Shown: positions 1-64,000 of the stretch, piece by piece
Numbering within the stretch: position 1 is the stretch's first letter
Layout of the letters: each line of letters starts with the position of its first letter
From: Polyangiales bacterium
GTDB taxonomy: Bacteria; Myxococcota_A; Polyangia; Polyangiales; Polyangiaceae
Assembly: GCA_038231275.1 (NCBI GenBank)
Contig: JBBRLQ010000010.1
Span: forward strand, 181,993 to 245,992
Length of the DNA stretch: 64,000 nucleotides
Direction: 5' to 3'
Translations under genes and position numbers: made by a program
The notes under the pieces: generated by a model
The model's input: the letters and a program-made list of their open reading frames with translations, nothing else
The model's database searches: none
Told to the model about the DNA's origin: nothing

Positions 1-31
1 CCGTTCCCCAATGTGTGGTTCATTTCTCGCT

Positions 32-181
32 TCAGCGATCCTCGATACCCCAGCGGATCAGTTGCCGCTGCGGTTGGGCGACGACGAGGCTTTCCCCGCG
101 TCGATCGGCGTTTCCGCGGACGGGAAGCCCGAAGAAACGGGCGATCGTCGCGAGGGCGCGGCGAATTCGGAGAACGACCAT
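32..181 (-). CDS. 49-aa small basic protein (MVVLRIRRALATIARFFGLPVRG...), probable paralogue of 928..1050
   Basis: ATG at 181, TGA at 34-32; ATG is 13 nt below the sigma-54 box at 194-207; shares RIRRxL..FGxPxRG..S..V..R..W with 928..1050; not in ORF track. Confidence 0.5.
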   Translation of the reverse strand: MVVLRIRRALATIARFFGLPVRGNADRRGESLVVAQPQRQLIRWGIEDR

Positions 182-193
182 GCGCAGCTTCGT

Positions 194-207
194 GCACCTC
201 GCGTGCC
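194..207 (-). promoter_or_regulatory. sigma-54 -24/-12 box
   Basis: GGGCACGCGAGGTGCA (GG-N10-GC). Confidence 0.6.
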
Positions 208-218
208 CAGCGGGCGGC

Positions 219-617
219 TCAGGCGCGAGGACGCTTCAGCAGCCTGCAGATCGTCGCGATCAGGTGCTCGACCTCGATGGGCTTCGTCAGGTGCGCTGCA
301 AATCCCCCGCTCCCGCGCTTGCTCTCTGGCGCGCGTTCGTAACCGCTGAGCGCGATGACAGGGACGCTTCCGCCTCCCGTCGTCTCGACGGCGCGAATCT
401 CTTCGAGCAACGCGTACCCGTCCTGGACGGGAAGTCCGATGTCCGAGACGACCAGATCCGGCGCCTCCGCCGTAAACGCTGTGAGCGCCTCGTTGGCCGT
501 CCTTGCCTGCAAGACAACGGCGCCGTGCTCTTCGAGAACGAATGCGACCATCTCACGCCCGTCGTCGTCATCGTCGACGAGCAGAACGCGAACGCCGGCG
601 AGGTCACGATCACGCAT
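219..617 (-). CDS. stand-alone response regulator receiver
   Basis: VLLVDDDDD, DLVVSDIGLP, IALSG, HLTKP receiver motifs. Confidence 0.9.
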   Translation of the reverse strand: MRDRDLAGVRVLLVDDDDDGREMVAFVLEEHGAVVLQARTANEALTAFTAEAPDLVVSDIGLPVQDGYALLEEIRAVETTGGGSVPVIALSGYERAPESKRGSGGFAAHLTKPIEVEHLIATICRLLKRPRA

Positions 618-635
618 GTCCTCTACATAGCCTAC

Positions 636-845
636 CTATCGCCGGCCGAGGCGTGGCGGATGAGGCGCCGGCTCCGGCGCGTGCGTCGGGTTCGGCGGCG
701 CGTGCAGCGGTTCGTTCGGTAGGGGCGTCGGGGGAGACGGATCCGGAGGTGGCGGCGGCACCGACGGAGGCCTCGGAGGAGCCGTCGGCGGCGGCGCAGG
801 ATTTACGTTGGGCGACGGGGGATAGGGCGTGAGGGGGTTCGCCAT
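636..845 (-). CDS. small proline-rich protein, 69 aa
   Basis: ATG 14 nt below box 859-872; sequence is nearly half Pro. Confidence 0.5.
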   Translation of the reverse strand: MANPLTPYPPSPNVNPAPPPTAPPRPPSVPPPPPDPSPPTPLPNEPLHAPPNPTHAPEPAPHPPRLGRR

Positions 846-858
846 GAACTGCACTGGA

Positions 859-872
859 GCATGCAGCGTGCC
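859..872 (-). promoter_or_regulatory. sigma-54 -24/-12 box
   Basis: CGGCACGCTGCATGCT. Confidence 0.6.
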
Positions 873-899
873 GGCGTCACCGCAGCCGCCTCGGCCGCG

Positions 900-913
900 G
901 GCACATCGGTTGC
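900..913 (+). promoter_or_regulatory. sigma-54 -24/-12 box
   Basis: GGGCACATCGGTTGCT. Confidence 0.65.
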
Positions 914-927
914 TTGGCAGGGGAGAG

Positions 928-1050
928 ATGATGCGTATCCGGCGACGACTCCAAGCGCTGGTGCTCTCTTGGTTCGGTGTGCCTTCACGCGGAAGGGATG
1001 GCTCGATTCGCGTCCGCCGCAAGCGTCGCTTCCTCTACTGGGCGCGGTGA
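928..1050 (+). CDS. 40-aa basic small protein MMRIRRRLQALVLSWFGVPSRGRDGSIRVRRKRRFLYWAR
   Basis: ATG 15 nt below box 900-913; resembles ORF 32..181. Confidence 0.5.
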   Translation: MMRIRRRLQALVLSWFGVPSRGRDGSIRVRRKRRFLYWAR

Positions 1051-1143
1051 TGCTGCAGCCTCTGAGAGTGCGCGTGTGGCGTGGCGCATTTGCTCGGGCG
1101 ACGGATCGGCACGCACGACCGCCTCGACGGGTTCACGATGCGT

Positions 1144-1422
1144 TCACGACGCGAGCATGTCGCGCGGCAGACGCTCAACCGTCCACTGCGCCGCGGCTGC
1201 GGCTCGTTCGCGCGCACGTCGTCGAGTCACCACGAGGATGTCCGCGACGTGGGAGGCGCCGAGCGTCGCGAGCCTGTCTTTGATCCGACGCCCGAAGTCG
1301 GTTTCCCTCTCACCGGGCGTCTGCGCGATCACGACAGTCTCCTGCTTCGACGGCTTCACCAGCCAAAACCACGGGGAGCCGCTCTCGGCAATCACCACCC
1401 GCGTTCCATTCCTGCGATCCAT
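1144..1422 (-). CDS. hypothetical protein, 92 aa (MDRRNGTRVVIAESG...)
   Basis: protein-like ORF; ATG 14 nt below box 1436-1449. Confidence 0.55.
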   Translation of the reverse strand: MDRRNGTRVVIAESGSPWFWLVKPSKQETVVIAQTPGERETDFGRRIKDRLATLGASHVADILVVTRRRARERAAAAAQWTVERLPRDMLAS

Positions 1423-1435
1423 GAGCGCGTCTTCA

Positions 1436-1449
1436 GCAAGCGACATGCC
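1436..1449 (-). promoter_or_regulatory. sigma-54 -24/-12 box
   Basis: CGGCATGTCGCTTGCT. Confidence 0.65.
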
Positions 1450-1466
1450 GCAGCGGCTCGATGCGT

Positions 1467-1480
1467 GGCACGCGGAGTGC
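1467..1480 (+). promoter_or_regulatory. sigma-54 -24/-12 box
   Basis: TGGCACGCGGAGTGCT. Confidence 0.65.
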
Positions 1481-1494
1481 TGATTGGCTTCGTC

Positions 1495-1653
1495 ATGGAC
1501 CCCACCCGCAAGACCGAGCAAGAGACGTGGCTGGCCAAGATCGAGCGCGCGGTTCAGAGCTTCCGCGTCGCGAGTGAGCAGGCCGTCGGGCGCGCGCAAA
1601 GCGAGATGCCGTCACCCGGACAGAGCCAACCCTCGAATCGAGGCGGGCAATGA
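1495..1653 (+). CDS. small hypothetical protein, 52 aa (MDPTRKTEQETWLAKIERAV...)
   Basis: ATG 15 nt below box 1467-1480; amphipathic helix-like sequence. Confidence 0.5.
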   Translation: MDPTRKTEQETWLAKIERAVQSFRVASEQAVGRAQSEMPSPGQSQPSNRGGQ

Positions 1654-1731
1654 GCTGCACAATCGCCACAACGTGGCAATTATGTAACTCCGCCGCTGTG
1701 TAGTTACGGAAGGTTGCGCCCGGAATGCGTA

Positions 1732-1745
1732 GGCACTGCAGTTGC
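1732..1745 (+). promoter_or_regulatory. sigma-54 -24/-12 box upstream of the NtrC-type activator operon
   Basis: AGGCACTGCAGTTGCT. Confidence 0.7.
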
Positions 1746-1797
1746 TTATTCGCTGGGCGGCGCCATAAAAGCGCCACATTCTCTCGAAGGACGACCC

Positions 1798-3212
<1,415 letters not shown>

Positions 3213-3216
<4 letters not shown>

Positions 3217-3971
3217 CGAGCCGCGACGCGGAGTCCGGCGAAGATCACCCCCCCGACGAAGCGGACTACCTTCGCACCGAGTTCCTCGAGCGGATCGCGC
3301 ACGAGCTGCGCGGGCCCGCCGGTGTCACGCTGGGGACGCTCGACGAGATGGAGCTCGCGCTGGGCCCCGACGCCGACAAAATCAAGCAGCTGATGGCGAT
3401 GGCGAGGCGAGGTGCGCGTCGCGTGCTGCGGACTGCCGAGCGACTGAGCCGCACCGCGCAGCTCGTGGGAGAGCACGTCGAGTGGTCACGCGCGCCGTCG
3501 GATCTCAAGACCGTGCTGCAGCGGGCGGTGCGCGAGGCGGAGCTGACCGAGGCGCGGAGGGGCATCAGCGTCGTCCTCTCGGTTCCCTCGCAGCCCTGCA
3601 CGGTCGCGGTGGACGCCCCGTGGCTAGCGGTCGCCGTCATCGAGCTCGTCGTCAACGCGATCGCGCACGCGCGAAAGGTCGTCTCCGTCACCGTCAATCT
3701 CGAACCCGGCGCCGCGGTCATCGCCGTGACCGACGACGGCGTCGGATTCGCGGGTCCCGTGCAAGACCGCTTCGCACCGCCGCGCGATCGACGAGGTCTC
3801 GGTCTTTCGCTCTCGATCGTCAAGGACGTCGCGGTCGCGCACGGAGGGACCCTGTCGGTCGATCCACGCAAGGCCGAAGAGACAACCGAGGCGCGAGGTG
3901 CGACCGTTCGGCTCACTCTCCCCTACGCGGGCGCCACGAGCGCGACGGTGGAGCCGGGACCCCACCTATGA
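3213..3971 (+). CDS. histidine kinase with no input domain (HisKA + HATPase)
   Basis: H-box IAHELRGP, N-box ELVVNAI, DDGVG, GLGLSL; ATGA overlaps at both ends. Confidence 0.85.
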
Positions 3972-4369
3972 ACGACGACGCGCTCCTCCCGTGGCTGGTC
4001 GTCGTCGCCGACGACGACGAGGACACGCGTCTCCTCATGGCATCGTCCTTCCGTCGCGCCGGGTTCGACGTCGCCGAAGCCTCCAACGGCGTGGAGCTGC
4101 TCGACTCGTTCGCGCAAGAGCCAACGCGACGCGTGATGGTCGTCTCGGACATCGGGATGCCGCAAATGGACGGGATCGCCGCCACGAGCGAGGTGCGGAG
4201 GAGGGGCAGGACGACCCCCGTCCTCCTCGTGACGGCCTTCGGCGACGAGCGCACCCTTCGAAGCGCGCGCGACGCCGGGGCCGACAAGGTGCTCCTGAAG
4301 CCGCTCGACCTCCCCCTCCTCGTTCGAACTGCCATGGAGCTGATGAACGCGCCGCCGCGCGTTGCCTGA
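3968..4369 (+). CDS. stand-alone response regulator receiver
   Basis: VVADDDED, SDIGMP, LVTAF, LLKP; ATGA overlap with the kinase stop. Confidence 0.9.
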   Translation: MNDDALLPWLVVVADDDEDTRLLMASSFRRAGFDVAEASNGVELLDSFAQEPTRRVMVVSDIGMPQMDGIAATSEVRRRGRTTPVLLVTAFGDERTLRSARDAGADKVLLKPLDLPLLVRTAMELMNAPPRVA

Positions 4370-4373
4370 CGCG

Positions 4374-4538
4374 TCACACCGACGCGCGTCTGCCGAACAA
4401 GAACGACAGCCCGGCGAGGACGACGAAGACGACGAAGAGGACCTTCGCGATCCCAGCGGAGTCGGCGGCGATCCCACCGAAGCCCATGACGGCGGCGACG
4501 AGCGCGATGCAGAAAAAGACGGCGGCCCAGTACAGCAT
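4374..4538 (-). CDS. DUF1328 / UPF0391 (YtjA-like) small membrane protein
   Basis: [33 protein letters not shown] signature; SD AAGGAG. Confidence 0.9.
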
Positions 4539-4549
4539 GACGATTCTCC

Positions 4550-5578
4550 TTATCGTTGGTTCAGGGTTGTTCGAGATGACGACGGGAAGACTGCCGTTCG
4601 GCCGGTGTGCCGGGCGTTCAGCTCGGAGGCGACGAGGACGAGCACCGCGGCCGTCGCGAACGCCGCGGCGAGGACGCTCCACGAGCTCACGCGGTGGTCC
4701 GCGTGTTTGTCCTTCGGCGCGGGGGACGCGCTCTTCTTCGGCTTCGGCGCCGGCTTCAGCGCAGCTTCGAAGGCGTCCGCCATCTCGGCGACGTCGGCGA
4801 ACCGATCCTCGAGCTTACGTGCGAACGCTCGCGCGAACCACCCGTCGAGTGCGCGGGGCAGCTCCGGGCTCGCCAAGCATGGCCGCACGAAGACGCCGCT
4901 CGTGACCGCGACGCAGACCGCGGGATACGACGGACCGTCGAACGGCAAGCAGCCGAGCAGGCACTCGTAGGCCACCACCGCAGCGGCCCACATGTCCTCG
5001 TGCACGCTCCCGACGCCGCCCTCGACGAGCTGCTCGGGGCTCATGTACGGCCCGGTGCCAACCGTCACCGCGTCGGACTCGCCCCTGGGCTCCTCGCGGG
5101 ATGACGCGACGCCGAAGTCCACGAGCGTGACGCGCGGTTCGTCTTCCGAGCCCGAGAGCATCACGTTGGCGGGTTTGACGTCGCGGTGAACGACACCCTC
5201 TGCGTGAACCTCGCCGAGCGCCGCGAGGAGCTCACGGATTACGCGGAGCGCGACCGTGTACGCCGGCTTTCCGCCGCTCGCCTCGAAACGATCGGACAGG
5301 CTGACGCCGTCGACGTTCTGCATCACCGCGTACGGCTGCCCGTAATGGTTGCCCGCGCAGACGAGGCGCGCCGCGCGCGAAGTCCGCAGCGCGCCGAGGA
5401 TCCGCAATTCGCGCTCGAAGCGCGCGACCGCCCGCGGATCGCCGAGGAGCTTCGGCAGCATCATCTTGATGGCGACGAGCGCGCCCTCGTGACGGCCGAG
5501 CCAAACCGTTCCCATGCCGCCGCGCCCGAGCAGCCTGAGTAGTTGAATTTTCTCTCCGACGCGGGCGACCGGTTGCAT
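4550..5578 (-). CDS. Hanks-type Ser/Thr protein kinase with C-terminal TM segment
   Basis: [27 protein letters not shown]; start placed below box 5593-5606 (5584 or 5608 possible). Confidence 0.9.
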
Positions 5579-5592
5579 CTGCATCGGAGTTA

Positions 5593-5606
5593 GCAGTCCG
5601 CGTGCC
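5593..5606 (-). promoter_or_regulatory. sigma-54 -24/-12 box
   Basis: TGGCACGCGGACTGCT. Confidence 0.65.
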
Positions 5607-5787
5607 ACTCCCGCCGATCCCGACGATTTGGCTTCATTTAGCTATGATCGCGCGCGTCGACGCCTCCCGCATCCACGCCCCACTGGGGCGGCCGAGCAAG
5701 CACGTTTCTCCAACCGAGCGTGGACGAGCTCCGAGCGCGCGAAGCGTTTGGTGCGCTCGAACCAACGCGCGCGCGCGAGCTCGGCGT

Positions 5788-5801
5788 GGCGCGCATCCTG
5801 C
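5788..5801 (+). promoter_or_regulatory. sigma-54 -24/-12 box
   Basis: TGGCGCGCATCCTGCA. Confidence 0.65.
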
Positions 5802-5833
5802 AAAGTAGGGCTTACAGAAGAAGGAGAGACATC

Positions 5834-6325
5834 ATGCGTTCGATTGCCAATACTGCCGACGATGCGATGGATCAGGTCAAGAGCACGGCCGTTAGCGCCA
5901 AGGGGAACCTGATGGACTTCGGGACGCAGGCCCTCAAGTTCATCAACACGCTCCGCGTCATGGAAATGCGCAGCGCGGACACGGTGCTCGACCGCATGGG
6001 GCTGCAGCGTCGTGAGAGCGCGCTGCGTCCGTTCATGTGGTTCGCGGCCGGCGGGCTCGCGGTGGGCGCCGTCGCGCTGGTCCTCGCGCCCGAATCCGGG
6101 AAGAATCTGCGGGCGCGCCTCGCGCGGATGCTCGACAAGGGAGTGGAGAAGGCCAAGGACGCCGAGTCGAAGGTGGAGGACGCGATCTCCGACGCCAAGA
6201 AGACCGTCGTCGCGGCCACCCACACAGTCGCCGCGGCCACCCACACAACGGAGGCGCGCGTTCAGCAGGGGGTCGACGATCTCCGCCGGAACAACATCCC
6301 CAAGAACGATCACGTCATTCGCTGA
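5834..6325 (+). CDS. YtxH-domain (general stress) protein
   Basis: FAAGGLAVGAVALVLAPESGKNLR motif then coiled coil; SD AAGGAG. Confidence 0.75.
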   Translation: MRSIANTADDAMDQVKSTAVSAKGNLMDFGTQALKFINTLRVMEMRSADTVLDRMGLQRRESALRPFMWFAAGGLAVGAVALVLAPESGKNLRARLARMLDKGVEKAKDAESKVEDAISDAKKTVVAATHTVAAATHTTEARVQQGVDDLRRNNIPKNDHVIR

Positions 6326-6403
6326 GTCGATCCGCCGGCCGGATCGAAGTCGGGGCGCCACCGCGTGTATCGCGGCGGCGCCCCGAGCTCATTTCGTAGC
6401 TGG

Positions 6404-6430
6404 AAGCGCGCGCGAGAGGCCGCGCTTTTT
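6404..6430 (+). terminator. probable intrinsic terminator
   Basis: AAGCGCG-N10-CGCGCTT then T run, between convergent genes. Confidence 0.5.
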
Positions 6431-6432
6431 CA

Positions 6433-6912
6433 TCAGGCCTTGTCGACCATCGTCTTCAGATCGGTCCATTGTTGCGCGACGCGCGCCTTCGCGTCGTCCC
6501 AGCCCGTTGCAGTCACGGTGTCGAGCCCACGGAAGCTGGTCACGAAGGCCTCGCGCTGGGCGTGGACCTGCTTCAGGCTTGCTTCGAGGTCCGTCTTGGC
6601 TTTGCCCGTTTGGGTCTTCGCCTTCGCGTCCAGCCCCTCGATCTTCTTGTCGAGGTCGACGAGATCGGTCGTCACCTTGTGACGAAAGTCCTCGCGCAGC
6701 GTGCTGAACTTCGCCTGCGCCTCCGCCACCTTCTTGTCGGCCTCCGCCTGCGCGGTGTTCGCCTTGTCGTCGGCCTCGTGCCGGGCGCTCGCGATTTTTT
6801 TGTCGGCCTCGGTCTGGGCGTTGTTCGCCTTCTGCTGCTCGTCGGCCGCCTTATCGCAGCCCATCGCCATGACCATCGAGACGAACGCACCCATGAGAAT
6901 CGAAGAACGCAT
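6433..6912 (-). CDS. coiled-coil lipoprotein (Ala/Lys/Asp-rich)
   Basis: signal ending MAMGC; helical repeats AQTEADKK/AQAEADKK; SD AAGGAGG. Confidence 0.8.
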   Translation of the reverse strand: MRSSILMGAFVSMVMAMGCDKAADEQQKANNAQTEADKKIASARHEADDKANTAQAEADKKVAEAQAKFSTLREDFRHKVTTDLVDLDKKIEGLDAKAKTQTGKAKTDLEASLKQVHAQREAFVTSFRGLDTVTATGWDDAKARVAQQWTDLKTMVDKA

Positions 6913-6953
6913 GTGGAACCTCCTTGACCCGTCAGCGAGTCAGCTCGGGCTTA

Positions 6954-6967
6954 GCAAGGGCCGTACC
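6954..6967 (-). promoter_or_regulatory. sigma-54 -24/-12 box
   Basis: CGGTACGGCCCTTGCT. Confidence 0.65.
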
Positions 6968-6984
6968 GCACCAAGGCGGAGCTC

Positions 6985-9900
6985 TCAGTAGCGGTAGCGC
7001 CACACGACGTCGGCCATCGAGCTGCCCTGGTCTCCGAACGTCGTCGCGAGCGACCAGTTTCGCAGGAAGCGCCAGTCGATCGTGGCGAACGTGCGGTCGG
7101 GGTTGGTGCCGGGCGGCGGCGTGCCGAGGACGACGGCGATCTGCAGCGAGATGTCCTTCGCGATGCGCAGCTCCACTTCGGGGCGCGGGTTCGCGGAGTC
7201 GGTCGTGTCGACCTTCGTCTCCACGTCGAGGCCGGTGAGGCTGTCGATGCCTTTGCTGAGGCCTCCGCTCGCCAGGCCGCCTGCAGCCGTTCCCGCGCGC
7301 GTCGCGCCGTCGGCGGTGGGCTGCGCGTAAGGAGTCGACGACGAGCCGTCCGCCGTGCCGAAGAGGATGAGCGCGAGGATCTCGTTCTGCGGACGCCCCG
7401 GCTCGGAGCGCAGCGTGACCTTGCCGGTCTTGAGCGGCCCCGAGAAATCCGCGAGCACGCGCGTTCCGTCGGACGCGGTCCAGCCGGCGGTCACGACGAC
7501 CTCGGGGTTCGAGGGATCGTCGCCGACGAACGAGACCGTGCCCCTCTCAATTTCGAAGTGCTTGTTCTGGACCTCGAGCGTGCCGCTCTTGAGGCGGATT
7601 TGCCCGGACATGCGCGTCTTGTCGCTCACGTGGATCTCCGGCGTACCTTCGAGCGCGACACGGAGCGTGCGCCCGCGCTCGATCGCGACGTCTTGGCCAA
7701 GGTGAAACGCGACGTTCACGCGGGTCGGCGCGCCGGGCGTCGCCTCGGGCTCGCGGAGATCTTCCCCGTCGATCGGCAAGGTGACGAACTGGCCGGGCGC
7801 GCGGAACGTCCCAATTCGCACTTTCTTGGGCTCGTCGAGTGGCTGCACGGCGTGAGGCGACGCGTCGGGGAGACGGACGTGCAGGGTCGGGACTTCGACG
7901 TCGATGTTGGTGATCGACCCATCCGCGGACGACACGGCGACGACTTGCATGTCGCCGTACATGTCTCCCATCTGCACGCCCTGAACTCCGACGGGAATGG
8001 GTTTTCCCTTCGGCACGCGGATCGCGGCGCGCGCCTCGGCGACGCGGAGGCCGTTCAAGCGCGCGACTCCGGCAGCCATGACCATGCCGGAGGTTCCGAA
8101 CGCCTGGACGCCTTCGAGGCGTAAGACGCCGCCCTCGGACAACGTCAGCTTGCCCTGCACGCCGTGGAGCTCCTGGCCCAACGACGTGATCTGGACGGTC
8201 GCGTCGTGGACGGAGACGGTGCCGCTCGCGTGCGCGGCCTCGCCGCCGGCCGGCACCGAGTAGCGCGCGTCGGCGTCGAGCTTTCCCGAGAGATCCGCCA
8301 CCGCCGGCTCCACGAACGGAGTCAGCGCCGCGAGCGGAAACGACTGCGCGCGCAACGTCAGGAGCGCAGGCTTCGTGCCGTCGACCTTGGGCACGAGGAG
8401 CGCTCCCCACGTGACGCCGACGTCCGCGCGCGCGTCGACGAACGAGCCGGGCTGGTCGAGTCGCGCGGCGCCGTGCAGCGCGCCGCCCGCCACCGTCGCG
8501 TCGACCTTCGCGGTCGCGAACCTCGCGGTCCCGATCTCGAGGCCGTCGACGCTCAGGCTCGCCTTCGCGCTCGCGTCGCCATGGAGGTGCGCCACTTCCA
8601 GCTGTCCGCTGATGCGCCCGCGGACCTGGCGATCGGAGAGCGCGGCGACGGCGACGAGAGGGAACCTGTCGAGCTTTGCGTTCGCCGACGCCACCCACGG
8701 AGGATCCTTCTTCGCGTCCGCGCCGACGAAGTCCGTGAGGAGGGCCTCGAGGTGGGCGGTCGCGGCGAGGACCTTGCCCTTCGGCGTACGCGCCTCGAGG
8801 GTTGCGTCGGCGAGGCCCGCCGCATAGCGCGCGACGAGATCCACGTCGAGCTTGTTCGTGATCGGCGCTTGCGGCGACTTCGCGCCGAACATGTGCGCGC
8901 TGACGTCGACGACCGGCACGAGGACGGTGCCCTGCATCCCGATCGAGGCGGTGACGTCTCCGGCGGCTTTGTCGCCGACGAAGGGGATCGCGCTGAACGG
9001 CCGGCGCGGCAGGAACGCGCGCGCAGAGAAGGGGACGGCGAGCAGCGCGTCGACTGTGTCCGGCGCCGCGGCGATCTCACGGTACGGAAGCGCCGTAGCG
9101 CGGGCGTCGAGGGAGACGAGGATCCCGCGCCGATCGACGACGCGGCCGTCGAGCCCGACGTCGCCGCTCGGTCCGTCGAGGCTCGCGTCGACTTGGAGAT
9201 CGAAGCCCTCTAGCCGGCGGCCCTCATTCGAGAGCACGACGGTGCCGTTGGCCGCGCGCGCCGGCGTCACGGTGGCCAGCGTGAGCCCCGACGTCTCGAG
9301 CGCTGCGTGGAAGCTCGGCGCCGAGTCGCTGCCCTTCGCGCGCCAGGCCGACGCGCGGACGCTCAAGTTTCCGCCGACGTCCCCGATGGGGCTGGGACCG
9401 GCGTGAGGCACGAGGAAAGCGAGCTTCGACAGCGCCACTTGCCCCTCGACCTCGACGTCTCCCCAGGCGCTCTTCCACGCATCCGCGCGGAGGGGGCCGT
9501 CGCCGGGGATCTCGACCCGCGCGTTCTTCACCTCGACGCGCCCGAAGCCCGCCTCGGACGCGCGCGCGCGGACGGCCGCGGCGCGCCCAGCGAAGGTGGC
9601 GTCGAGGTGCGCGTTCGCGTCCTTCGACGCGAAGCCGTCGGCGTGGCGCAGATCCATGGTCAGCGTGCCGTGGACCGCGCGCTCGGTGGCCTTCAAATCG
9701 GCGTCCACCGTCAGCGCTCCGCCACGAATGCGGTCGGCCATTCCCAAGAGACCGCCGACGAGCGCCAGATCGAGGCCCTTCGTGACGGCGCGCGCCTCCG
9801 CCGACGTCGGACCGCGGCGACCGGAGAGCGTGAGCGGCTCGCCGAGCCCCTTGAGGACGGCGCCGTCGACCTGGATCTCCCCGCCGGCCGCGCGCACCGC

Positions 9901-11706
9901 ATCGACGTGAAGGTCGGCGGCGACGCGCCCGCGCCTCGCCGTCACGTTCACATCTCGGATACGGGCTCCGTCGCGCGTGTCGAACACCCCCTGCGCCTGC
10001 ACGTCGGGCGCGCGCGCCGAGCCCGCGAGCGTCACGACGACGTTCATTCCGTCGAGGCTCCCGTCGCTCTTCAGGGTGGCGTCGGCGAACGAGAGGGCGC
10101 CGAGCGACAGCCCCGTCGCGTCGACCGCGGTCGTCAGCCCTGGTGCGGCGAGCGGCCCCATCGCTTGCGCCTCGACGTGCGCGTGGCCGACGTGGAGTGG
10201 CCCCTGCGCAGCGTCGTCGACGTCCACGGTCGCATGCCCTTCGAACGTCCCCTCCGGCACGTGCACGCGCGCGATTGCTTGCACGTCCGCGCGCCCCGTC
10301 ATCGTTCCGCCGAGCCGCGTCGCGCCCAGTCGCGCGACGCTCGCGCGCGCGTCGATCGCGAGCAGCTGCGACGCGCCGTCGGGCGTGTACGCGAACACCA
10401 CGTCGGTGGGCGCGCCGTCCTCGAGGATCTTGCCGCTCCCACTCACCGTCACGACCGGCGCGCCGGAGCCGGTGGCGACGCGGTAGTCGCCACGGAGCAT
10501 CGCGCGTGGAATCACCGTGCCGCGGACCGCGCCGCGCGCGACGTCGGCGTCGTAATCGCCGCCTATCGCTCCGCCCTTGATCAGGAACGAGACCCGCGCG
10601 GTCGCGCCGAGCGACGAGGCCGGCGCCGTCGGCGCGAAGGTGTGCATGTCGACGCCGCTCGCGGCCAGGTGAACTGTGCCGAACGGCGCGTCCGACAGAG
10701 TCGCGTCGCCTTTGGCTTCGAGCGACGCCGCGCCCAACGTCGCGCGCAGATCGCCCTCGACGCGCGGGAGCTCGCCACGAAGCGCGAGGTGGGCCGACGC
10801 GTCCTCGTGGATGGGGACCTCCGGCACGAGCGCGCGGATCGCCGCCGCCGTCGCGATTGGGACGTCGGCGGTGCCTTCCAGGTGTGCGCCGTCGAGCGTG
10901 AAGTGCGCCGTCGCCGGGATCGCGCCCACGGTGCCGCGCAATGCGGCATCGACGGAGTACGGACGCCCCGAGCGAGAAGGCAGGACCACGAGGGCCGATC
11001 CGTCGCCGACCACGTTCGCGCCGCGCGGCATTCCGCGGGTCCTCACCGCGAGACGCGTGGCGTCCACGCGCACCCCGCCCGACGCGACGTGGACGCTTGC
11101 GTGCACGTCGTCGGCGTCGGCGTCGAGTCGCGGAGCTCCGCCGATTGTTCCATGCACCCAGGCGTGCCGCACTTCGATGCGCGGAAGATCGACGCGAACG
11201 GGCCGCGCAGGGCCGCCGGGCGTCGTCGGCCGCGGCGTGAACGCGGCCTCGATCCGCGTCCGCCCGTCGGCGCGCGTGTCGAGGTTCACCTCGCCCCAGT
11301 CGATGTCGACGGACGAGATCGAAATTCGCAAATCGCGCCCCGTCGCGAGCAGCGACCGGATCAGGTCGACGACGGACAGGTGCGCGCGGAGCCCTCCGGC
11401 GCGGACGACCACGACCCCTTCGTCATCGACCATTCGCGCGGAGACTCCCTCCGCGCCGTACAGGCCGACGTGCTCGACCCCTTCGATCTGCAGCGTGCCC
11501 TGGAGCGCGCTCGCGAGGACGGGGTTCACGTGCGCGACGAGGACGCGTCGCCCGACGGGCGTGTCGAGGTGGAGCAAGATCCCACCGACGAGGGCGCCCG
11601 TGAACGTGACGGCGAGCCCTGCGCCGCCGGCGATGCGCCCGAGGACGCGCCACGCCCGCCTCGGTCTCCCTGGAGACGATGCGAACGAGGGCGGGCCGTT
11701 CGACAC
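6985..11706 (-). CDS. tamB: translocation/assembly module TamB-like protein (C-terminal DUF490)
   Basis: about 1570 aa, N-terminal TM anchor, beta-rich body, C-terminal LRSEPGRPQNEILALILFG and ending WRYRY; directly after the Omp85 gene; start GTG 11706 or TTG 11715. Confidence 0.85.
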   Translation of the reverse strand: MSNGPPSFASSPGRPRRAWRVLGRIAGGAGLAVTFTGALVGGILLHLDTPVGRRVLVAHVNPVLASALQGTLQIEGVEHVGLYGAEGVSARMVDDEGVVVVRAGGLRAHLSVVDLIRSLLATGRDLRISISSVDIDWGEVNLDTRADGRTRIEAAFTPRPTTPGGPARPVRVDLPRIEVRHAWVHGTIGGAPRLDADADDVHASVHVASGGVRVDATRLAVRTRGMPRGANVVGDGSALVVLPSRSGRPYSVDAALRGTVGAIPATAHFTLDGAHLEGTADVPIATAAAIRALVPEVPIHEDASAHLALRGELPRVEGDLRATLGAASLEAKGDATLSDAPFGTVHLAASGVDMHTFAPTAPASSLGATARVSFLIKGGAIGGDYDADVARGAVRGTVIPRAMLRGDYRVATGSGAPVVTVSGSGKILEDGAPTDVVFAYTPDGASQLLAIDARASVARLGATRLGGTMTGRADVQAIARVHVPEGTFEGHATVDVDDAAQGPLHVGHAHVEAQAMGPLAAPGLTTAVDATGLSLGALSFADATLKSDGSLDGMNVVVTLAGSARAPDVQAQGVFDTRDGARIRDVNVTARRGRVAADLHVDAVRAAGGEIQVDGAVLKGLGEPLTLSGRRGPTSAEARAVTKGLDLALVGGLLGMADRIRGGALTVDADLKATERAVHGTLTMDLRHADGFASKDANAHLDATFAGRAAAVRARASEAGFGRVEVKNARVEIPGDGPLRADAWKSAWGDVEVEGQVALSKLAFLVPHAGPSPIGDVGGNLSVRASAWRAKGSDSAPSFHAALETSGLTLATVTPARAANGTVVLSNEGRRLEGFDLQVDASLDGPSGDVGLDGRVVDRRGILVSLDARATALPYREIAAAPDTVDALLAVPFSARAFLPRRPFSAIPFVGDKAAGDVTASIGMQGTVLVPVVDVSAHMFGAKSPQAPITNKLDVDLVARYAAGLADATLEARTPKGKVLAATAHLEALLTDFVGADAKKDPPWVASANAKLDRFPLVAVAALSDRQVRGRISGQLEVAHLHGDASAKASLSVDGLEIGTARFATAKVDATVAGGALHGAARLDQPGSFVDARADVGVTWGALLVPKVDGTKPALLTLRAQSFPLAALTPFVEPAVADLSGKLDADARYSVPAGGEAAHASGTVSVHDATVQITSLGQELHGVQGKLTLSEGGVLRLEGVQAFGTSGMVMAAGVARLNGLRVAEARAAIRVPKGKPIPVGVQGVQMGDMYGDMQVVAVSSADGSITNIDVEVPTLHVRLPDASPHAVQPLDEPKKVRIGTFRAPGQFVTLPIDGEDLREPEATPGAPTRVNVAFHLGQDVAIERGRTLRVALEGTPEIHVSDKTRMSGQIRLKSGTLEVQNKHFEIERGTVSFVGDDPSNPEVVVTAGWTASDGTRVLADFSGPLKTGKVTLRSEPGRPQNEILALILFGTADGSSSTPYAQPTADGATRAGTAAGGLASGGLSKGIDSLTGLDVETKVDTTDSANPRPEVELRIAKDISLQIAVVLGTPPPGTNPDRTFATIDWRFLRNWSLATTFGDQGSSMADVVWRYRY

Positions 11707-11711
11707 GGCGG

Positions 11712-13895
11712 TCAATAGGCCTCTCCAATGCCGAAAGCGACGGCCACGGGGATGCCGAACAACGTCGGCGGCAGCCCCTCGGTCGGATCGCTGCGCGCGA
11801 TGGCCTGTTCGTCCGCGAACCCGAGCACCTGCGCGGGCTGGATGCGGTAGCCGATGTCGAGGCGGATCGGGCCGACCGGCGTCTCGTAGCGCGCGCCGAG
11901 GCCGCACGAGAGGTGGAGGTGATTGAGGCGCACGTTCCCGGGGTGCGGCGACACGTCGCTCATGTCGCAGAACGTCGCGGCGTGGAACGGCCCCGCGATC
12001 GCGAAGCGGACCTCGTTCGAGAGCTCCCACAGCGTAAAGCCGCCGATCGAGATCGAGCAGACCGCCGGGTCGGGGCTGAAGTTGTTCGCCGGCGACGGGT
12101 CACAATTGAGGCGAACCTGCTGCGACGCCGTCTGCGGGTTCAGGAACGGCACCACGCCGTGCGGCGCGATTCCGCGAATGGGAAAGCCGCGGTTCGAGGT
12201 GGAGCCGCCGGAGAAGAATCCCCTGAAGAACACCGTCTCGATGTCGCGCACGCGCGCCGCGCGGTTCGCGTCGGTGAGCGGCTCTCCGAGCCGGTTTTGC
12301 ACGACGTCTCCGTAGTTCTGCGAGAGCAAGAACCCGACCGAGGCGCGCGTCGCGAACGTGACCTTCTTCCCGAGCGGGATGTACGTCCGCACCTCCGGCT
12401 GGACCTTCACGTCCCGCGCGTCACCGCCCACGCCGGCGACCTGGACCTCGTTGCCGAGGTAAATCCCCTTGTGCGTATGCACGCGATCGTCACGAAAATC
12501 CAACGACGTCACGAGCGACGGATACGAGATGACGAGCATCTTCAGCGCGGGATCGAGCGCTCCCTTGTAGGCGAATGGCGCCTCTACCTGGACGTTGTGG
12601 CCGAGCGACGCGTAAAACTTCCCGAACGCGCGATCTGCGCCGACGCTGAGTTTGACCTCGGCGTAGCCCACGACCGGATCGTCGGGCAGCGGCGACGTCT
12701 TCACGAGGAGCGGAAAGACGTTGAGCTCGGGGCGAATGAACCCGTGCGTGCGCGCCTCGATGAAGCCCGGCTGCCGCAGCTGTAGCCGGAGCTTCGACTC
12801 GGGCAAGAGGCTGTTCGGCGCGACGAGGTTGTTGATCCGCGTCGGGTAGAGAACGACGCCGGGACGGAACTCGATCGTGAAGTCGCGGAGGCCACCGAGG
12901 AAATTGTGGTCCTCCCACCCGATGAGGCCGTGCAGGTCGGTCTTCAGCTGATCGAACTCGAGACCGCCGCCGAGCCTCCACTCGTGCAGCTGGCTCGGCT
13001 CGACCTTGATGTGGACCGGGACGACGCGCGGCTCCGGCGGCGGATCGGTGAGCACGGGCGCGACGTCGACGGCGCTCAGCACCTCGAGATCGAGCAGCGC
13101 GCGCGTCGCCGACTCGAGGGCGAGGGTCGAGTACGGCGTCCCTTCGGCGATGTCGACCGCGCGGAGGAGCGGCGCCTGGGGCAGCGTGCGCTTGTGGCCG
13201 CCGCTCACCGGAGGGTCGAGGCCCTCGATCGTCACCTTGCCGAAGACGGCGGGCTTGTCGGGGGTCACCGCCATCGACACGTCGGCGGTGTGCCGCACGA
13301 TGTCGACGAAGACGTCGCGGTCGACCTTCGCGTAGGCGTACCCGCGATCGGTCAGCGCCTTGCGCGCGTCCCTCTCGGCGGCCTCGTACTTGTCCTCGTC
13401 GAAGGGCTCGCCAGGCGGCAGCTGCGCCTTCACGGCGGCGGTGACGGCGTCGACGAGAGCGCGGGGCAGTCCATCCATCCCCTGGACTGCGAGGTCGTGG
13501 TTTTTGATCGGCTCGCCCTCTTCGACGATGATCTCGACGTCGACGTGGGCGTCGCTGCCCTCGAAGACGTGGCCCGCACGTGCGTGCGCGTCGTAAAACC
13601 CGCGGGCGCGGTAGAATCGCTCCACGCGCGCGAGGTCGCGCTGAAGGACGTTGTAGTCGTAGAGCCGGTAGTCGAAGGCGACGCCGCGGAAGAGGCCGAA
13701 GAGCTTGGCGCTCGGCGTCGTGGCGAGGACGTCCTCGAGATCCGACGATGCGATGACCTTCGTGCCGCGCAGGGTGACGTCGTCGACCGCGTAGCGACCT
13801 TCCGGGACCTTGGAGCAGCCGAGCGTGGCGACGAGCGCGACGAGGGGGCCGAGCCACGCGCGATCTGCTGTGGCGATCGTGTCGCGTGAGGGCAT
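11712..13895 (-). CDS. tamA: BamA/TamA family outer-membrane protein (POTRA domains + Omp85 barrel)
   Basis: POTRA motifs RFYRARGF and LTDRGYAYA; FFSGG..SNRGF; TPVGPIRLDIG; ends FGIGEAY. Confidence 0.88.
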   Translation of the reverse strand: MPSRDTIATADRAWLGPLVALVATLGCSKVPEGRYAVDDVTLRGTKVIASSDLEDVLATTPSAKLFGLFRGVAFDYRLYDYNVLQRDLARVERFYRARGFYDAHARAGHVFEGSDAHVDVEIIVEEGEPIKNHDLAVQGMDGLPRALVDAVTAAVKAQLPPGEPFDEDKYEAAERDARKALTDRGYAYAKVDRDVFVDIVRHTADVSMAVTPDKPAVFGKVTIEGLDPPVSGGHKRTLPQAPLLRAVDIAEGTPYSTLALESATRALLDLEVLSAVDVAPVLTDPPPEPRVVPVHIKVEPSQLHEWRLGGGLEFDQLKTDLHGLIGWEDHNFLGGLRDFTIEFRPGVVLYPTRINNLVAPNSLLPESKLRLQLRQPGFIEARTHGFIRPELNVFPLLVKTSPLPDDPVVGYAEVKLSVGADRAFGKFYASLGHNVQVEAPFAYKGALDPALKMLVISYPSLVTSLDFRDDRVHTHKGIYLGNEVQVAGVGGDARDVKVQPEVRTYIPLGKKVTFATRASVGFLLSQNYGDVVQNRLGEPLTDANRAARVRDIETVFFRGFFSGGSTSNRGFPIRGIAPHGVVPFLNPQTASQQVRLNCDPSPANNFSPDPAVCSISIGGFTLWELSNEVRFAIAGPFHAATFCDMSDVSPHPGNVRLNHLHLSCGLGARYETPVGPIRLDIGYRIQPAQVLGFADEQAIARSDPTEGLPPTLFGIPVAVAFGIGEAY

Positions 13896-13931
13896 CGCCG
13901 CACACTCCTGCAACGAAGAGACCAGGCCCGG

Positions 13932-13973
13932 CTCATGCGCGCGCCAGGACGTCTCATGCGCGCGCCAGGACGT
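13932..13973. repeat. perfect 21-bp tandem duplication
   Basis: CTCATGCGCGCGCCAGGACGT at 13932-13952 and 13953-13973. Confidence 0.95.
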
Positions 13974-13979
13974 GCAGGT

Positions 13980-13993
13980 GGCACTCGCCGTGC
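13980..13993 (+). promoter_or_regulatory. sigma-54 -24/-12 box
   Basis: TGGCACTCGCCGTGCT. Confidence 0.65.
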
Positions 13994-14005
13994 TAAGTCG
14001 CGGGC

Positions 14006-14482
14006 ATGAGACCGTGGTGGATCGGTGTGGCGGGAGTCCTCGCCGCGCTCGCGTGCAACTCGGGGCTTCCGCATCCGCCCTACGCCGCGCACGCGTCGTC
14101 CGAGCTGACCGAGGTTCCGTTCCCTCCTCCGCCCGCGCGCGTCGAGACGGTGCCGCCGATGCCCGCCTCGGGGGCGCTGTGGATCGAAGGGGAGTGGTCG
14201 TGGCGCGGAAGGAAATGGTCTTGGAAAGAAGGCTATTGGGCCCCATCGTCCGCCACCGGCACGTACTCGCCGTGGCAGACGGTCCGCAACGACGCGGGGA
14301 CGATCTTCTTCGCGCCCGGCACGTGGCGCGACGCCAAGGGACAGCCCGCGCCTCCGCCCGCGCCGCTCGCACTCGCATCGGCGCGAACCACTTCCGTCGT
14401 CGATCCCGAGGGCGAGACCGAGCCCACCGGGCGAAACCTGTCGCCCGACGGCGGGCCGCTGCGAAGGGACGCAGGCCCGTGA
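14006..14482 (+). CDS. lipoprotein with WxxGxW repeats
   Basis: lipobox ALAC; PPPARVE..P, WIEGEW, WKEGYW. Confidence 0.8.
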   Translation: MRPWWIGVAGVLAALACNSGLPHPPYAAHASSELTEVPFPPPPARVETVPPMPASGALWIEGEWSWRGRKWSWKEGYWAPSSATGTYSPWQTVRNDAGTIFFAPGTWRDAKGQPAPPPAPLALASARTTSVVDPEGETEPTGRNLSPDGGPLRRDAGP

Positions 14483-14718
14483 GCGACACGGCCATCTTCC
14501 TCGGGGCCGCGATCCTGTTCGCCATCGCGGTGACCGCGCACGTCGCCATCGCCGCCGGGCTCGCGCTCCGCTCTCCGCGCTGGCGTGGGCTCGTCGCGCT
14601 CGTGGCCCCGCCGCTCGCGCCGTATTGGGCATTCCAGAGCGGCATGCGCGTGCGCGCGACGGCGTGGGTGGGCGCCGTCCTCGCGTACGTCGTGCTGCGC
14701 GCCGTCCTTTGGCGCTGA
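14479..14718 (+). CDS. small membrane protein, 79 aa
   Basis: GTGA overlap with upstream stop; 2-3 hydrophobic segments. Confidence 0.7.
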   Translation: MSDTAIFLGAAILFAIAVTAHVAIAAGLALRSPRWRGLVALVAPPLAPYWAFQSGMRVRATAWVGAVLAYVVLRAVLWR

Positions 14719-14727
14719 AAATCCCTC

Positions 14728-15339
14728 TCAGTGCGCGGAGCGAGGAGCCGCCGCGTCGCCGCCGTCGAGCCGTGCCGGTTTCACGTCGCGATCGCGCTCG
14801 CCGGTGCGCACTACGCGCGCGTGGAACGACACCGCGAGCACGAGGGCGTCGGGGGTGACCCGAACCTCGCCCCAGGCCACCTGCAGACCCAGCGCTTCGA
14901 AGTGCTCGAGTGTCGCGGGCATCTTGAAGACATGGCTGAGCGAGTCGGTGAAGTCCCATTCGAGCGCGACGTGATCGCGGTCGAGGGTCTCGTTGATCTT
15001 CTCCGTAATCTTCTCGTCGACGACATCGGGCAGACCCGCGAAGTCCGCGTGTTCGACGCGGACCGAGAAGACGAGCCGGTCGCCGGTGGACGACGCGGCG
15101 ATCTGGGGCTTCACGAGGGCCGTAAGCGAACGCAAGGTGACCGGTACTTGGATACCCAGGACCGGCCAATGGACCTTCGCCTTGCACGTGAGGCGCAGCC
15201 CCGTGTCGGTGACGAGCTCGAGCTCCGAGGGCCCTTCGAGCTCCACACTGCCGCCACCGTTCAAGCGAACGGTGAGCGGCATCAGTTCCGGGAGAAGCGC
15301 GACGAGGTCGTGCTTTGCGAGGATCGCTTCGAGCCACAT
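14728..15339 (-). CDS. hypothetical protein, 203 aa
   Basis: protein-like composition; starts 7 nt after the ymgE-like gene. Confidence 0.75.
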   Translation of the reverse strand: MWLEAILAKHDLVALLPELMPLTVRLNGGGSVELEGPSELELVTDTGLRLTCKAKVHWPVLGIQVPVTLRSLTALVKPQIAASSTGDRLVFSVRVEHADFAGLPDVVDEKITEKINETLDRDHVALEWDFTDSLSHVFKMPATLEHFEALGLQVAWGEVRVTPDALVLAVSFHARVVRTGERDRDVKPARLDGGDAAAPRSAH

Positions 15340-15346
15340 GGGGGCC

Positions 15347-15607
15347 TCAGGACGCCACGCGTCGTCCTGCGATCGCGTGATAGATGCCGAGGACGACGAT
15401 CGAGCCGATCACGGCGACGAACATGCTCCACAGGTTGAAGCCGGTGACGCCCGCGGCGCCAAACGTGTTGAAGAGGAAGCCGCCGACGACGGCGCCCACC
15501 ACGCCAAGGACGATGTCGAGGAGCGCGCCCTCTCCACTCTTGTTGACGATCTTGCTGGCGATGAAGCCGGCGATGAGGCCAAACACAATCCACGCGATAA
15601 TCGACAT
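15347..15607 (-). CDS. GlsB/YeaQ/YmgE (transglycosylase-associated) stress membrane protein
   Basis: IIAWIVFGLIAGFIASKI..DIVLGVVGAVVGG signature; SD AAGGAG. Confidence 0.93.
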   Translation of the reverse strand: MSIIAWIVFGLIAGFIASKIVNKSGEGALLDIVLGVVGAVVGGFLFNTFGAAGVTGFNLWSMFVAVIGSIVVLGIYHAIAGRRVAS

Positions 15608-15653
15608 GATCGTTCTCCTTCTTCGACGCTCGGTAGCGCCCGCCCCACGGAGT

Positions 15654-15667
15654 GCAGAACCCGAGCC
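15654..15667 (-). promoter_or_regulatory. sigma-54 -24/-12 box
   Basis: TGGCTCGGGTTCTGCA. Confidence 0.6.
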
Positions 15668-15786
15668 AATCGATAGGCGCGTGGTGGCGCGAGGAATGCG
15701 CTCCAACCGACGCCTTTCCGCCACCGTGAGGCGCATTTGCGCGCCTGCGCCCGCTCAGCAGCCCATGCATCACGGCAAATATTGCT

Positions 15787-15800
15787 GGCGCGCATGTTGC
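15787..15800 (+). promoter_or_regulatory. sigma-54 -24/-12 box
   Basis: TGGCGCGCATGTTGCT, identical to the box at 27912-27925. Confidence 0.7.
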
Positions 15801-15814
15801 TCAAGGCACGAAAG

Positions 15815-16780
15815 ATGGGCATTCGAAGGCTTCGAGTGGTTGCCGCGGCTTTGTCGAGCGTGTGCTTGCTTCAAACGACCGGCGCGCTCGCGCAGCAGCC
15901 GGCCCCGGCCGCGGACGGCGGGGCTCCAGTCTCGCCGACTACGCAGACTCCGGTGGACCAGATCGCACCGCCAGGACCGGGCGCCGACCCTAAGAAGGTC
16001 GAGGAGGCGAAGGAGATCGCGAAGGTCGCGCAGAACACGCCGATCGTCACGGATCCGAAGAACCCGACGCGTCCCGCGTTCCAGCTCTATGCGGAGCTCG
16101 ACATCCCGGTGCTCGGCATCGGCGCCGTGTTCGCGGCCGCGCGTTTGATCCGCACGCAGCGTGCGTTCTGCGCTCCGCTTTGCGATCCGAACGACCTCAA
16201 CGCGCTCGATCGTACGACCGCTGGCTTTTACAGCACGGGATGGGGCACGGCCTCGGACTTCGGGCTCTACGGTGCCGTCGCAGGCGCCGCGGTGCTCCTC
16301 GCCGGGGACGAAGGGCTCCTCGACGGGCTGAACGACGCCGTCGTCGTCGCGGAGTCCGCGCTCAGCGCAACGGCGGTCTCGACGATGCTGACCCTCGCCG
16401 CGGGACGCCCGCGGCCGCTCCTCTTCGGGACGAACGCTCCTCTGGAACAGCGCGAGAGCGCCGACGCGAGCCTCTCCTTCTTGAGCAGCCACGCGTCGGT
16501 CACCTCTTCGATCGCGATGTCGATGTTCATGACGATGAAGCGGCTTCACCCGACCTCCAGCGGCCCGTACTGGGTCCTCGCTGTGGGCGGTCTCCTCACC
16601 GCCTTCGTCGGCACCGCGCGCGTCATGGCCGGTAAGCATTTCATTACCGACTCGATCGGCGGCGCCATCGTCGGATCGTCGCTCGGCGTCATCGTCCCCG
16701 CCCTTCATCAATCGCCGGTGAGGATCGTCCCCATCGTGAGCGAAAACCAGAAGGGTCTAGGGCTGAGCGGAGCGTTCTGA
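15815..16780 (+). CDS. exported PAP2-family phosphatase
   Basis: signal peptide (ALA/QQ); GRPRP, SFLSSH, RVMAGKHFITD motifs. Confidence 0.85.
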   Translation: MGIRRLRVVAAALSSVCLLQTTGALAQQPAPAADGGAPVSPTTQTPVDQIAPPGPGADPKKVEEAKEIAKVAQNTPIVTDPKNPTRPAFQLYAELDIPVLGIGAVFAAARLIRTQRAFCAPLCDPNDLNALDRTTAGFYSTGWGTASDFGLYGAVAGAAVLLAGDEGLLDGLNDAVVVAESALSATAVSTMLTLAAGRPRPLLFGTNAPLEQRESADASLSFLSSHASVTSSIAMSMFMTMKRLHPTSSGPYWVLAVGGLLTAFVGTARVMAGKHFITDSIGGAIVGSSLGVIVPALHQSPVRIVPIVSENQKGLGLSGAF

Positions 16781-16816
16781 GGCGGTCGATGCTGGCCTCT
16801 CACGAGGCCGCGGCGC

Positions 16817-17680
16817 CTACTGCGACGCCGTGGCCGTGAAGCTCTTCACGATCTGGAGCGTCTCCGAGATGGGTTCCCCAGGGACCAGCTCGGGGAGATC
16901 GCCGCTCACACCCGCCAAGATGATCGTGATGTTGTCGTCGCCGCCGCGCGCCTTCGCGAGGTCGATGAGGGACGTGCACGCCGCGTCGAGGCGCGTGGAC
17001 GTGAGGATCGTGCGCTGGATCTCCTCCGGCGTGACATGGATCGTGAGGCCGTCGGAGCACAGGAGGAAGCAGTCGCGCTGGCGGAGCTCGAGCTTCCCTA
17101 GCCCGACCTGCACCTCGGGAGACTGCCCCATCGCCTGCAGAATGACGTTCTTGAACGGCGCGCGCGCGGCCTCTTCGGGCTTGATCGCGCCGGTGTCGAT
17201 GAGGAGCTGGATGTAGCTCTGGTCCTTGGTGACCTGTTCGAGGTGGCCGCCGCGTAGCAGGTACGCGCGCGAATCACCGACCTCGGCGATGTGCGCAGTC
17301 CCGCGGTGGACGAAGAGCGCGGTGACGGTCGCGCCCATTCCCGCGCGCTCTGGCGTCTGGGCGGCCTCCCACGTCTCGCGGTTCGCGCGCTCCACCGCGC
17401 GCTCGATGAGGGCGTCGTTGGTCGGCTCCCCCTTCGCCGCCGACATCGCGCGGCGCATCGACTCGACGACGAGCGCGCTCGCGACCTCACCCGCGCGGTG
17501 CCCGCCCATGCCGTCGGAGACGGCGAGAAGAACGCCGCGCTCCCCGATCTCGAACCGCGTGATGGGCGTCGTTTCGACCAGGCTGTCGCCCGTGAGATCG
17601 GCGATGACGAAGGCGTCCTCGTTGGTCTTGCGCTTGAGCCCGATGTCAGTCTGCCCGCACACAGTGAGATTGACGGTCAT
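16817..17680 (-). CDS. PP2C/Stp1-type Ser/Thr protein phosphatase
   Basis: TDIG..R..NED, DGMGGH, GDSRAY, CSDGL, GGDDNIT; SD GGAGG. Confidence 0.93.
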   Translation of the reverse strand: MTVNLTVCGQTDIGLKRKTNEDAFVIADLTGDSLVETTPITRFEIGERGVLLAVSDGMGGHRAGEVASALVVESMRRAMSAAKGEPTNDALIERAVERANRETWEAAQTPERAGMGATVTALFVHRGTAHIAEVGDSRAYLLRGGHLEQVTKDQSYIQLLIDTGAIKPEEAARAPFKNVILQAMGQSPEVQVGLGKLELRQRDCFLLCSDGLTIHVTPEEIQRTILTSTRLDAACTSLIDLAKARGGDDNITIILAGVSGDLPELVPGEPISETLQIVKSFTATASQ

Positions 17681-17716
17681 CGCGTCCTCCATGACATGTT
17701 CATCGAACCTTGAGCT

Positions 17717-17730
17717 GCACGCGTCGGGCC
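17717..17730 (-). promoter_or_regulatory. sigma-54 -24/-12 box
   Basis: TGGCCCGACGCGTGCA. Confidence 0.55.
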
Positions 17731-17831
17731 AGTGCGTCGCTGGGACCTCGAGCGCGAGGCGTCCTTGCTGCGCGGCGCCAGTTCGCCACACGCGGCCCAC
17801 GCCAAGTCGCCGACATTCGCGCGGCATCCGT

Positions 17832-17845
17832 GGTCTCTCGATTGC
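17832..17845 (+). promoter_or_regulatory. sigma-54 -24/-12 box
   Basis: TGGTCTCTCGATTGCA. Confidence 0.55.
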
Positions 17846-17893
17846 AAACGGCACTGGCGGGCGACCATCGCCCCAAGAAAGGTTGAACGACTC

Positions 17894-18298
17894 ATGCGAA
17901 TCCTCATCGGTTTGGGCGGATTGAGTTTGGCCGTCGCGTTGACGGCCGCGTGCGGCCGCGGCGAGGTCAAAGGACCCAACGCGCCCACGATGACGTCGGC
18001 GCACATCGCGACGAACGAGGGCGCGATCGAGCGCATCACGGCGGCGCGCTGCGATCGCGAGGTCGCGTGCAACAACGTCGGCGCCGGCAAGTCGTACGAC
18101 ACGCGCGAGGCCTGCACGAACAAGCTCGGCCACGACAAGCGCGCGGATCTGCGCGCCGAAGAATGCCCGCGCGGCATCAGCGAGCCGGATCTCAATGACT
18201 GCCTCACGGACATCAAGAGCGAGAAGTGCGGCAACCCGCTCGACACGGTCAGCCGTCTCGCGGCGTGCCGCAAAGGCAAGCTCTGCCTCGAGCACTGA
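17894..18298 (+). CDS. Cys-rich lipoprotein, DUF6184-like
   Basis: lipobox TAAC; ARCDREVACNNVG..YDTREAC..C..C..C..C..LC pattern. Confidence 0.7.
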   Translation: MRILIGLGGLSLAVALTAACGRGEVKGPNAPTMTSAHIATNEGAIERITAARCDREVACNNVGAGKSYDTREACTNKLGHDKRADLRAEECPRGISEPDLNDCLTDIKSEKCGNPLDTVSRLAACRKGKLCLEH

Positions 18299-18320
18299 CC
18301 GCGCATTGCGGAGAGACGCG

Positions 18321-18348
18321 ATGCCCGCCGGGTCAAACCGGCGGGCAT
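18321..18348. terminator. hairpin between convergent genes
   Basis: ATGCCCGCCGG-N6-CCGGCGGGCAT, 11-bp perfect stem. Confidence 0.6.
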
Positions 18349-18371
18349 TCGCGTTTGCGCTACCCGCGGCG

Positions 18372-20123
18372 TCAGAACGCGAACTCGACGCCGATGGAGG
18401 TTCGGTACTGCGGGTACGCGAACGGCGCGCCCGTCAAGTGCGGCACGGGCACGGCGATGCCGAGTGCGTCGAAGATGACGTAGACCGCCGAAGAAAGCTT
18501 CCACTCGACACCGAGCGGCACGAGCCCCGCGAAGATGCCCACGCTCCCGCGCGGCGCGCCGTAGAGATCGATGAGGAGCACGGACGTGCCCAGGCTCGCG
18601 GTCGAGCGGAGGTTCACGGCCTCGAAGCGCAGCGGCGTTCGAAAGATCACCGTGCCGTAGCCGTTGAAGGCGCCCGTGCGGAAGGTGCTCGTGTGGACGC
18701 CGTACCAACCGTTCACCTCGCCGTCGAGGCCGATCGTCCAGCGGTCCGAGAGCTTGAAACGCACGCCGAGCTGGGGGCTGAGCGCTGGATCGGTGATGCT
18801 CCCAGAGACGGCGGCGTAGAGGCCGAAGAACGACCTTCGCTCCTTCTCGATCGCGACGATCTCGGACTTTCGCTCGCTCTTCGTCGGGACGCCGACCTTT
18901 TCGTCCGGCTTCGTCGGGTCGGCGATCGTGCCCGGCGCAGGCGTGGTGGGCGCGGTGGATGTCGAATGAGGCGCCGGTTGCGCGTCGGTCGGCGCGTCCG
19001 AGCCGCTCGGCTGCGCGCGCGCGACGCCAGGGAGGGCGAAGAGTCCGAGCGCGGCGACGACCGCGGCCGCGCGACGACGACGCCTGCGCGCGAGAAACAT
19101 CGCGCCGAACGCGAACGAGCCGATCGCGAGCGCCCCGCCCGAGCGCGAGCCGATCGCGGAGCAGCCACAGCCGGCCGCCACCTGGTACTGCCGCTCGGGC
19201 GCGTCGCACCACCCGTTGTCGAACGTGCAACCCGGCTCGTAGCTGACGTATTTCTCGAGCAGCGCGTCGACCGCGGCGACCTTCGCCGCGCGCGTGAGCT
19301 TTGGGTCGAGGGTCGCCTCGAGGAGATCGACGGACGCCTGCGTGGCGGTGTCGATGTTCTGCGTCTGCAGAGAGTCGAGGTTGTTGCACTGGTCCATGCC
19401 GTTGCGATGCACCGGCCCGTCGCGCGACTCGACTTCGTTCTTGTTCACGTACTCGATCCAGTTGAGGACGGTGCGTACCTTCATGCGGTCGGGGCTCCGA
19501 AAGGTGTGGGAAAAGCTGTCCTGGAGCGTGTGCATCGCTTTGCCTATTTCCAGCCAGAAGGTGGGGAGCGACGCGGTGACGGAGCCGCGGAGCTCCAGGC
19601 TGACGTCGACGTTCGAGCGGTGCCCCGGGTCGGGGATGCCGCTCGCGTCGAGCCCGTCGAGCGCGGCAGCCACGCGCTCGCGGATGAAGGCCTTGCAGTC
19701 CTCGAGCGCGCGCGGGCTGCCGGTCGGCTCGTCCTCGTCGATGGCGCGGAGGCAGTGCTCGCGTTGGCCCGCAGGATTCCCGTGGATCTCAGCGAGCTGA
19801 TCGACCTGAGTGGGGCCGCGCCCCTTCAGATCGTTGTCGCGTACGCCGATCGTGAGCGTCGCGCCGGTCAGGTCCTTCATGTCGCCGTCGAGCGAGTAGG
19901 GGACGTCTTTGATGAGCCCGGTGTCGCCGGTGTCCGCGGCGATGGCGGCCGCGGGGATGGGAAGCTTGGTGCGCACCGCGCGCAGCGCAGTCATCGCGAT
20001 GCGCTCGTGGCAACCCACGGAGATGGCGCTCTCGTACGAGTACGCCCCCGCGGGCGACGCTGCCGCGAATACCAGCGCCGTCGTAGCCGCCCCTGCCGTC
20101 AGGATCCGTCGCTTCCGTGTCAT
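18372..20123 (-). CDS. exported multi-module protein: Zn phospholipase C/P1-nuclease-like domain, internal MYXO-CTERM-like segment, second signal peptide, small OM beta-barrel
   Basis: signal AGA/Y; CHERI, GVRDND, REHCLR, GKAMHTLQDSFSH; GCGC-TM-RRRRRR-h region-ARA/Q; alternating beta strands ending IGVEFAF. Confidence 0.75.
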   Translation of the reverse strand: MTRKRRILTAGAATTALVFAAASPAGAYSYESAISVGCHERIAMTALRAVRTKLPIPAAAIAADTGDTGLIKDVPYSLDGDMKDLTGATLTIGVRDNDLKGRGPTQVDQLAEIHGNPAGQREHCLRAIDEDEPTGSPRALEDCKAFIRERVAAALDGLDASGIPDPGHRSNVDVSLELRGSVTASLPTFWLEIGKAMHTLQDSFSHTFRSPDRMKVRTVLNWIEYVNKNEVESRDGPVHRNGMDQCNNLDSLQTQNIDTATQASVDLLEATLDPKLTRAAKVAAVDALLEKYVSYEPGCTFDNGWCDAPERQYQVAAGCGCSAIGSRSGGALAIGSFAFGAMFLARRRRRRAAAVVAALGLFALPGVARAQPSGSDAPTDAQPAPHSTSTAPTTPAPGTIADPTKPDEKVGVPTKSERKSEIVAIEKERRSFFGLYAAVSGSITDPALSPQLGVRFKLSDRWTIGLDGEVNGWYGVHTSTFRTGAFNGYGTVIFRTPLRFEAVNLRSTASLGTSVLLIDLYGAPRGSVGIFAGLVPLGVEWKLSSAVYVIFDALGIAVPVPHLTGAPFAYPQYRTSIGVEFAF

Positions 20124-20140
20124 GCCCGCGCTCACTTTCT

Positions 20141-21424
20141 TCAATCCCCGCTCACGTGATGAGAGACGGCGTAGGCCGGCGCCGCGCCGGGTACGGCGGC
20201 AGGCGCCGTGGTCGCCGCGTGCCCGCGGCAGTGCTCGAGGTACGCCCCCTCGTGAAGAGCCACGAGATCGACGACCGCCGCCCAGAGCCATGCCGGCGCG
20301 GTAGAGCGCGGCGCATGCTCGCGGCGAAATGCCTCGAGCCACTCTGCGCACTGCGCCGACGTCAGCTGTTGCGCGTGCGCGATCGCGATGACCGAGCCGA
20401 GGCACGTGCTGACGTCGTCGACGTCGGCGTCGGCCATCGCGTCGAGCTCGAACTTGATGTCCTGCGGCAAGAGCTCGCGGACGAAGACCGGCTTTTTCAT
20501 CACGGTCGCGGCGATCATGCGCGTGCCGAGGTACGGGGAGAGCGCGCGCGCTCCCGCCACGACGCGCTCTCCGTCGTGCGACGGCAGGGTGGCGCCCCTT
20601 CCGCGCGGCGCGAGCGGCTTCCGTCCCTGCTTCACGTCGACGAGCGCCAACGTGCCGCCCCTTTTTCCCTTGACGTGGCCTCCGACGCGCACGAGCACGG
20701 CGACGCGCCAAAGCCCGAGCGAGCTGCACCCCTTCACCCAGTACGCGGCGTCGACGAACGTGACCGGGTCGTGATTCTTGCGGCTGGTCAAGCTCGTGAC
20801 GAGCTTGCGGAAGCGCGGTTTTTCGACCAGTTTTGCGATCGCCGCGTGCTCCTCGTCGGTGAGCGGCCAGAATTTCTTGCCGATGGGAATGGCGCTCGCG
20901 CCGTCGCCGACGCGCTCGCTCAGGAGGTCCTTGCGCGTGCGGTTGCCTGCTGCGCGGAGGAGGCGCGTCACCTGGACGGGTGGGGGCCTCGTCACGAATT
21001 TGCGCCGAGCCGCCTTGGCCTCGAGGACGGTCTCGTACCCGCGCGCGATTTTCTCGACCGCGCGGAGTGTCGTCGCGCCCGGGAGCCCCGAAGCGCGCAC
21101 CGCCATCGCCATCGAGAGCGCGAGGCGCACGACGTCGTGCGCGGGCGATCCCACCACGGTCTGATCAAAATCCCGGAGCTGGAGCTCGATGGCGCCGTCG
21201 ATGCGCCCCACCGCTCCCATGTTACCGAGGTGAGAGTCGCCGCTGATCCAGATGATCGGCGCCTTCGGCAACGACGCGCCGCGGCTGCTCTCGAGCCACT
21301 CGTAGAACCGCTTGGTCGAGCCGCGGACGTACGCGTGCGCGCTCGACGTCATCTTCGCCTCGCGTCGAGCGTGGAGCAGCGGCGCGCGCTCCTCGGGCGA
21401 AATGGGGACTCGAAAGTTGGTCAT
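20141..21424 (-). CDS. DUF2252 family protein (kinase-like fold)
   Basis: KMTSSAHAYVRGS, WISGDSHLGN, LRDFDQ, VKGCSSLG, RELLPQD. Confidence 0.85.
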   Translation of the reverse strand: MTNFRVPISPEERAPLLHARREAKMTSSAHAYVRGSTKRFYEWLESSRGASLPKAPIIWISGDSHLGNMGAVGRIDGAIELQLRDFDQTVVGSPAHDVVRLALSMAMAVRASGLPGATTLRAVEKIARGYETVLEAKAARRKFVTRPPPVQVTRLLRAAGNRTRKDLLSERVGDGASAIPIGKKFWPLTDEEHAAIAKLVEKPRFRKLVTSLTSRKNHDPVTFVDAAYWVKGCSSLGLWRVAVLVRVGGHVKGKRGGTLALVDVKQGRKPLAPRGRGATLPSHDGERVVAGARALSPYLGTRMIAATVMKKPVFVRELLPQDIKFELDAMADADVDDVSTCLGSVIAIAHAQQLTSAQCAEWLEAFRREHAPRSTAPAWLWAAVVDLVALHEGAYLEHCRGHAATTAPAAVPGAAPAYAVSHHVSGD

Positions 21425-21437
21425 GGCAGGCTAAGTC

Positions 21438-22850
21438 TCACGCCGCCACGGTCGAGGGGCGCGACGAGTGGTTGTCCGCAGCAGGCGGCGTCGAGCGCGG
21501 TCCCGCTTCGGCGCGCGCGCGATGCAGGACCCCGATCCTCCAGATGACGAGGAGCCACCCGACGACGAGCACGAGGTTCACGGCGATGAAGTGCACGGTC
21601 GCGAAGCCGAGCGCAGTGCCGACCATCGTGATCCCGGCCGACAGAAAGTCGCCGCAGCGGACGATGAACGCGTCGATGACGCTCTTCGCCTTGTACTTCT
21701 CGTCGCGCGACGTCGGAAGCCACAGGGCCTGGCGCGCGGTGTTCTGGAGTGAATAATCGAGCGTATTTTCCGAGATTTTTACCGCGAAGATGATCCCGAG
21801 GAGCGGAAAGAAGAGCGCCGTGCCGTACCCCAGGAGCGAAATCGCCGGCGCGACGAACAGCGCGACGCGTACGCCCGCGTACTTGATGATGCGCGACACC
21901 GCGAAGAGCTGGAGCACGACCGTCGCGGCGTTGACGATGAGGAAGTAGTTCGCCTTGAACTCGCCGATGTACTCCTCGCGAAACGTGTGGGCGTCGGCGC
22001 CGGCCGGGAGGATGTCCTTGACGTGCTGGACGAGCGTGCGGTCCAAGATGTACTCGCCGTTCGTGTTCGCACAGTTGAGGAGGAAGGCGAGCCCGGCGAG
22101 CAGCAAGAGGTAGCGATCGGCCAGGAGGAGCGCGAAGCCGCCCTTCTTGCCGAGCGGGGCGTCCGAGTCGGGCGTGGCGTCCTTCGCCTCGGCCCCTGCA
22201 GCCCCTGCGACCGGGCGCGCGTGCGTCTCGCGCGCGTGGACGACGCGGAGCACCAGCATTGACGCGACCAGGAACGCCGCCGCCGCGAGCATGAGCCCGT
22301 AGATGCCGATCGGGTGGATCAGCCTACGCGAGAGCAGGGCGCCGAAGACCGCCCCGACCGTGCTCCCGATGCCGAGGATGGCGAAGAGCCGCTTCCCCTG
22401 CGCGTCCGTGTACACGTCGGCCGCGAAGCTCCAGAACTGCGCGACGATCATCACGTTGAAGACGCCGACCCACAAGAAGAACGGAATCCCGATCTTCACG
22501 TGCGCCGCGTGCAGGCCGAAGAAGACGAACAGGTTCGACGCGAAGACGAGGGTGACGGCGGTGATGAGCCGCATGCGGCCCATGCGCTGCGCGACCTTGC
22601 CGTAGAGGAACGTGACGGGGATGAGCAGCAGGGCTTGCCCCGCCGACGAGTAGCTCTTTAGCTCCGCGCCGCTCTCCAAGATGAGCGGCTCGCGTGCCGT
22701 CTTGAGCAAGTAGTACGACGTCAGCAAGAGGAAGACGCTGACGGTCATCAGCAGCGCGGAGACGCCCTCGCCGGGCTGCGTATCTGCGAAGAGGCTGAGC
22801 ACGCGCTCGAGGGGGCTCTTCTTCTTCGCGGGTTCTTGGTCGCTCGGCAT
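21438..22850 (-). CDS. Npt1/TLC-family (ATP/ADP translocase-like) nucleotide transporter
   Basis: YYLLKTARE, QFWSFAADVY...QGKRLF, DYSLQNTARQALWLP...KYKAK..ID; about 12 TM segments. Confidence 0.85.
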   Translation of the reverse strand: MPSDQEPAKKKSPLERVLSLFADTQPGEGVSALLMTVSVFLLLTSYYLLKTAREPLILESGAELKSYSSAGQALLLIPVTFLYGKVAQRMGRMRLITAVTLVFASNLFVFFGLHAAHVKIGIPFFLWVGVFNVMIVAQFWSFAADVYTDAQGKRLFAILGIGSTVGAVFGALLSRRLIHPIGIYGLMLAAAAFLVASMLVLRVVHARETHARPVAGAAGAEAKDATPDSDAPLGKKGGFALLLADRYLLLLAGLAFLLNCANTNGEYILDRTLVQHVKDILPAGADAHTFREEYIGEFKANYFLIVNAATVVLQLFAVSRIIKYAGVRVALFVAPAISLLGYGTALFFPLLGIIFAVKISENTLDYSLQNTARQALWLPTSRDEKYKAKSVIDAFIVRCGDFLSAGITMVGTALGFATVHFIAVNLVLVVGWLLVIWRIGVLHRARAEAGPRSTPPAADNHSSRPSTVAA

Positions 22851-22865
22851 CTCGCGCGAGTCAAA

Positions 22866-22879
22866 GCAGCTTCCGCGCC
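22866..22879 (-). promoter_or_regulatory. sigma-54 -24/-12 box
   Basis: TGGCGCGGAAGCTGCT. Confidence 0.65.
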
Positions 22880-22904
22880 ACGGTCCCGCCGTCGGCCGAT
22901 TCCC

Positions 22905-22918
22905 GGCACGTGCCGTGC
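22905..22918 (+). promoter_or_regulatory. sigma-54 -24/-12 box
   Basis: CGGCACGTGCCGTGCT. Confidence 0.6.
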
Positions 22919-23037
22919 TGAAGGGCGATGCACGCGCCCGGTGGGGTGCGTTTGACGGGCTCCCGCCGGCATCGGCGCCACACACGCACACGAAACCCAC
23001 ACGCCAAATGCCCTTATTTTCCCTCCCGACTCGCCAC

Positions 23038-24468
23038 ATGCGCAAAATTTGTCGATCTGTGGCGGTCCTGTGCGCGCTGCTCGCGCCCGCCGCGGCACGC
23101 GCGGAGGACGAAGAACCGCACGAGGACGTCGAAGAAGAGTCGCCCCCGACAGAGCCTCTAGATAAGGATGCGAAGGATGCGCCGCCTGTCGCGACGATCA
23201 CCGCGAAGCGGCCCGTGCCCGACTACGACGGCAGGGGTGACGAACCGACGACGACGGGTGACGTGCTCTTGTGGGTGCCGCGCATCCTGGTGCTGCCCAT
23301 CTACCTGGCGACCGAGTACCTGATCCGACGGCCCTTCGGCGCCATCCTCACCGCGATCGAGGCGAATCGCATCGTCCAGCGCACCCTCTTTTTCATCACG
23401 TTCGGCGGCAACAAGAACATCGGCCTCGTCCCGACCTTCTTCGTCGACTTCGGCGTCCTGCCCAGCGTCGGCGGGTACTTCTTTTGGGACGACGCGCTCT
23501 TCAAGCACAACCACGTGCGCGTGCACGCAGGGACGTGGGGGCCCGACTGGCTCAGCCTCTCGGTCGCCGATCGCATCGACGTCGGCGACCGCTCGACGAT
23601 GTCCCTCCGCGGCTCGTGGTCCAAGCGCGCCGACTACCCGTTCTTCGGACTCGGGCCGGACTCCAAGCAGGAGAACGAGTCGCGGTACCGGGCGACGATG
23701 CTCGACGTCGGGCCGGCGTACGATCTGCGCGTCACGCCGCACGTGAGCTTCGCCGCGGCGGTCGGAGTTCGCGACACGTCGTTCGCCGAGGGGAGTTGCT
23801 GCGGCGACCCCACGGTTCAAGAGCGGGTGCGCGCGGGACAACTCACGCTGCCGCCGCGCTTCCTCGACGGCTACACGCTCGGCTACCAGAGCGCCTCCGT
23901 CGCGTTCGACACGCGCAACCCGCGGCCCGCGTCGCAGAGCGGTGTGCGCGTCGTGCTCGACGGTCAGCCCGCGTTCGACTTCTCACGAAAGCCTGGAAAT
24001 TCATGGGTTCGGTACGGCGCGACGGCCGGCGGATTCTGGGACGTGACCGGGAAGGCGCGCGTCTTGAGCCTCACCTTCGCAAGCATGTTCGTCGATCCGC
24101 TCTCGGGCTCGGGGAGCGACATCCCGTTCAACGAGCAGGTGTCCCTCGGCGGCACCAACTTCATGCGCGGCTTCCTGCCGGGACGCATGATCGATCGCAG
24201 CGCCGCCGTCGCGACCGTCGCCTACCAGTGGCCCATCTGGGTCTTCCTCGACGGGACGATGCACGTGGCCACCGGCAACGTCTTCGGCGCCGGCCTCCAG
24301 GGCTTGGAGCCCGGCAAGCTGCGGCTCTCGTCCGGCATCGGGCTTCGCACCAACTCGTCGCCGGATCATCAGTTCGAGATCTTGGCGGGCTTCGGAACCG
24401 ACACGTTCGACAACGGCGCGAAGGTCAACTCCTTCCGCCTCGCCTTCGGAGCAACCCGTGGATTCTAA
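23038..24468 (+). CDS. Omp85 (BamA/TamA-like) beta-barrel protein with no recognisable POTRA domains
   Basis: signal ARA/E; LGGTNFMRGF (loop-6 VRGF-like), SSGIGLR, ends F. Confidence 0.8.
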   Translation: MRKICRSVAVLCALLAPAAARAEDEEPHEDVEEESPPTEPLDKDAKDAPPVATITAKRPVPDYDGRGDEPTTTGDVLLWVPRILVLPIYLATEYLIRRPFGAILTAIEANRIVQRTLFFITFGGNKNIGLVPTFFVDFGVLPSVGGYFFWDDALFKHNHVRVHAGTWGPDWLSLSVADRIDVGDRSTMSLRGSWSKRADYPFFGLGPDSKQENESRYRATMLDVGPAYDLRVTPHVSFAAAVGVRDTSFAEGSCCGDPTVQERVRAGQLTLPPRFLDGYTLGYQSASVAFDTRNPRPASQSGVRVVLDGQPAFDFSRKPGNSWVRYGATAGGFWDVTGKARVLSLTFASMFVDPLSGSGSDIPFNEQVSLGGTNFMRGFLPGRMIDRSAAVATVAYQWPIWVFLDGTMHVATGNVFGAGLQGLEPGKLRLSSGIGLRTNSSPDHQFEILAGFGTDTFDNGAKVNSFRLAFGATRGF

Positions 24469-26212
24469 GACGCTCCTCTCACAGACGGCCCTCCTCGCGG
24501 CGGCGTACGTGCTCGTCGGCTGCTCCTCCGGGAGCGTTCGGCGATATCCGCTCCGCGATGTTCTCTCGGTCGACGACGACACCCGCCCGTACGCGGTCGA
24601 TTGCCGCATGGTCCAGAAGGACAAGAAGAAAAAGCCGCACCCGGTGTGCACGCCGGAGGAGTACGAGTCGCCGTTCGTTTGGGACGGCATCAACAACATG
24701 ACCCTCCGGCCGATTGCCCGCTTCTTCGCGGTCGACCCCGGCGGCGAGTCGGTGAACGTGAACGCCGTCGACGAGGTCCCCGACTCGAGCTGGTTCACGA
24801 ATCGAATCGGCGTGCACCCGATGACCCCTCACGAGGTCGGAGAGGGGGCGTGCGACGAAAAGCGCCTCGACGTCGACGGCCCCGACGGGTCATGGGTCAT
24901 CGATCAAGGCAAGGAGAACGGCGCAAATCCGGGCTTTCGCGTGAACGTTCCGGGGGTCGGCAAATTCCTCCTCAAGGCCGACGAGACCGATCACCCCGAG
25001 CGCGCGACCGGCGCCACCGCGATCGCGACGCGCTTCTACAATGCGGCCGGGTACTGGACCGGCTGCGACACGGTGCTCTACGTGCGCCGCTCGATCCTGG
25101 CGCTGACGCCGGGGCTCAAGTACAGCGACAACACCGGCGTCTCGCGCAAGTTCGGCACCAAGCAGCTCGAGAAGGTGCTCTCGGGCGCCGCGCGGCACGG
25201 CGAGCTCTATCGGCTCGTCGCCTCGAAGTGGCTGCCGGGCGCGACGCTCGGGCCGTTCCGCTACGAGGGCACGCTCAAGGAGGATCCGAACGACGTCGTG
25301 GCCCACGAGGACCGTCGCGAGCTCCGCGGGCAGCGACTCCTCGCGGCGTGGCTCAACCACTTCGACTCGCGCGAGCAGAACTCGATGAACACGTGGGTCG
25401 CGGTGAACGCGAAGAAGCCGGACTCCTCGCCCGGCTACATCCGCCACTGGATCATCGATCTCAACGATTGCTTCGGCAGCGAGTGGGCGTGGGATGGGCT
25501 GTCGAAGCGCATCAACTTCTCCTACTACTTCGACGGCGGCGACATCCTCCAGGACTTCGTGACGCTCGGCATCCCCGAACGGCCGTGGGACAAGATCCAG
25601 CGCAGCGAAGAGGGGGACATCTTCGGGTACTTCGAGGCGGAGCAGTTCGAGGCGGAAGGCTGGAAGCCCGGCTACCAAAACCCCGCTTTTTCTCGGATGT
25701 CCGAGCGCGACGGGGCGTGGATGGCGCGCATCCTCGCGCGCTTCTCGCCGGCTCACGTCGAGGCCGCGGTCGGCGTCGGAAAGTACACGCAGCCCAAGCA
25801 TCGCGACTACCTCGTGCGGACGCTGCTGGCGCGGCAGCACAAGATCCTCGTCCGCTATTTCTCCAAGGTTTCGCCGCTCGCCGACCTCGCGGTGAAGGGG
25901 GCGGAGCTGTGCGCGACGGATCTCGCACGCGCGACGGAGACGTTTCCGGCCTCGGCGTTCCGCTACACGGCGACGTGGCGCTGGGGAGAGTCGCTCGAGC
26001 ACATCGCGAGCATGGGAGTGCGGGCGGAGGAAGGCGGGCGGGTGTGCGTGCAGCTTCCCCGTCTCGGAGCCGACGGCGTCGCGGCCGACGACGCGGGAAG
26101 CCGCTACGTGGAGGTCGAGCTGCGCAACGGTCAATCGGAGCGCCCGATCCGCGCGTACCTCTACGATCTCGGACCGACGCGCGGCCATCGCCTCGTGGGG
26201 GTCGAGCGATGA
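24458..26212 (+). CDS. lipoprotein with atypical (HipA/PI4K/CotH-like) kinase fold
   Basis: lipobox LVGC; GKENGANPGF, FLLKAD, WLNHFDSREQN, IIDLNDCFG; overlaps both neighbours. Confidence 0.7.
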   Translation: MDSKTLLSQTALLAAAYVLVGCSSGSVRRYPLRDVLSVDDDTRPYAVDCRMVQKDKKKKPHPVCTPEEYESPFVWDGINNMTLRPIARFFAVDPGGESVNVNAVDEVPDSSWFTNRIGVHPMTPHEVGEGACDEKRLDVDGPDGSWVIDQGKENGANPGFRVNVPGVGKFLLKADETDHPERATGATAIATRFYNAAGYWTGCDTVLYVRRSILALTPGLKYSDNTGVSRKFGTKQLEKVLSGAARHGELYRLVASKWLPGATLGPFRYEGTLKEDPNDVVAHEDRRELRGQRLLAAWLNHFDSREQNSMNTWVAVNAKKPDSSPGYIRHWIIDLNDCFGSEWAWDGLSKRINFSYYFDGGDILQDFVTLGIPERPWDKIQRSEEGDIFGYFEAEQFEAEGWKPGYQNPAFSRMSERDGAWMARILARFSPAHVEAAVGVGKYTQPKHRDYLVRTLLARQHKILVRYFSKVSPLADLAVKGAELCATDLARATETFPASAFRYTATWRWGESLEHIASMGVRAEEGGRVCVQLPRLGADGVAADDAGSRYVEVELRNGQSERPIRAYLYDLGPTRGHRLVGVER

Positions 26213-27123
26213 GGGCCTCGGTCGTCCTCTCCGGCCTCGTCGCCTTCGCCGCGCTCGGCACCTCGCCGTCGCCCGCGCGCGCCGATCAGCAGAAGGAGGT
26301 GAAGTGGAGCGACGACTGGCCACGCGTCCACATCCTCGAGGTCGCCGACATCGCCGCGCTGACCGTCGGCTCGATCCTCATCAACGGCACGCCGACCTCC
26401 GACCACGCGAAGTGGAGCAAGCCCATCCTCTTCGACAACGCCGCTCGCAATTTCTTCAAGTCGAACAACGCGCACACGCAGGAGCTCGCGGGAAACTGGA
26501 GCGACGACCTCTACCACGGCATGGTGATCGCTCCGTACCTCATCGACAACTACATCGTCGCGCTCGGCGTGCACCAGAACGCCGACGTCGCGCTGCAGAT
26601 GACGCTCATCGACCTCCAGTCGCTCGGCCTGAGCGGCGTGATGAGCCTCGGCGCCGAGCACGCCGTCGGTCGCGCGCGCCCGTACGTCCAGGACTGCGCG
26701 ACCCCGACGTCGGCGGACAAGGTCGGCTTCAATCACTGCGGCACCCCCGGCGACTTCGAGAGCTTCTACAGTGGCCACGCCGCCGCCACGTTCACGATGG
26801 CGGGGCTCACGTGCGCGCACCACCAGCACTTGCCGCTCTGGGGCGGCGGGTTCGCCGACGCGATCGCGTGCTTCGGCATGGTCGGGCTCGCCGCGACCAC
26901 GAGCGTGCTGCGAATGATGGTCGATCGTCACTGGGCATCCGACGTCATCACGGGCGTCAGCGTCGGCATCCTCAACGGGTACGTCCTCCCGACGTGGCTC
27001 CACTATGGGTTCGGCAGTTCGAAACCGGTCCCGACCGTCATGAAGACCTCGTTCGGGTACGTCGCGCCGATCCCGCAGGTGTACCCGGGCGGCGGTGGGC
27101 TCGGCGTCGCCGGCTCCTTCTGA
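26209..27123 (+). CDS. exported PAP2-family phosphatase
   Basis: signal ARA/D; GRARP, SFYSGH, RMMVDRHWASD; ATGA overlap. Confidence 0.87.
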   Translation: MRASVVLSGLVAFAALGTSPSPARADQQKEVKWSDDWPRVHILEVADIAALTVGSILINGTPTSDHAKWSKPILFDNAARNFFKSNNAHTQELAGNWSDDLYHGMVIAPYLIDNYIVALGVHQNADVALQMTLIDLQSLGLSGVMSLGAEHAVGRARPYVQDCATPTSADKVGFNHCGTPGDFESFYSGHAAATFTMAGLTCAHHQHLPLWGGGFADAIACFGMVGLAATTSVLRMMVDRHWASDVITGVSVGILNGYVLPTWLHYGFGSSKPVPTVMKTSFGYVAPIPQVYPGGGGLGVAGSF

Positions 27124-27141
27124 CGCACGCGCGAGCACGCG

Positions 27142-27183
27142 AAAAAAAAAGCCCGCGCGCGGTCAGGGGGGCCGCGCGCGGGC
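27142..27183 (-). terminator. intrinsic terminator of the BON gene
   Basis: 12-bp stem GCCCGCGCGCGG/CCGCGCGCGGGC flanked by A9 (U9 on the minus strand). Confidence 0.85.
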
Positions 27184-27207
27184 GTAGAGCGGGATGGAAT
27201 TCGGCTT

Positions 27208-27867
27208 CTACTTCGCGATCTCGAGCTGATCGTCGACCTCGGTGACGCCGCCCATCTGCTTCGCGTAGGTCTCGATGATCATCTTCTCCTGCTCGCTCTT
27301 CACGGGGCCGCGCAGGGTCACCTTGGAGCCGACGGTGATGATCTTCACGTTCTTCGCGCCGAACGAAAGCGCCTTGTCGGAGACGACGCGCTTGCGGATC
27401 TCCGCGGTGATCTTGCGCTCGCCCTCGCTCTTGCCCTGATCCATCGGGGTCAGGCTCGCGTCGTGGCGGTCGCGCTGGTTCACGCGGGTGTTGTCGGCGC
27501 CCTTGGTGCCGTCGGTCGGACCAGGATTGTTGGTGACGCCAGGCGCGGCCGGCGGCGTCGCGCCAGGCGGCGGGTTCGCGGGCGCCGTCGTGTCGTTCAT
27601 CGCCGGCTTGCTGCCGGTCGTCGCACGGATCCGCGTGCCGGACGTGTCGGTGCTCGGGTAAACCGTCGAGCTCGTCGACGGGTCGTTCATCGGCGTGGAC
27701 GACGTCATGGGCGTGGTCGACGCGGGGCTCGGCGTCACCGGGACCTCGTTCGCCCGCGCCGACGTCGTCTGTGCCTCGTACGAGCTTTGTGCAGGCTTGT
27801 CGGAGCTACCGCATGCGACGGCGGCGAGGCTAGACGCACAGAACATCAGGGCGAGTCGCTTGTTCAT
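27208..27867 (-). CDS. BON-domain lipoprotein (OsmY-like)
   Basis: lipobox AVAC; low-complexity linker; NVKIIT..KVTLRGPV..V..VDDQLEI. Confidence 0.9.
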   Translation of the reverse strand: MNKRLALMFCASSLAAVACGSSDKPAQSSYEAQTTSARANEVPVTPSPASTTPMTSSTPMNDPSTSSTVYPSTDTSGTRIRATTGSKPAMNDTTAPANPPPGATPPAAPGVTNNPGPTDGTKGADNTRVNQRDRHDASLTPMDQGKSEGERKITAEIRKRVVSDKALSFGAKNVKIITVGSKVTLRGPVKSEQEKMIIETYAKQMGGVTEVDDQLEIAK

Positions 27868-27911
27868 GAAATCCTCCGAGGATCAGGGTTCGGTTCTATG
27901 GCCCGGCACGA

Positions 27912-27925
27912 GCAACATGCGCGCC
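27912..27925 (-). promoter_or_regulatory. sigma-54 -24/-12 box
   Basis: TGGCGCGCATGTTGCT. Confidence 0.7.
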
Positions 27926-28061
27926 ATCCCGGTGACCCGTGCGCGCGCGGCGAACGACACTCGCGCTCTCTCTCGCCGAGCGGCCATTTGCGCCACAGAT
28001 GGCGCAATGTTCCACGCAAGGCGTGGTGGAGGCAGACGCTTCTTTTTCGAACGGCAGGCTG

Positions 28062-30308
28062 CTAGGCGCGGGGCCCGATCGTGTTGCGGCGGATCAGCTC
28101 GTCGAAGATCTCGGTCGCCGGTCGCGCCTGGCGCATGGGGCGCGCTTCGCCGAGGAAGGGCCACACCGCGTCGCGGACTTCGTCGGGCAGGACGTTCTCG
28201 AGGTACTCGAGCGCGGTGCCTCGGAGGCTCTCGTCCTCCTGGTGCAGCGCCTTGAACGCGAGTCGGAGCGGCTCGCGGTCGAGGTGGAGCGACAAGATCG
28301 TGAAGACGTGCTCGAGGCTGCGATGAACGCGATCACGGAGGAGGCGATCGATCAACGCCGGGCGGTCGTCGTCGTCCTCGTCGAAATCGGACTGCGTCTC
28401 CCAGACCTCGCTGCTCATCGCGACCTCGCGCTTCACGGCCACGAGGACGGCGTCCAACGGCACCTTCACGTCGGGCGCCGACTCCGTCACGCGCAGCAGA
28501 GCGCGGCCGCACTCGTAGCGGACCTCGAAGCGATGGTCCTCGAGGCCGCGGAGGAGCCCGTCGGCGGCGCGCTGCGTGGCGCAACGCGACAGCACGCGGG
28601 GGAGGCGGCGACGAACGACGAACTCAGTCTTCGCCGAGAGCAGCACGTCGAGGAGCTGGCCGGTGACGTCGGCGACGACCGCAATGAGCGAGCGCATCGC
28701 CTCCGTGTAGTGCTCGTTCTGCGAGAGCAGCGGGACGACGTGCGGCACGAGCGCGGCGTCCAGCGGTTGATTCTTGGCGATCGCGGCCCGGACGCGCTCC
28801 GGCGCACCCGACCGGAGGTCGCGGATCGCGTCCACCATCGCGCCGATCTCCGCCGACGGCTCTCGCTCCGCAGGCGGCGGCTGAGCCGCGACGACCGCGA
28901 GCCGCTGCGAGTGGAGCCCCGCGCCGTCCTCGAGCGTCTCGATCACCTTCTCCGGATCGATCGCGTCGGCCGCCGCCGTCGCCTTGCTCGTCATCAGCTT
29001 GCGTGTCGCGTGATCGACGATGTCGTCGGGATCCAGCTTGATCGAGCCGAGCTTGAGGCTCTCTTCGAGCGCCCCGACGTAGCCTCGGTGCAGGGGTCGC
29101 GAGCGCGCCAGGGTCAAGAACGACGCCGCGATGCCGATCACGAGGAGCACCAGCGACGCCTTCTGCGGAACGAACCGGAGCGCGAGGAAGACGATGGCGC
29201 TGCCCACGACGGTTCCGGCGCGATCGAAGGCGACGTCGATGATCGTCTTCGTCGCGCGCTTCTTCTCCTCGGGCAGCGGCGTATAGAGGAGCTCGTACGC
29301 GGAGCGGAAGAGTGAGTTTCGCTGCACGGCCTCGGCGCCGCGCAGGAGCGACGAGCTCAGGAGCCCCGGCACCGCGAGGCCGACGGCTCCGCCGAGGACG
29401 ACGACGCCGGGCAGGAGCGCGACGGTCACCGCGAGGCCGAGCTTCTCCAGCGCGAGCTTGCCGAGGAGGGCCTGCAGCAGGAACGAGAGCACGCTCACCG
29501 CGAGCCAAAAAAAGCCAAAAAATGCGAGCAGCGCCGGTCCGCGGCCCACATGCGCCGTCGCCTGCGCGCTGAACACGAAGTCGAGGAGGGACGAGGTCAC
29601 CGCGCCGAGCGCCACGAGGAGCGAGAGCGTGCGCAAGTACGGCGCGTCACGGAAGACCTGAAAGGGCGACGGGTTGGTCGGCTCTGTCGCGACCCCGACG
29701 GCCGCATCCGCCTCCTTCTTCTCCGCGCGAGGCGTTTGGGGCGCGCTCAGCATGAGCGTGCCCGCGAGGCAGATCGTGCTGGTCCCCGCGAGCACGAGCA
29801 GCATCGTCGGCACCGCGACGAACTGCGCCCCTCGCCACGCCACGAGGCTCCCCAGGACGCCGCCGAGCGTCCCGCCGCTCGCGACGCGACTCACCGCACG
29901 CCGCGCCGTGTGCGGGTCGAAGCGCTCGTTCATGAGCGACCAGAAGCTCGAGATGAGCGCGGGCCCGAAGACCGCTGTATGCAAATAGACGGTGACGGCC
30001 GCGACGCCGGGCGACGCGAACCCCACGAGCCACTCACCGACGAGCGCGATCGCGTTCACGCCGAAAAGGATCGGAACCACACGCGCGGGCGCGTAGCGCG
30101 TGATGATCCGCGAGAGCCACAACACGGTGATGAGCGACAAGACCGCCGCCGCCGCCATCATGCTCGGCAGCCAGCGCACGTCGAACTGGGTCAGGAACAG
30201 AGCGTCGCGCACGGCCTTACCGGCCACTTGCTGCGCGATCATCGCTCCTGACGCGGCGGTCGCGGCGTAGACGCCCGGCGCTTCACCGCGAAGGGGACTC
30301 GCCGCCAT
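28062..30308 (-). CDS. Npt/TLC-like MFS transporter fused to a HEAT-repeat domain
   Basis: GKAVRDALFL, FWSLMNERFD..ARR, ELLYTPLP..KRATK..ID; C-terminal HEAT-like repeats (RFEVRYEC, RGTALEYLEN). Confidence 0.82.
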   Translation of the reverse strand: MAASPLRGEAPGVYAATAASGAMIAQQVAGKAVRDALFLTQFDVRWLPSMMAAAAVLSLITVLWLSRIITRYAPARVVPILFGVNAIALVGEWLVGFASPGVAAVTVYLHTAVFGPALISSFWSLMNERFDPHTARRAVSRVASGGTLGGVLGSLVAWRGAQFVAVPTMLLVLAGTSTICLAGTLMLSAPQTPRAEKKEADAAVGVATEPTNPSPFQVFRDAPYLRTLSLLVALGAVTSSLLDFVFSAQATAHVGRGPALLAFFGFFWLAVSVLSFLLQALLGKLALEKLGLAVTVALLPGVVVLGGAVGLAVPGLLSSSLLRGAEAVQRNSLFRSAYELLYTPLPEEKKRATKTIIDVAFDRAGTVVGSAIVFLALRFVPQKASLVLLVIGIAASFLTLARSRPLHRGYVGALEESLKLGSIKLDPDDIVDHATRKLMTSKATAAADAIDPEKVIETLEDGAGLHSQRLAVVAAQPPPAEREPSAEIGAMVDAIRDLRSGAPERVRAAIAKNQPLDAALVPHVVPLLSQNEHYTEAMRSLIAVVADVTGQLLDVLLSAKTEFVVRRRLPRVLSRCATQRAADGLLRGLEDHRFEVRYECGRALLRVTESAPDVKVPLDAVLVAVKREVAMSSEVWETQSDFDEDDDDRPALIDRLLRDRVHRSLEHVFTILSLHLDREPLRLAFKALHQEDESLRGTALEYLENVLPDEVRDAVWPFLGEARPMRQARPATEIFDELIRRNTIGPRA

Positions 30309-30404
30309 GATTCAGGACTTCGAGCTCAAGGGATCTCGTCGAAGGAGACCCCCGCCACTCGCCGAACGCAAGGCGCGTAACGCCTTGGTCCGGCGCACGT
30401 CGCT

Positions 30405-30482
30405 TCAGCAGTGGTTCAAGAGAAACCAGCCGGCGATGAGAATGGGGGGAACGCCAACGAGCCATGCAAGACCGTATTTCAT
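30405..30482 (-). CDS. 25-aa single-TM microprotein MKYGLAWLVGVPPILIAGWFLLNHC
   Basis: SD AGGAG 7 nt before ATG; fully hydrophobic core; downstream of box 30553-30566; not in ORF track. Confidence 0.7.
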   Translation of the reverse strand: MKYGLAWLVGVPPILIAGWFLLNHC

Positions 30483-30552
30483 GGGATTTCTCCTGTCTTT
30501 TTTTCGGTTGAGTGACGAAGCACGCGCTCCATCGAACGCGTCGAGGGTGATT

Positions 30553-30566
30553 GCAAGCGGCGCGCC
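30553..30566 (-). promoter_or_regulatory. sigma-54 -24/-12 box
   Basis: AGGCGCGCCGCTTGCA. Confidence 0.65.
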
Positions 30567-30761
30567 TTCCTATGTTTCTTGCCGAGGTCCGTGGCGCGCC
30601 TTCGGCCGCCACTAGAGGCGGGACGGTCACACGCGAGAGCGCGAAACGCGACCGCGCGACGAGAGAGCGGAGCTGCACGTCGCGCGCGATTGTGGCGACC
30701 ATCCGTGCGCGACCGTGGCGTCTGCGTACCTCGGCAACCTGTTCTGCACGTGTAGGGCGTT

Positions 30762-30775
30762 GGCTCGCATGTTGC
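30762..30775 (+). promoter_or_regulatory. sigma-54 -24/-12 box
   Basis: TGGCTCGCATGTTGCT. Confidence 0.7.
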
Positions 30776-30812
30776 TCGACGTCGCTCGTCGCAACGCGCG
30801 AGGAGAAACCCC

Positions 30813-31235
30813 ATGAACAGCAGAACCATTCTCATCGTCGTCACGAGCGCGGCCGCACTCGTCGCGTGCGGCGAGGGCCCCGCGCCGCGCGCGCGTAGCG
30901 CGACCACACAGACGACCTCCGCGTCGTCGGACGACGTCGGCTCGATGAGCCCCACCCCGGCCACGGGCGCCGTGTCGGGCCCTGCCGACGTCATGCGACC
31001 AGACCCGGGACGCACGACGTTCGAGCGACGCATCACCGCGGACATCCAGCGTCGGCTCCTCACGGACGACGCGCTGTCGGCGACCGCGAAGAACGTGGAG
31101 ATCGTCACGGTGGGTCGGAAGGTCTACCTGCGCGGCGAAGTGAGGACGGAAGAAGAAAAAGCGAGGATCGAAGGCCACGTGCGCAGCGCCATGGGCGTCA
31201 CCGAGGTCGACGATCGACTCGAAGTCGTGAAGTGA
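30813..31235 (+). CDS. BON-domain lipoprotein
   Basis: lipobox LVAC; NVEIVT..KVYLRGEV..GVTEVDDRLEV; SD GAGGAG. Confidence 0.88.
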   Translation: MNSRTILIVVTSAAALVACGEGPAPRARSATTQTTSASSDDVGSMSPTPATGAVSGPADVMRPDPGRTTFERRITADIQRRLLTDDALSATAKNVEIVTVGRKVYLRGEVRTEEEKARIEGHVRSAMGVTEVDDRLEVVK

Positions 31236-31267
31236 ACGAACAGAAAAAAAGGAAAAGAGGAGAGATC

Positions 31268-31813
31268 ATGAAAAAGGCAGTGATGTGCATCGTGCAGAAC
31301 CAGAGCCAGGCCGAGACGGTCGTGACGAAGCTCCACAGCGCGGGCTTCTCGAACAACGACATCTCCGTGCTCTTCCCCAACAAGCGCGGGACCATGGACT
31401 TCGCGCACGAACACAACACCAAGGCGCCCGAGGGCGCGGTGGCGGGCGCGGGGACCGGCGGCGTCCTCGGTGGCGGTCTCGGATTGCTCGCGGGCCTCGG
31501 CGCGCTGGCGATCCCGGGCGTCGGCCCGCTGATCGCGGCGGGTCCGCTCCTTGCGGCGCTCAGCGGCGCGGCAGCGGGCGCTGCGGTCGGCGGCATCGCC
31601 GGCGCGCTCGTCGGCATGGGCATCCCGGAGATCGAGGCCAAGCGCTACGAGGGCAAGGTGCACGGCGGCAACCTCCTCATCTCGGTGCACACCGAGTCGG
31701 CGGACCAGCGCAAGGTCGCGGAGGACATCTTCAAGTCCGTTAGCGCGGAGGACATCTGCTCGACGACCGAGGCGAGCGTTCCGAAGGCGGCGGCGTCGCA
31801 CCCGCGGATGTAG
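31268..31813 (+). CDS. general stress protein with glycine zipper (YflT/17M- or DUF3341-like)
   Basis: GF...DISVL, GAGTGG..GG.LG.LAG..IPG.GP.IAAGP, GIPE.EAKRYE. Confidence 0.8.
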   Translation: MKKAVMCIVQNQSQAETVVTKLHSAGFSNNDISVLFPNKRGTMDFAHEHNTKAPEGAVAGAGTGGVLGGGLGLLAGLGALAIPGVGPLIAAGPLLAALSGAAAGAAVGGIAGALVGMGIPEIEAKRYEGKVHGGNLLISVHTESADQRKVAEDIFKSVSAEDICSTTEASVPKAAASHPRM

Positions 31814-31835
31814 AAAGAAATCGATCTGTAACGAA

Positions 31836-31935
31836 AGAGGCCTCGCGACGGTTCAAAACTGGACCGCGCGAGGCCTCTGCATTGGCGGTGAGCTCACCGC
31901 CTGAGTCGAGTGTGCGAGCGAGGCGCATCTGCGCC
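31836..31935. other. array of inverted repeats (hairpins/palindromes)
   Basis: AGAGGCCTCGCG..CGCGAGGCCTCT (31836-31878); GGCGGTGAGCTCACCGCC (31884-31901); GGCGCA-TC-TGCGCC (31922-31935). Confidence 0.75.
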
Positions 31936-31978
31936 AATCCAACCGCGCCGACCGCGCGGACGAAAGAGAAGGAATCCC

Positions 31979-32218
31979 ATGAGCAAGAAGAACGGCACCG
32001 CCAAGAACGAAAAGTCGCCGACCGTCGAAGGCGAAGGCAGCTACACCGCCACGCACCACTACAACGATGGGCTCGCGAAATCGATCCGCGAGGGACGCTC
32101 CGAGGAGCTCGCAGACGCCGCAAAAAAGGCGCTGGAGGGCCCGGAGGGGCCTTCGCTTCGCGAAGCCGAGAAGGTCGGCAAGAGCGGCCACCCCAAGCAA
32201 GGAAAGCAGAGCCGCTGA
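31979..32218 (+). CDS. small hydrophilic protein, 79 aa (VEGEGSYTA..Y motif)
   Basis: SD GAAGGA; protein-like composition. Confidence 0.75.
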   Translation: MSKKNGTAKNEKSPTVEGEGSYTATHHYNDGLAKSIREGRSEELADAAKKALEGPEGPSLREAEKVGKSGHPKQGKQSR

Positions 32219-32232
32219 AACGACTGCGAGCC

Positions 32233-32246
32233 GGCATGCGCGATGC
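32233..32246 (+). promoter_or_regulatory. sigma-54 -24/-12 box
   Basis: CGGCATGCGCGATGCA. Confidence 0.55.
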
Positions 32247-32266
32247 ACATGTGTCGAGCAACGACC

Positions 32267-33331
32267 ATGAGCCCCTTTCTTCCCGAACCTGACCTCGGTG
32301 TAGCGCCCCTCGTCGCAGGGAAATACCGCCTCGTGCGCCGGCTCGGCGTTGGCGGAATGGGCGCAGTCTGGGCCGCACGCAACGACGCGACCGGCGCCGA
32401 GGTCGCGCTCAAGGTCCTGCTCGCCTCCGACGCCAGCGAAGATCTGGTCGAGCGTCTGCGACGTGAAGCGTATGCAACGGCTCGCCTCTCGCATCGCAGC
32501 ATCGTCCGCGTCTACGATCTGATCGACTTCGGCGAGGCCGGCGATCAAGTCGCGATCGTCATGGAGCTCCTCCACGGTCGCACGCTCGCCGATCACCTGA
32601 AGGATCGGGGAAAGCTCCCGCTCGAAGAGGTCGTCGCGATCGCGCTCCCGATCCTCGGCGCCGTCGAGCACGCGCACAGGCACGGCGTCGTACATCGAGA
32701 CCTGAAGCCGGAGAACGTCTTCCTCGCGGTCGATCCCGACGGGATCGTCACGCCGAAGATCCTCGACTTCGGCATCAGCAAGCTCCGCGTAGCTCCGCGG
32801 AGGCCGGCGATCACGCAGGACGGCGAGCTCCTCGGTACGCCGAGCTACATGTCCCCCGAGCAGGTGCGCGGCACCGATCTGGACGGCCGCAGCGATCTCT
32901 TCAACGTCGGGATCCTCCTCTACGAGATGCTCACGGGGCACAACCCGTTCTTGGGGCACGGGCTCCACGGGATCTTGCTCTCGATCCTCGAGGAGGAGCC
33001 GAAGCGCGTCGCCGGGGTGCCGACGGCTGTGTGGCGTGTCATCGAGCGCGCGCTCCAGAAGGACCCTGAGCGTCGCTTCGCGTCGGCCGACGAGCTCGCG
33101 ACCGCCCTCCGCCGTGCGATCGCCGCGCCGAAGCGGTCCTCTCGAGCTCCTTCCGCGGCACCTCCTCGGAGGTGGCCGATCGTCGCGAGCGCGGTCGGCA
33201 TGTTCGTGGTCGCCGCGACGGTCGCGGCCGCGTTCGCCGCTAGCACCGTTGGAGTCGCGTCGCGAACGGCCGCCTCGTCGCCGGCGAGCCCGGTGCAGGC
33301 GCAGCTCATCGTGCGTCATCCGGGATTTTGA
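32267..33331 (+). CDS. Hanks-type Ser/Thr protein kinase with C-terminal TM segment
   Basis: GVGGMG, VALK, HRDLKPEN, DFG, GTPSYMSPEQ. Confidence 0.93.
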   Translation: MSPFLPEPDLGVAPLVAGKYRLVRRLGVGGMGAVWAARNDATGAEVALKVLLASDASEDLVERLRREAYATARLSHRSIVRVYDLIDFGEAGDQVAIVMELLHGRTLADHLKDRGKLPLEEVVAIALPILGAVEHAHRHGVVHRDLKPENVFLAVDPDGIVTPKILDFGISKLRVAPRRPAITQDGELLGTPSYMSPEQVRGTDLDGRSDLFNVGILLYEMLTGHNPFLGHGLHGILLSILEEEPKRVAGVPTAVWRVIERALQKDPERRFASADELATALRRAIAAPKRSSRAPSAAPPRRWPIVASAVGMFVVAATVAAAFAASTVGVASRTAASSPASPVQAQLIVRHPGF

Positions 33332-33347
33332 GAAAGGAGAAGCGGTC

Positions 33348-34256
33348 ATGATCGGCAAACGACTCACCCTCTTCGCCGCGGTCGGCCTTCTCGGCGCCTG
33401 CCGTTTCGCTGGGCCCGAGGAGCTCGTCGGCAAGGTCGACACCCACGCGGACGCGGGCGGGGGCGGGGGCGGGGGCGGGGGCGCGACAGGAGCGCCCGAA
33501 GAGCTGCCGTCGGCGACCCGTCTCCACACATCGACGTGCAGCACGCCCCCGCCGGGTGATGCGTCGGTCATGGTCGACGTCCCCGAGGGCGAGTTCGGCA
33601 TGGGCTGCAACTCAGAAGTCGATACCGAGTGCAAGGACGACGAGAAGCCCGCGCACGCCGTGTCCATCAAGGCGTTCAAGCTCGAGGCGACCGAGGTCAC
33701 CCAGGGGCAATACTACGCGTGCGTGATGGCCGGAGCCTGCCTCGCCCCGACGTGCGACTGGGATCCGTGCGGCGCGCGGGCCACGCACCCGGTCGTGTGC
33801 GTGAACCGCGTAGACGCCATTGCATACTGCAAGTATGCGGGCAAGCGGCTGCCCACCGAGGCCGAATGGGAGAAGGCCGCGCGCGGTCCGAAGGAGTCGA
33901 AGTTTCCGTGGGGCGACGACCCCGCCGACTGCTCGCACGCCAACCTCGCGGGATGCGTGGGCGGAACCGAGCCCGTCGGCAGCCACCCCATCGGCGCCAG
34001 TATGTACGGCGCGCTCGACATGGCCGGCAACGTCGTCGAGTGGGTGAGCGACGTCTACGATCCCAACTACTACAGCGTCGCTCCCCTCGCCGATCCGACG
34101 GGCCCGGCGCCCACCCCCAAGCTGGAGTCGTTCGTCGGACGCGGCGGCGGCTGGAACAGCACGGCGGTCTGGCATCGCGCCAGCGCCCGTGACGACTACG
34201 AGGGCACGTACTTCAAGAAGACGTTCGGGCTCCGTTGCGCGGTCTCCGCTCCGTAG
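33348..34256 (+). CDS. FGE-sulfatase (SUMF1/PvdO-like) domain lipoprotein
   Basis: lipobox LGAC; F.MG, TEVT, RLPTEAEWEKAARG, DMAGNV.EW, RGG.W, GLRC. Confidence 0.9.
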   Translation: MIGKRLTLFAAVGLLGACRFAGPEELVGKVDTHADAGGGGGGGGGATGAPEELPSATRLHTSTCSTPPPGDASVMVDVPEGEFGMGCNSEVDTECKDDEKPAHAVSIKAFKLEATEVTQGQYYACVMAGACLAPTCDWDPCGARATHPVVCVNRVDAIAYCKYAGKRLPTEAEWEKAARGPKESKFPWGDDPADCSHANLAGCVGGTEPVGSHPIGASMYGALDMAGNVVEWVSDVYDPNYYSVAPLADPTGPAPTPKLESFVGRGGGWNSTAVWHRASARDDYEGTYFKKTFGLRCAVSAP

Positions 34257-34285
34257 CTCTCTCCTCTCGAAGGGACTCGAAAAAT

Positions 34286-34624
34286 ATGAATCACTCGTTC
34301 GCTGATCGTGTCGTTTGCATCACCAACCCCACCGGCCTCGGACTTCTGCTCGCGAGTCAGCTCGCAGGGGCTGGTGCACGCATCGTCATCTCGACCCCCG
34401 ACGTCGACGAGCTCGCGAGGGCTCACGAAGAGCTGACGCGCCGCGGGGTGGACGTGCTCGCGTACCCGTGCGACGCCACGAAGGAGAGCGGCATGCGCGA
34501 GCTCGTCGGCGTCGCGCTTCGCTGGTTCGGGCGGGTCGACGCGGTGGTCGATGTCTCGCTGCGAGGTCTAGCCAGCCGGCCGCTCGTAGACGGCGTACGG
34601 TTCGACGCGAAAAAATCGGAGTGA
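34286..34624 (+). pseudogene. N-terminal fragment of a short-chain dehydrogenase (Rossmann part only)
   Basis: VVCITNPTGLG..A..LA..GA, CDAT, FGRVDAVV; ends before NAG and YxxxK. Confidence 0.6.
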
Positions 34625-34638
34625 GCGCGGTCGCGAGC

Positions 34639-35082
34639 TCATTCGGCGGCTCTTTCTCCCGGGTGCCGCCCGGCGAGCTCCGCGACGACGGCGATGAGCT
34701 CGCGCGGCTCGACCGGCTTCACCAGGTGTCGTTGGTAGCCCGCGTCCCGAGCGGCCCGCACGTCCCGAGCGGCGGCGTACGCCGTGAGCGCGATTGCCGG
34801 CGTCGCTCCGCCCTCGTCCTCGGGTAGCGCGCGAATCTCGCGGACCAGGGCGTAGCCGTCCACGACCGGGAGGCCGATGTCGCTCACGAGCACCGTCGGC
34901 CGCCCATCGCGGAACATCGCGAGGGCCTCCATCGCGGATGCCGCGACCTCCACCGTCGCGCCGGCAGGTCGAAGCACCTCCGCGAGGAGTTCGCGCGCGT
35001 CGTCGTCGTCGTCGCACACGAGGACGCGTAGGCCCTCGAGGGGACGCGTGGTCGCGTCCGCGCTCGAGGGCTCATCGGGCAT
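34639..35082 (-). CDS. stand-alone receiver (resembles a hybrid-kinase C-terminus)
   Basis: LEGLRVLVCDDDDD, SDIGLP, IALTAY, HLVKP. Confidence 0.9.
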   Translation of the reverse strand: MPDEPSSADATTRPLEGLRVLVCDDDDDARELLAEVLRPAGATVEVAASAMEALAMFRDGRPTVLVSDIGLPVVDGYALVREIRALPEDEGGATPAIALTAYAAARDVRAARDAGYQRHLVKPVEPRELIAVVAELAGRHPGERAAE

Positions 35083-35542
35083 CGGAGGCTCCGACTGGGT
35101 CGTGTCGATGCCTACCGCGCGGATCGGCCTCGACCTCGCCTTCGAGCGTGCCCGCGCGCTGCTGGAGCCGTTCGATCTGGCGTGAGCGGTCATCGTCGCG
35201 CTCGAGTGCCGAATACGCCCCCGCCGGGAGCACTCGGGAGTGCGCGTCGCAGATCCCCGCGAAATGGGCCCCGTCGGAGGGGTGCGGGAAGCTGCCGCGC
35301 TCGTAGGCGCACATGAGCGAGAGCGAGCGGGCACCGACGAGCTCGTTCCACATCTCCTCGAGCCGCAGCGCCGCATCGGGGCGCCCGCGCTTGCAGAGCA
35401 CGTCGACCATCTCGCCGAACGCGCCCGCCGTCGGTGCTGCGCGACCGTCGTCCGCGTCGCCGGCGAAGGCCGCGCTCTCGTACAGCTGCACGACGTGCGC
35501 GCCGGCGCGCGTGTGGCAATTGGAGACGCTCTGTGGCGTCAT
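35072..35542 (-). CDS. MEDS-domain protein, internally shortened (possible pseudogene)
   Basis: HVVQLYE, AFGEMVDVL, AALRLEEMWNEL, LMCAY, IC.AHS.V.P motifs. Confidence 0.65.
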   Translation of the reverse strand: MTPQSVSNCHTRAGAHVVQLYESAAFAGDADDGRAAPTAGAFGEMVDVLCKRGRPDAALRLEEMWNELVGARSLSLMCAYERGSFPHPSDGAHFAGICDAHSRVLPAGAYSALERDDDRSRQIERLQQRAGTLEGEVEADPRGRHRHDPVGASDAR

Positions 35543-35792
35543 TGTGGCGCCCGAATGGTCGGGAAGGACAGCAGACTCGCTCGATTGGGCCACGACGGGA
35601 TCTCCACCTGCACGTCCGGCGCCAGCTGACGAGAGCTTCGCGCTCCGTTGGCGTACTGGTGCGGACGTAGACGCCACGCGACCGCAACGTTGCCACGCGC
35701 CACGGCCGGGTGTGGCGTCCTTGACCAGGGCGACTGCTTTTCGACCGCACGAAGTCGCGGTGAACCGTGGCGGGAACGGCGTTCAGCTGGTC

Positions 35793-35806
35793 GGCACGCG
35801 GGCTGC
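35793..35806 (+). promoter_or_regulatory. sigma-54 -24/-12 box
   Basis: CGGCACGCGGGCTGCT. Confidence 0.6.
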
Positions 35807-35889
35807 TATTGCCGAGGCCGAGGACCCACCACAACCCGGCCGCACCCAACGTTGCAGTTGCGACGCTGCGCGGCCGTCGCCAGGAGCCG

Positions 35890-39957
<4,068 letters not shown>

Positions 39958-40609
39958 GCGCGCTCACCCAGGCCGCCGCCGCGAGGAAGCCGCCAAGCAC
40001 GTCCGACGGATAGTGCGCGCCGAAATAGACCCGCGAGAGTCCGACGCCGAGGACCAGGGTGCTGCCCAAGACCGTGACTCCCCAACGCACCGGTCGCGGC
40101 AGCTGGAGCACGTGCGCGACGACGATGAGGCAGCCGACTACGCCGGTGGTCCCCATCGTATGGCCGCTGGGGAACGACATCGACGTCGGGGTCGGGAGCA
40201 GGTACTCGAGGTCTACGCCGGGCCGCGCGCGATGGAAGGCGGCCTTCAAGAGGACGTTCAACGCGAGCGATCCGCTCGCGCCGATGAACAGGAAACGCGC
40301 CTCGCGCCTGCGACCCACGAGCGCGAGCGCCGCCAGCGACGCCGTGGCGACGAGGCCCATCGACAGGAGGTCTCCTGCTTGCGTGAAGCCGAGCATTGCC
40401 CCGTCGACGGACCCGCGCCACGCGCCGATGGCGTGCTCGACACCTAGATCGAGCGCGTCCACCTCGCCCTCGGTCATCTCTCGCGCGAGTCGCGCGAAGC
40501 AGATGGCCGAGCCGATCGACAGCGGGATGCTCCAGTGGTGCCGACGCCATAGCCGAACCAGCAGGAGCGCCGCTCGCGACGTCGCGAGGCTCATCTTTGG
40601 CGCTCTCCC

Positions 40610-41128
40610 TTAGTCGCCGGAAGCGTCGCTGGCGCCATCGGTGCCGGCATCGCCGCCAGGAACGCACGCGAAGCCGGTCTCCGCGCAGCTCGGCGTGTCG
40701 AACGTCGCCGGCCCGGCGCCGCAGACGTACCCGCCGACCAGCGACGAGCCGAAACGGACGACGGCGACGAGGTTCCCGTTCGCATGATCGTAGTAATAGC
40801 TCGTGACGGTGTCGATGCCGCGCGCCTCGGCGACGTCGTAGCCGCCGCAGGTCGAAGAGGTCACCTTCACGAAGCACCCTTGCGCTGCGCAGCAGGACGC
40901 CGCGCGCGCCGACGCGAAGGTCGGGTACGGGCAATCGGCCGAGCCGGGGCTGGCGCAGAGGTCGGCCGTCGTGCGCGTGCACGTAACCGTGACGCCGGCG
41001 TCGCCGGTCGGGGCGTCACCGACCGTCGCGTCGGAGGAACCGCTGTCCGTGGTCGAGCTGGTCGACGAGCTCGAGCTGCAGGCGATCGCGGCGAGGGGGA
41101 GGAGCGAATAAATCAGTGAAAGCTTCAT
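40610..41128 (-). CDS. Cys-rich lipoprotein of unknown function
   Basis: lipobox AIAC; Ser/Thr/DAG linkers; about 10 further Cys. Confidence 0.75.
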   Translation of the reverse strand: MKLSLIYSLLPLAAIACSSSSSTSSTTDSGSSDATVGDAPTGDAGVTVTCTRTTADLCASPGSADCPYPTFASARAASCCAAQGCFVKVTSSTCGGYDVAEARGIDTVTSYYYDHANGNLVAVVRFGSSLVGGYVCGAGPATFDTPSCAETGFACVPGGDAGTDGASDASGD

Positions 41129-41141
41129 GTCCCCTCGCAGA

Positions 41142-41155
41142 GCGAATCGCGTGCC
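41142..41155 (-). promoter_or_regulatory. sigma-54 -24/-12 box
   Basis: TGGCACGCGATTCGCT. Confidence 0.6.
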
Positions 41156-41250
41156 AGCGGCGGTTGCGCGAAATCGTTGGTCATCTTAGGGCGCGTGGTT
41201 GCCACACCGTGGCGGCGCCGTCCGTGCGTGCCGTGGCGACACCACACGCT

Positions 41251-41505
41251 TCAACGCGTCGAGAAGCGGCGGTGCGCAAACTCCCGACGATCACGGTCGG
41301 GCTCGTCGAGCGGCATCCGGCTCATGCGGCGCAGCATGTACGCGCCCCACGCGCGGTCGATCAGAAAGAAGAGGATCGACGCGGCGAATAGCGACCCGGC
41401 GATCAACTGCGCCATATGGGCGAACGCCGGGTCGGAGACCAGGACGAAGCCGAACAGTGCCGACGCGAGCGTGCCCAGGAAGAGCGCGATGGAAAGGTAG
41501 AGCAT
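41251..41505 (-). CDS. divergent DUF1328-like small membrane protein
   Basis: MLYLSIALFLGTLASALFGF..A..AQLI; SD/start context AAGGAGAAT..ATGCTxTAC as in 4374..4538. Confidence 0.65.
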   Translation of the reverse strand: MLYLSIALFLGTLASALFGFVLVSDPAFAHMAQLIAGSLFAASILFFLIDRAWGAYMLRRMSRMPLDEPDRDRREFAHRRFSTR

Positions 41506-41533
41506 GATGGCATTCTCCTTCACCTCTCCAACT

Positions 41534-41547
41534 GCAGCGCGCGTGCC
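41534..41547 (-). promoter_or_regulatory. sigma-54 -24/-12 box
   Basis: CGGCACGCGCGCTGCA. Confidence 0.6.
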
Positions 41548-41564
41548 GATGACACCGTAGCGCT

Positions 41565-41578
41565 GGCACGACGAGTGC
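41565..41578 (+). promoter_or_regulatory. sigma-54 -24/-12 box
   Basis: TGGCACGACGAGTGCT. Confidence 0.65.
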
Positions 41579-41618
41579 TGCTCCCGGGTCGCGCCCCGTG
41601 GCGCAAGGAGGAAACCTC

Positions 41619-41855
41619 ATGAGCAGTTTGAACGAGAGCGTGAAGCCGGAAAAGAAGAGCGGTGAGAGCGTGAACAAGACGGACGAGAAACAAGCCGATG
41701 ACCATAAGGATGCCGGCGAGATGCTCCCCGATAAGGTGCCCACCGTCATTCCGACACCGCGCCGGCCGCAGCACTCCCTTACCGAGGAGGACAAGCAGCG
41801 CGCGGATTGGGAGGGGATGACACCGAACAAGCCCACGAAATCGGACGAGGCGTGA
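41619..41855 (+). CDS. small hydrophilic protein, 78 aa
   Basis: strong SD AAGGAGG; Lys/Glu/Asp-rich. Confidence 0.7.
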   Translation: MSSLNESVKPEKKSGESVNKTDEKQADDHKDAGEMLPDKVPTVIPTPRRPQHSLTEEDKQRADWEGMTPNKPTKSDEA

Positions 41856-41980
41856 AGGCCATGCTCTAACGCGCGGGCGCGTTGGAGCGATGGCTGCGGG
41901 CGCGTTGGCGCCGCGCCTCGGCCGTGGGTATTTCGTGCCCACATCTTCTGAGGAGACGACCACCGATTAACTTGGTGCGC

Positions 41981-42457
41981 ATGATGTTGCGCAGAAGGCT
42001 GAAGGGTTCGTTCGTCGTTACGTCTACTCTCGCGGCCGCCGGTCTGTGCGGCGCGTGCTCGGGTCAAGCCGCCTCCGGAACAGAGAGGACATCGGAGGCG
42101 AGCAGTACCGCGCGCTCGGGACCGCGGCGGTGACGAACCCCCAGGAATCGAGCCTGGAGCGCGCGACGCACTCGGTGAAGACGGTGTTCCTCATCGTCAT
42201 GGAAAACCACAACTGGTCACAGATCGCGGGCAATCGTTCGACCCCGTACATCAACGACACACTGCTCCCCATGGGTGCGAAGGCCGAGCACTCCGTCAAT
42301 GGCGCCGTCCACCCCGGCGAGCCCAACTACGTCTGGCTCGAGGCGGGGGACAGCCTCGACGCTCCGCACGGTGCAGGAGATCTTCAGCGTGCAGCCGTTC
42401 CTCCGCGGGGCGGCGAGCGCGACGAGCCTTTCGGACCTCTTCGTGTCGTACCCTTGA
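41981..42457 (+). pseudogene. phosphoesterase / acid phosphatase family pseudogene
   Basis: signal ending CGAC in one frame; VFLIVMENH..PYIN..HPGEPNY in a second frame; C-terminal STLRTVQEIF..LSDLF back in the first frame. Confidence 0.75.
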
Positions 42458-42594
42458 CCTCGAGCGCATGAGCGAGACGTTTTCGCCACAGTGACGGAAA
42501 GGCCGAGGACCGCGCCGTCGGATACGGTCATGGAGTCGCCACGTTCCGCGCGGCTCGGCCGCGCTGCGGTGCGCTTGCCGCTGGCCTCGAACAT

Positions 42595-42608
42595 GGCGCG
42601 ATATTCGC
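42595..42608 (+). promoter_or_regulatory. sigma-54 -24/-12 box
   Basis: TGGCGCGATATTCGCT. Confidence 0.55.
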
Positions 42609-42622
42609 TTTGATCATGATCC

Positions 42623-44167
42623 GTGAACAACGAGGATCTCCCCCAAAGCGGCGACGTACTCGCCGGCAAGTACGCCATCGAGCACGTGGTGGGCGAGGGC
42701 GGCATGTGCGTCGTGTATGCGGCGAAGCACCTGCAGCTCCAGCAGCGCGTCGCTCTCAAGGTGCTGCGCCCCGACGTGGCGCATCGCGCCGAGGCGGTGG
42801 AGCGATTCATGCGCGAGGGGCGCGCCGCGATTCGGATCAGGAGCGAGTACTGCGTCCGCATCCTCGACGTCGGCATCCTCGACGCGGGCGATCCGTTCAT
42901 CGTGATGGAGCACCTCGAGGGCAGCGATCTCGAGACGCTCATCCTCGCGAACGGTCCGTCGCCCGTGACCCCGGCCGTCGACTACATTCTCCAAGCGAGC
43001 GAGGCGATCGCCGAGGCGCACACGCTCGGCATCGTTCACCGCGACCTCAAGCCCGCCAACCTCTTCTTCACGCGCCGCGCCGACGGGACCCCGTGGATCA
43101 AGGTTCTGGACTTCGGCATCTCCAAGGTCGCGCCGCTGGCCACGAGCCGCCGCGAGACGCGCCTCACTGGGCGCGACACCGTGATGGGCTCGCCGCAATA
43201 CATGTCCCCCGAGCAGCTGCGCGCGACGCGTGACGTCGACGCCCGCGCGGACATCTGGTCGCTGGGAGCGATCCTGCACGAGCTCTTGAGCGGCGCGTCG
43301 CCGTTCGAGGGCGATACCGTGACCGCGGTGTGCGCCAGCATCATGCAGGACGAGCCCAAGCCGCTCTCCAAGATGCGTACCGACGTGCCGGCCGGCCTCG
43401 AGAACGCCGTGCTGCGATGCCTCGAGAAGGATCCGGAGCGGCGCTTCGCCACGATGGCCGAGCTCGCGGTGGCGCTCTCGGATTTCGCGTCTCCTGCAGG
43501 GCGCGCGTCGGCGCAACGCGTGATCGGGATTCTCCAGTCGGCGAGCGAGGGGCCTGCCGGCGGCATTCTCGTGCACGCGAACGAGAAGACCGCGTGGGGG
43601 TCGACCGATCCGTCGTGGAATACCGAGAACCGAAAGCGCCGGAGCCTCGGGGCGCGCCTCGCCAAGCTCACCGCCACGACCGCCATCCTCGCGGCCGCTG
43701 CCTATGGCGCGGTCCTCTACGCAGGGACGAAGGGGATCGCCGTCTCGTCGGCGGTCGGCCGAATCGCGTCGCTGGTCGACGCGCCGAAGCCGGCGCCGCT
43801 TGCTCTGCCTCCCACGCCCACCCTGAAGAACGATCACCCCGAGATTCCGCCGCCGCCGCCCGTCGCGAATTTGCCGTCGCCTTCGCCCGCGGGCCTCATG
43901 CCGGCGCCCACCAGCAGCTCGTCGGTCGTTGTTGCGCGTCCGTCGCCGCCTCCCCCGCCTCCGCCGCCTGTGCTCCCCGCCGCGCCGCATGCGCAGGCGC
44001 CGCAAAGCGCTCCGCTTCCGAGCCCCGCGTTTTACCTGCCGCCGGTGACCGCGGCGACTCCCGACGAGCCGCCGGCGCCTCCAGTCACGCCGGCCGTGGC
44101 TGCGCCCCTTCCAGTGCCGGCCTCGGCGCCTCCCAACCCCGACGGCCTCTTCGACGGACGCAAGTAA
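42623..44167 (+). CDS. Ser/Thr kinase with TM segment and Pro-rich exported tail
   Basis: GEGGM, VALK, HRDLKPAN, DFG, GSPQYMSPEQ; TM; poly-Pro tail. Confidence 0.93.
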   Translation: MNNEDLPQSGDVLAGKYAIEHVVGEGGMCVVYAAKHLQLQQRVALKVLRPDVAHRAEAVERFMREGRAAIRIRSEYCVRILDVGILDAGDPFIVMEHLEGSDLETLILANGPSPVTPAVDYILQASEAIAEAHTLGIVHRDLKPANLFFTRRADGTPWIKVLDFGISKVAPLATSRRETRLTGRDTVMGSPQYMSPEQLRATRDVDARADIWSLGAILHELLSGASPFEGDTVTAVCASIMQDEPKPLSKMRTDVPAGLENAVLRCLEKDPERRFATMAELAVALSDFASPAGRASAQRVIGILQSASEGPAGGILVHANEKTAWGSTDPSWNTENRKRRSLGARLAKLTATTAILAAAAYGAVLYAGTKGIAVSSAVGRIASLVDAPKPAPLALPPTPTLKNDHPEIPPPPPVANLPSPSPAGLMPAPTSSSSVVVARPSPPPPPPPPVLPAAPHAQAPQSAPLPSPAFYLPPVTAATPDEPPAPPVTPAVAAPLPVPASAPPNPDGLFDGRK

Positions 44168-44179
44168 AGAGGACGCACA

Positions 44180-45193
44180 ATGCTCCCTTCCCTCCATCGA
44201 ATCTGTTGGGGTGCCTCGGTCATGTGCGTGATGTTCGCGGCGGGCTCGGCGCACGCCGCAGATCCCGCGGCGGCGCAGGCGCTCTTCGACGACGCAAAGA
44301 AGCTGGTCGCCGAAGGGCGTTGGGCGGCCGCGTGCCCGAAGCTCGAGGAGAGCCAGCGACTCGATCCGGGCATGGGCACCGAGTTCCACCTCGCGAGCTG
44401 CCACGAGCACATCGGAAGAAACGCGACCGCATGGGCGGAGTACCTCGACGTCGCATCGGCCGCGAAAACGGCGGGGCAGGGCGCTCGGGAGAAGGCAGCC
44501 CGGGACCGCGCGGCCGCGCTCGAGCCGCTGCTCTCGCGGATGAAGATCATCGTGCCGAACGACACGCCGGGGCTCGTCGTGACGCGCGATGGGGTCGAGG
44601 TGGGACGGGGTCAGTGGGGCGCGGCCCTGCCGCTCGATCAGGGCCCCCACCTTCTCGTCGCCCGCGCGCCCGGGAAAAAGACGTGGGAGCGCAACATCCG
44701 GCTCTTGGCCGACGCGCGTACCGTCGAAGTCTCCGTTCCCGTTCTCCCGGACGAGCCCACCGGTGTCGTCGTGCCGCCTGCGCCCCTCCCCGTGGGGGAG
44801 GCGGCCGCTTCCGTCGATCCCGAGCGCGGCAGAGGCGCCCGCATCGCCGGCGCCACCCTCGCTATCGTCGGCCTCGCGGGCATCGGCGTCGGCACCGGCT
44901 TCGGCCTCATGTCCAAGTCGAAGCACGACGACGCGCAGGGGCACTGCACGGCGTCGAACCAGTGCGACACCGACGGCCTCGGCCTCCGCAGCGACGCGAT
45001 CCGCGACGGAACGATCTCGACCGTCGCGTTCATCGCCGGCGGCGCCGCGCTGGCGACGGGCGCGATCCTCTGGCTCACGGCGCCTTCTTCGTCTTCCACT
45101 CCCTCCGACGCCTCGCCGCGGTCGGTTCGCCTCCAGGCGGCTCCCCAGGTGGGAATGGGCACGATGGGGCTGACCGTGCGTGGGCTCTTCTGA
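44180..45193 (+). CDS. exported TPR + PEGA-like protein
   Basis: signal AHA/A; AQALF..A..ACPKLEES.RLDP; RDG..PLDQG.H; hydrophobic hairpin; ends GLF. Confidence 0.8.
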   Translation: MLPSLHRICWGASVMCVMFAAGSAHAADPAAAQALFDDAKKLVAEGRWAAACPKLEESQRLDPGMGTEFHLASCHEHIGRNATAWAEYLDVASAAKTAGQGAREKAARDRAAALEPLLSRMKIIVPNDTPGLVVTRDGVEVGRGQWGAALPLDQGPHLLVARAPGKKTWERNIRLLADARTVEVSVPVLPDEPTGVVVPPAPLPVGEAAASVDPERGRGARIAGATLAIVGLAGIGVGTGFGLMSKSKHDDAQGHCTASNQCDTDGLGLRSDAIRDGTISTVAFIAGGAALATGAILWLTAPSSSSTPSDASPRSVRLQAAPQVGMGTMGLTVRGLF

Positions 45194-45206
45194 ACGAGGA
45201 AACGCG

Positions 45207-46343
45207 ATGAGATCGACGACGACGCTCGCCATTTCTCTCTTCGCCACCGTCATGATCGGGGCGACCGGCTGCAACGCCATCCTCGACAACCAGTCCGGCG
45301 AACCGCTCGACGCCGGGACCGACGTCTCGAGCTTCGACGCGGGGATCGCCTTCGACGCGAACCGTCCCCAGGACGCGACGCTCCCGCCGCCGCCCGACGC
45401 CGGCGCGACCGATGACGCGGGACAGTGCTCCAACGGGCAGAAGCTCTGCTTCGGTCAGTGCGTATCGATCAACGATCCGCTTTACGGCTGCGACGTCGAG
45501 GCCTGCAGCCCATGCAAGACCAACCGCGCGACGTCGATCTGCGCGGGGGGCCGATGCGCGATCGGGGCGTGCAACGCGGGCTACGCAGACTGCAACCAAG
45601 GAGGCGGCGACGGCTGCGAGACCGATCTCTCGCAGACCGCCCACTGCGGCTCCTGCAACGCGGTGTGCCAGGGATCGGCGCCGTACTGCGCGCCCAGCGG
45701 CGCGTCCTTCACGTGCTCCACGAACTGCCCCGCGCAAGCGCCGACGTTGTGCGGCGCCCAATGCGTCGATCTGGCGACGAGCGAGTCGCACTGCGGCGAT
45801 TGCAACACGTCGTGCCCCGTCGTCGCCAACGGCCGCGAGACGTGCGTGGCGCGCGTCTGCCAGCTCTCGTGCGACGCCGGCTTCCATCAATGCGGGAACT
45901 CGTGCGCGAGCAACGTCGATCCTGCAACATGCGGGGGCGCCTGCACGCCGTGCACGGCGCCCGCGAACGCGACGGCCACCTGCAGCGCGAGCGGAGTGTG
46001 CGGGTGGGCGTGCAACCCAGGATTCCACGCGTGCGGCGCGAGCTGTGTGTCGAACAACGACGTCGCGACGTGCGGCGCCTCCTGCGCGCCGTGCCCCAGC
46101 GCGAACGCCACGGCGTCGTGTACCGCGGGGTTGTGCGGCTTCACCTGCGGCGCCGGCTTCGCCGACTGCGACACGAGCGCGGCGAACGCCTGCGAGGTCA
46201 ACGTCGACACCGACGCGAACAACTGCGGCGTGTGCGGTCACTCGTGCGCCGGCGACCCGTGCGTGGCCGGCGCGTGCCAAGTTCCCGACGCGGGACCGGG
46301 CGATTCGGGCGCGGGCGACGCCGCGGACGCTGGCCCCGGCTGA
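45207..46343 (+). CDS. Cys-rich repeat lipoprotein (CGxCxxxC repeats)
   Basis: lipobox ATGC; repeated HCG.C...C and CVD units; DCD....NACE. Confidence 0.85.
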   Translation: MRSTTTLAISLFATVMIGATGCNAILDNQSGEPLDAGTDVSSFDAGIAFDANRPQDATLPPPPDAGATDDAGQCSNGQKLCFGQCVSINDPLYGCDVEACSPCKTNRATSICAGGRCAIGACNAGYADCNQGGGDGCETDLSQTAHCGSCNAVCQGSAPYCAPSGASFTCSTNCPAQAPTLCGAQCVDLATSESHCGDCNTSCPVVANGRETCVARVCQLSCDAGFHQCGNSCASNVDPATCGGACTPCTAPANATATCSASGVCGWACNPGFHACGASCVSNNDVATCGASCAPCPSANATASCTAGLCGFTCGAGFADCDTSAANACEVNVDTDANNCGVCGHSCAGDPCVAGACQVPDAGPGDSGAGDAADAGPG

Positions 46344-46388
46344 CACGCCTGACGCCTGACATGCCTGACACGCCACGCCTGACACGCC
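46341..46388. repeat. imperfect tandem repeat of TGACACGCC (about 5.5 units)
   Basis: tgacacgcc tgacgcc tgacatgcc tgacacgcc acgcc tgacacgcc. Confidence 0.8.
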
Positions 46389-46391
46389 AGA

Positions 46392-47015
46392 TCAGAAGCG
46401 CGTCAGGAGGTGAACGCCGACGACGACGGCGGAGGCGAGCAGCACGCCACCCATGGCGCGGACGATGATGTTGAGGGACGCGGGGCGCAAACGAACGCGC
46501 GCGACGAGCCACACGAGGATCGTGAACCAGCTCAAGATCCCCGCGCCCGCGCCGAGGCCGAACGAGATCGCCGCGGACGATGACGTCGCCGCGATGCCGG
46601 TCGAGTGCGCGATGCCCACAGCGGCGCCCCATGTCACGAGCAAGGTCGGGTTCAGCGCTGTCATCGTGAACCCGAGGAGCGCGCTACGAGGTCCGCCGCG
46701 ATCTTGGGCCGCCTGCGCGCTCCCGCCGGTGGGTCCGCGGACGACGAAGTAGAGGCCCAGCGCGACGAGAAGCACGCACGCCGCGATGCGCGAGGCCACG
46801 ACGAGCTGCGGATATCGGGCGAGCACCGCCGTGAATCCCCAGAACGCGACCACCGCGTAGGTCGTCTCGGCGACCGCGGAGCCGAGCGCGATGTGCAGCC
46901 CCGTGCGCGGTCGCCCGAGGAGCGCGCGCGAGACGACCAACATGCCCACCGGTCCAGCCGTCGGGACCGAGCCGAGAAAGCCGAGCACGAAGCCGAGCAG
47001 GAGGGTGGCGACCAC
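46392..47015 (-). CDS. LysE/RhtB-family exporter
   Basis: P.AGPV...V.RAL..G, GFTMTALNP..L..W; about 6 TM; start uncertain (47015 or 47081). Confidence 0.85.
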   Translation of the reverse strand: MVATLLLGFVLGFLGSVPTAGPVGMLVVSRALLGRPRTGLHIALGSAVAETTYAVVAFWGFTAVLARYPQLVVASRIAACVLLVALGLYFVVRGPTGGSAQAAQDRGGPRSALLGFTMTALNPTLLVTWGAAVGIAHSTGIAATSSSAAISFGLGAGAGILSWFTILVWLVARVRLRPASLNIIVRAMGGVLLASAVVVGVHLLTRF

Positions 47016-47109
47016 GTACGCCTTGGATGCGCGTTCCGTGCCGGCGGGTTTCGGATGACCGCTCTTCGCGCCAAGCACCATCGGTGCGCGCCCGATCCTG
47101 AACCTGAAG

Positions 47110-47138
47110 TTGACCAGGATGATACGACCTCGTATCAT
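47110..47138 (+). promoter_or_regulatory. sigma-70 promoter overlapped by a palindromic operator
   Basis: TTGACC-N17-TATCAT; inverted repeat ATGATACGA-CC-TCGTATCAT at 47119-47138. Confidence 0.8.
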
Positions 47139-47144
47139 TTTTGG

Positions 47145-47582
47145 ATGGCTCGATCGGGCACCGCCCTCGCCTTCTCACGCGCGGACGCCGCGTTCGCCAT
47201 CGCGCTTCGCGCAGCGATCTCGCGGGCTAAGCTTCGCGGGATTGTCGATCCGGGAATGGGCCCCGTTCTCTTCGCCCTCCAGGCACGAGGCGTGCAATCG
47301 ATGTCCGAGCTCGCGGCCGCGGCGTCCGTGCCGCGCTCGACGATGACTGGAGTGATTGATCGCATGGAAGAGAGGGGCCTCGTTCGGACGGCGCCCAACC
47401 CGCTCGATGCTCGTAGCATCGTGGCGGCGCTCACGATCCGTGGGCGTGCCGTCGTGGAGAGGCTTCGAGACGTCGAGCGCGCGCTCGACGAGAAGATCGG
47501 CGAGGTCCTCGACGAGGACGAAGCCACGCAGCTGACGGCGCTCCTCGAGCGCCTCGCTGCGGCGTTCAGTACGAGTCCGTAA
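47145..47582 (+). CDS. MarR-family transcriptional regulator
   Basis: SELA......STMT..IDRME.RGLV.....LDARS...LT..G winged-helix motif. Confidence 0.9.
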   Translation: MARSGTALAFSRADAAFAIALRAAISRAKLRGIVDPGMGPVLFALQARGVQSMSELAAAASVPRSTMTGVIDRMEERGLVRTAPNPLDARSIVAALTIRGRAVVERLRDVERALDEKIGEVLDEDEATQLTALLERLAAAFSTSP

Positions 47583-47625
47583 TTTTTTTGCCGCGCGGTG
47601 GCGCGAGCACCCCCCGAGGTCAGTG

Positions 47626-48762
47626 ATGCGTAGCCTCCCCGTCTTCGCGCTTCTTCTCGTCGTCGCATGCAGCTCATCGTCGACGGCGCCGCTCGGCGAC
47701 GGCACCGGCACGGGCGGCGGCGCCGACTCCGGTCCGGCGGGCAGCGACGGTGCTCCCGATCCGATCGACGGCGGCAGCGGCGTGCCGGGCTCCGACAGCG
47801 CGGCGGGCACGCCGGACGGGGGCGGCGGCGACGCGGGGATCGGCGGAATCGGGCTAGGAACCGTGTCGAGCGTCACCGACGGCGCCTGCCCCGCGGGCAT
47901 GCCTGCGGGCGCGACGTGCAAGGTGGTGACCGTCACCGGCTGCCCGATGCTCGCGGCGGAGTCGCTCCAGGCGACGGTCGGGATCCTGGCGCCCACCGGC
48001 GCGGTGAAGGGCACGGTCACGCATTTCAAAGGCGGCGGCGGCGAAGGCATCGAGAACGCGGGCGCCACCGACTATGCCGCGGCGGGCCTTCGCCAGGTCT
48101 TCGTCTCGTGGAACAGCGACTGGGAGCTCACGAAGAGCGCGGGCATCAAGGCCGCGGCGTGCCGGCCGGCCACGCTCCTCAAGTGGATCTTCGACACCGT
48201 CCACGGTGGCTCGCGCACCGACGCGTTCTGCGGCCAAGGCCACTCGGGCGGCTCTGCGCAGCTCGGCTACGCGCTGGCGCAGTACGGAATGGCCGACTAC
48301 CTGGACTACGTGAACGAGCTGTCGGGGCCGCCGTTCGCGCGTATCGATCTTGGCTGCGACGGCGACGCGCCGCCGACGGCGAGCGTGTGCGGCGTCGCCG
48401 ACACGATGAAGCTCCCCGGCTCGCTGAACGCGTGGGAGAACATCGCCGCTCCGCTGACGTGCGGCTCGAAGAACGTCCCTCCCGCCGAGCTCCAGCGCTG
48501 GAAAGACGACAGCATCGCGATCGGCGGCGTGTACGACTACCCGAAGACCGAGGTGCAGTTCTACGACTGCACGAACAACGCGACGGCGGTGACCGCGATG
48601 GCGCAGATCTTCATGGGCGTCATCGCGCAGGCCGAAGGAAGCGGCGGGCTCGTCGGCTACCACTGCGTCTCGGCGGCGGACGGGTGCACCGGCGAAGGGC
48701 TCGGGCCGCGCGGTCAAGAGGCCACCGACGCCCTCCTCAAAGGCTGTACGCCGCGCCACTGA
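47626..48762 (+). CDS. lipoprotein with alpha/beta-hydrolase-like domain
   Basis: lipobox VVAC; Gly/Asp linker; nucleophile elbow GHSGG. Confidence 0.7.
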   Translation: MRSLPVFALLLVVACSSSSTAPLGDGTGTGGGADSGPAGSDGAPDPIDGGSGVPGSDSAAGTPDGGGGDAGIGGIGLGTVSSVTDGACPAGMPAGATCKVVTVTGCPMLAAESLQATVGILAPTGAVKGTVTHFKGGGGEGIENAGATDYAAAGLRQVFVSWNSDWELTKSAGIKAAACRPATLLKWIFDTVHGGSRTDAFCGQGHSGGSAQLGYALAQYGMADYLDYVNELSGPPFARIDLGCDGDAPPTASVCGVADTMKLPGSLNAWENIAAPLTCGSKNVPPAELQRWKDDSIAIGGVYDYPKTEVQFYDCTNNATAVTAMAQIFMGVIAQAEGSGGLVGYHCVSAADGCTGEGLGPRGQEATDALLKGCTPRH

Positions 48763-48853
48763 GATTTCGCCTCCCCAGCATTTCCGATAGGCGAGGTCCT
48801 CCACGGCCGAGCCGCCGTCGCGAACGGAAACCGAGCTCGATCGGCGGCGGGAT

Positions 48854-49792
48854 GTGACACGCTGGTTCACCGTGGCCGACACGCCCGAACAAGAGTCCCG
48901 GCTCGCCCGGTTGTGGCACCTCACCGAGAGGGTCGTCCGCGGTCTGTTCACACATCATGCGTTCGACCACGCGGGGACGATGGCGTTCTACTTCTTCCTC
49001 GGGTCGATCCCCCTGCTGGTCGTCATGGGCCTGCTCGTGGGGAGCATCGTCCAGGTCCGCGGCGCCGAGGAGCTGGCGGCTCCTTTCTATCGGGCGATGC
49101 CGGCGGTCGCCGCCGATTTGTTCCGCAACGAGCTGCGTGACATCGGCGACACGAGCGGCACGTCGCTCGCGCCCGTCAGCGTCCTCGGCTTCGTCTGGCT
49201 CACGACCAACGGCGTCCACAACTTGATGGACGTGTTCGAGATCCTCATCGGCGCGCGCCCCCGGCCATGGTTTCGCCAGCGCCTCATCGCGGTCATGTGG
49301 GTGGCGGCGGTCCTACTCGTGATCGCGGGTGCAACTTGGATTCTCCTCCTCGTCAACGGCGTCACGACGGGCCTCGGGGCCACCTCTCACATTCCCGTCC
49401 TGCTGCGCCGGCTCAGCGAGTTCTTCGCGCGCGGCTGGCAGCGCTTCGGCGTGCTCGTCGTGTTCTCGGTCCTGGCGAGCGTGGGCCTCGCCACATTCTA
49501 TCGCACCGCCGTGGTGCATCCGAGCGATGTCAGACGGCGCGTTTGGCCGGGGACCTTCATCGCGCTGGCGTTGTGGACGCTCGTGTCGTGGGCGTTCGGC
49601 ACGTACGTGCAGAAGATCGCCCACTACGCCGTCTATTACGGCAGCCTCGCCACGGTGGCGGTCATCCTCTTGTGGCTGTACCTGACCAGCCTTGCGCTCC
49701 TCGTCGGCGCCGAGGTGAACGCGCAGCTCGAAGGCGTTCGCGCGCTGCCGCGAGCGAAGGGCCATGGGGCGCGACACGCGGGCGCACCGTAG
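48854..49792 (+). CDS. YihY / BrkB family membrane protein
   Basis: AFYFFLGSIP, WPG, YGSL..V..LLWLY...LL.GAE.N. Confidence 0.92.
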   Translation: MTRWFTVADTPEQESRLARLWHLTERVVRGLFTHHAFDHAGTMAFYFFLGSIPLLVVMGLLVGSIVQVRGAEELAAPFYRAMPAVAADLFRNELRDIGDTSGTSLAPVSVLGFVWLTTNGVHNLMDVFEILIGARPRPWFRQRLIAVMWVAAVLLVIAGATWILLLVNGVTTGLGATSHIPVLLRRLSEFFARGWQRFGVLVVFSVLASVGLATFYRTAVVHPSDVRRRVWPGTFIALALWTLVSWAFGTYVQKIAHYAVYYGSLATVAVILLWLYLTSLALLVGAEVNAQLEGVRALPRAKGHGARHAGAP

Positions 49793-49804
49793 GTTTCGCG
49801 AGGC

Positions 49805-50488
49805 TCACTTGCTCATGTCGGCTTGAACGCGCTCGGCGTCTTTGAGGTGCTCCGCGATCTTCGGCCGCACCGAGAGCAAGAACGACCGAACATCGCTGTC
49901 CTTGGCGGCGGGCACCAGCTTGCCGTCGATCATGTCGAGGACGGCCCGATGCTCTTTTATTTGAGCGTCGACGTACGCCCTGTCGAACTCCGCGCCGTTC
50001 TTCATACGAAGCTCGTCGGTGGTTTGCGCGACGTCGGTCTCGAGGCTCGTGCTGGTCGTGGAGTCGGCGAGCGTCAGCCCTACCATCTTGGCGACGTCGG
50101 AGCCCTTCCTGTCGGCGTCGGCGTGCTCCGCCACGATCATCGCCGCGAGCTTCTTCACGCGTGCGTCCTGCGCTTTGGCCTGCGCGAGCCTGGCCTGCCC
50201 GACCTCGCCGGCGTTGGCGGTGTGCGTCACTTGGAGGATCTGGGCATCGCTGAGCATTGCGTCCGCGGCGTTCGCAGCCGCGTTCGTCATGGGCGTCGTC
50301 GGCGTCGCAGGGACGCCTGCCGGCGGCGTCTCGTGCGGCGACCATGGATACGGCATCGTGACGCTGGCGTCGGAGGTAGTCGCGCCGGTGGTCGTCGTCG
50401 TCGAGGTCGTCGGCGTGTCGCGGCACCCCGTGGCCGCGAGCGCGAGAGTCGTCAAACAGCCAAGCGCAAGGGGACGGGCGAGCTTCAT
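49805..50488 (-). CDS. DUF4142-domain lipoprotein
   Basis: lipobox ATGC; AN.GEV....LA, MIVAEH, FDRAY...Q..EH, EHL. Confidence 0.9.
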   Translation of the reverse strand: MKLARPLALGCLTTLALAATGCRDTPTTSTTTTTGATTSDASVTMPYPWSPHETPPAGVPATPTTPMTNAAANAADAMLSDAQILQVTHTANAGEVGQARLAQAKAQDARVKKLAAMIVAEHADADRKGSDVAKMVGLTLADSTTSTSLETDVAQTTDELRMKNGAEFDRAYVDAQIKEHRAVLDMIDGKLVPAAKDSDVRSFLLSVRPKIAEHLKDAERVQADMSK

Positions 50489-50550
50489 GGTGTTCTCCTC
50501 GGAAGTTGAAAATGGCGCGACCGCGAGGTCGAGCCTCGCGAGCGCCCAGT

Positions 50551-50564
50551 GCAATCCGGGTACC
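50551..50564 (-). promoter_or_regulatory. sigma-54 -24/-12 box
   Basis: CGGTACCCGGATTGCA. Confidence 0.6.
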
Positions 50565-50655
50565 GCTGCCCGTGTACGGCGACTTGCATGTCCAGGAGCA
50601 GGACAGGAGAAGCAGCGGAGGGGTGGCGATCGTGCGCGCGTGCGGCGTTTCGACG

Positions 50656-53600
50656 TCACGTCGGCGTAGAAGCGGGCTGGCTCCCGAGCTCCGCGACGGC
50701 CTTGACGAGCTCCGCCGGCTCGATCGGCTTCGCCATGTGGTGCTGAAACCCTGCCGCCAGCGCGCGCTCGACGTCCTCGGGGCGCGCGTAGGCGGTGAGC
50801 GCAAGCGCCGGTGTCCGCCCGCCCTGCGCCGGCGCGCGCGCGCGGATTTGCTGGATGAGCGAATAGCCGTCCATCTCGGGCATGCCGATGTCGCTCACGA
50901 CGACGTCGGGCTTCAGGCGCGGCAGCTCGTCGAGCGCCTCTCGTCCCGAGCTTGCGAGGCGCACCTCGGCGCCGCGCTCGCGGAGCAGAGCCGCGAGGAG
51001 CGCGCGCGCGTCCTCTTCGTCGTCGATCACGAGCACGCGGAGGCCGTCGAGCCGCGGCCCGACCGCGCCGGTCTCCACGCCGGCATTTGCAGGTCGCGCG
51101 GCGACGGCGGTGAAGCGCGCGGGCAGGAGCACGAGGAACGTCGACCCTTTTCCGACCCCTTCGCTCTTCGCCGACACAGTGCCGCCGTGCGCGGCGACGA
51201 TCCGTCGCACGATCGAGAGGCCGAGCCCCAACCCCCCGTGCCGCCGTGTCGTCGTGGAGTCGGCTTGGTGGAACGTCTCGAAGATCCGCGGCATCGCCTC
51301 CGGCGCGATGCCCTCGCCGTCGTCGGTCACGCGAATGGAGATGTCCGATCCCTCGCGGTACGCCGCTACCTGCACCTTGCCGCCTTGCGGCGTGAACTTC
51401 ACGGCGTTCGCGAGGAGGTTCCACACGACCTGCTGCATGCGGTCGGGATCCGCCGAAATCGTCACGCCGTCGTCGCGGAGGTCCCGTGTGATCGTGATGC
51501 CCTTGGCGGTCGCCGCGGGGCTCACCGTCTCGATCGACGCGATCACGGCGTCGACGACGCTCGTCGGGCGGAGGCGCATCGTGAGCTTGCCGCTGATGAT
51601 GCGCGAGACGTCGAGCACGTCCTCGATCAGCTTGGCCTGCGCACGCGCGTTGCGCTCGATGATCGCGAGGTGCCGGTCGACGTCGGCTTCTGGCTTCGTT
51701 GCTCGCAGCGTGATCGTCCAGCCGAGGATCGCGTTGAGCGGCGTACGCAGCTCGTGGGAGACGGTGGCGAGGAACTCGTCCTTCGCGCGGCTCGCGACCT
51801 CCGCGCGATCGCGGAGCACGCCCTCTTGCACGCGCGCCTCGTCGACCGCCCGGAGGACCTGCGCGTTCTCGATCGCCATGGCGGCGCGACGTGCGACGTC
51901 TTCTGCGAAGAGCAGGTCGTTCTCGTCGTAGCGCCGCCCCGACTCGGCGTACACGAACGTCATCGCGCCGAGCACGCGACCATGGGCGCGGAGCGGCACC
52001 ACCATCGCCGACGCCAGCTCGAGCTCGCGGATCAGGCGCAGGTGCTCCGCGTCCTTTGCCGCCGCTTCGAGGAGGGCCGACGGGATCTCGCGATAGAGCT
52101 CGGATTTGCCGGTGCGGATGACCTCGGGCACGCCGGTCTTCGCGTCGCGATCGGGCGGATACCGCTCTCCCAGCGCCCGCGCGAACTCCACCTTCGCGGG
52201 ATCGACGTGGGCTACCGCGACTTGCAACGGGGTTGCGTAGCCGGGCTCGACGAGCTCGATCGAGCACCAGTCCGCCAGCTCCGGAACCACGAGGCGTCCC
52301 ACCGCCGCGAGCGTCGTCCGGTAGTCGAGCGACGCGACGAGGGCCTCGCCGGCCTTCGCGAGAAAGTCGCGCTGCGCCTGCTCCCGCTTCTTGGCCGTGA
52401 CGTCACGGAACACCAAGACGACCCCGAGCAGTCGATCGCCCTCGTCGCGGATCGGCGCGGCGCTGTCGTCGATGGGGACCTCGGTGCCGTCCTTCGCCCT
52501 GAGCACGGTGTGGTTGGCGAGCCCCACCACGACGCCGTCGCGAAGAACTTTCTTCACCGGGCTCTCGACGACCTCGCGCGTCTCCTCCGAGTAGATTTGG
52601 AACGCCTCCTCGAGGGGCCGCCCGCGTGCGTCGTCGCTGGTCCAGCCGGTCAAGCGCTCCGCGACCGCGTTCATGAAGACGACCGCGCCCTCGGTGTCCG
52701 TCGCGATGACGGCGTCGCCGACGCTGCGCAGCGTGGTCGCGAGGAGCCGTCGCGCTTGGTCCTCGCGCTCCAGCCGCGTCGCCCGCAGGAGCGCCTGCGC
52801 GCACTGCCCAGCGAGCGTCTCGATGAAGCGGCGCTCGTCTTCTGGGAAGGCGCGCTCGGCGTAGTACCCCATGCCGAGGAGGCCGATCGGCAGCCCCTCG
52901 ACGATGAGCGGAACGCTCCAGAACGACTTCGCGCGCGGTCCTTTCGCGGGCGCGGCCGCGAGGACGGGCAGGCGCGCGGTATACTCGGCGGCGCTCTCGA
53001 CCCACGTGGCCCGGCCGGACTTCATCGACGCGAACAAGTCCGGATTCCCTGCGGTCTCGGTGATGCTCCGGATCTTCTCCATGATCTGTGGAGAGACGCC
53101 GCGCTCCCCGATGAGCTCGAGCAGCGTCCCCGTGTCGTTCAAGAGGTAGAGCGTGCACGTGTCGGCCTTGGCCGCGGCGAACGCGTGCTCCACCACGGCG
53201 TCGGCCACCTGCGCGCGCGTGCGGGCGGCTGCCAGCGCCGACGCCACCGCGGAGAGCGCCTCGAGCCGCTCTCGCGCCTCCTCCGCGAGGCGGTCCACGA
53301 GGTTGGCGCGGCGCCGCTGGACGGTCCACGCGTAGAACACCGAGCCGAACGCGGCGAGGCCGATGACGAGCACGCCTCCGAACGCATAAAGTGCGCGCGA
53401 GTTGGCGACCGCGCGCCGCTCGGCGAGCAGTCGCGTCTCGTCGGCGCGAATTCGGTCGATGTCTGCGCGGAAGGCATCCATTCGTCGTTGCCCTTCGCCG
53501 GTCGCGATGAGTCGGAGCACCTCGTCATGCGGGGCCGTCTTGGCGAGCGCCAGGACCTCTGCAAAGAAGGCCATCATTCGGAGCGCGTCGTGATCCGTGG

Positions 53601-53919
53601 TGTCGACGTTGGCGGCCTGGGTGGGGTTGTCCTGGACGAGCTCCTTCAAGTGAGCCGCGCGCGCGCGCTCGCGCGAGATCGCGGACTCGTACGGAGCGAG
53701 GAAGATCGGCGTGCCGCTCAGCACGAACCCGCGCAGACCTGTCTGCGTGTCGAGGACGGCGATGAGCCACTCGTCCGCCTCCTGGTCCACCTCGAGGGTG
53801 TGATCGACCCATCGGTTCGCCGCGACGTAGGAGATCGAGGTGGCGGCGGTGATCGCGACCGCCACGGCGATCCCCACTGCGGCGCACAAGATGACGAAGT
53901 CGGATCGCGGGCGCGGCAT
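50656..53919 (-). CDS. hybrid sensor kinase CHASE3-GAF-PAS-GAF-HisKA-HATPase-REC
   Basis: WVDHT..V, TG.RGF.L.G...FL.PY (CHASE3); AE.LTGW and SAAPIRD (PAS); SHELRTPL; GLGLGL; SDIGMP. Confidence 0.95.
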   Translation of the reverse strand: MPRPRSDFVILCAAVGIAVAVAITAATSISYVAANRWVDHTLEVDQEADEWLIAVLDTQTGLRGFVLSGTPIFLAPYESAISRERARAAHLKELVQDNPTQAANVDTTDHDALRMMAFFAEVLALAKTAPHDEVLRLIATGEGQRRMDAFRADIDRIRADETRLLAERRAVANSRALYAFGGVLVIGLAAFGSVFYAWTVQRRRANLVDRLAEEARERLEALSAVASALAAARTRAQVADAVVEHAFAAAKADTCTLYLLNDTGTLLELIGERGVSPQIMEKIRSITETAGNPDLFASMKSGRATWVESAAEYTARLPVLAAAPAKGPRAKSFWSVPLIVEGLPIGLLGMGYYAERAFPEDERRFIETLAGQCAQALLRATRLEREDQARRLLATTLRSVGDAVIATDTEGAVVFMNAVAERLTGWTSDDARGRPLEEAFQIYSEETREVVESPVKKVLRDGVVVGLANHTVLRAKDGTEVPIDDSAAPIRDEGDRLLGVVLVFRDVTAKKREQAQRDFLAKAGEALVASLDYRTTLAAVGRLVVPELADWCSIELVEPGYATPLQVAVAHVDPAKVEFARALGERYPPDRDAKTGVPEVIRTGKSELYREIPSALLEAAAKDAEHLRLIRELELASAMVVPLRAHGRVLGAMTFVYAESGRRYDENDLLFAEDVARRAAMAIENAQVLRAVDEARVQEGVLRDRAEVASRAKDEFLATVSHELRTPLNAILGWTITLRATKPEADVDRHLAIIERNARAQAKLIEDVLDVSRIISGKLTMRLRPTSVVDAVIASIETVSPAATAKGITITRDLRDDGVTISADPDRMQQVVWNLLANAVKFTPQGGKVQVAAYREGSDISIRVTDDGEGIAPEAMPRIFETFHQADSTTTRRHGGLGLGLSIVRRIVAAHGGTVSAKSEGVGKGSTFLVLLPARFTAVAARPANAGVETGAVGPRLDGLRVLVIDDEEDARALLAALLRERGAEVRLASSGREALDELPRLKPDVVVSDIGMPEMDGYSLIQQIRARAPAQGGRTPALALTAYARPEDVERALAAGFQHHMAKPIEPAELVKAVAELGSQPASTPT

Positions 53920-54280
53920 CGAGGCTAACTCTCGAAGTTAGCGCCTCTCCGCCGCTGACAGGAGCGTTTCCTGTGGCGCCGGAACGACCTCGAGGCGTGG
54001 TAAATTGCCACCACGAGGCGGGTTTGCGCGCCGATCCGCGCTTCTTCGCGCGGGCAAGTCGGCGAGACTTCGCGGAGGAGCGGACCGTCGCGCCTCCAGA
54101 TCGTCGACCTCGCGTCCGAGGAGCCGGAGCTCTGGAGGGCCCACGCGCGCGCTTCGGGGTTGCTCGTGGCGGTCGCGACGGCGAGAACCGCCATCGACGA
54201 GCGCGCATTTTGTCGCCAGGTGCAGACGCTGGAGGCCGAGGTCGGCTGACATTTCGGCTGACATCGGTCTGGCGTCATGT

Positions 54281-54294
54281 GGCACCTCGCTTGC
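54281..54294 (+). promoter_or_regulatory. sigma-54 -24/-12 box with upstream direct repeat
   Basis: TGGCACCTCGCTTGCT; TCGGCTGACAT twice at 54242-54252 and 54254-54264. Confidence 0.7.
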
Positions 54295-54306
54295 TGCACT
54301 GGGCTC

Positions 54307-54867
54307 ATGCGCAGTGAGCCCGGCGACGAGCAAGAGCCCAACAGCACCGTGCTCGACCGCAACGTCAAGGCGATCAACGCGCTCCGCCAGCGGGCCGACG
54401 AGCGCGCGAGCACGCACCAGCTCTTCATCGAACGCGTCACCGAAGCGCTCGGCCGCCCGCGCACGATCTACGTCGTCGTGGCGCTCGTCGCGGCCTGGAT
54501 GGCGTGGAACCTCGTCGCGCCGCGGTTCGGGCTGACGCCGCTCGATCCTCCGCCATTTTTCTGGATGCAGGGGACGATCGGCCTAGCGGCGCTCCTCATG
54601 ACCACGATGGTCCTGACGACGCAGAACCGGCAGGTCCGTCATGGCGATCAGCGCGCACACCTCGATCTGCAGGTGAACCTCCTCGCCGAGCAGAAAATCG
54701 CGAAGGTGGTCGGCCTCCTCGAGGAGCTGCGGCGAGACTTGCCGAGTGTGGCAAATCGCCGGGACCTCGTCGCCGAGGCCATGACCGAGCCGGTGAGCCC
54801 CGACAACGTGATCACCGCCCTCGAGGAAGTGGAGCGCTCGCTCGCGGCGTCGAAGTCCGGCGATTGA
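54307..54867 (+). CDS. DUF1003 membrane protein
   Basis: W..WN, DPPPF, VL.TQNRQ, DLQVNL.AE.K. Confidence 0.9.
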   Translation: MRSEPGDEQEPNSTVLDRNVKAINALRQRADERASTHQLFIERVTEALGRPRTIYVVVALVAAWMAWNLVAPRFGLTPLDPPPFFWMQGTIGLAALLMTTMVLTTQNRQVRHGDQRAHLDLQVNLLAEQKIAKVVGLLEELRRDLPSVANRRDLVAEAMTEPVSPDNVITALEEVERSLAASKSGD

Positions 54868-56371
54868 TCTGCTCGACGGTCTTGGAGGGCAGGTCCGTCG
54901 TCGCGGGCCCCGTCAACACCTCGCCGCTCGTCGCGAAGCGGGAGCCGTGGCACGGGCAGTCCCAGGTCGACTCGGCGCGGTTCCACTCCACGAAGCAGCC
55001 CATGTGCGTGCACTTCGGTCGAAGCGCGTGCGCGACGCCCTCCTCGTCGCGATAGACCGCGAGAAGCTCGCCTTCGTGCCGCACGATCTTCCCCTCGCCG
55101 CGCGCCACCTCCGCGAGCGAAGGCGCCGACGCGTGCTTCAGGCGGGCGCCGATCATGTGCAGCGGGATGTCGATGTTCGACATGACGAAGTCCTTCGCCG
55201 CGGTGAGCGCCGGAATGCGACTGGGGGCGTAGAGCTCGGCGTAGCGGTTCGCGCGACCGAGGATCGCGTCGCTCAGCATTCTCCCCGCCAGCGTGCCGAA
55301 CGTCATTCCGTTGCCCGCGTATCCGGTCGCGACGTACGTGGCGTTTCCGCTCGCCGACGCGCCGATGTACGGCAAGCCGTCGACCGGCACGATCACCTGC
55401 GACGACCACATGAAATGGATGGACTCGACGCCGAACCGCTCTCGCGCGTACTCGGCGAGGCGCGCGTAGCGCTCGCCGGTGTCGTGCTCCTGTCCGGTCT
55501 TGTGATCTTCGCCGCCGACGAGGAGGAGCGTCGCAGCACCCACGGTCTGGCTCCGAACGTAGTGGTAGGGATCCTCGGTGTCCCAGAAGAGCCCGTCCGG
55601 CGCCGCGCCGGGGGACGCGAAGGCGAGCACGTACGACTGGTACCGCGACAGCTTCGACTGGAGCGCGAAGCGATCGAGCGGCGTGTGCGTTGCGTAGATG
55701 ACATGTGCGGCGTGCACGACGCCGCGATCGGTAATGACCCGGTGCCTCGTCCGCTCGTGGACGTGGACGGTGCGCGTCCGCTCGTAAATGCGCACGCCCA
55801 TTCCGGCGAGCAGGCGCGCCAGCCCGAGCGCATATTCGCGCGGGTGCATCTGCGCTTGGTCTTCGAAGCGAAGCGCGGCGCGCGCGAAGGGGAGCGGCAC
55901 CTCGTTCGTGAGCGACACGTGCACGCCCGCGCGCGACGCCGCGTCGAGCTCGGCCTCGAGCTCGCTCGTGCTCTCCGACTCCGTGTACAGAAATCCAGGA
56001 AGGCGGCGAAAACCGCACGGGACGTCGATGACGCCGGCGATCTCCTCGATGTCGTGAATGGCCGACCGCGTGGACTCCGCCGCGAGGCGCGCCCCTTCGT
56101 CGCCGAAGGTCCGCGCCAGCGTGGTGTAACGCGCGTCGAGGGCTTCGGTCAGGTGCGCGGTGGTGTGGCCCGTCACGCCCTCCGCGATCGTGTGCGCGTC
56201 GATGACGACGACCGACTTTCCCGCCCGCCGTAGGTGCAGCGCGGCCGTGAGGCCCGTGATCCCTCCACCGACGATCGCGACGTCCACGATGAGGTCGCCC
56301 GAGAGCTGCGGCAGCTCGTTCGAAGGCTGGGTGCTGATCCACAGCGACTGACGGGCGTGGGGAAGCTTCAT
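54812..56371 (-). CDS. FAD-dependent oxidoreductase with Rieske 2Fe-2S domain (YhfW-like)
   Basis: GGGITG, TG.TTAH, DGLPYIG, CTHMGC and WDCPCHGS. Confidence 0.93.
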   Translation of the reverse strand: MKLPHARQSLWISTQPSNELPQLSGDLIVDVAIVGGGITGLTAALHLRRAGKSVVVIDAHTIAEGVTGHTTAHLTEALDARYTTLARTFGDEGARLAAESTRSAIHDIEEIAGVIDVPCGFRRLPGFLYTESESTSELEAELDAASRAGVHVSLTNEVPLPFARAALRFEDQAQMHPREYALGLARLLAGMGVRIYERTRTVHVHERTRHRVITDRGVVHAAHVIYATHTPLDRFALQSKLSRYQSYVLAFASPGAAPDGLFWDTEDPYHYVRSQTVGAATLLLVGGEDHKTGQEHDTGERYARLAEYARERFGVESIHFMWSSQVIVPVDGLPYIGASASGNATYVATGYAGNGMTFGTLAGRMLSDAILGRANRYAELYAPSRIPALTAAKDFVMSNIDIPLHMIGARLKHASAPSLAEVARGEGKIVRHEGELLAVYRDEEGVAHALRPKCTHMGCFVEWNRAESTWDCPCHGSRFATSGEVLTGPATTDLPSKTVEQINRRTSTPRASAPLPRGR

Positions 56372-56418
56372 GGGTGGAATCCCTCCCGCGCCCATGCGGG
56401 CGGGCACCACGAAACGAA

Positions 56419-56432
56419 GCATGCGACGTGCC
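56419..56432 (-). promoter_or_regulatory. sigma-54 -24/-12 box
   Basis: GGGCACGTCGCATGCT. Confidence 0.6.
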
Positions 56433-56442
56433 CACCCGGCGC

Positions 56443-56456
56443 GGCACATCGCTTGC
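56443..56456 (+). promoter_or_regulatory. sigma-54 -24/-12 box
   Basis: CGGCACATCGCTTGCT. Confidence 0.7.
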
Positions 56457-56469
56457 TCCCCCACTACCC

Positions 56470-56673
56470 ATGAGCACGACCAAACCGCAGCAGAGGCCGC
56501 CGGAGCCGAAGGAACGAGATCAGGGATTCAACCGCTCGCACGGCTACGGCGAGGGGCACGGCGGTCCGTCGGGGCCCGGCGACGCTCCCGCTCCCGTGGT
56601 CACGCCCGAGCAGCAGAAGCCGGCAAAACTGCCGCCGCAAAAGGCGCCGAAGAAGCGCCGCGGCGAACGCTGA
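56470..56673 (+). CDS. small hydrophilic protein, 67 aa (DQGFNRSHGYG.GHGGP motif)
   Basis: ATG 14 nt below box 56443-56456. Confidence 0.6.
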   Translation: MSTTKPQQRPPEPKERDQGFNRSHGYGEGHGGPSGPGDAPAPVVTPEQQKPAKLPPQKAPKKRRGER

Positions 56674-56704
56674 CCTTCGCTGACCTTCACCTGCGAACCA
56701 AGCG

Positions 56705-58114
<1,410 letters not shown>

Positions 58115-58157
58115 GGATCTGTCCTCCTAATACCCCACGACGCGGAAGAGCTCGATT

Positions 58158-58171
58158 GCAGTCCCCATGCC
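58158..58171 (-). promoter_or_regulatory. sigma-54 -24/-12 box
   Basis: GGGCATGGGGACTGCA. Confidence 0.55.
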
Positions 58172-58313
58172 CGAGTAGCGACCACGGGCGAAGGAGGGAT
58201 TCCGACGAGATTGGGCCGACCTCGAGCCGGGTGTGGCGGCAATTACGCCACGCGTGGCGTTTTTGATGGGCGCCCTATTTGGCGCCGCGACTCGCTATAG
58301 TGAACCTGATCGA

Positions 58314-58700
58314 ATGACTCCGGACGCAAGACCGCTCGTTTTGGTAGTCGACGACTTCGAAGACAACCGAATGCTCTATGCGACGTACCTGGGGGCGCAG
58401 GGCTTTCGCGTGGAGGAGGCGGTCGACGGTCTCGACGCCGTCGCGAAGGGGACGGCGCTCGTGCCCGACGTGATCGTGATGGACCTCGCGCTGCCGGGGG
58501 TCGACGGCTGGGAGGCGACGCGGCGGCTCAAAGAGAACGCGTCCACGAGCCACATCCCGATCATCGCGCTCACGGGGCACTCGCTCGAGTCCCACGCGGA
58601 GCGGGCGCGGGCGGTGCGGTGCGACGCGTTCCTCGTGAAGCCGTGCTTGCCCGAAACTCTGCTCGCGAAGATCCGCGAGCTGCTCGGCGGCGCGAAGTAG
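58314..58700 (+). CDS. stand-alone response regulator (DivK-like)
   Basis: VVDDFEDN, MDLALP..DGWEA, IALTG, LVKP. Confidence 0.92.
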   Translation: MTPDARPLVLVVDDFEDNRMLYATYLGAQGFRVEEAVDGLDAVAKGTALVPDVIVMDLALPGVDGWEATRRLKENASTSHIPIIALTGHSLESHAERARAVRCDAFLVKPCLPETLLAKIRELLGGAK

Positions 58701-58701
58701 C

Positions 58702-59130
58702 TCACCATCGGAACTTGGCGCTCATGCGCTCGTGCGCTGCCTTTGCGTTGACCACGGCCGTGCGGAGGTCATCCATGTCGAAGGGCTTCTTCAGCACGCC
58801 GGTCGCGCCGAGGCGCTCCGCCACCGTACGGATCGACGTGTCGGCGAAGACCGTGATCAAGATCACCGGCATCGAGACGTGCGCGCGGCGGAGCGCGCTC
58901 AGCACGCCCAAGCCCGACAGGATCGGCATGCGCACGTCCGAGATGATCATCTCCGGTCTCTTGTTCGGCGACTCGATGGCGGCGTTGAGGCGCTCGAGCA
59001 ACTCGGCGCCGTTGCTCGCCTCGATCACCTCGTAGCCGTCGCGCCGCAACGTCGCGGCGATGAGCGCGCGAAGATCGTCGTCGTCGTCGGCGACCAGGAC
59101 CAGTCGCCCGCGGTCTTCGGGTTGGCTCAT
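58702..59130 (-). CDS. stand-alone response regulator
   Basis: VADDDDD, SDVRMP, LITVF, LKKP. Confidence 0.92.
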   Translation of the reverse strand: MSQPEDRGRLVLVADDDDDLRALIAATLRRDGYEVIEASNGAELLERLNAAIESPNKRPEMIISDVRMPILSGLGVLSALRRAHVSMPVILITVFADTSIRTVAERLGATGVLKKPFDMDDLRTAVVNAKAAHERMSAKFRW

Positions 59131-59220
59131 TGTTCGACCTCCAGCGTGGGGGTTACGACCGGCGAAGCCGGGCGCGGGAGCTGCGGATGGGCTTCGGCGC
59201 TATCCCGATCGGTGTAGGTT

Positions 59221-59292
59221 ACAAGGCGCGTGCCATGCTCCGCGCCGAAGCGCGTGGCGTTCCGCCTCGACCCACGTTGGCGTGCAACCTGC
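59221..59292. promoter_or_regulatory. cluster of divergent sigma-54-like boxes
   Basis: minus TGGCACGCGCCTTGTA (59221-59234, GT instead of GC); plus AGGCGCGTGCCATGCT (59225-59238); plus TGGCGTGCAACCTGCG (59279-59292). Confidence 0.5.
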
Positions 59293-59353
59293 GAGGAGAA
59301 TTGGCCCGGGGCTCCCGTCGGCGCCGAGAAACGGTCATGATGTGAAGGGTGAG

Positions 59354-61381
59354 ATGAGCCTTCTCTCCGTTCTGTCTGATAATGCGCGCGTGCTGCACGT
59401 GACGCTCGGTGACGAGCGGACGAGCCTGCGGCGCGTTCTCCGGAAAGCGCCCGGCGTCCGAACCGTCGACACCGTTCGTTTCGAGGACACGATGGAGTCG
59501 CCGCCCGTCGCGAGCTTCGACGTGATCGTGCTGGAGGTCGCCGCGCGCGAGGCCCTTCGCGCAGAGGAGGCGATCCTCGCGTTCGAGCGGTGGGGCACGT
59601 CCGTCCCCGTCGTGGTCGTCGGCGACGACGAGGACACGGCGCGCGCGGAGACGCTCGTCCAGTTGGGCGCGGCCGACGTCGTCTGCGCGCGCCCGCCCGA
59701 GCCGCGGGCGATCGGTCGCGCACTCGTCCTCGCGATCGCACGCGGTCAGGTGCGCGACGCGGCGTTCGGGGCACGCGACGAGGCCGTCCGCGCGAGCCGC
59801 GCGAAGACGGAGTTCCTGGCAAACGTGAGCCACGAGCTCCGCGCGCCTCTGAACACGGTGCTCGGGATGGCCGATCTCCTCGCCGAGGCCGACTTGACCG
59901 ACAAAGCCGCTGGGCAGCTCGCCGCGCTACGGCGCGCCGGCGATCACATCCTCGCGCTCGCCGACGACATCCTCGACCTGGCCGGCATCGAGTCCGGATC
60001 GATCGTCGTGCAGCGCGCCCCCCTCGATCTCGTGCGCGTCGCCGAAAGCGCGATCGAGCTCGTGACTCCTGCCGCGCGGGAAAAGAAGCTCGATTTGCGC
60101 TTCGAGCACGGTCCGGACTCGCCGCGCCTGGTCATGGGTGACGCGCGCCGCCTCCGCCAGATCCTCGTGAACCTGCTCGGCAACGCCGTGAAGTTCACGG
60201 GATCGGGCGCGGTGAGCCTCACTTCCCGCGCCGTCCCCGGACGTCCCGACGAAGTCCGGCTCGGCGTGCACGACACCGGGATAGGAATCCCCGGCGATCG
60301 CCTCGAGGCCGTCTTCGCGAGCTTCGTGCAAAGCGACGAGACCATCGCGCAGCGCTTCGGAGGCGTGGGCCTCGGTCTCCACATCGTGAAGCAGCTCGTG
60401 AGGGTCATGGGCGGACGGATCGACGTGAAGAGCGAGCTTGATCGCGGGAGTGACTTCATCGTCACCCTTCCTCTGCCCGCGGCGGACGAGGAGAGCGCGC
60501 GCGGCTCAGGACCTCCCGAGGTCCCGCGCGCGCTGCCGGCGAGCGGCGTGATGCGGTCCGGGGCCAAGCCGATCCGCGCTCTGCTGGTCGACGACTCGTG
60601 GGAGAGCCGCGCGCTCGTGACCGAGCATTTGCGCGGCACCGACATCGTGGCCGAGTTCGCGGCAGACGGGCGGGCGGCGCTCGCCCAGCTCGCGGCCTCG
60701 CCCTTCGACGTCGTGCTCATGGATCTGCACTTGCCTGGGATGGACGGCTTCGCGACGACGATCGCACTTCGAAAAATGGAGCGGGAGAAGGGGCTCCGCC
60801 CGATCCCGGTCGTCGCGCTCAGCGCCGACGCGCTCGCCGAGACCGTCAAGCGGGCGCTCGCCGCAGGGTGCGCCGAGCACCTCTCGAAGCCGATCACGCG
60901 GCATGCCCTCGTCGAAGCGCTGCGCGCCCACACGTCCCCCGCCGCTCCCACCCCGCCGCCCGAGCGCGCGTCTCGGGAGCCGTGCGGGCCCGCAGGAATG
61001 TCGCCACAGGCCGTGGCGCTTTTCCCGCAGTTCTTGGGCAACCGCGAGAAGGACGTGTCGCGCGCGCGCGAGGCGCTGGCGCGAGGCGATCACGGCGCCC
61101 TCGCGCGCCTCGGCCACAACATGCGCGGCAACGGCGTCAGCTACGGGCTCCCTCGCATCAGCACGATCGGCGGCCTGCTCGAGGACGCCGCAAACACCGA
61201 CGACGTCGACGCCGTTCGAAGGCACATCGACGCGCTCGAGGCCTACGTCGCGAGCGTTCGCGCCGCCGCGCGCCCCGATGGACACCCGCCCGAGGGACAC
61301 AAGAATGGGTCGGGCTTTCGGCCGCGTGTCGATGCCCCGGCCTCGCCCGCGGCGCCGCGCGTCAAACGTCCGCGCGAGTGA
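59354..61381 (+). CDS. hybrid kinase: pseudo-receiver-HisKA-HATPase-REC-Hpt
   Basis: FDVIVLE (Asp replaced by Glu), SHELRAPL, NAVKFT, GGVGLGL, MDLHLP..KP, GHNMRG (Hpt). Confidence 0.9.
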   Translation: MSLLSVLSDNARVLHVTLGDERTSLRRVLRKAPGVRTVDTVRFEDTMESPPVASFDVIVLEVAAREALRAEEAILAFERWGTSVPVVVVGDDEDTARAETLVQLGAADVVCARPPEPRAIGRALVLAIARGQVRDAAFGARDEAVRASRAKTEFLANVSHELRAPLNTVLGMADLLAEADLTDKAAGQLAALRRAGDHILALADDILDLAGIESGSIVVQRAPLDLVRVAESAIELVTPAAREKKLDLRFEHGPDSPRLVMGDARRLRQILVNLLGNAVKFTGSGAVSLTSRAVPGRPDEVRLGVHDTGIGIPGDRLEAVFASFVQSDETIAQRFGGVGLGLHIVKQLVRVMGGRIDVKSELDRGSDFIVTLPLPAADEESARGSGPPEVPRALPASGVMRSGAKPIRALLVDDSWESRALVTEHLRGTDIVAEFAADGRAALAQLAASPFDVVLMDLHLPGMDGFATTIALRKMEREKGLRPIPVVALSADALAETVKRALAAGCAEHLSKPITRHALVEALRAHTSPAAPTPPPERASREPCGPAGMSPQAVALFPQFLGNREKDVSRAREALARGDHGALARLGHNMRGNGVSYGLPRISTIGGLLEDAANTDDVDAVRRHIDALEAYVASVRAAARPDGHPPEGHKNGSGFRPRVDAPASPAAPRVKRPRE

Positions 61382-61409
61382 CGCGTTTCGCTCTCGAGCC
61401 AGGCAAATT

Positions 61410-61913
61410 TTAGTGCGCGCTCGCGTCGCGAGGTGCGTCGTCGCGCTCGTGCTGCTCTTCGTGGCCCGTCTCCGCGTGCGTCCGCACCACGAGCACCGGC
61501 AGTGTCGCCGCGCGCAGGATGTGCTCGGCCGTGCTCCCCAAGAGCGCGTGCGCCAGCCCCGTTCGCCCGTGCGTTCCCACGACGACGAGATCCGCGCCGA
61601 TCTCCTCGGCGACGTCGTTGATCACCTCGGGCGCCGGCCCGAGCCGCAGCACGTACGCCATCGGAACCCTGCGCTCCGCGTGCGATTCGATCTCGCTCTT
61701 CAGCGCTGCCGTGAGCGACGTCACGAGATCGTGCGCCACCTCGGCCTGCGGGATGAAGGCCCCTTCCGGGTATCCGTAGGTCGGCAGCGAGTAGGTGTGG
61801 ACTAGCGTGATCGACGCGCCCATGGCCTCGGCGAGGTCGAGCGCGCTCTCCACGGCGACGTCCGACGCGTCACTGAAGTCGGTCGCGACCAGCATCTTCT
61901 GGAGTGAGAACAT
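61410..61913 (-). CDS. universal stress protein
   Basis: LVATDFS..S, ADLVVVGTHGRTG....LLGSTAE..LR....PVLVV. Confidence 0.93.
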   Translation of the reverse strand: MFSLQKMLVATDFSDASDVAVESALDLAEAMGASITLVHTYSLPTYGYPEGAFIPQAEVAHDLVTSLTAALKSEIESHAERRVPMAYVLRLGPAPEVINDVAEEIGADLVVVGTHGRTGLAHALLGSTAEHILRAATLPVLVVRTHAETGHEEQHERDDAPRDASAH

Positions 61914-61938
61914 CGGGGACCTCCGCTGCGGTCCTGAT

Positions 61939-61952
61939 GCAAGGAGGCGGCC
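61939..61952 (-). promoter_or_regulatory. sigma-54 -24/-12 box
   Basis: TGGCCGCCTCCTTGCA. Confidence 0.6.
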
Positions 61953-62071
61953 AAAGCGCGACAGCGGCGCAAGCTCCTACCCGAGCCGTTCTTCCCATCG
62001 GTCGTTACGCCCGCCGAAAACGAGCTCCACGGCGAAAAGAAAAAACCAACCGCCTGAGCGCTCGACCTGGG

Positions 62072-62099
62072 TTGACCGCGACGTTCCCTTGGCTAGGAT
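62072..62099 (+). promoter_or_regulatory. possible sigma-70 promoter
   Basis: TTGACC-N16-TAGGAT upstream of 62152. Confidence 0.4.
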
Positions 62100-62151
62100 C
62101 ACCGAGAAATCCGACGGGTCCCCTTCTCGAAGCATAAGAAGAGCCTAGAAA

Positions 62152-62553
62152 ATGACAGCGTTCGACTGTCCGGAGCTCGCCGGCGTCCGCGTGCTCGTCG
62201 TGGACGACGACGACGATAACCGAGAAATGCTTGCGACCGTGCTCGCGCAGAGCGGCGCGGTCGTACTGATGGCGAGCAGCGCTGCGGAGGCGCTGCGTGT
62301 GTTCGAGCGAGAGGCGCCGCGCATCCTGCTCTCCGACATCGGCCTGCCCGCGGAGGACGGGTTCGATCTCCTTCGCCAAGTCCGTGCGCTCGAGGCGGTC
62401 CGCGGGGGGGCGAGCATCCGCGCAGTGGCCCTCAGCGGCTACGGCAGCGACCAGGATCGGCGACGCGCGAAGGACGGAGGATTCGACGCTCACTTCACGA
62501 AGCCGATCCCCCTCCGCGCACTCCTCGACACGGTCCGTAGTTTGCTTTCCTAG
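62152..62553 (+). CDS. stand-alone receiver, paralogue of 219..617
   Basis: LAGVRVLVVDDDDDNREM, SDIGLP, ALSGY, HFTKP. Confidence 0.92.
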   Translation: MTAFDCPELAGVRVLVVDDDDDNREMLATVLAQSGAVVLMASSAAEALRVFEREAPRILLSDIGLPAEDGFDLLRQVRALEAVRGGASIRAVALSGYGSDQDRRRAKDGGFDAHFTKPIPLRALLDTVRSLLS

Positions 62554-62647
62554 CCCGACCGCCGCGCGCGCCCCAACCCGCGCGCTTGTGTCAATTTGCC
62601 ACACGGGCGCGCCCAGCCGGTGTGTTTGATTAATTCGTGGAGGCCGT

Positions 62648-64000
62648 ATGCCCGTCAAGCCGTCTCAGGGATCCGTCGCTCGTTCTTCCGGACTCACGCG
62701 CGCGAAGGTTGGAAAAAAGACCACGAACGGCGATGGCAACGGCCACGTGGCGTCGCCGCCGTCGGAAATCGCCGGCGAGGCGTTCCGTCGTGTGAAGCGC
62801 GAACGAGACAGCGACGAGCGCGCCGAGCTGGCGAAGCGCGCGCTCGACACCGGCGTTCCGATCACCGAGTGGGATCGCCTCTCGACCGTGAGCCGCGTCG
62901 AGGTCGAGCACCTCGTCGAGTTCCTGAAGTCGGTCAAACAAGGCGATTTCACCGTGCGCTTCACGTACCAAAAGGACGGCATCATGAGCCGCGCCGGCGA
63001 GCTCTTGAACGACATCGTCGGCCTGAACGAGCACGTCGCGAGCGAGCTGGTTCGCGTCGGAAAGGTCGTCGGCCAGGAAGGCCGCATGCACGAGCGCGCG
63101 TCGGTCGGCCCCGCGAAGGGCTCGTGGGCGAGCGGCATGGCGTCGGTCAACCAGCTCATCGCCGATCTCGTCGCGCCCACCAACGAGGTCGCGCGCGTCA
63201 TCACCGCCGTCGCGCGCGGAGACCTCTCGCAGAAGATGGTCCTCGAGATCGAAGGGCGCCCGGTCCGCGGCGAGTTCCTCCGCATCGGCACCACCGTCAA
63301 CGCGATGGTCGATCAGCTCAACTCGTTCGCCGCCGAAGTCACGCGCGTCGCGAAGGAGGTCGGTAACGAAGGAAAGCTCGGCGGCCAAGCCGAGGTCCGC
63401 GGCGTCTCCGGCACGTGGCGCGATCTCACCGACAACGTCAACGGCCTCGCCGCGAACCTGACCGCCCAGGTCCGTAACATCGCGAAGGTCACCACCGCCG
63501 TCGCGAAGGGCGACCTCTCCCAGAAGATCACCGTCGACGCGAAGGGGGAAATCCTCGAGCTGAAGAACACGATCAACGTCATGGTCGATCAGCTCCAGTC
63601 GTTCGCCGCCGAGGTCACGCGCGTCGCGAAAGAGGTCGGTACGGAAGGAAAGCTCGGCGGCCAAGCCGACGTGCAGGGCGTCTCCGGCACGTGGAAAGAC
63701 CTGACGGACAACGTCAACGTCCTCGCCGGAAACCTCACCGCGCAGGTGCGAAGCATCGCGAAGGTGACGACCGCGGTCGCCAACGGTGACCTCTCGCAGA
63801 AGATCACCGTCGACGTCAAAGGCGAGATCCTCCAGATCAAAGACGTCATCAACAAGATGGTCGATCAGCTCAACTCGTTCGCCGTCGAGGTCACGCGCGT
63901 CGCTAAGGAGGTCGGCACCGAAGGAAAGCTCGGCGGTCAGGCCAACGTGAAGGGCGTGTCGGGCACGTGGAAGGATCAGAACGAAAACGACCACGTCAGA
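62648..64000 (+). CDS. poly-HAMP sensor kinase N-terminus (NIK1/OS-1 group III-like), runs off the window
   Basis: open from ATG 62648 (SD GGAGG) to the end; 92-aa repeat [32 protein letters not shown] at 63305, 63581, 63857; absent from ORF track because no stop. Confidence 0.92.

Follow-up and report, generated by a model that had tools for sequence, protein, structure and literature searches.

Does the periplasm of free-living bacteria host chemistry driven by ATP? Gram-negative envelope biology assumes an ATP-free periplasm, which explains why the Lol, Lpt, TonB and BAM machineries draw their power from the inner membrane or run unpowered. The locus analyzed here raises this question, as it sets a lipoprotein with a kinase-like domain and an outer-membrane barrel beside two candidate nucleotide carriers. 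It lies in a window of 64,000 nucleotides (the whole stretch of DNA that was analyzed, to which all positions refer), and its host is a myxobacterium from soil or sediment. An initial annotation had proposed that six co-located genes, here called A to F, form an extracytoplasmic phosphorylation system. All six are found at the positions that it gave and with the same spacing; the coordinates leave 13 nt between C and B and 17 nt between B and A, and D overlaps E by 11 nt and E overlaps F by 4 nt. The features of the locus are as follows.

Gene A, 18372-20123, minus strand: protein of 583 aa, exported, with an exported domain and a small C-terminal beta-barrel-like part
Gene B, 20141-21424, minus strand: DUF2252 protein
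Gene C, 21438-22850, minus strand: single-domain carrier of the NTT/TLC type, 470 aa, MFS fold
C/D divergent intergenic region, 22851-23037, no strand: two proposed sigma-54 boxes and the palindrome GGCACGTGCC
Gene D, 23038-24468, plus strand: outer-membrane barrel of the Omp85 family without POTRA domains
Gene E, 24458-26212, plus strand: lipoprotein of 584 aa with an atypical kinase-like domain
Gene F, 26209-27123, plus strand: membrane PAP2 phosphatase or phosphotransferase
Gene C2, 28062-30242, minus strand: second, long carrier of the NTT-HEAT type (about 726 aa), 1 kb past F

The domain names first given to four of these genes are borne out by Pfam, which recognizes DUF2252 in B (E 2.9e-63), TLC in C (40 bits, cut-off 21, with MFS_1 also matched), Omp85 in D (E 1.7e-9; 38.1 bits, cut-off 24) with no POTRA match, and PAP2 in F (52.6 bits, cut-off 27.2).

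E consists of a lipobox (LVGC, Cys22), an atypical protein-kinase-like domain at residues ~130-471 and a C-terminal beta-sandwich of the Ig/FN3 type at residues 472-584. Searches of Pfam and NCBIfam returned no family match at E <= 0.1, phmmer with the single sequence against the PDB found only translin (E 2.4) and no kinase, and the E family profile reached E 0.28 at best in the PDB, again with no kinase. The AF2 model (pLDDT 83.8, pTM 0.86) was then compared, all against all, with 48,161 PDB representatives; of the 15 chains that reached Z >= 8, 14 belong to atypical kinases. CtkA aligns at Z 14.2 (234 residues, rmsd 4.0; Z 13.6 over 227 residues at rmsd 3.9 in the 48,161-chain search), and the other matches include CotH (12.4), PI4KIIalpha (12.2-12.6), Fam20 structures (11.9-12.2, with Fam20C at 11.9), actin-fragmin kinase (11.3), HipA/HipT (10.6-11.0) and MavQ (10.5). 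The model thus has the two-lobed kinase fold of the protein-kinase-like superfamily, in its atypical branch, as had been predicted when E was likened to HipA, PI4K, CotH and Fam20. Given that neither a curated family nor a PDB kinase is matched in sequence, E represents, on this evidence, a new family within the kinase fold; at 50% identity, this family falls into more than 2,000 clusters.

The four motifs reported earlier in E, namely the Gly loop, the beta-3 Lys, the catalytic loop and the metal-binding motif, are present and lie at residues 151, 170, 300 and 332. Among 50 diverse relatives (29-54% identity), K173 and D303 are each kept in 47, N308 in 48, D334 in 49 and G340 in 48. These residues follow strand 168-173, helix 287-299 and strands 309-315 and 326-332 in a kinase-like order, such that sequence positions and modelled strands together assign an ATP-anchoring Lys, a catalytic-loop Asp and Asn, and a metal-binding Asp. 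Since the complete catalytic set is kept, including the Gly-rich loop, E is most likely an ATP-dependent phosphotransferase that is active in the periplasm. SelO- and SidJ-type enzymes put the kinase fold to a different use, and the fold is accordingly not in itself proof of kinase chemistry. As for location, the lipobox Cys22 is kept in 46 of 49 relatives, which makes a cytoplasmic E unlikely, in agreement with the export that had been proposed. In addition, Cys132 and Cys203 (33 and 32 of 50 relatives) and Cys485 and Cys530 (38 and 38) occur at pairwise matching frequencies, the pattern expected for disulphide pairs.

The partner gene D was modelled by AF2 (pLDDT 86.3) as a C-terminal barrel of 16 strands whose long loop 6, at residues 355-387, carries the RGF motif at 377-379, as in Omp85 proteins, and it resembles the barrels of BamA, TamA and Sam50 (Foldseek E ~1e-10, probability 1.00). 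POTRA domains are found neither by Pfam nor in the model, where the N-terminus instead forms a disordered stretch, a long helix (73-109) and a helix at 112-120 that leads into strand 1. D is a single-copy extra paralogue, and a separate BamA-like gene bearing POTRA domains lies at 11712-14645.

Prediction of a complex between D and E, which had been suggested as a check, gave scores of 0.77, 0.77 and 0.79 in three runs, with 0.00 for the best of three controls; scores this high were obtained for 116 of 157 solved complexes and for 2 of 215 mismatched pairs. Contacts agree between runs to at least 95%, with partner pLDDT of at least 86. On the D side they comprise residues 57-109, 297, 337-341, 396-408 and 436, and map to the turns between strands 8/9, 10/11, 12/13 and 14/15. 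These turns are on the face opposite loop 6, and hence on the periplasmic side, so that E is predicted to dock on the periplasmic turns of D and to be held there by D's N-terminal helix. The pair would be a new kind of Omp85 partnership, and the prediction favors the role of scaffold that had been considered for the barrel.

To determine which of these genes belong together, linkage was counted with a uniform HMM scan, only where E is flanked by 5 kb or more in both directions: 53 loci from the top genome hits, 34 from a phylum-wide Myxococcota sample and 13 from distant metagenome relatives. D is by E in 39 of 53, 33 of 34 and 13 of 13 of these loci, respectively, and an NTT of any type lies within 9 kb of E in 40, 21 and 10, with long carriers nearby in 24, 12 and 7. 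In two further tallies, D is immediately upstream of E in 36 of 45 and 61 of 78 loci. The order and orientation of the genes differ among loci, and the GC content of the distant metagenome relatives ranges from 0.40 to 0.72. At the level of genomes, a C-like carrier at E <= 1e-40 is present in 28 of 35 that have E and in 28 of 266 that do not (hand count). The association has exceptions: 7 of the 35 genomes have E and no C-like carrier at this threshold, and 13 of the 34 well-flanked loci in the Myxococcota sample have no NTT within 9 kb. Two single-protein fusions were also seen, one joining E to an Omp85 barrel (P0163) and the other joining E to PAP2 (P0169); each is a single metagenome gene call and could be a frame error. 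Some loci also have Ser/Thr protein kinases in the vicinity of E (cluster X3); these come from an extensive paralogous family of the genomes concerned and were set aside as probable chance neighbors. Taken with the structural models, these counts lead us to predict that what is conserved is a complex of two proteins, D and E, at the outer membrane.

The remaining genes fare less well. F carries, besides its Pfam domain, the PAP2 motifs SGH at residue 188 and R-x5-H-x3-D (RMMVDRHWASD) at residue 235, while its first motif reads E-x6-RP, with Glu where Lys is usual (K-x6-RP). PAP2 genes stand beside E in 19 of 53, 8 of 34 and 0 of 13 well-flanked loci (top hits, Myxococcota sample and distant metagenome relatives), the distribution of an occasional accessory and not of the regular member that had been supposed. 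DUF2252 genes are present in 7 of 78 and 0 of 45 E loci, and A in 1 of 78 (its C-terminal part only) and 0 of 45; both were rejected as members of the system on these grounds. B is a cytoplasmic protein of the Pfam PKinase clan, with swapped lobes and no signal peptide, and is a local or occasional accessory. A is a single open frame with an N-terminal domain, a GCGCS...RRRRRR stretch from residue 318 and a barrel-like end whose last residue is F. No Pfam or NCBIfam family matches it, its nearest cluster in a language-model comparison is a 383-aa hypothetical protein of Myxococcota (0.96), and its earlier label of Zn-hydrolase has as its sole lead a language-model value of 0.77 to Zn-dependent phospholipase C. 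A and B are thus unrelated passengers.

The back-to-back sigma-54 promoters proposed between C and D likewise find no support. Each box (22866-22880, minus strand; 22904-22918, plus strand) has two mismatches to TGGCAC-N5-TTGC, and the window contains 64 such matches with 47.9 +/- 7.4 expected, about one per kb, so that chance suffices to account for these two. Neither is visibly conserved in the intergenic alignment with the closest relative (L002), and a scan for sigma-70 promoters and terminators found no sigma-70-like site in this region. In sum, the genes, overlaps and motifs of the initial annotation stand, as do the fold of E and, across further genomes and phyla, its linkage to both the barrel and NTT/TLC carriers. 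The two results named beforehand as refuting the proposal that computation can address, a model of E without a kinase fold and a lack of conserved linkage, thus did not come up. The sigma-54 promoters and the Zn-hydrolase label lack support, and the inclusion of the leftward genes DUF2252 and A, like a regular role for PAP2, does not hold.

We then considered what the carriers are. C itself matches the solved ATP/ADP carrier 9j3n at E 3.3e-4, and a profile built from 27 C-type carriers matches it at E 2.4e-32 over positions 6-446 of 449. The profile also matches 9j3j, at E 1e-26 and nearly full length, and nothing else in the PDB at E <= 0.01. Family-level homology to NTT/TLC carriers (TC 2.A.12, PF03219) therefore extends across the whole transporter, and C is, as judged by profile comparison, a divergent, full-length homologue of the solved ATP/ADP carriers. 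It is not equivalent to the canonical NTP/NDP exchangers of TIGR00769, where it scores 39 bits for a cut-off of 387, and being so far under this cut-off it could have a different substrate. C also departs from canonical NTT/TLC carriers in its free-living host, with a 9.3-Mb genome, and in the direction proposed for it, export. C2 shows MFS_1 and TLC (E 3.5e-5) domains and scores 638 bits with an HMM of the long NTT-HEAT carriers from E loci; HEAT_2 is seen in relatives. The genome has six NTT-like genes, and inspection of the four remaining paralogue loci revealed no E-, D- or dikinase-type gene. C2 and the long carriers of many E loci are of the NTT-HEAT type described by Major, Embley and Williams (2017, PMC5381601). 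Many long carriers in E loci elsewhere are followed by a cNMP-binding gene, whereas none adjoins C2, which thereby differs from the pairs of NTT-HEAT and cyclic-nucleotide-binding genes in that paper. Its accessible text gives no function for NTT-HEAT carriers and does not connect them with exported kinases or Omp85 barrels; it describes what NTTs do in free-living bacteria as unknown and all characterized NTTs as importers of nucleotides (PMC5381601). Export would be a new direction for these carriers.

A second context of the C-type carriers comes from genomes without E. In 9 of 16 such carrier-only loci, the carrier adjoins a protein of ~980 aa with PPDK_N (ATP-grasp) and PEP-utilizers domains, and no shared neighbor was seen in the other 7. 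Of 120 relatives of this protein in the database, 109 have a hydrophobic, signal-like N-terminus. The C-type carrier subfamily thus pairs, where the kinase is absent, with a putative exported ATP-grasp dikinase of the PPDK type. As the dikinase-linked carriers form one clade, their association is taken as just one additional event.

Several known systems share parts of this arrangement. The secretory kinases Fam20C, which is the Golgi casein kinase, and Fam20B have, like E, a kinase fold outside the cytosol (Z 11.9-12.2), and the ATP importer that serves such kinases in the eukaryotic ER and Golgi is SLC35B1/AXER. The logic of a dedicated nucleotide carrier feeding a compartment would be the same here, where it is proposed from genes and models; E differs in having no detectable sequence relation to Fam20, a periplasmic setting, a lipid anchor with predicted docking to an Omp85 barrel, and a carrier of the NTT type. 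CtkA/HipA, CotH, PI4KIIalpha and MavQ, the best matches to E over ~220-245 residues (Z 10.5-14.2), share with it the catalytic-loop D-x4-N and a metal-binding Asp downstream. They work in the cytosol, in the mother cell of spore formers or inside a host cell, and E is set apart from them by an identity of 7-14%, the lack of any Pfam model match, its additional N-terminal and Ig-like domains and its lipid anchor. BamA and TamA with their partner lipoproteins resemble D-E in the 16-stranded barrel, the RGF of loop 6 and the predicted lipoprotein on the periplasmic side, but D has no POTRA domains, and E has an enzyme-like kinase fold unrelated to BamB-E. The POTRA-less architecture of D fits the "noNterm" Omp85 class as named in PMC4104836 (see also PMC11358297). 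LpxT, a PAP2-family enzyme and the established means of phosphorylation in the periplasm, places phosphate on an envelope lipid at the periplasmic side, as might happen here; its phosphate donor is given as undecaprenyl pyrophosphate, with no need of ATP (PMC2229476), whereas the system proposed here would use ATP and a kinase-fold enzyme, with PAP2 merely accessory. A literature search, with most subscription journals outside its coverage, found no published description of such a system.

The recurring set of barrel, kinase-shaped lipoprotein and carrier suggests ATP-driven chemistry in the periplasm. From it we infer a kinase activity of E, ATP as the carrier substrate, the direction of transport, a substrate for E and a role for PAP2, in the following model. 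D and E would form a complex at the outer membrane, with E on the periplasmic rim of the barrel. C and C2 would run as exporters, moving cytoplasmic ATP out and periplasmic ADP, or AMP and phosphate, in, and the exported ATP would feed phosphotransfer by E. F, where present, may remove the phosphate or pass it on. The substrate of E may be an envelope lipid or glycolipid, slightly favored because of the PAP2 neighbors, the one PAP2 fusion and the lipid kinases among the top fold matches, or else a protein or glycan handled by the barrel. We advance tentatively the reading that the carriers deliver periplasmic ATP to the barrel-docked kinase, its chance falling just short of even.

The same parts could also serve the uptake or salvage of nucleotides, with the barrel admitting them, for example from the prey that myxobacteria lyse, the lipoprotein binding or processing them, and the NTT carriers importing them. 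Kinase folds do bind nucleotides, the trio spans both membranes, D-E binding is predicted, and import is the direction of every characterized NTT according to the text available from PMC5381601. A mere binder, however, would have no need of the catalytic Asp and Asn and the metal-binding Asp, which are kept in 47-49 of 50 E relatives. Moreover, we know of no Omp85 barrel that acts as a solute channel. The pairing of the carrier subfamily with an exported ATP-grasp dikinase, in loci that have no barrel, fits supply better than uptake, and the PAP2 neighbors and fusion would be left without a role, so that we regard uptake as improbable.

A stronger challenge is that D and E form a device for outer-membrane assembly or transport, in which E substitutes for POTRA as a receptor or scaffold, or performs ATP-independent or non-kinase chemistry, and the NTT carriers have nothing to do with feeding it. 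D belongs to the superfamily of Omp85 insertases and translocases and has no POTRA domains, E is predicted exactly at the place of POTRA, the D-E pairing holds much more regularly than the association with an NTT (33 versus 21 of 34), and the periplasm is generally held to be ATP-free (PMC7432876, accessible portion). This explanation sits poorly with the conservation of the ATP-binding and catalytic residues of E, and with an NTT linkage of 62-77% in the well-flanked loci of three samples, despite rearrangements, which is far above chance co-location given only six NTT-like genes in 9.3 Mb; we consider it unlikely, albeit with a real claim to attention. That the six genes do unrelated jobs and owe their proximity to inherited synteny is very improbable. 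Related genomes do share gene order by descent, and A and B are indeed passengers, but D-E adjacency and NTT proximity span Myxococcota families and distant lineages (GC 0.40-0.72) with changing order and strand, fused proteins exist, and the D-E complex prediction passes its controls.

Returning to the model of ATP supply, the dikinase loci allow a broader form of it, namely that free-living diderms energize the periplasm with NTT-exported ATP, which would fuel at least two unrelated families of exported phosphotransferases, E and the PPDK-type dikinase; we hold this more general form slightly more loosely. The module could account for what NTT carriers do in free-living bacteria, which is left unexplained in the accessible text of PMC5381601, and suggests a path for ATP into the periplasm, a route called unknown in the corresponding portion of PMC7432876. 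An apparently active periplasmic kinase beside homologues of ATP/ADP carriers makes the assumption of a periplasm without ATP directly testable and, if the model is true, the rule that no ATP-driven enzymology takes place in this compartment would be overturned.

The six genes of the locus, with coordinates taken from an ORF listing and start mapping, are arranged as follows.

18372-20123, minus strand: gene A, an exported 583-aa protein with no significant family in Pfam or NCBIfam
20141-21424, minus strand: gene B, DUF2252 (Pfam/NCBIfam, 2.9e-63)
21438-22850, minus strand: gene C, a short NTT/TLC carrier (TLC, 40 bits for a cut-off of 21; also MFS_1)
23038-24468, plus strand: gene D, an Omp85 barrel (38.1 bits) without POTRA
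24458-26212, plus strand: gene E, a 584-aa lipoprotein with no significant family in Pfam or NCBIfam
26209-27123, plus strand: gene F, PAP2 (52.6 bits)

The mapped coordinates give intervals of 13 and 17 nt between the leftward genes and overlaps of 11 and 4 nt between the rightward ones, in agreement with the initial annotation, and the four motifs that it had read in E were found at residues 151, 170, 300 and 332. The window has a GC content of ~68%, its source contig (C10) belongs to a 9.28-Mb assembly of 164 contigs, and the relatives of its proteins are named from Polyangia (Sorangium, Labilithrix, Polyangiaceae).

E is single-copy in this genome and matches at least 6,309 proteins at an E-value ≤ 0.001 (8,000 candidates scored), as well as 2,375 representatives of 50%-identity clusters. 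Among the matches listed, no relative has a Pfam domain or a name other than “hypothetical”; relatives with names or labels include Marinimicrobia and a cluster commonest in Acidobacteriota. The kinase fold anticipated for this gene was borne out by an AlphaFold2 model (41 sequences, pLDDT 83.8, pTM 0.86) and by two structure searches. Foldseek ranked actin-fragmin kinase best (8e-5), followed by Fam20A/C, PI4KIIalpha, CtkA and HipT, and re-alignment of the model gave Z scores of 14.2 for CtkA (234 residues, rmsd 4.0), 12.6 for PI4KIIalpha, 12.4 for CotH, 11.9 for Fam20C, 11.2 for actin-fragmin kinase and 11 for HipT. An independent search of 48,161 representatives returned 15 chains at Z ≥ 8, 14 of which are atypical kinases, while the fifteenth pairs with the C-terminal Ig-like domain of E (residues 472-584). 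In the model, the elements follow in kinase order, with three strands leading to K173 and then a helix, followed by helix 287-299, the loop NHFDSREQN, two strands and IIDLNDCFG. Across 50 relatives at 29-54% identity, K173 (47/50), D303 (47/50), N308 (48/50), D334 (49/50) and G340 (48/50) are kept, the lipobox cysteine is present in 46 of 49, and the cysteines of two pairs co-vary (C132/C203, 33 and 32; C485/C530, 38 and 38). Profile searches revealed no sequence relation between E and any solved kinase, which, given the structural match, places E in a sequence family of its own within the kinase fold. E is thus an exported, enzyme-like member of this fold, with the fold and the conserved catalytic set established.

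D has no close paralogue in this genome. Its model (pLDDT 86.3) comprises 16 strands preceded by a signal peptide, a disordered stretch and two helices (73-109 and 112-120), in keeping with its description as an Omp85 barrel lacking POTRA domains. The barrel resembles those of BamA, TamA and Sam50 (Foldseek E-value about 1e-10), and RGF (377-379) lies in the long loop that joins strands 11 and 12. Modeling of the barrel together with the kinase, suggested in the initial annotation, gave scores of 0.77, 0.77 and 0.79 for D 57-476 with E 23-584, against 0.00 for the best of three controls. These scores pass a mark that was attained by 116 of 157 solved complexes and by 2 of 215 mismatched pairs. 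At least 95% of contacts are shared between runs, with partner pLDDT of at least 86, and the prediction supports binding between D and E. The predicted contacts on D comprise the N-terminal helix region (57-109) plus residues 297, 337-341, 396-408 and 436, which on the strand map are turns 8/9, 10/11, 12/13 and 14/15. Since this face lies opposite loop 6, it would be periplasmic, so that E is predicted to sit on the periplasmic side of D and would fill the position of the POTRA domains of BamA.

As a single query, C has a weak match to the solved ATP/ADP carriers (9j3n, 3.3e-4), and its NCBIfam score is far under the cut-off set for canonical exchangers. When 27 C-type carriers were combined into a profile, both solved ATP/ADP carriers were matched nearly full-length (2.4e-32 and 1e-26), with no other PDB entry at E ≤ 0.01, indicating that C is a true but divergent NTT, as its earlier assignment to Npt/TLC had it. 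Many E loci also contain a long HEAT-repeat carrier, often with a cNMP-binding gene after it; the window has one such carrier.

28062-30242, minus strand: C2, a long carrier of the NTT-HEAT type

The long carriers correspond to the NTT-HEAT/cNBD arrangement described from free-living bacteria by Major et al., with no known function according to the sections available (PMC5381601).

To examine linkage, we used three samples: the 78 top-ranking genome loci, which are all Polyangia-like (sample 1); 45 loci from the 35 genomes that proved E-positive in an even, phylum-wide draw of 301 Myxococcota (sample 2); and 78 metagenome loci of GC 0.40-0.72, retrieved with a distant-relative alignment whose first member is a Marinimicrobia protein (sample 3). 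When queried by tblastn with proteins of the window, sample 1 contained D in 54/78, C in 47/78 and F in 22/78 loci, and sample 2 contained them in 36/45, 23/45 and 10/45, respectively. A uniform HMM scan of the loci flanked by at least 5 kb on either side of E detected D in 39, any NTT in 40 and F in 19 of 53 loci in sample 1; D in 33, an NTT in 21 and F in 8 of 34 in sample 2; and D in 13, an NTT in 10 and F in none of 13 in sample 3. D and an NTT accompany E in all three samples, and PAP2 did not hold up as a constant partner. D lies immediately 5′ of E, in the same orientation, in 32/78, 36/45 and 61/78 loci of samples 1, 2 and 3, and the order and orientation of the carrier differ from locus to locus. 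The locus of the cultivable Sorangium cellulosum So ce56 (L014) contains all of E, D and C. With six NTT-like genes in 9.3 Mb here, chance proximity of an NTT to E would be of the order of 1%. By a hand count at E ≤ 1e-40, a C-like carrier is present in 28/35 E-positive vs 28/266 E-negative genomes, kinship inflating any statistic on these numbers. P0163 (1000 aa) fuses E with an Omp85 barrel and P0169 (837 aa) with a PAP2 domain, each a single metagenome gene call that could be an error. Taken together, these data establish that the D partner almost always adjoins E and that the NTT link is frequent and persists through rearrangement.

Other arrangements were also observed. In metagenome loci L149, L159, L174, L186 and L210, the barrel-kinase pair, or one gene of it, is tandemly duplicated on one contig (D-E ... 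D-E-C in L149, E-E in L210). In L021, L025, L026, L029, L030, L033 and L035, no barrel is nearby and the order is NTT-HEAT, cNMP-binding protein, short NTT (not found by tblastn in L030), DUF2252, PAP2, an exported protein of 290 aa that belongs to no family, and finally E; apart from the window itself, DUF2252 recurs only in this layout.

The leftward genes B and A, previously counted as members of the system, were rejected, with tblastn finding B in only 7/78 and 0/45 loci and A in only 1/78 and 0/45. Gene A is a single frame of four parts: a signal peptide with a ~290-aa domain; GCGCS, a hydrophobic stretch and RRRRRR, which we take to resemble a MYXO-CTERM sorting tail; another signal-like stretch; and a small barrel-like part with a terminal F. 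In the closest relative, L002, tblastn recovers the last part only. The frame could have arisen by fusion or through loss of a stop codon, or it could contain an internal start.

The two sigma-54 boxes proposed between the operons each deviate from consensus at two positions, and the closest relative's intergenic region gives no alignment across them. They carry no weight, as equal matches number 64 in the window vs 47.9 ± 7.4 expected. A perfect 10-base palindrome, GGCACGTGCC, at 22905-22914 in the C/D intergenic region overlaps the rightward box and could be a candidate operator. Envelope genes are abundant around the locus (11712-18295 and 27208-31235).

11712-14645: POTRA-bearing BamA-like protein
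15737-16780: second PAP2
16817-18295: PP2C phosphatase
27208-27867 and 30813-31235: two BON-domain lipoproteins

Further along, 35767-39957 (plus strand) encodes a 1,396-aa hybrid of CheB methylesterase, CheR methyltransferase, PAS domains, histidine kinase and receiver domain.

A second context emerged from 16 loci of genomes with a C-like carrier but without E, all 16 of which lack B, D, E and F. In nine, an exported Beta-lactamase2-like gene comes after the carrier, and the facing operon encodes a second exported Beta-lactamase2-like protein and a ~980-aa PEP-utilizers/PPDK_N (ATP-grasp) protein.

L134:6998-13605: four-gene neighbourhood of carrier and putative dikinase (also L135, L136, L139, L141, L142, L143, L147, L148)

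The other seven have no neighbour in common. At least 3,617 of 8,000 candidates belong to the family of this ~980-aa protein (E ≤ 0.001), and a hydrophobic signal-like N-terminus precedes the conserved mature start in 109 of the 120 listed, so that the protein is apparently an exported dikinase that uses ATP. In the carrier tree, dikinase-linked carriers form a single clade amid E-linked ones and hence count as one further association rather than several.

Most of the initial observation holds up. The initial reading retains its core of exported kinase fold, barrel partner and NTT link, and loses its sigma-54 boxes, the membership of DUF2252 and gene A, and the constancy of PAP2. In the mechanism that we favor, the NTT carriers would supply ATP by exchange, E would use it to phosphorylate some target, and PAP2 would reverse the reaction or relay the phosphate; we put this full chain at slightly under an even chance. 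It is weakened by the import direction of all known NTTs, as stated in the available sections of PMC5381601, and nucleotide uptake, with the carriers working in that canonical direction, is an unlikely alternative explanation of their presence. The phosphorylation chain is further weakened by the absence of a nearby carrier from about a third of well-flanked loci, by seven E-positive genomes without a close C homologue, and by carriers found without any recognisable exported ATP enzyme. D-E may instead be a device for assembly or transport, its kinase fold serving as a scaffold or for other chemistry and the NTT link being unrelated to feeding E, a reading that we regard as doubtful; that mere synteny accounts for the association is highly improbable.

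Known bacterial periplasmic phosphorylation by LpxT draws on undecaprenyl pyrophosphate as donor, not ATP (in the part available of PMC2229476). In the portions available of a review (PMC7432876), how ATP gets into the periplasm is described as unknown, and no ATP/ADP translocase homologue is said to be known from Gram-negative bacteria. The accessible text of a survey of kinase-like domains presents a PAP2-linked lipid-kinase-like module, classed as intracellular by its authors (bioRxiv 10.64898/2026.09.18.752743), which differs from the E system. The literature searched, with most subscription journals outside the search, yielded no account of a barrel/kinase-lipoprotein/NTT module, and within it the barrel/kinase/NTT system is without a described counterpart in bacteria. 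Its nearest mechanistic analogy is the eukaryotic secretory pathway, where Fam20-type kinases act within a lumen that is fed by an ATP carrier.
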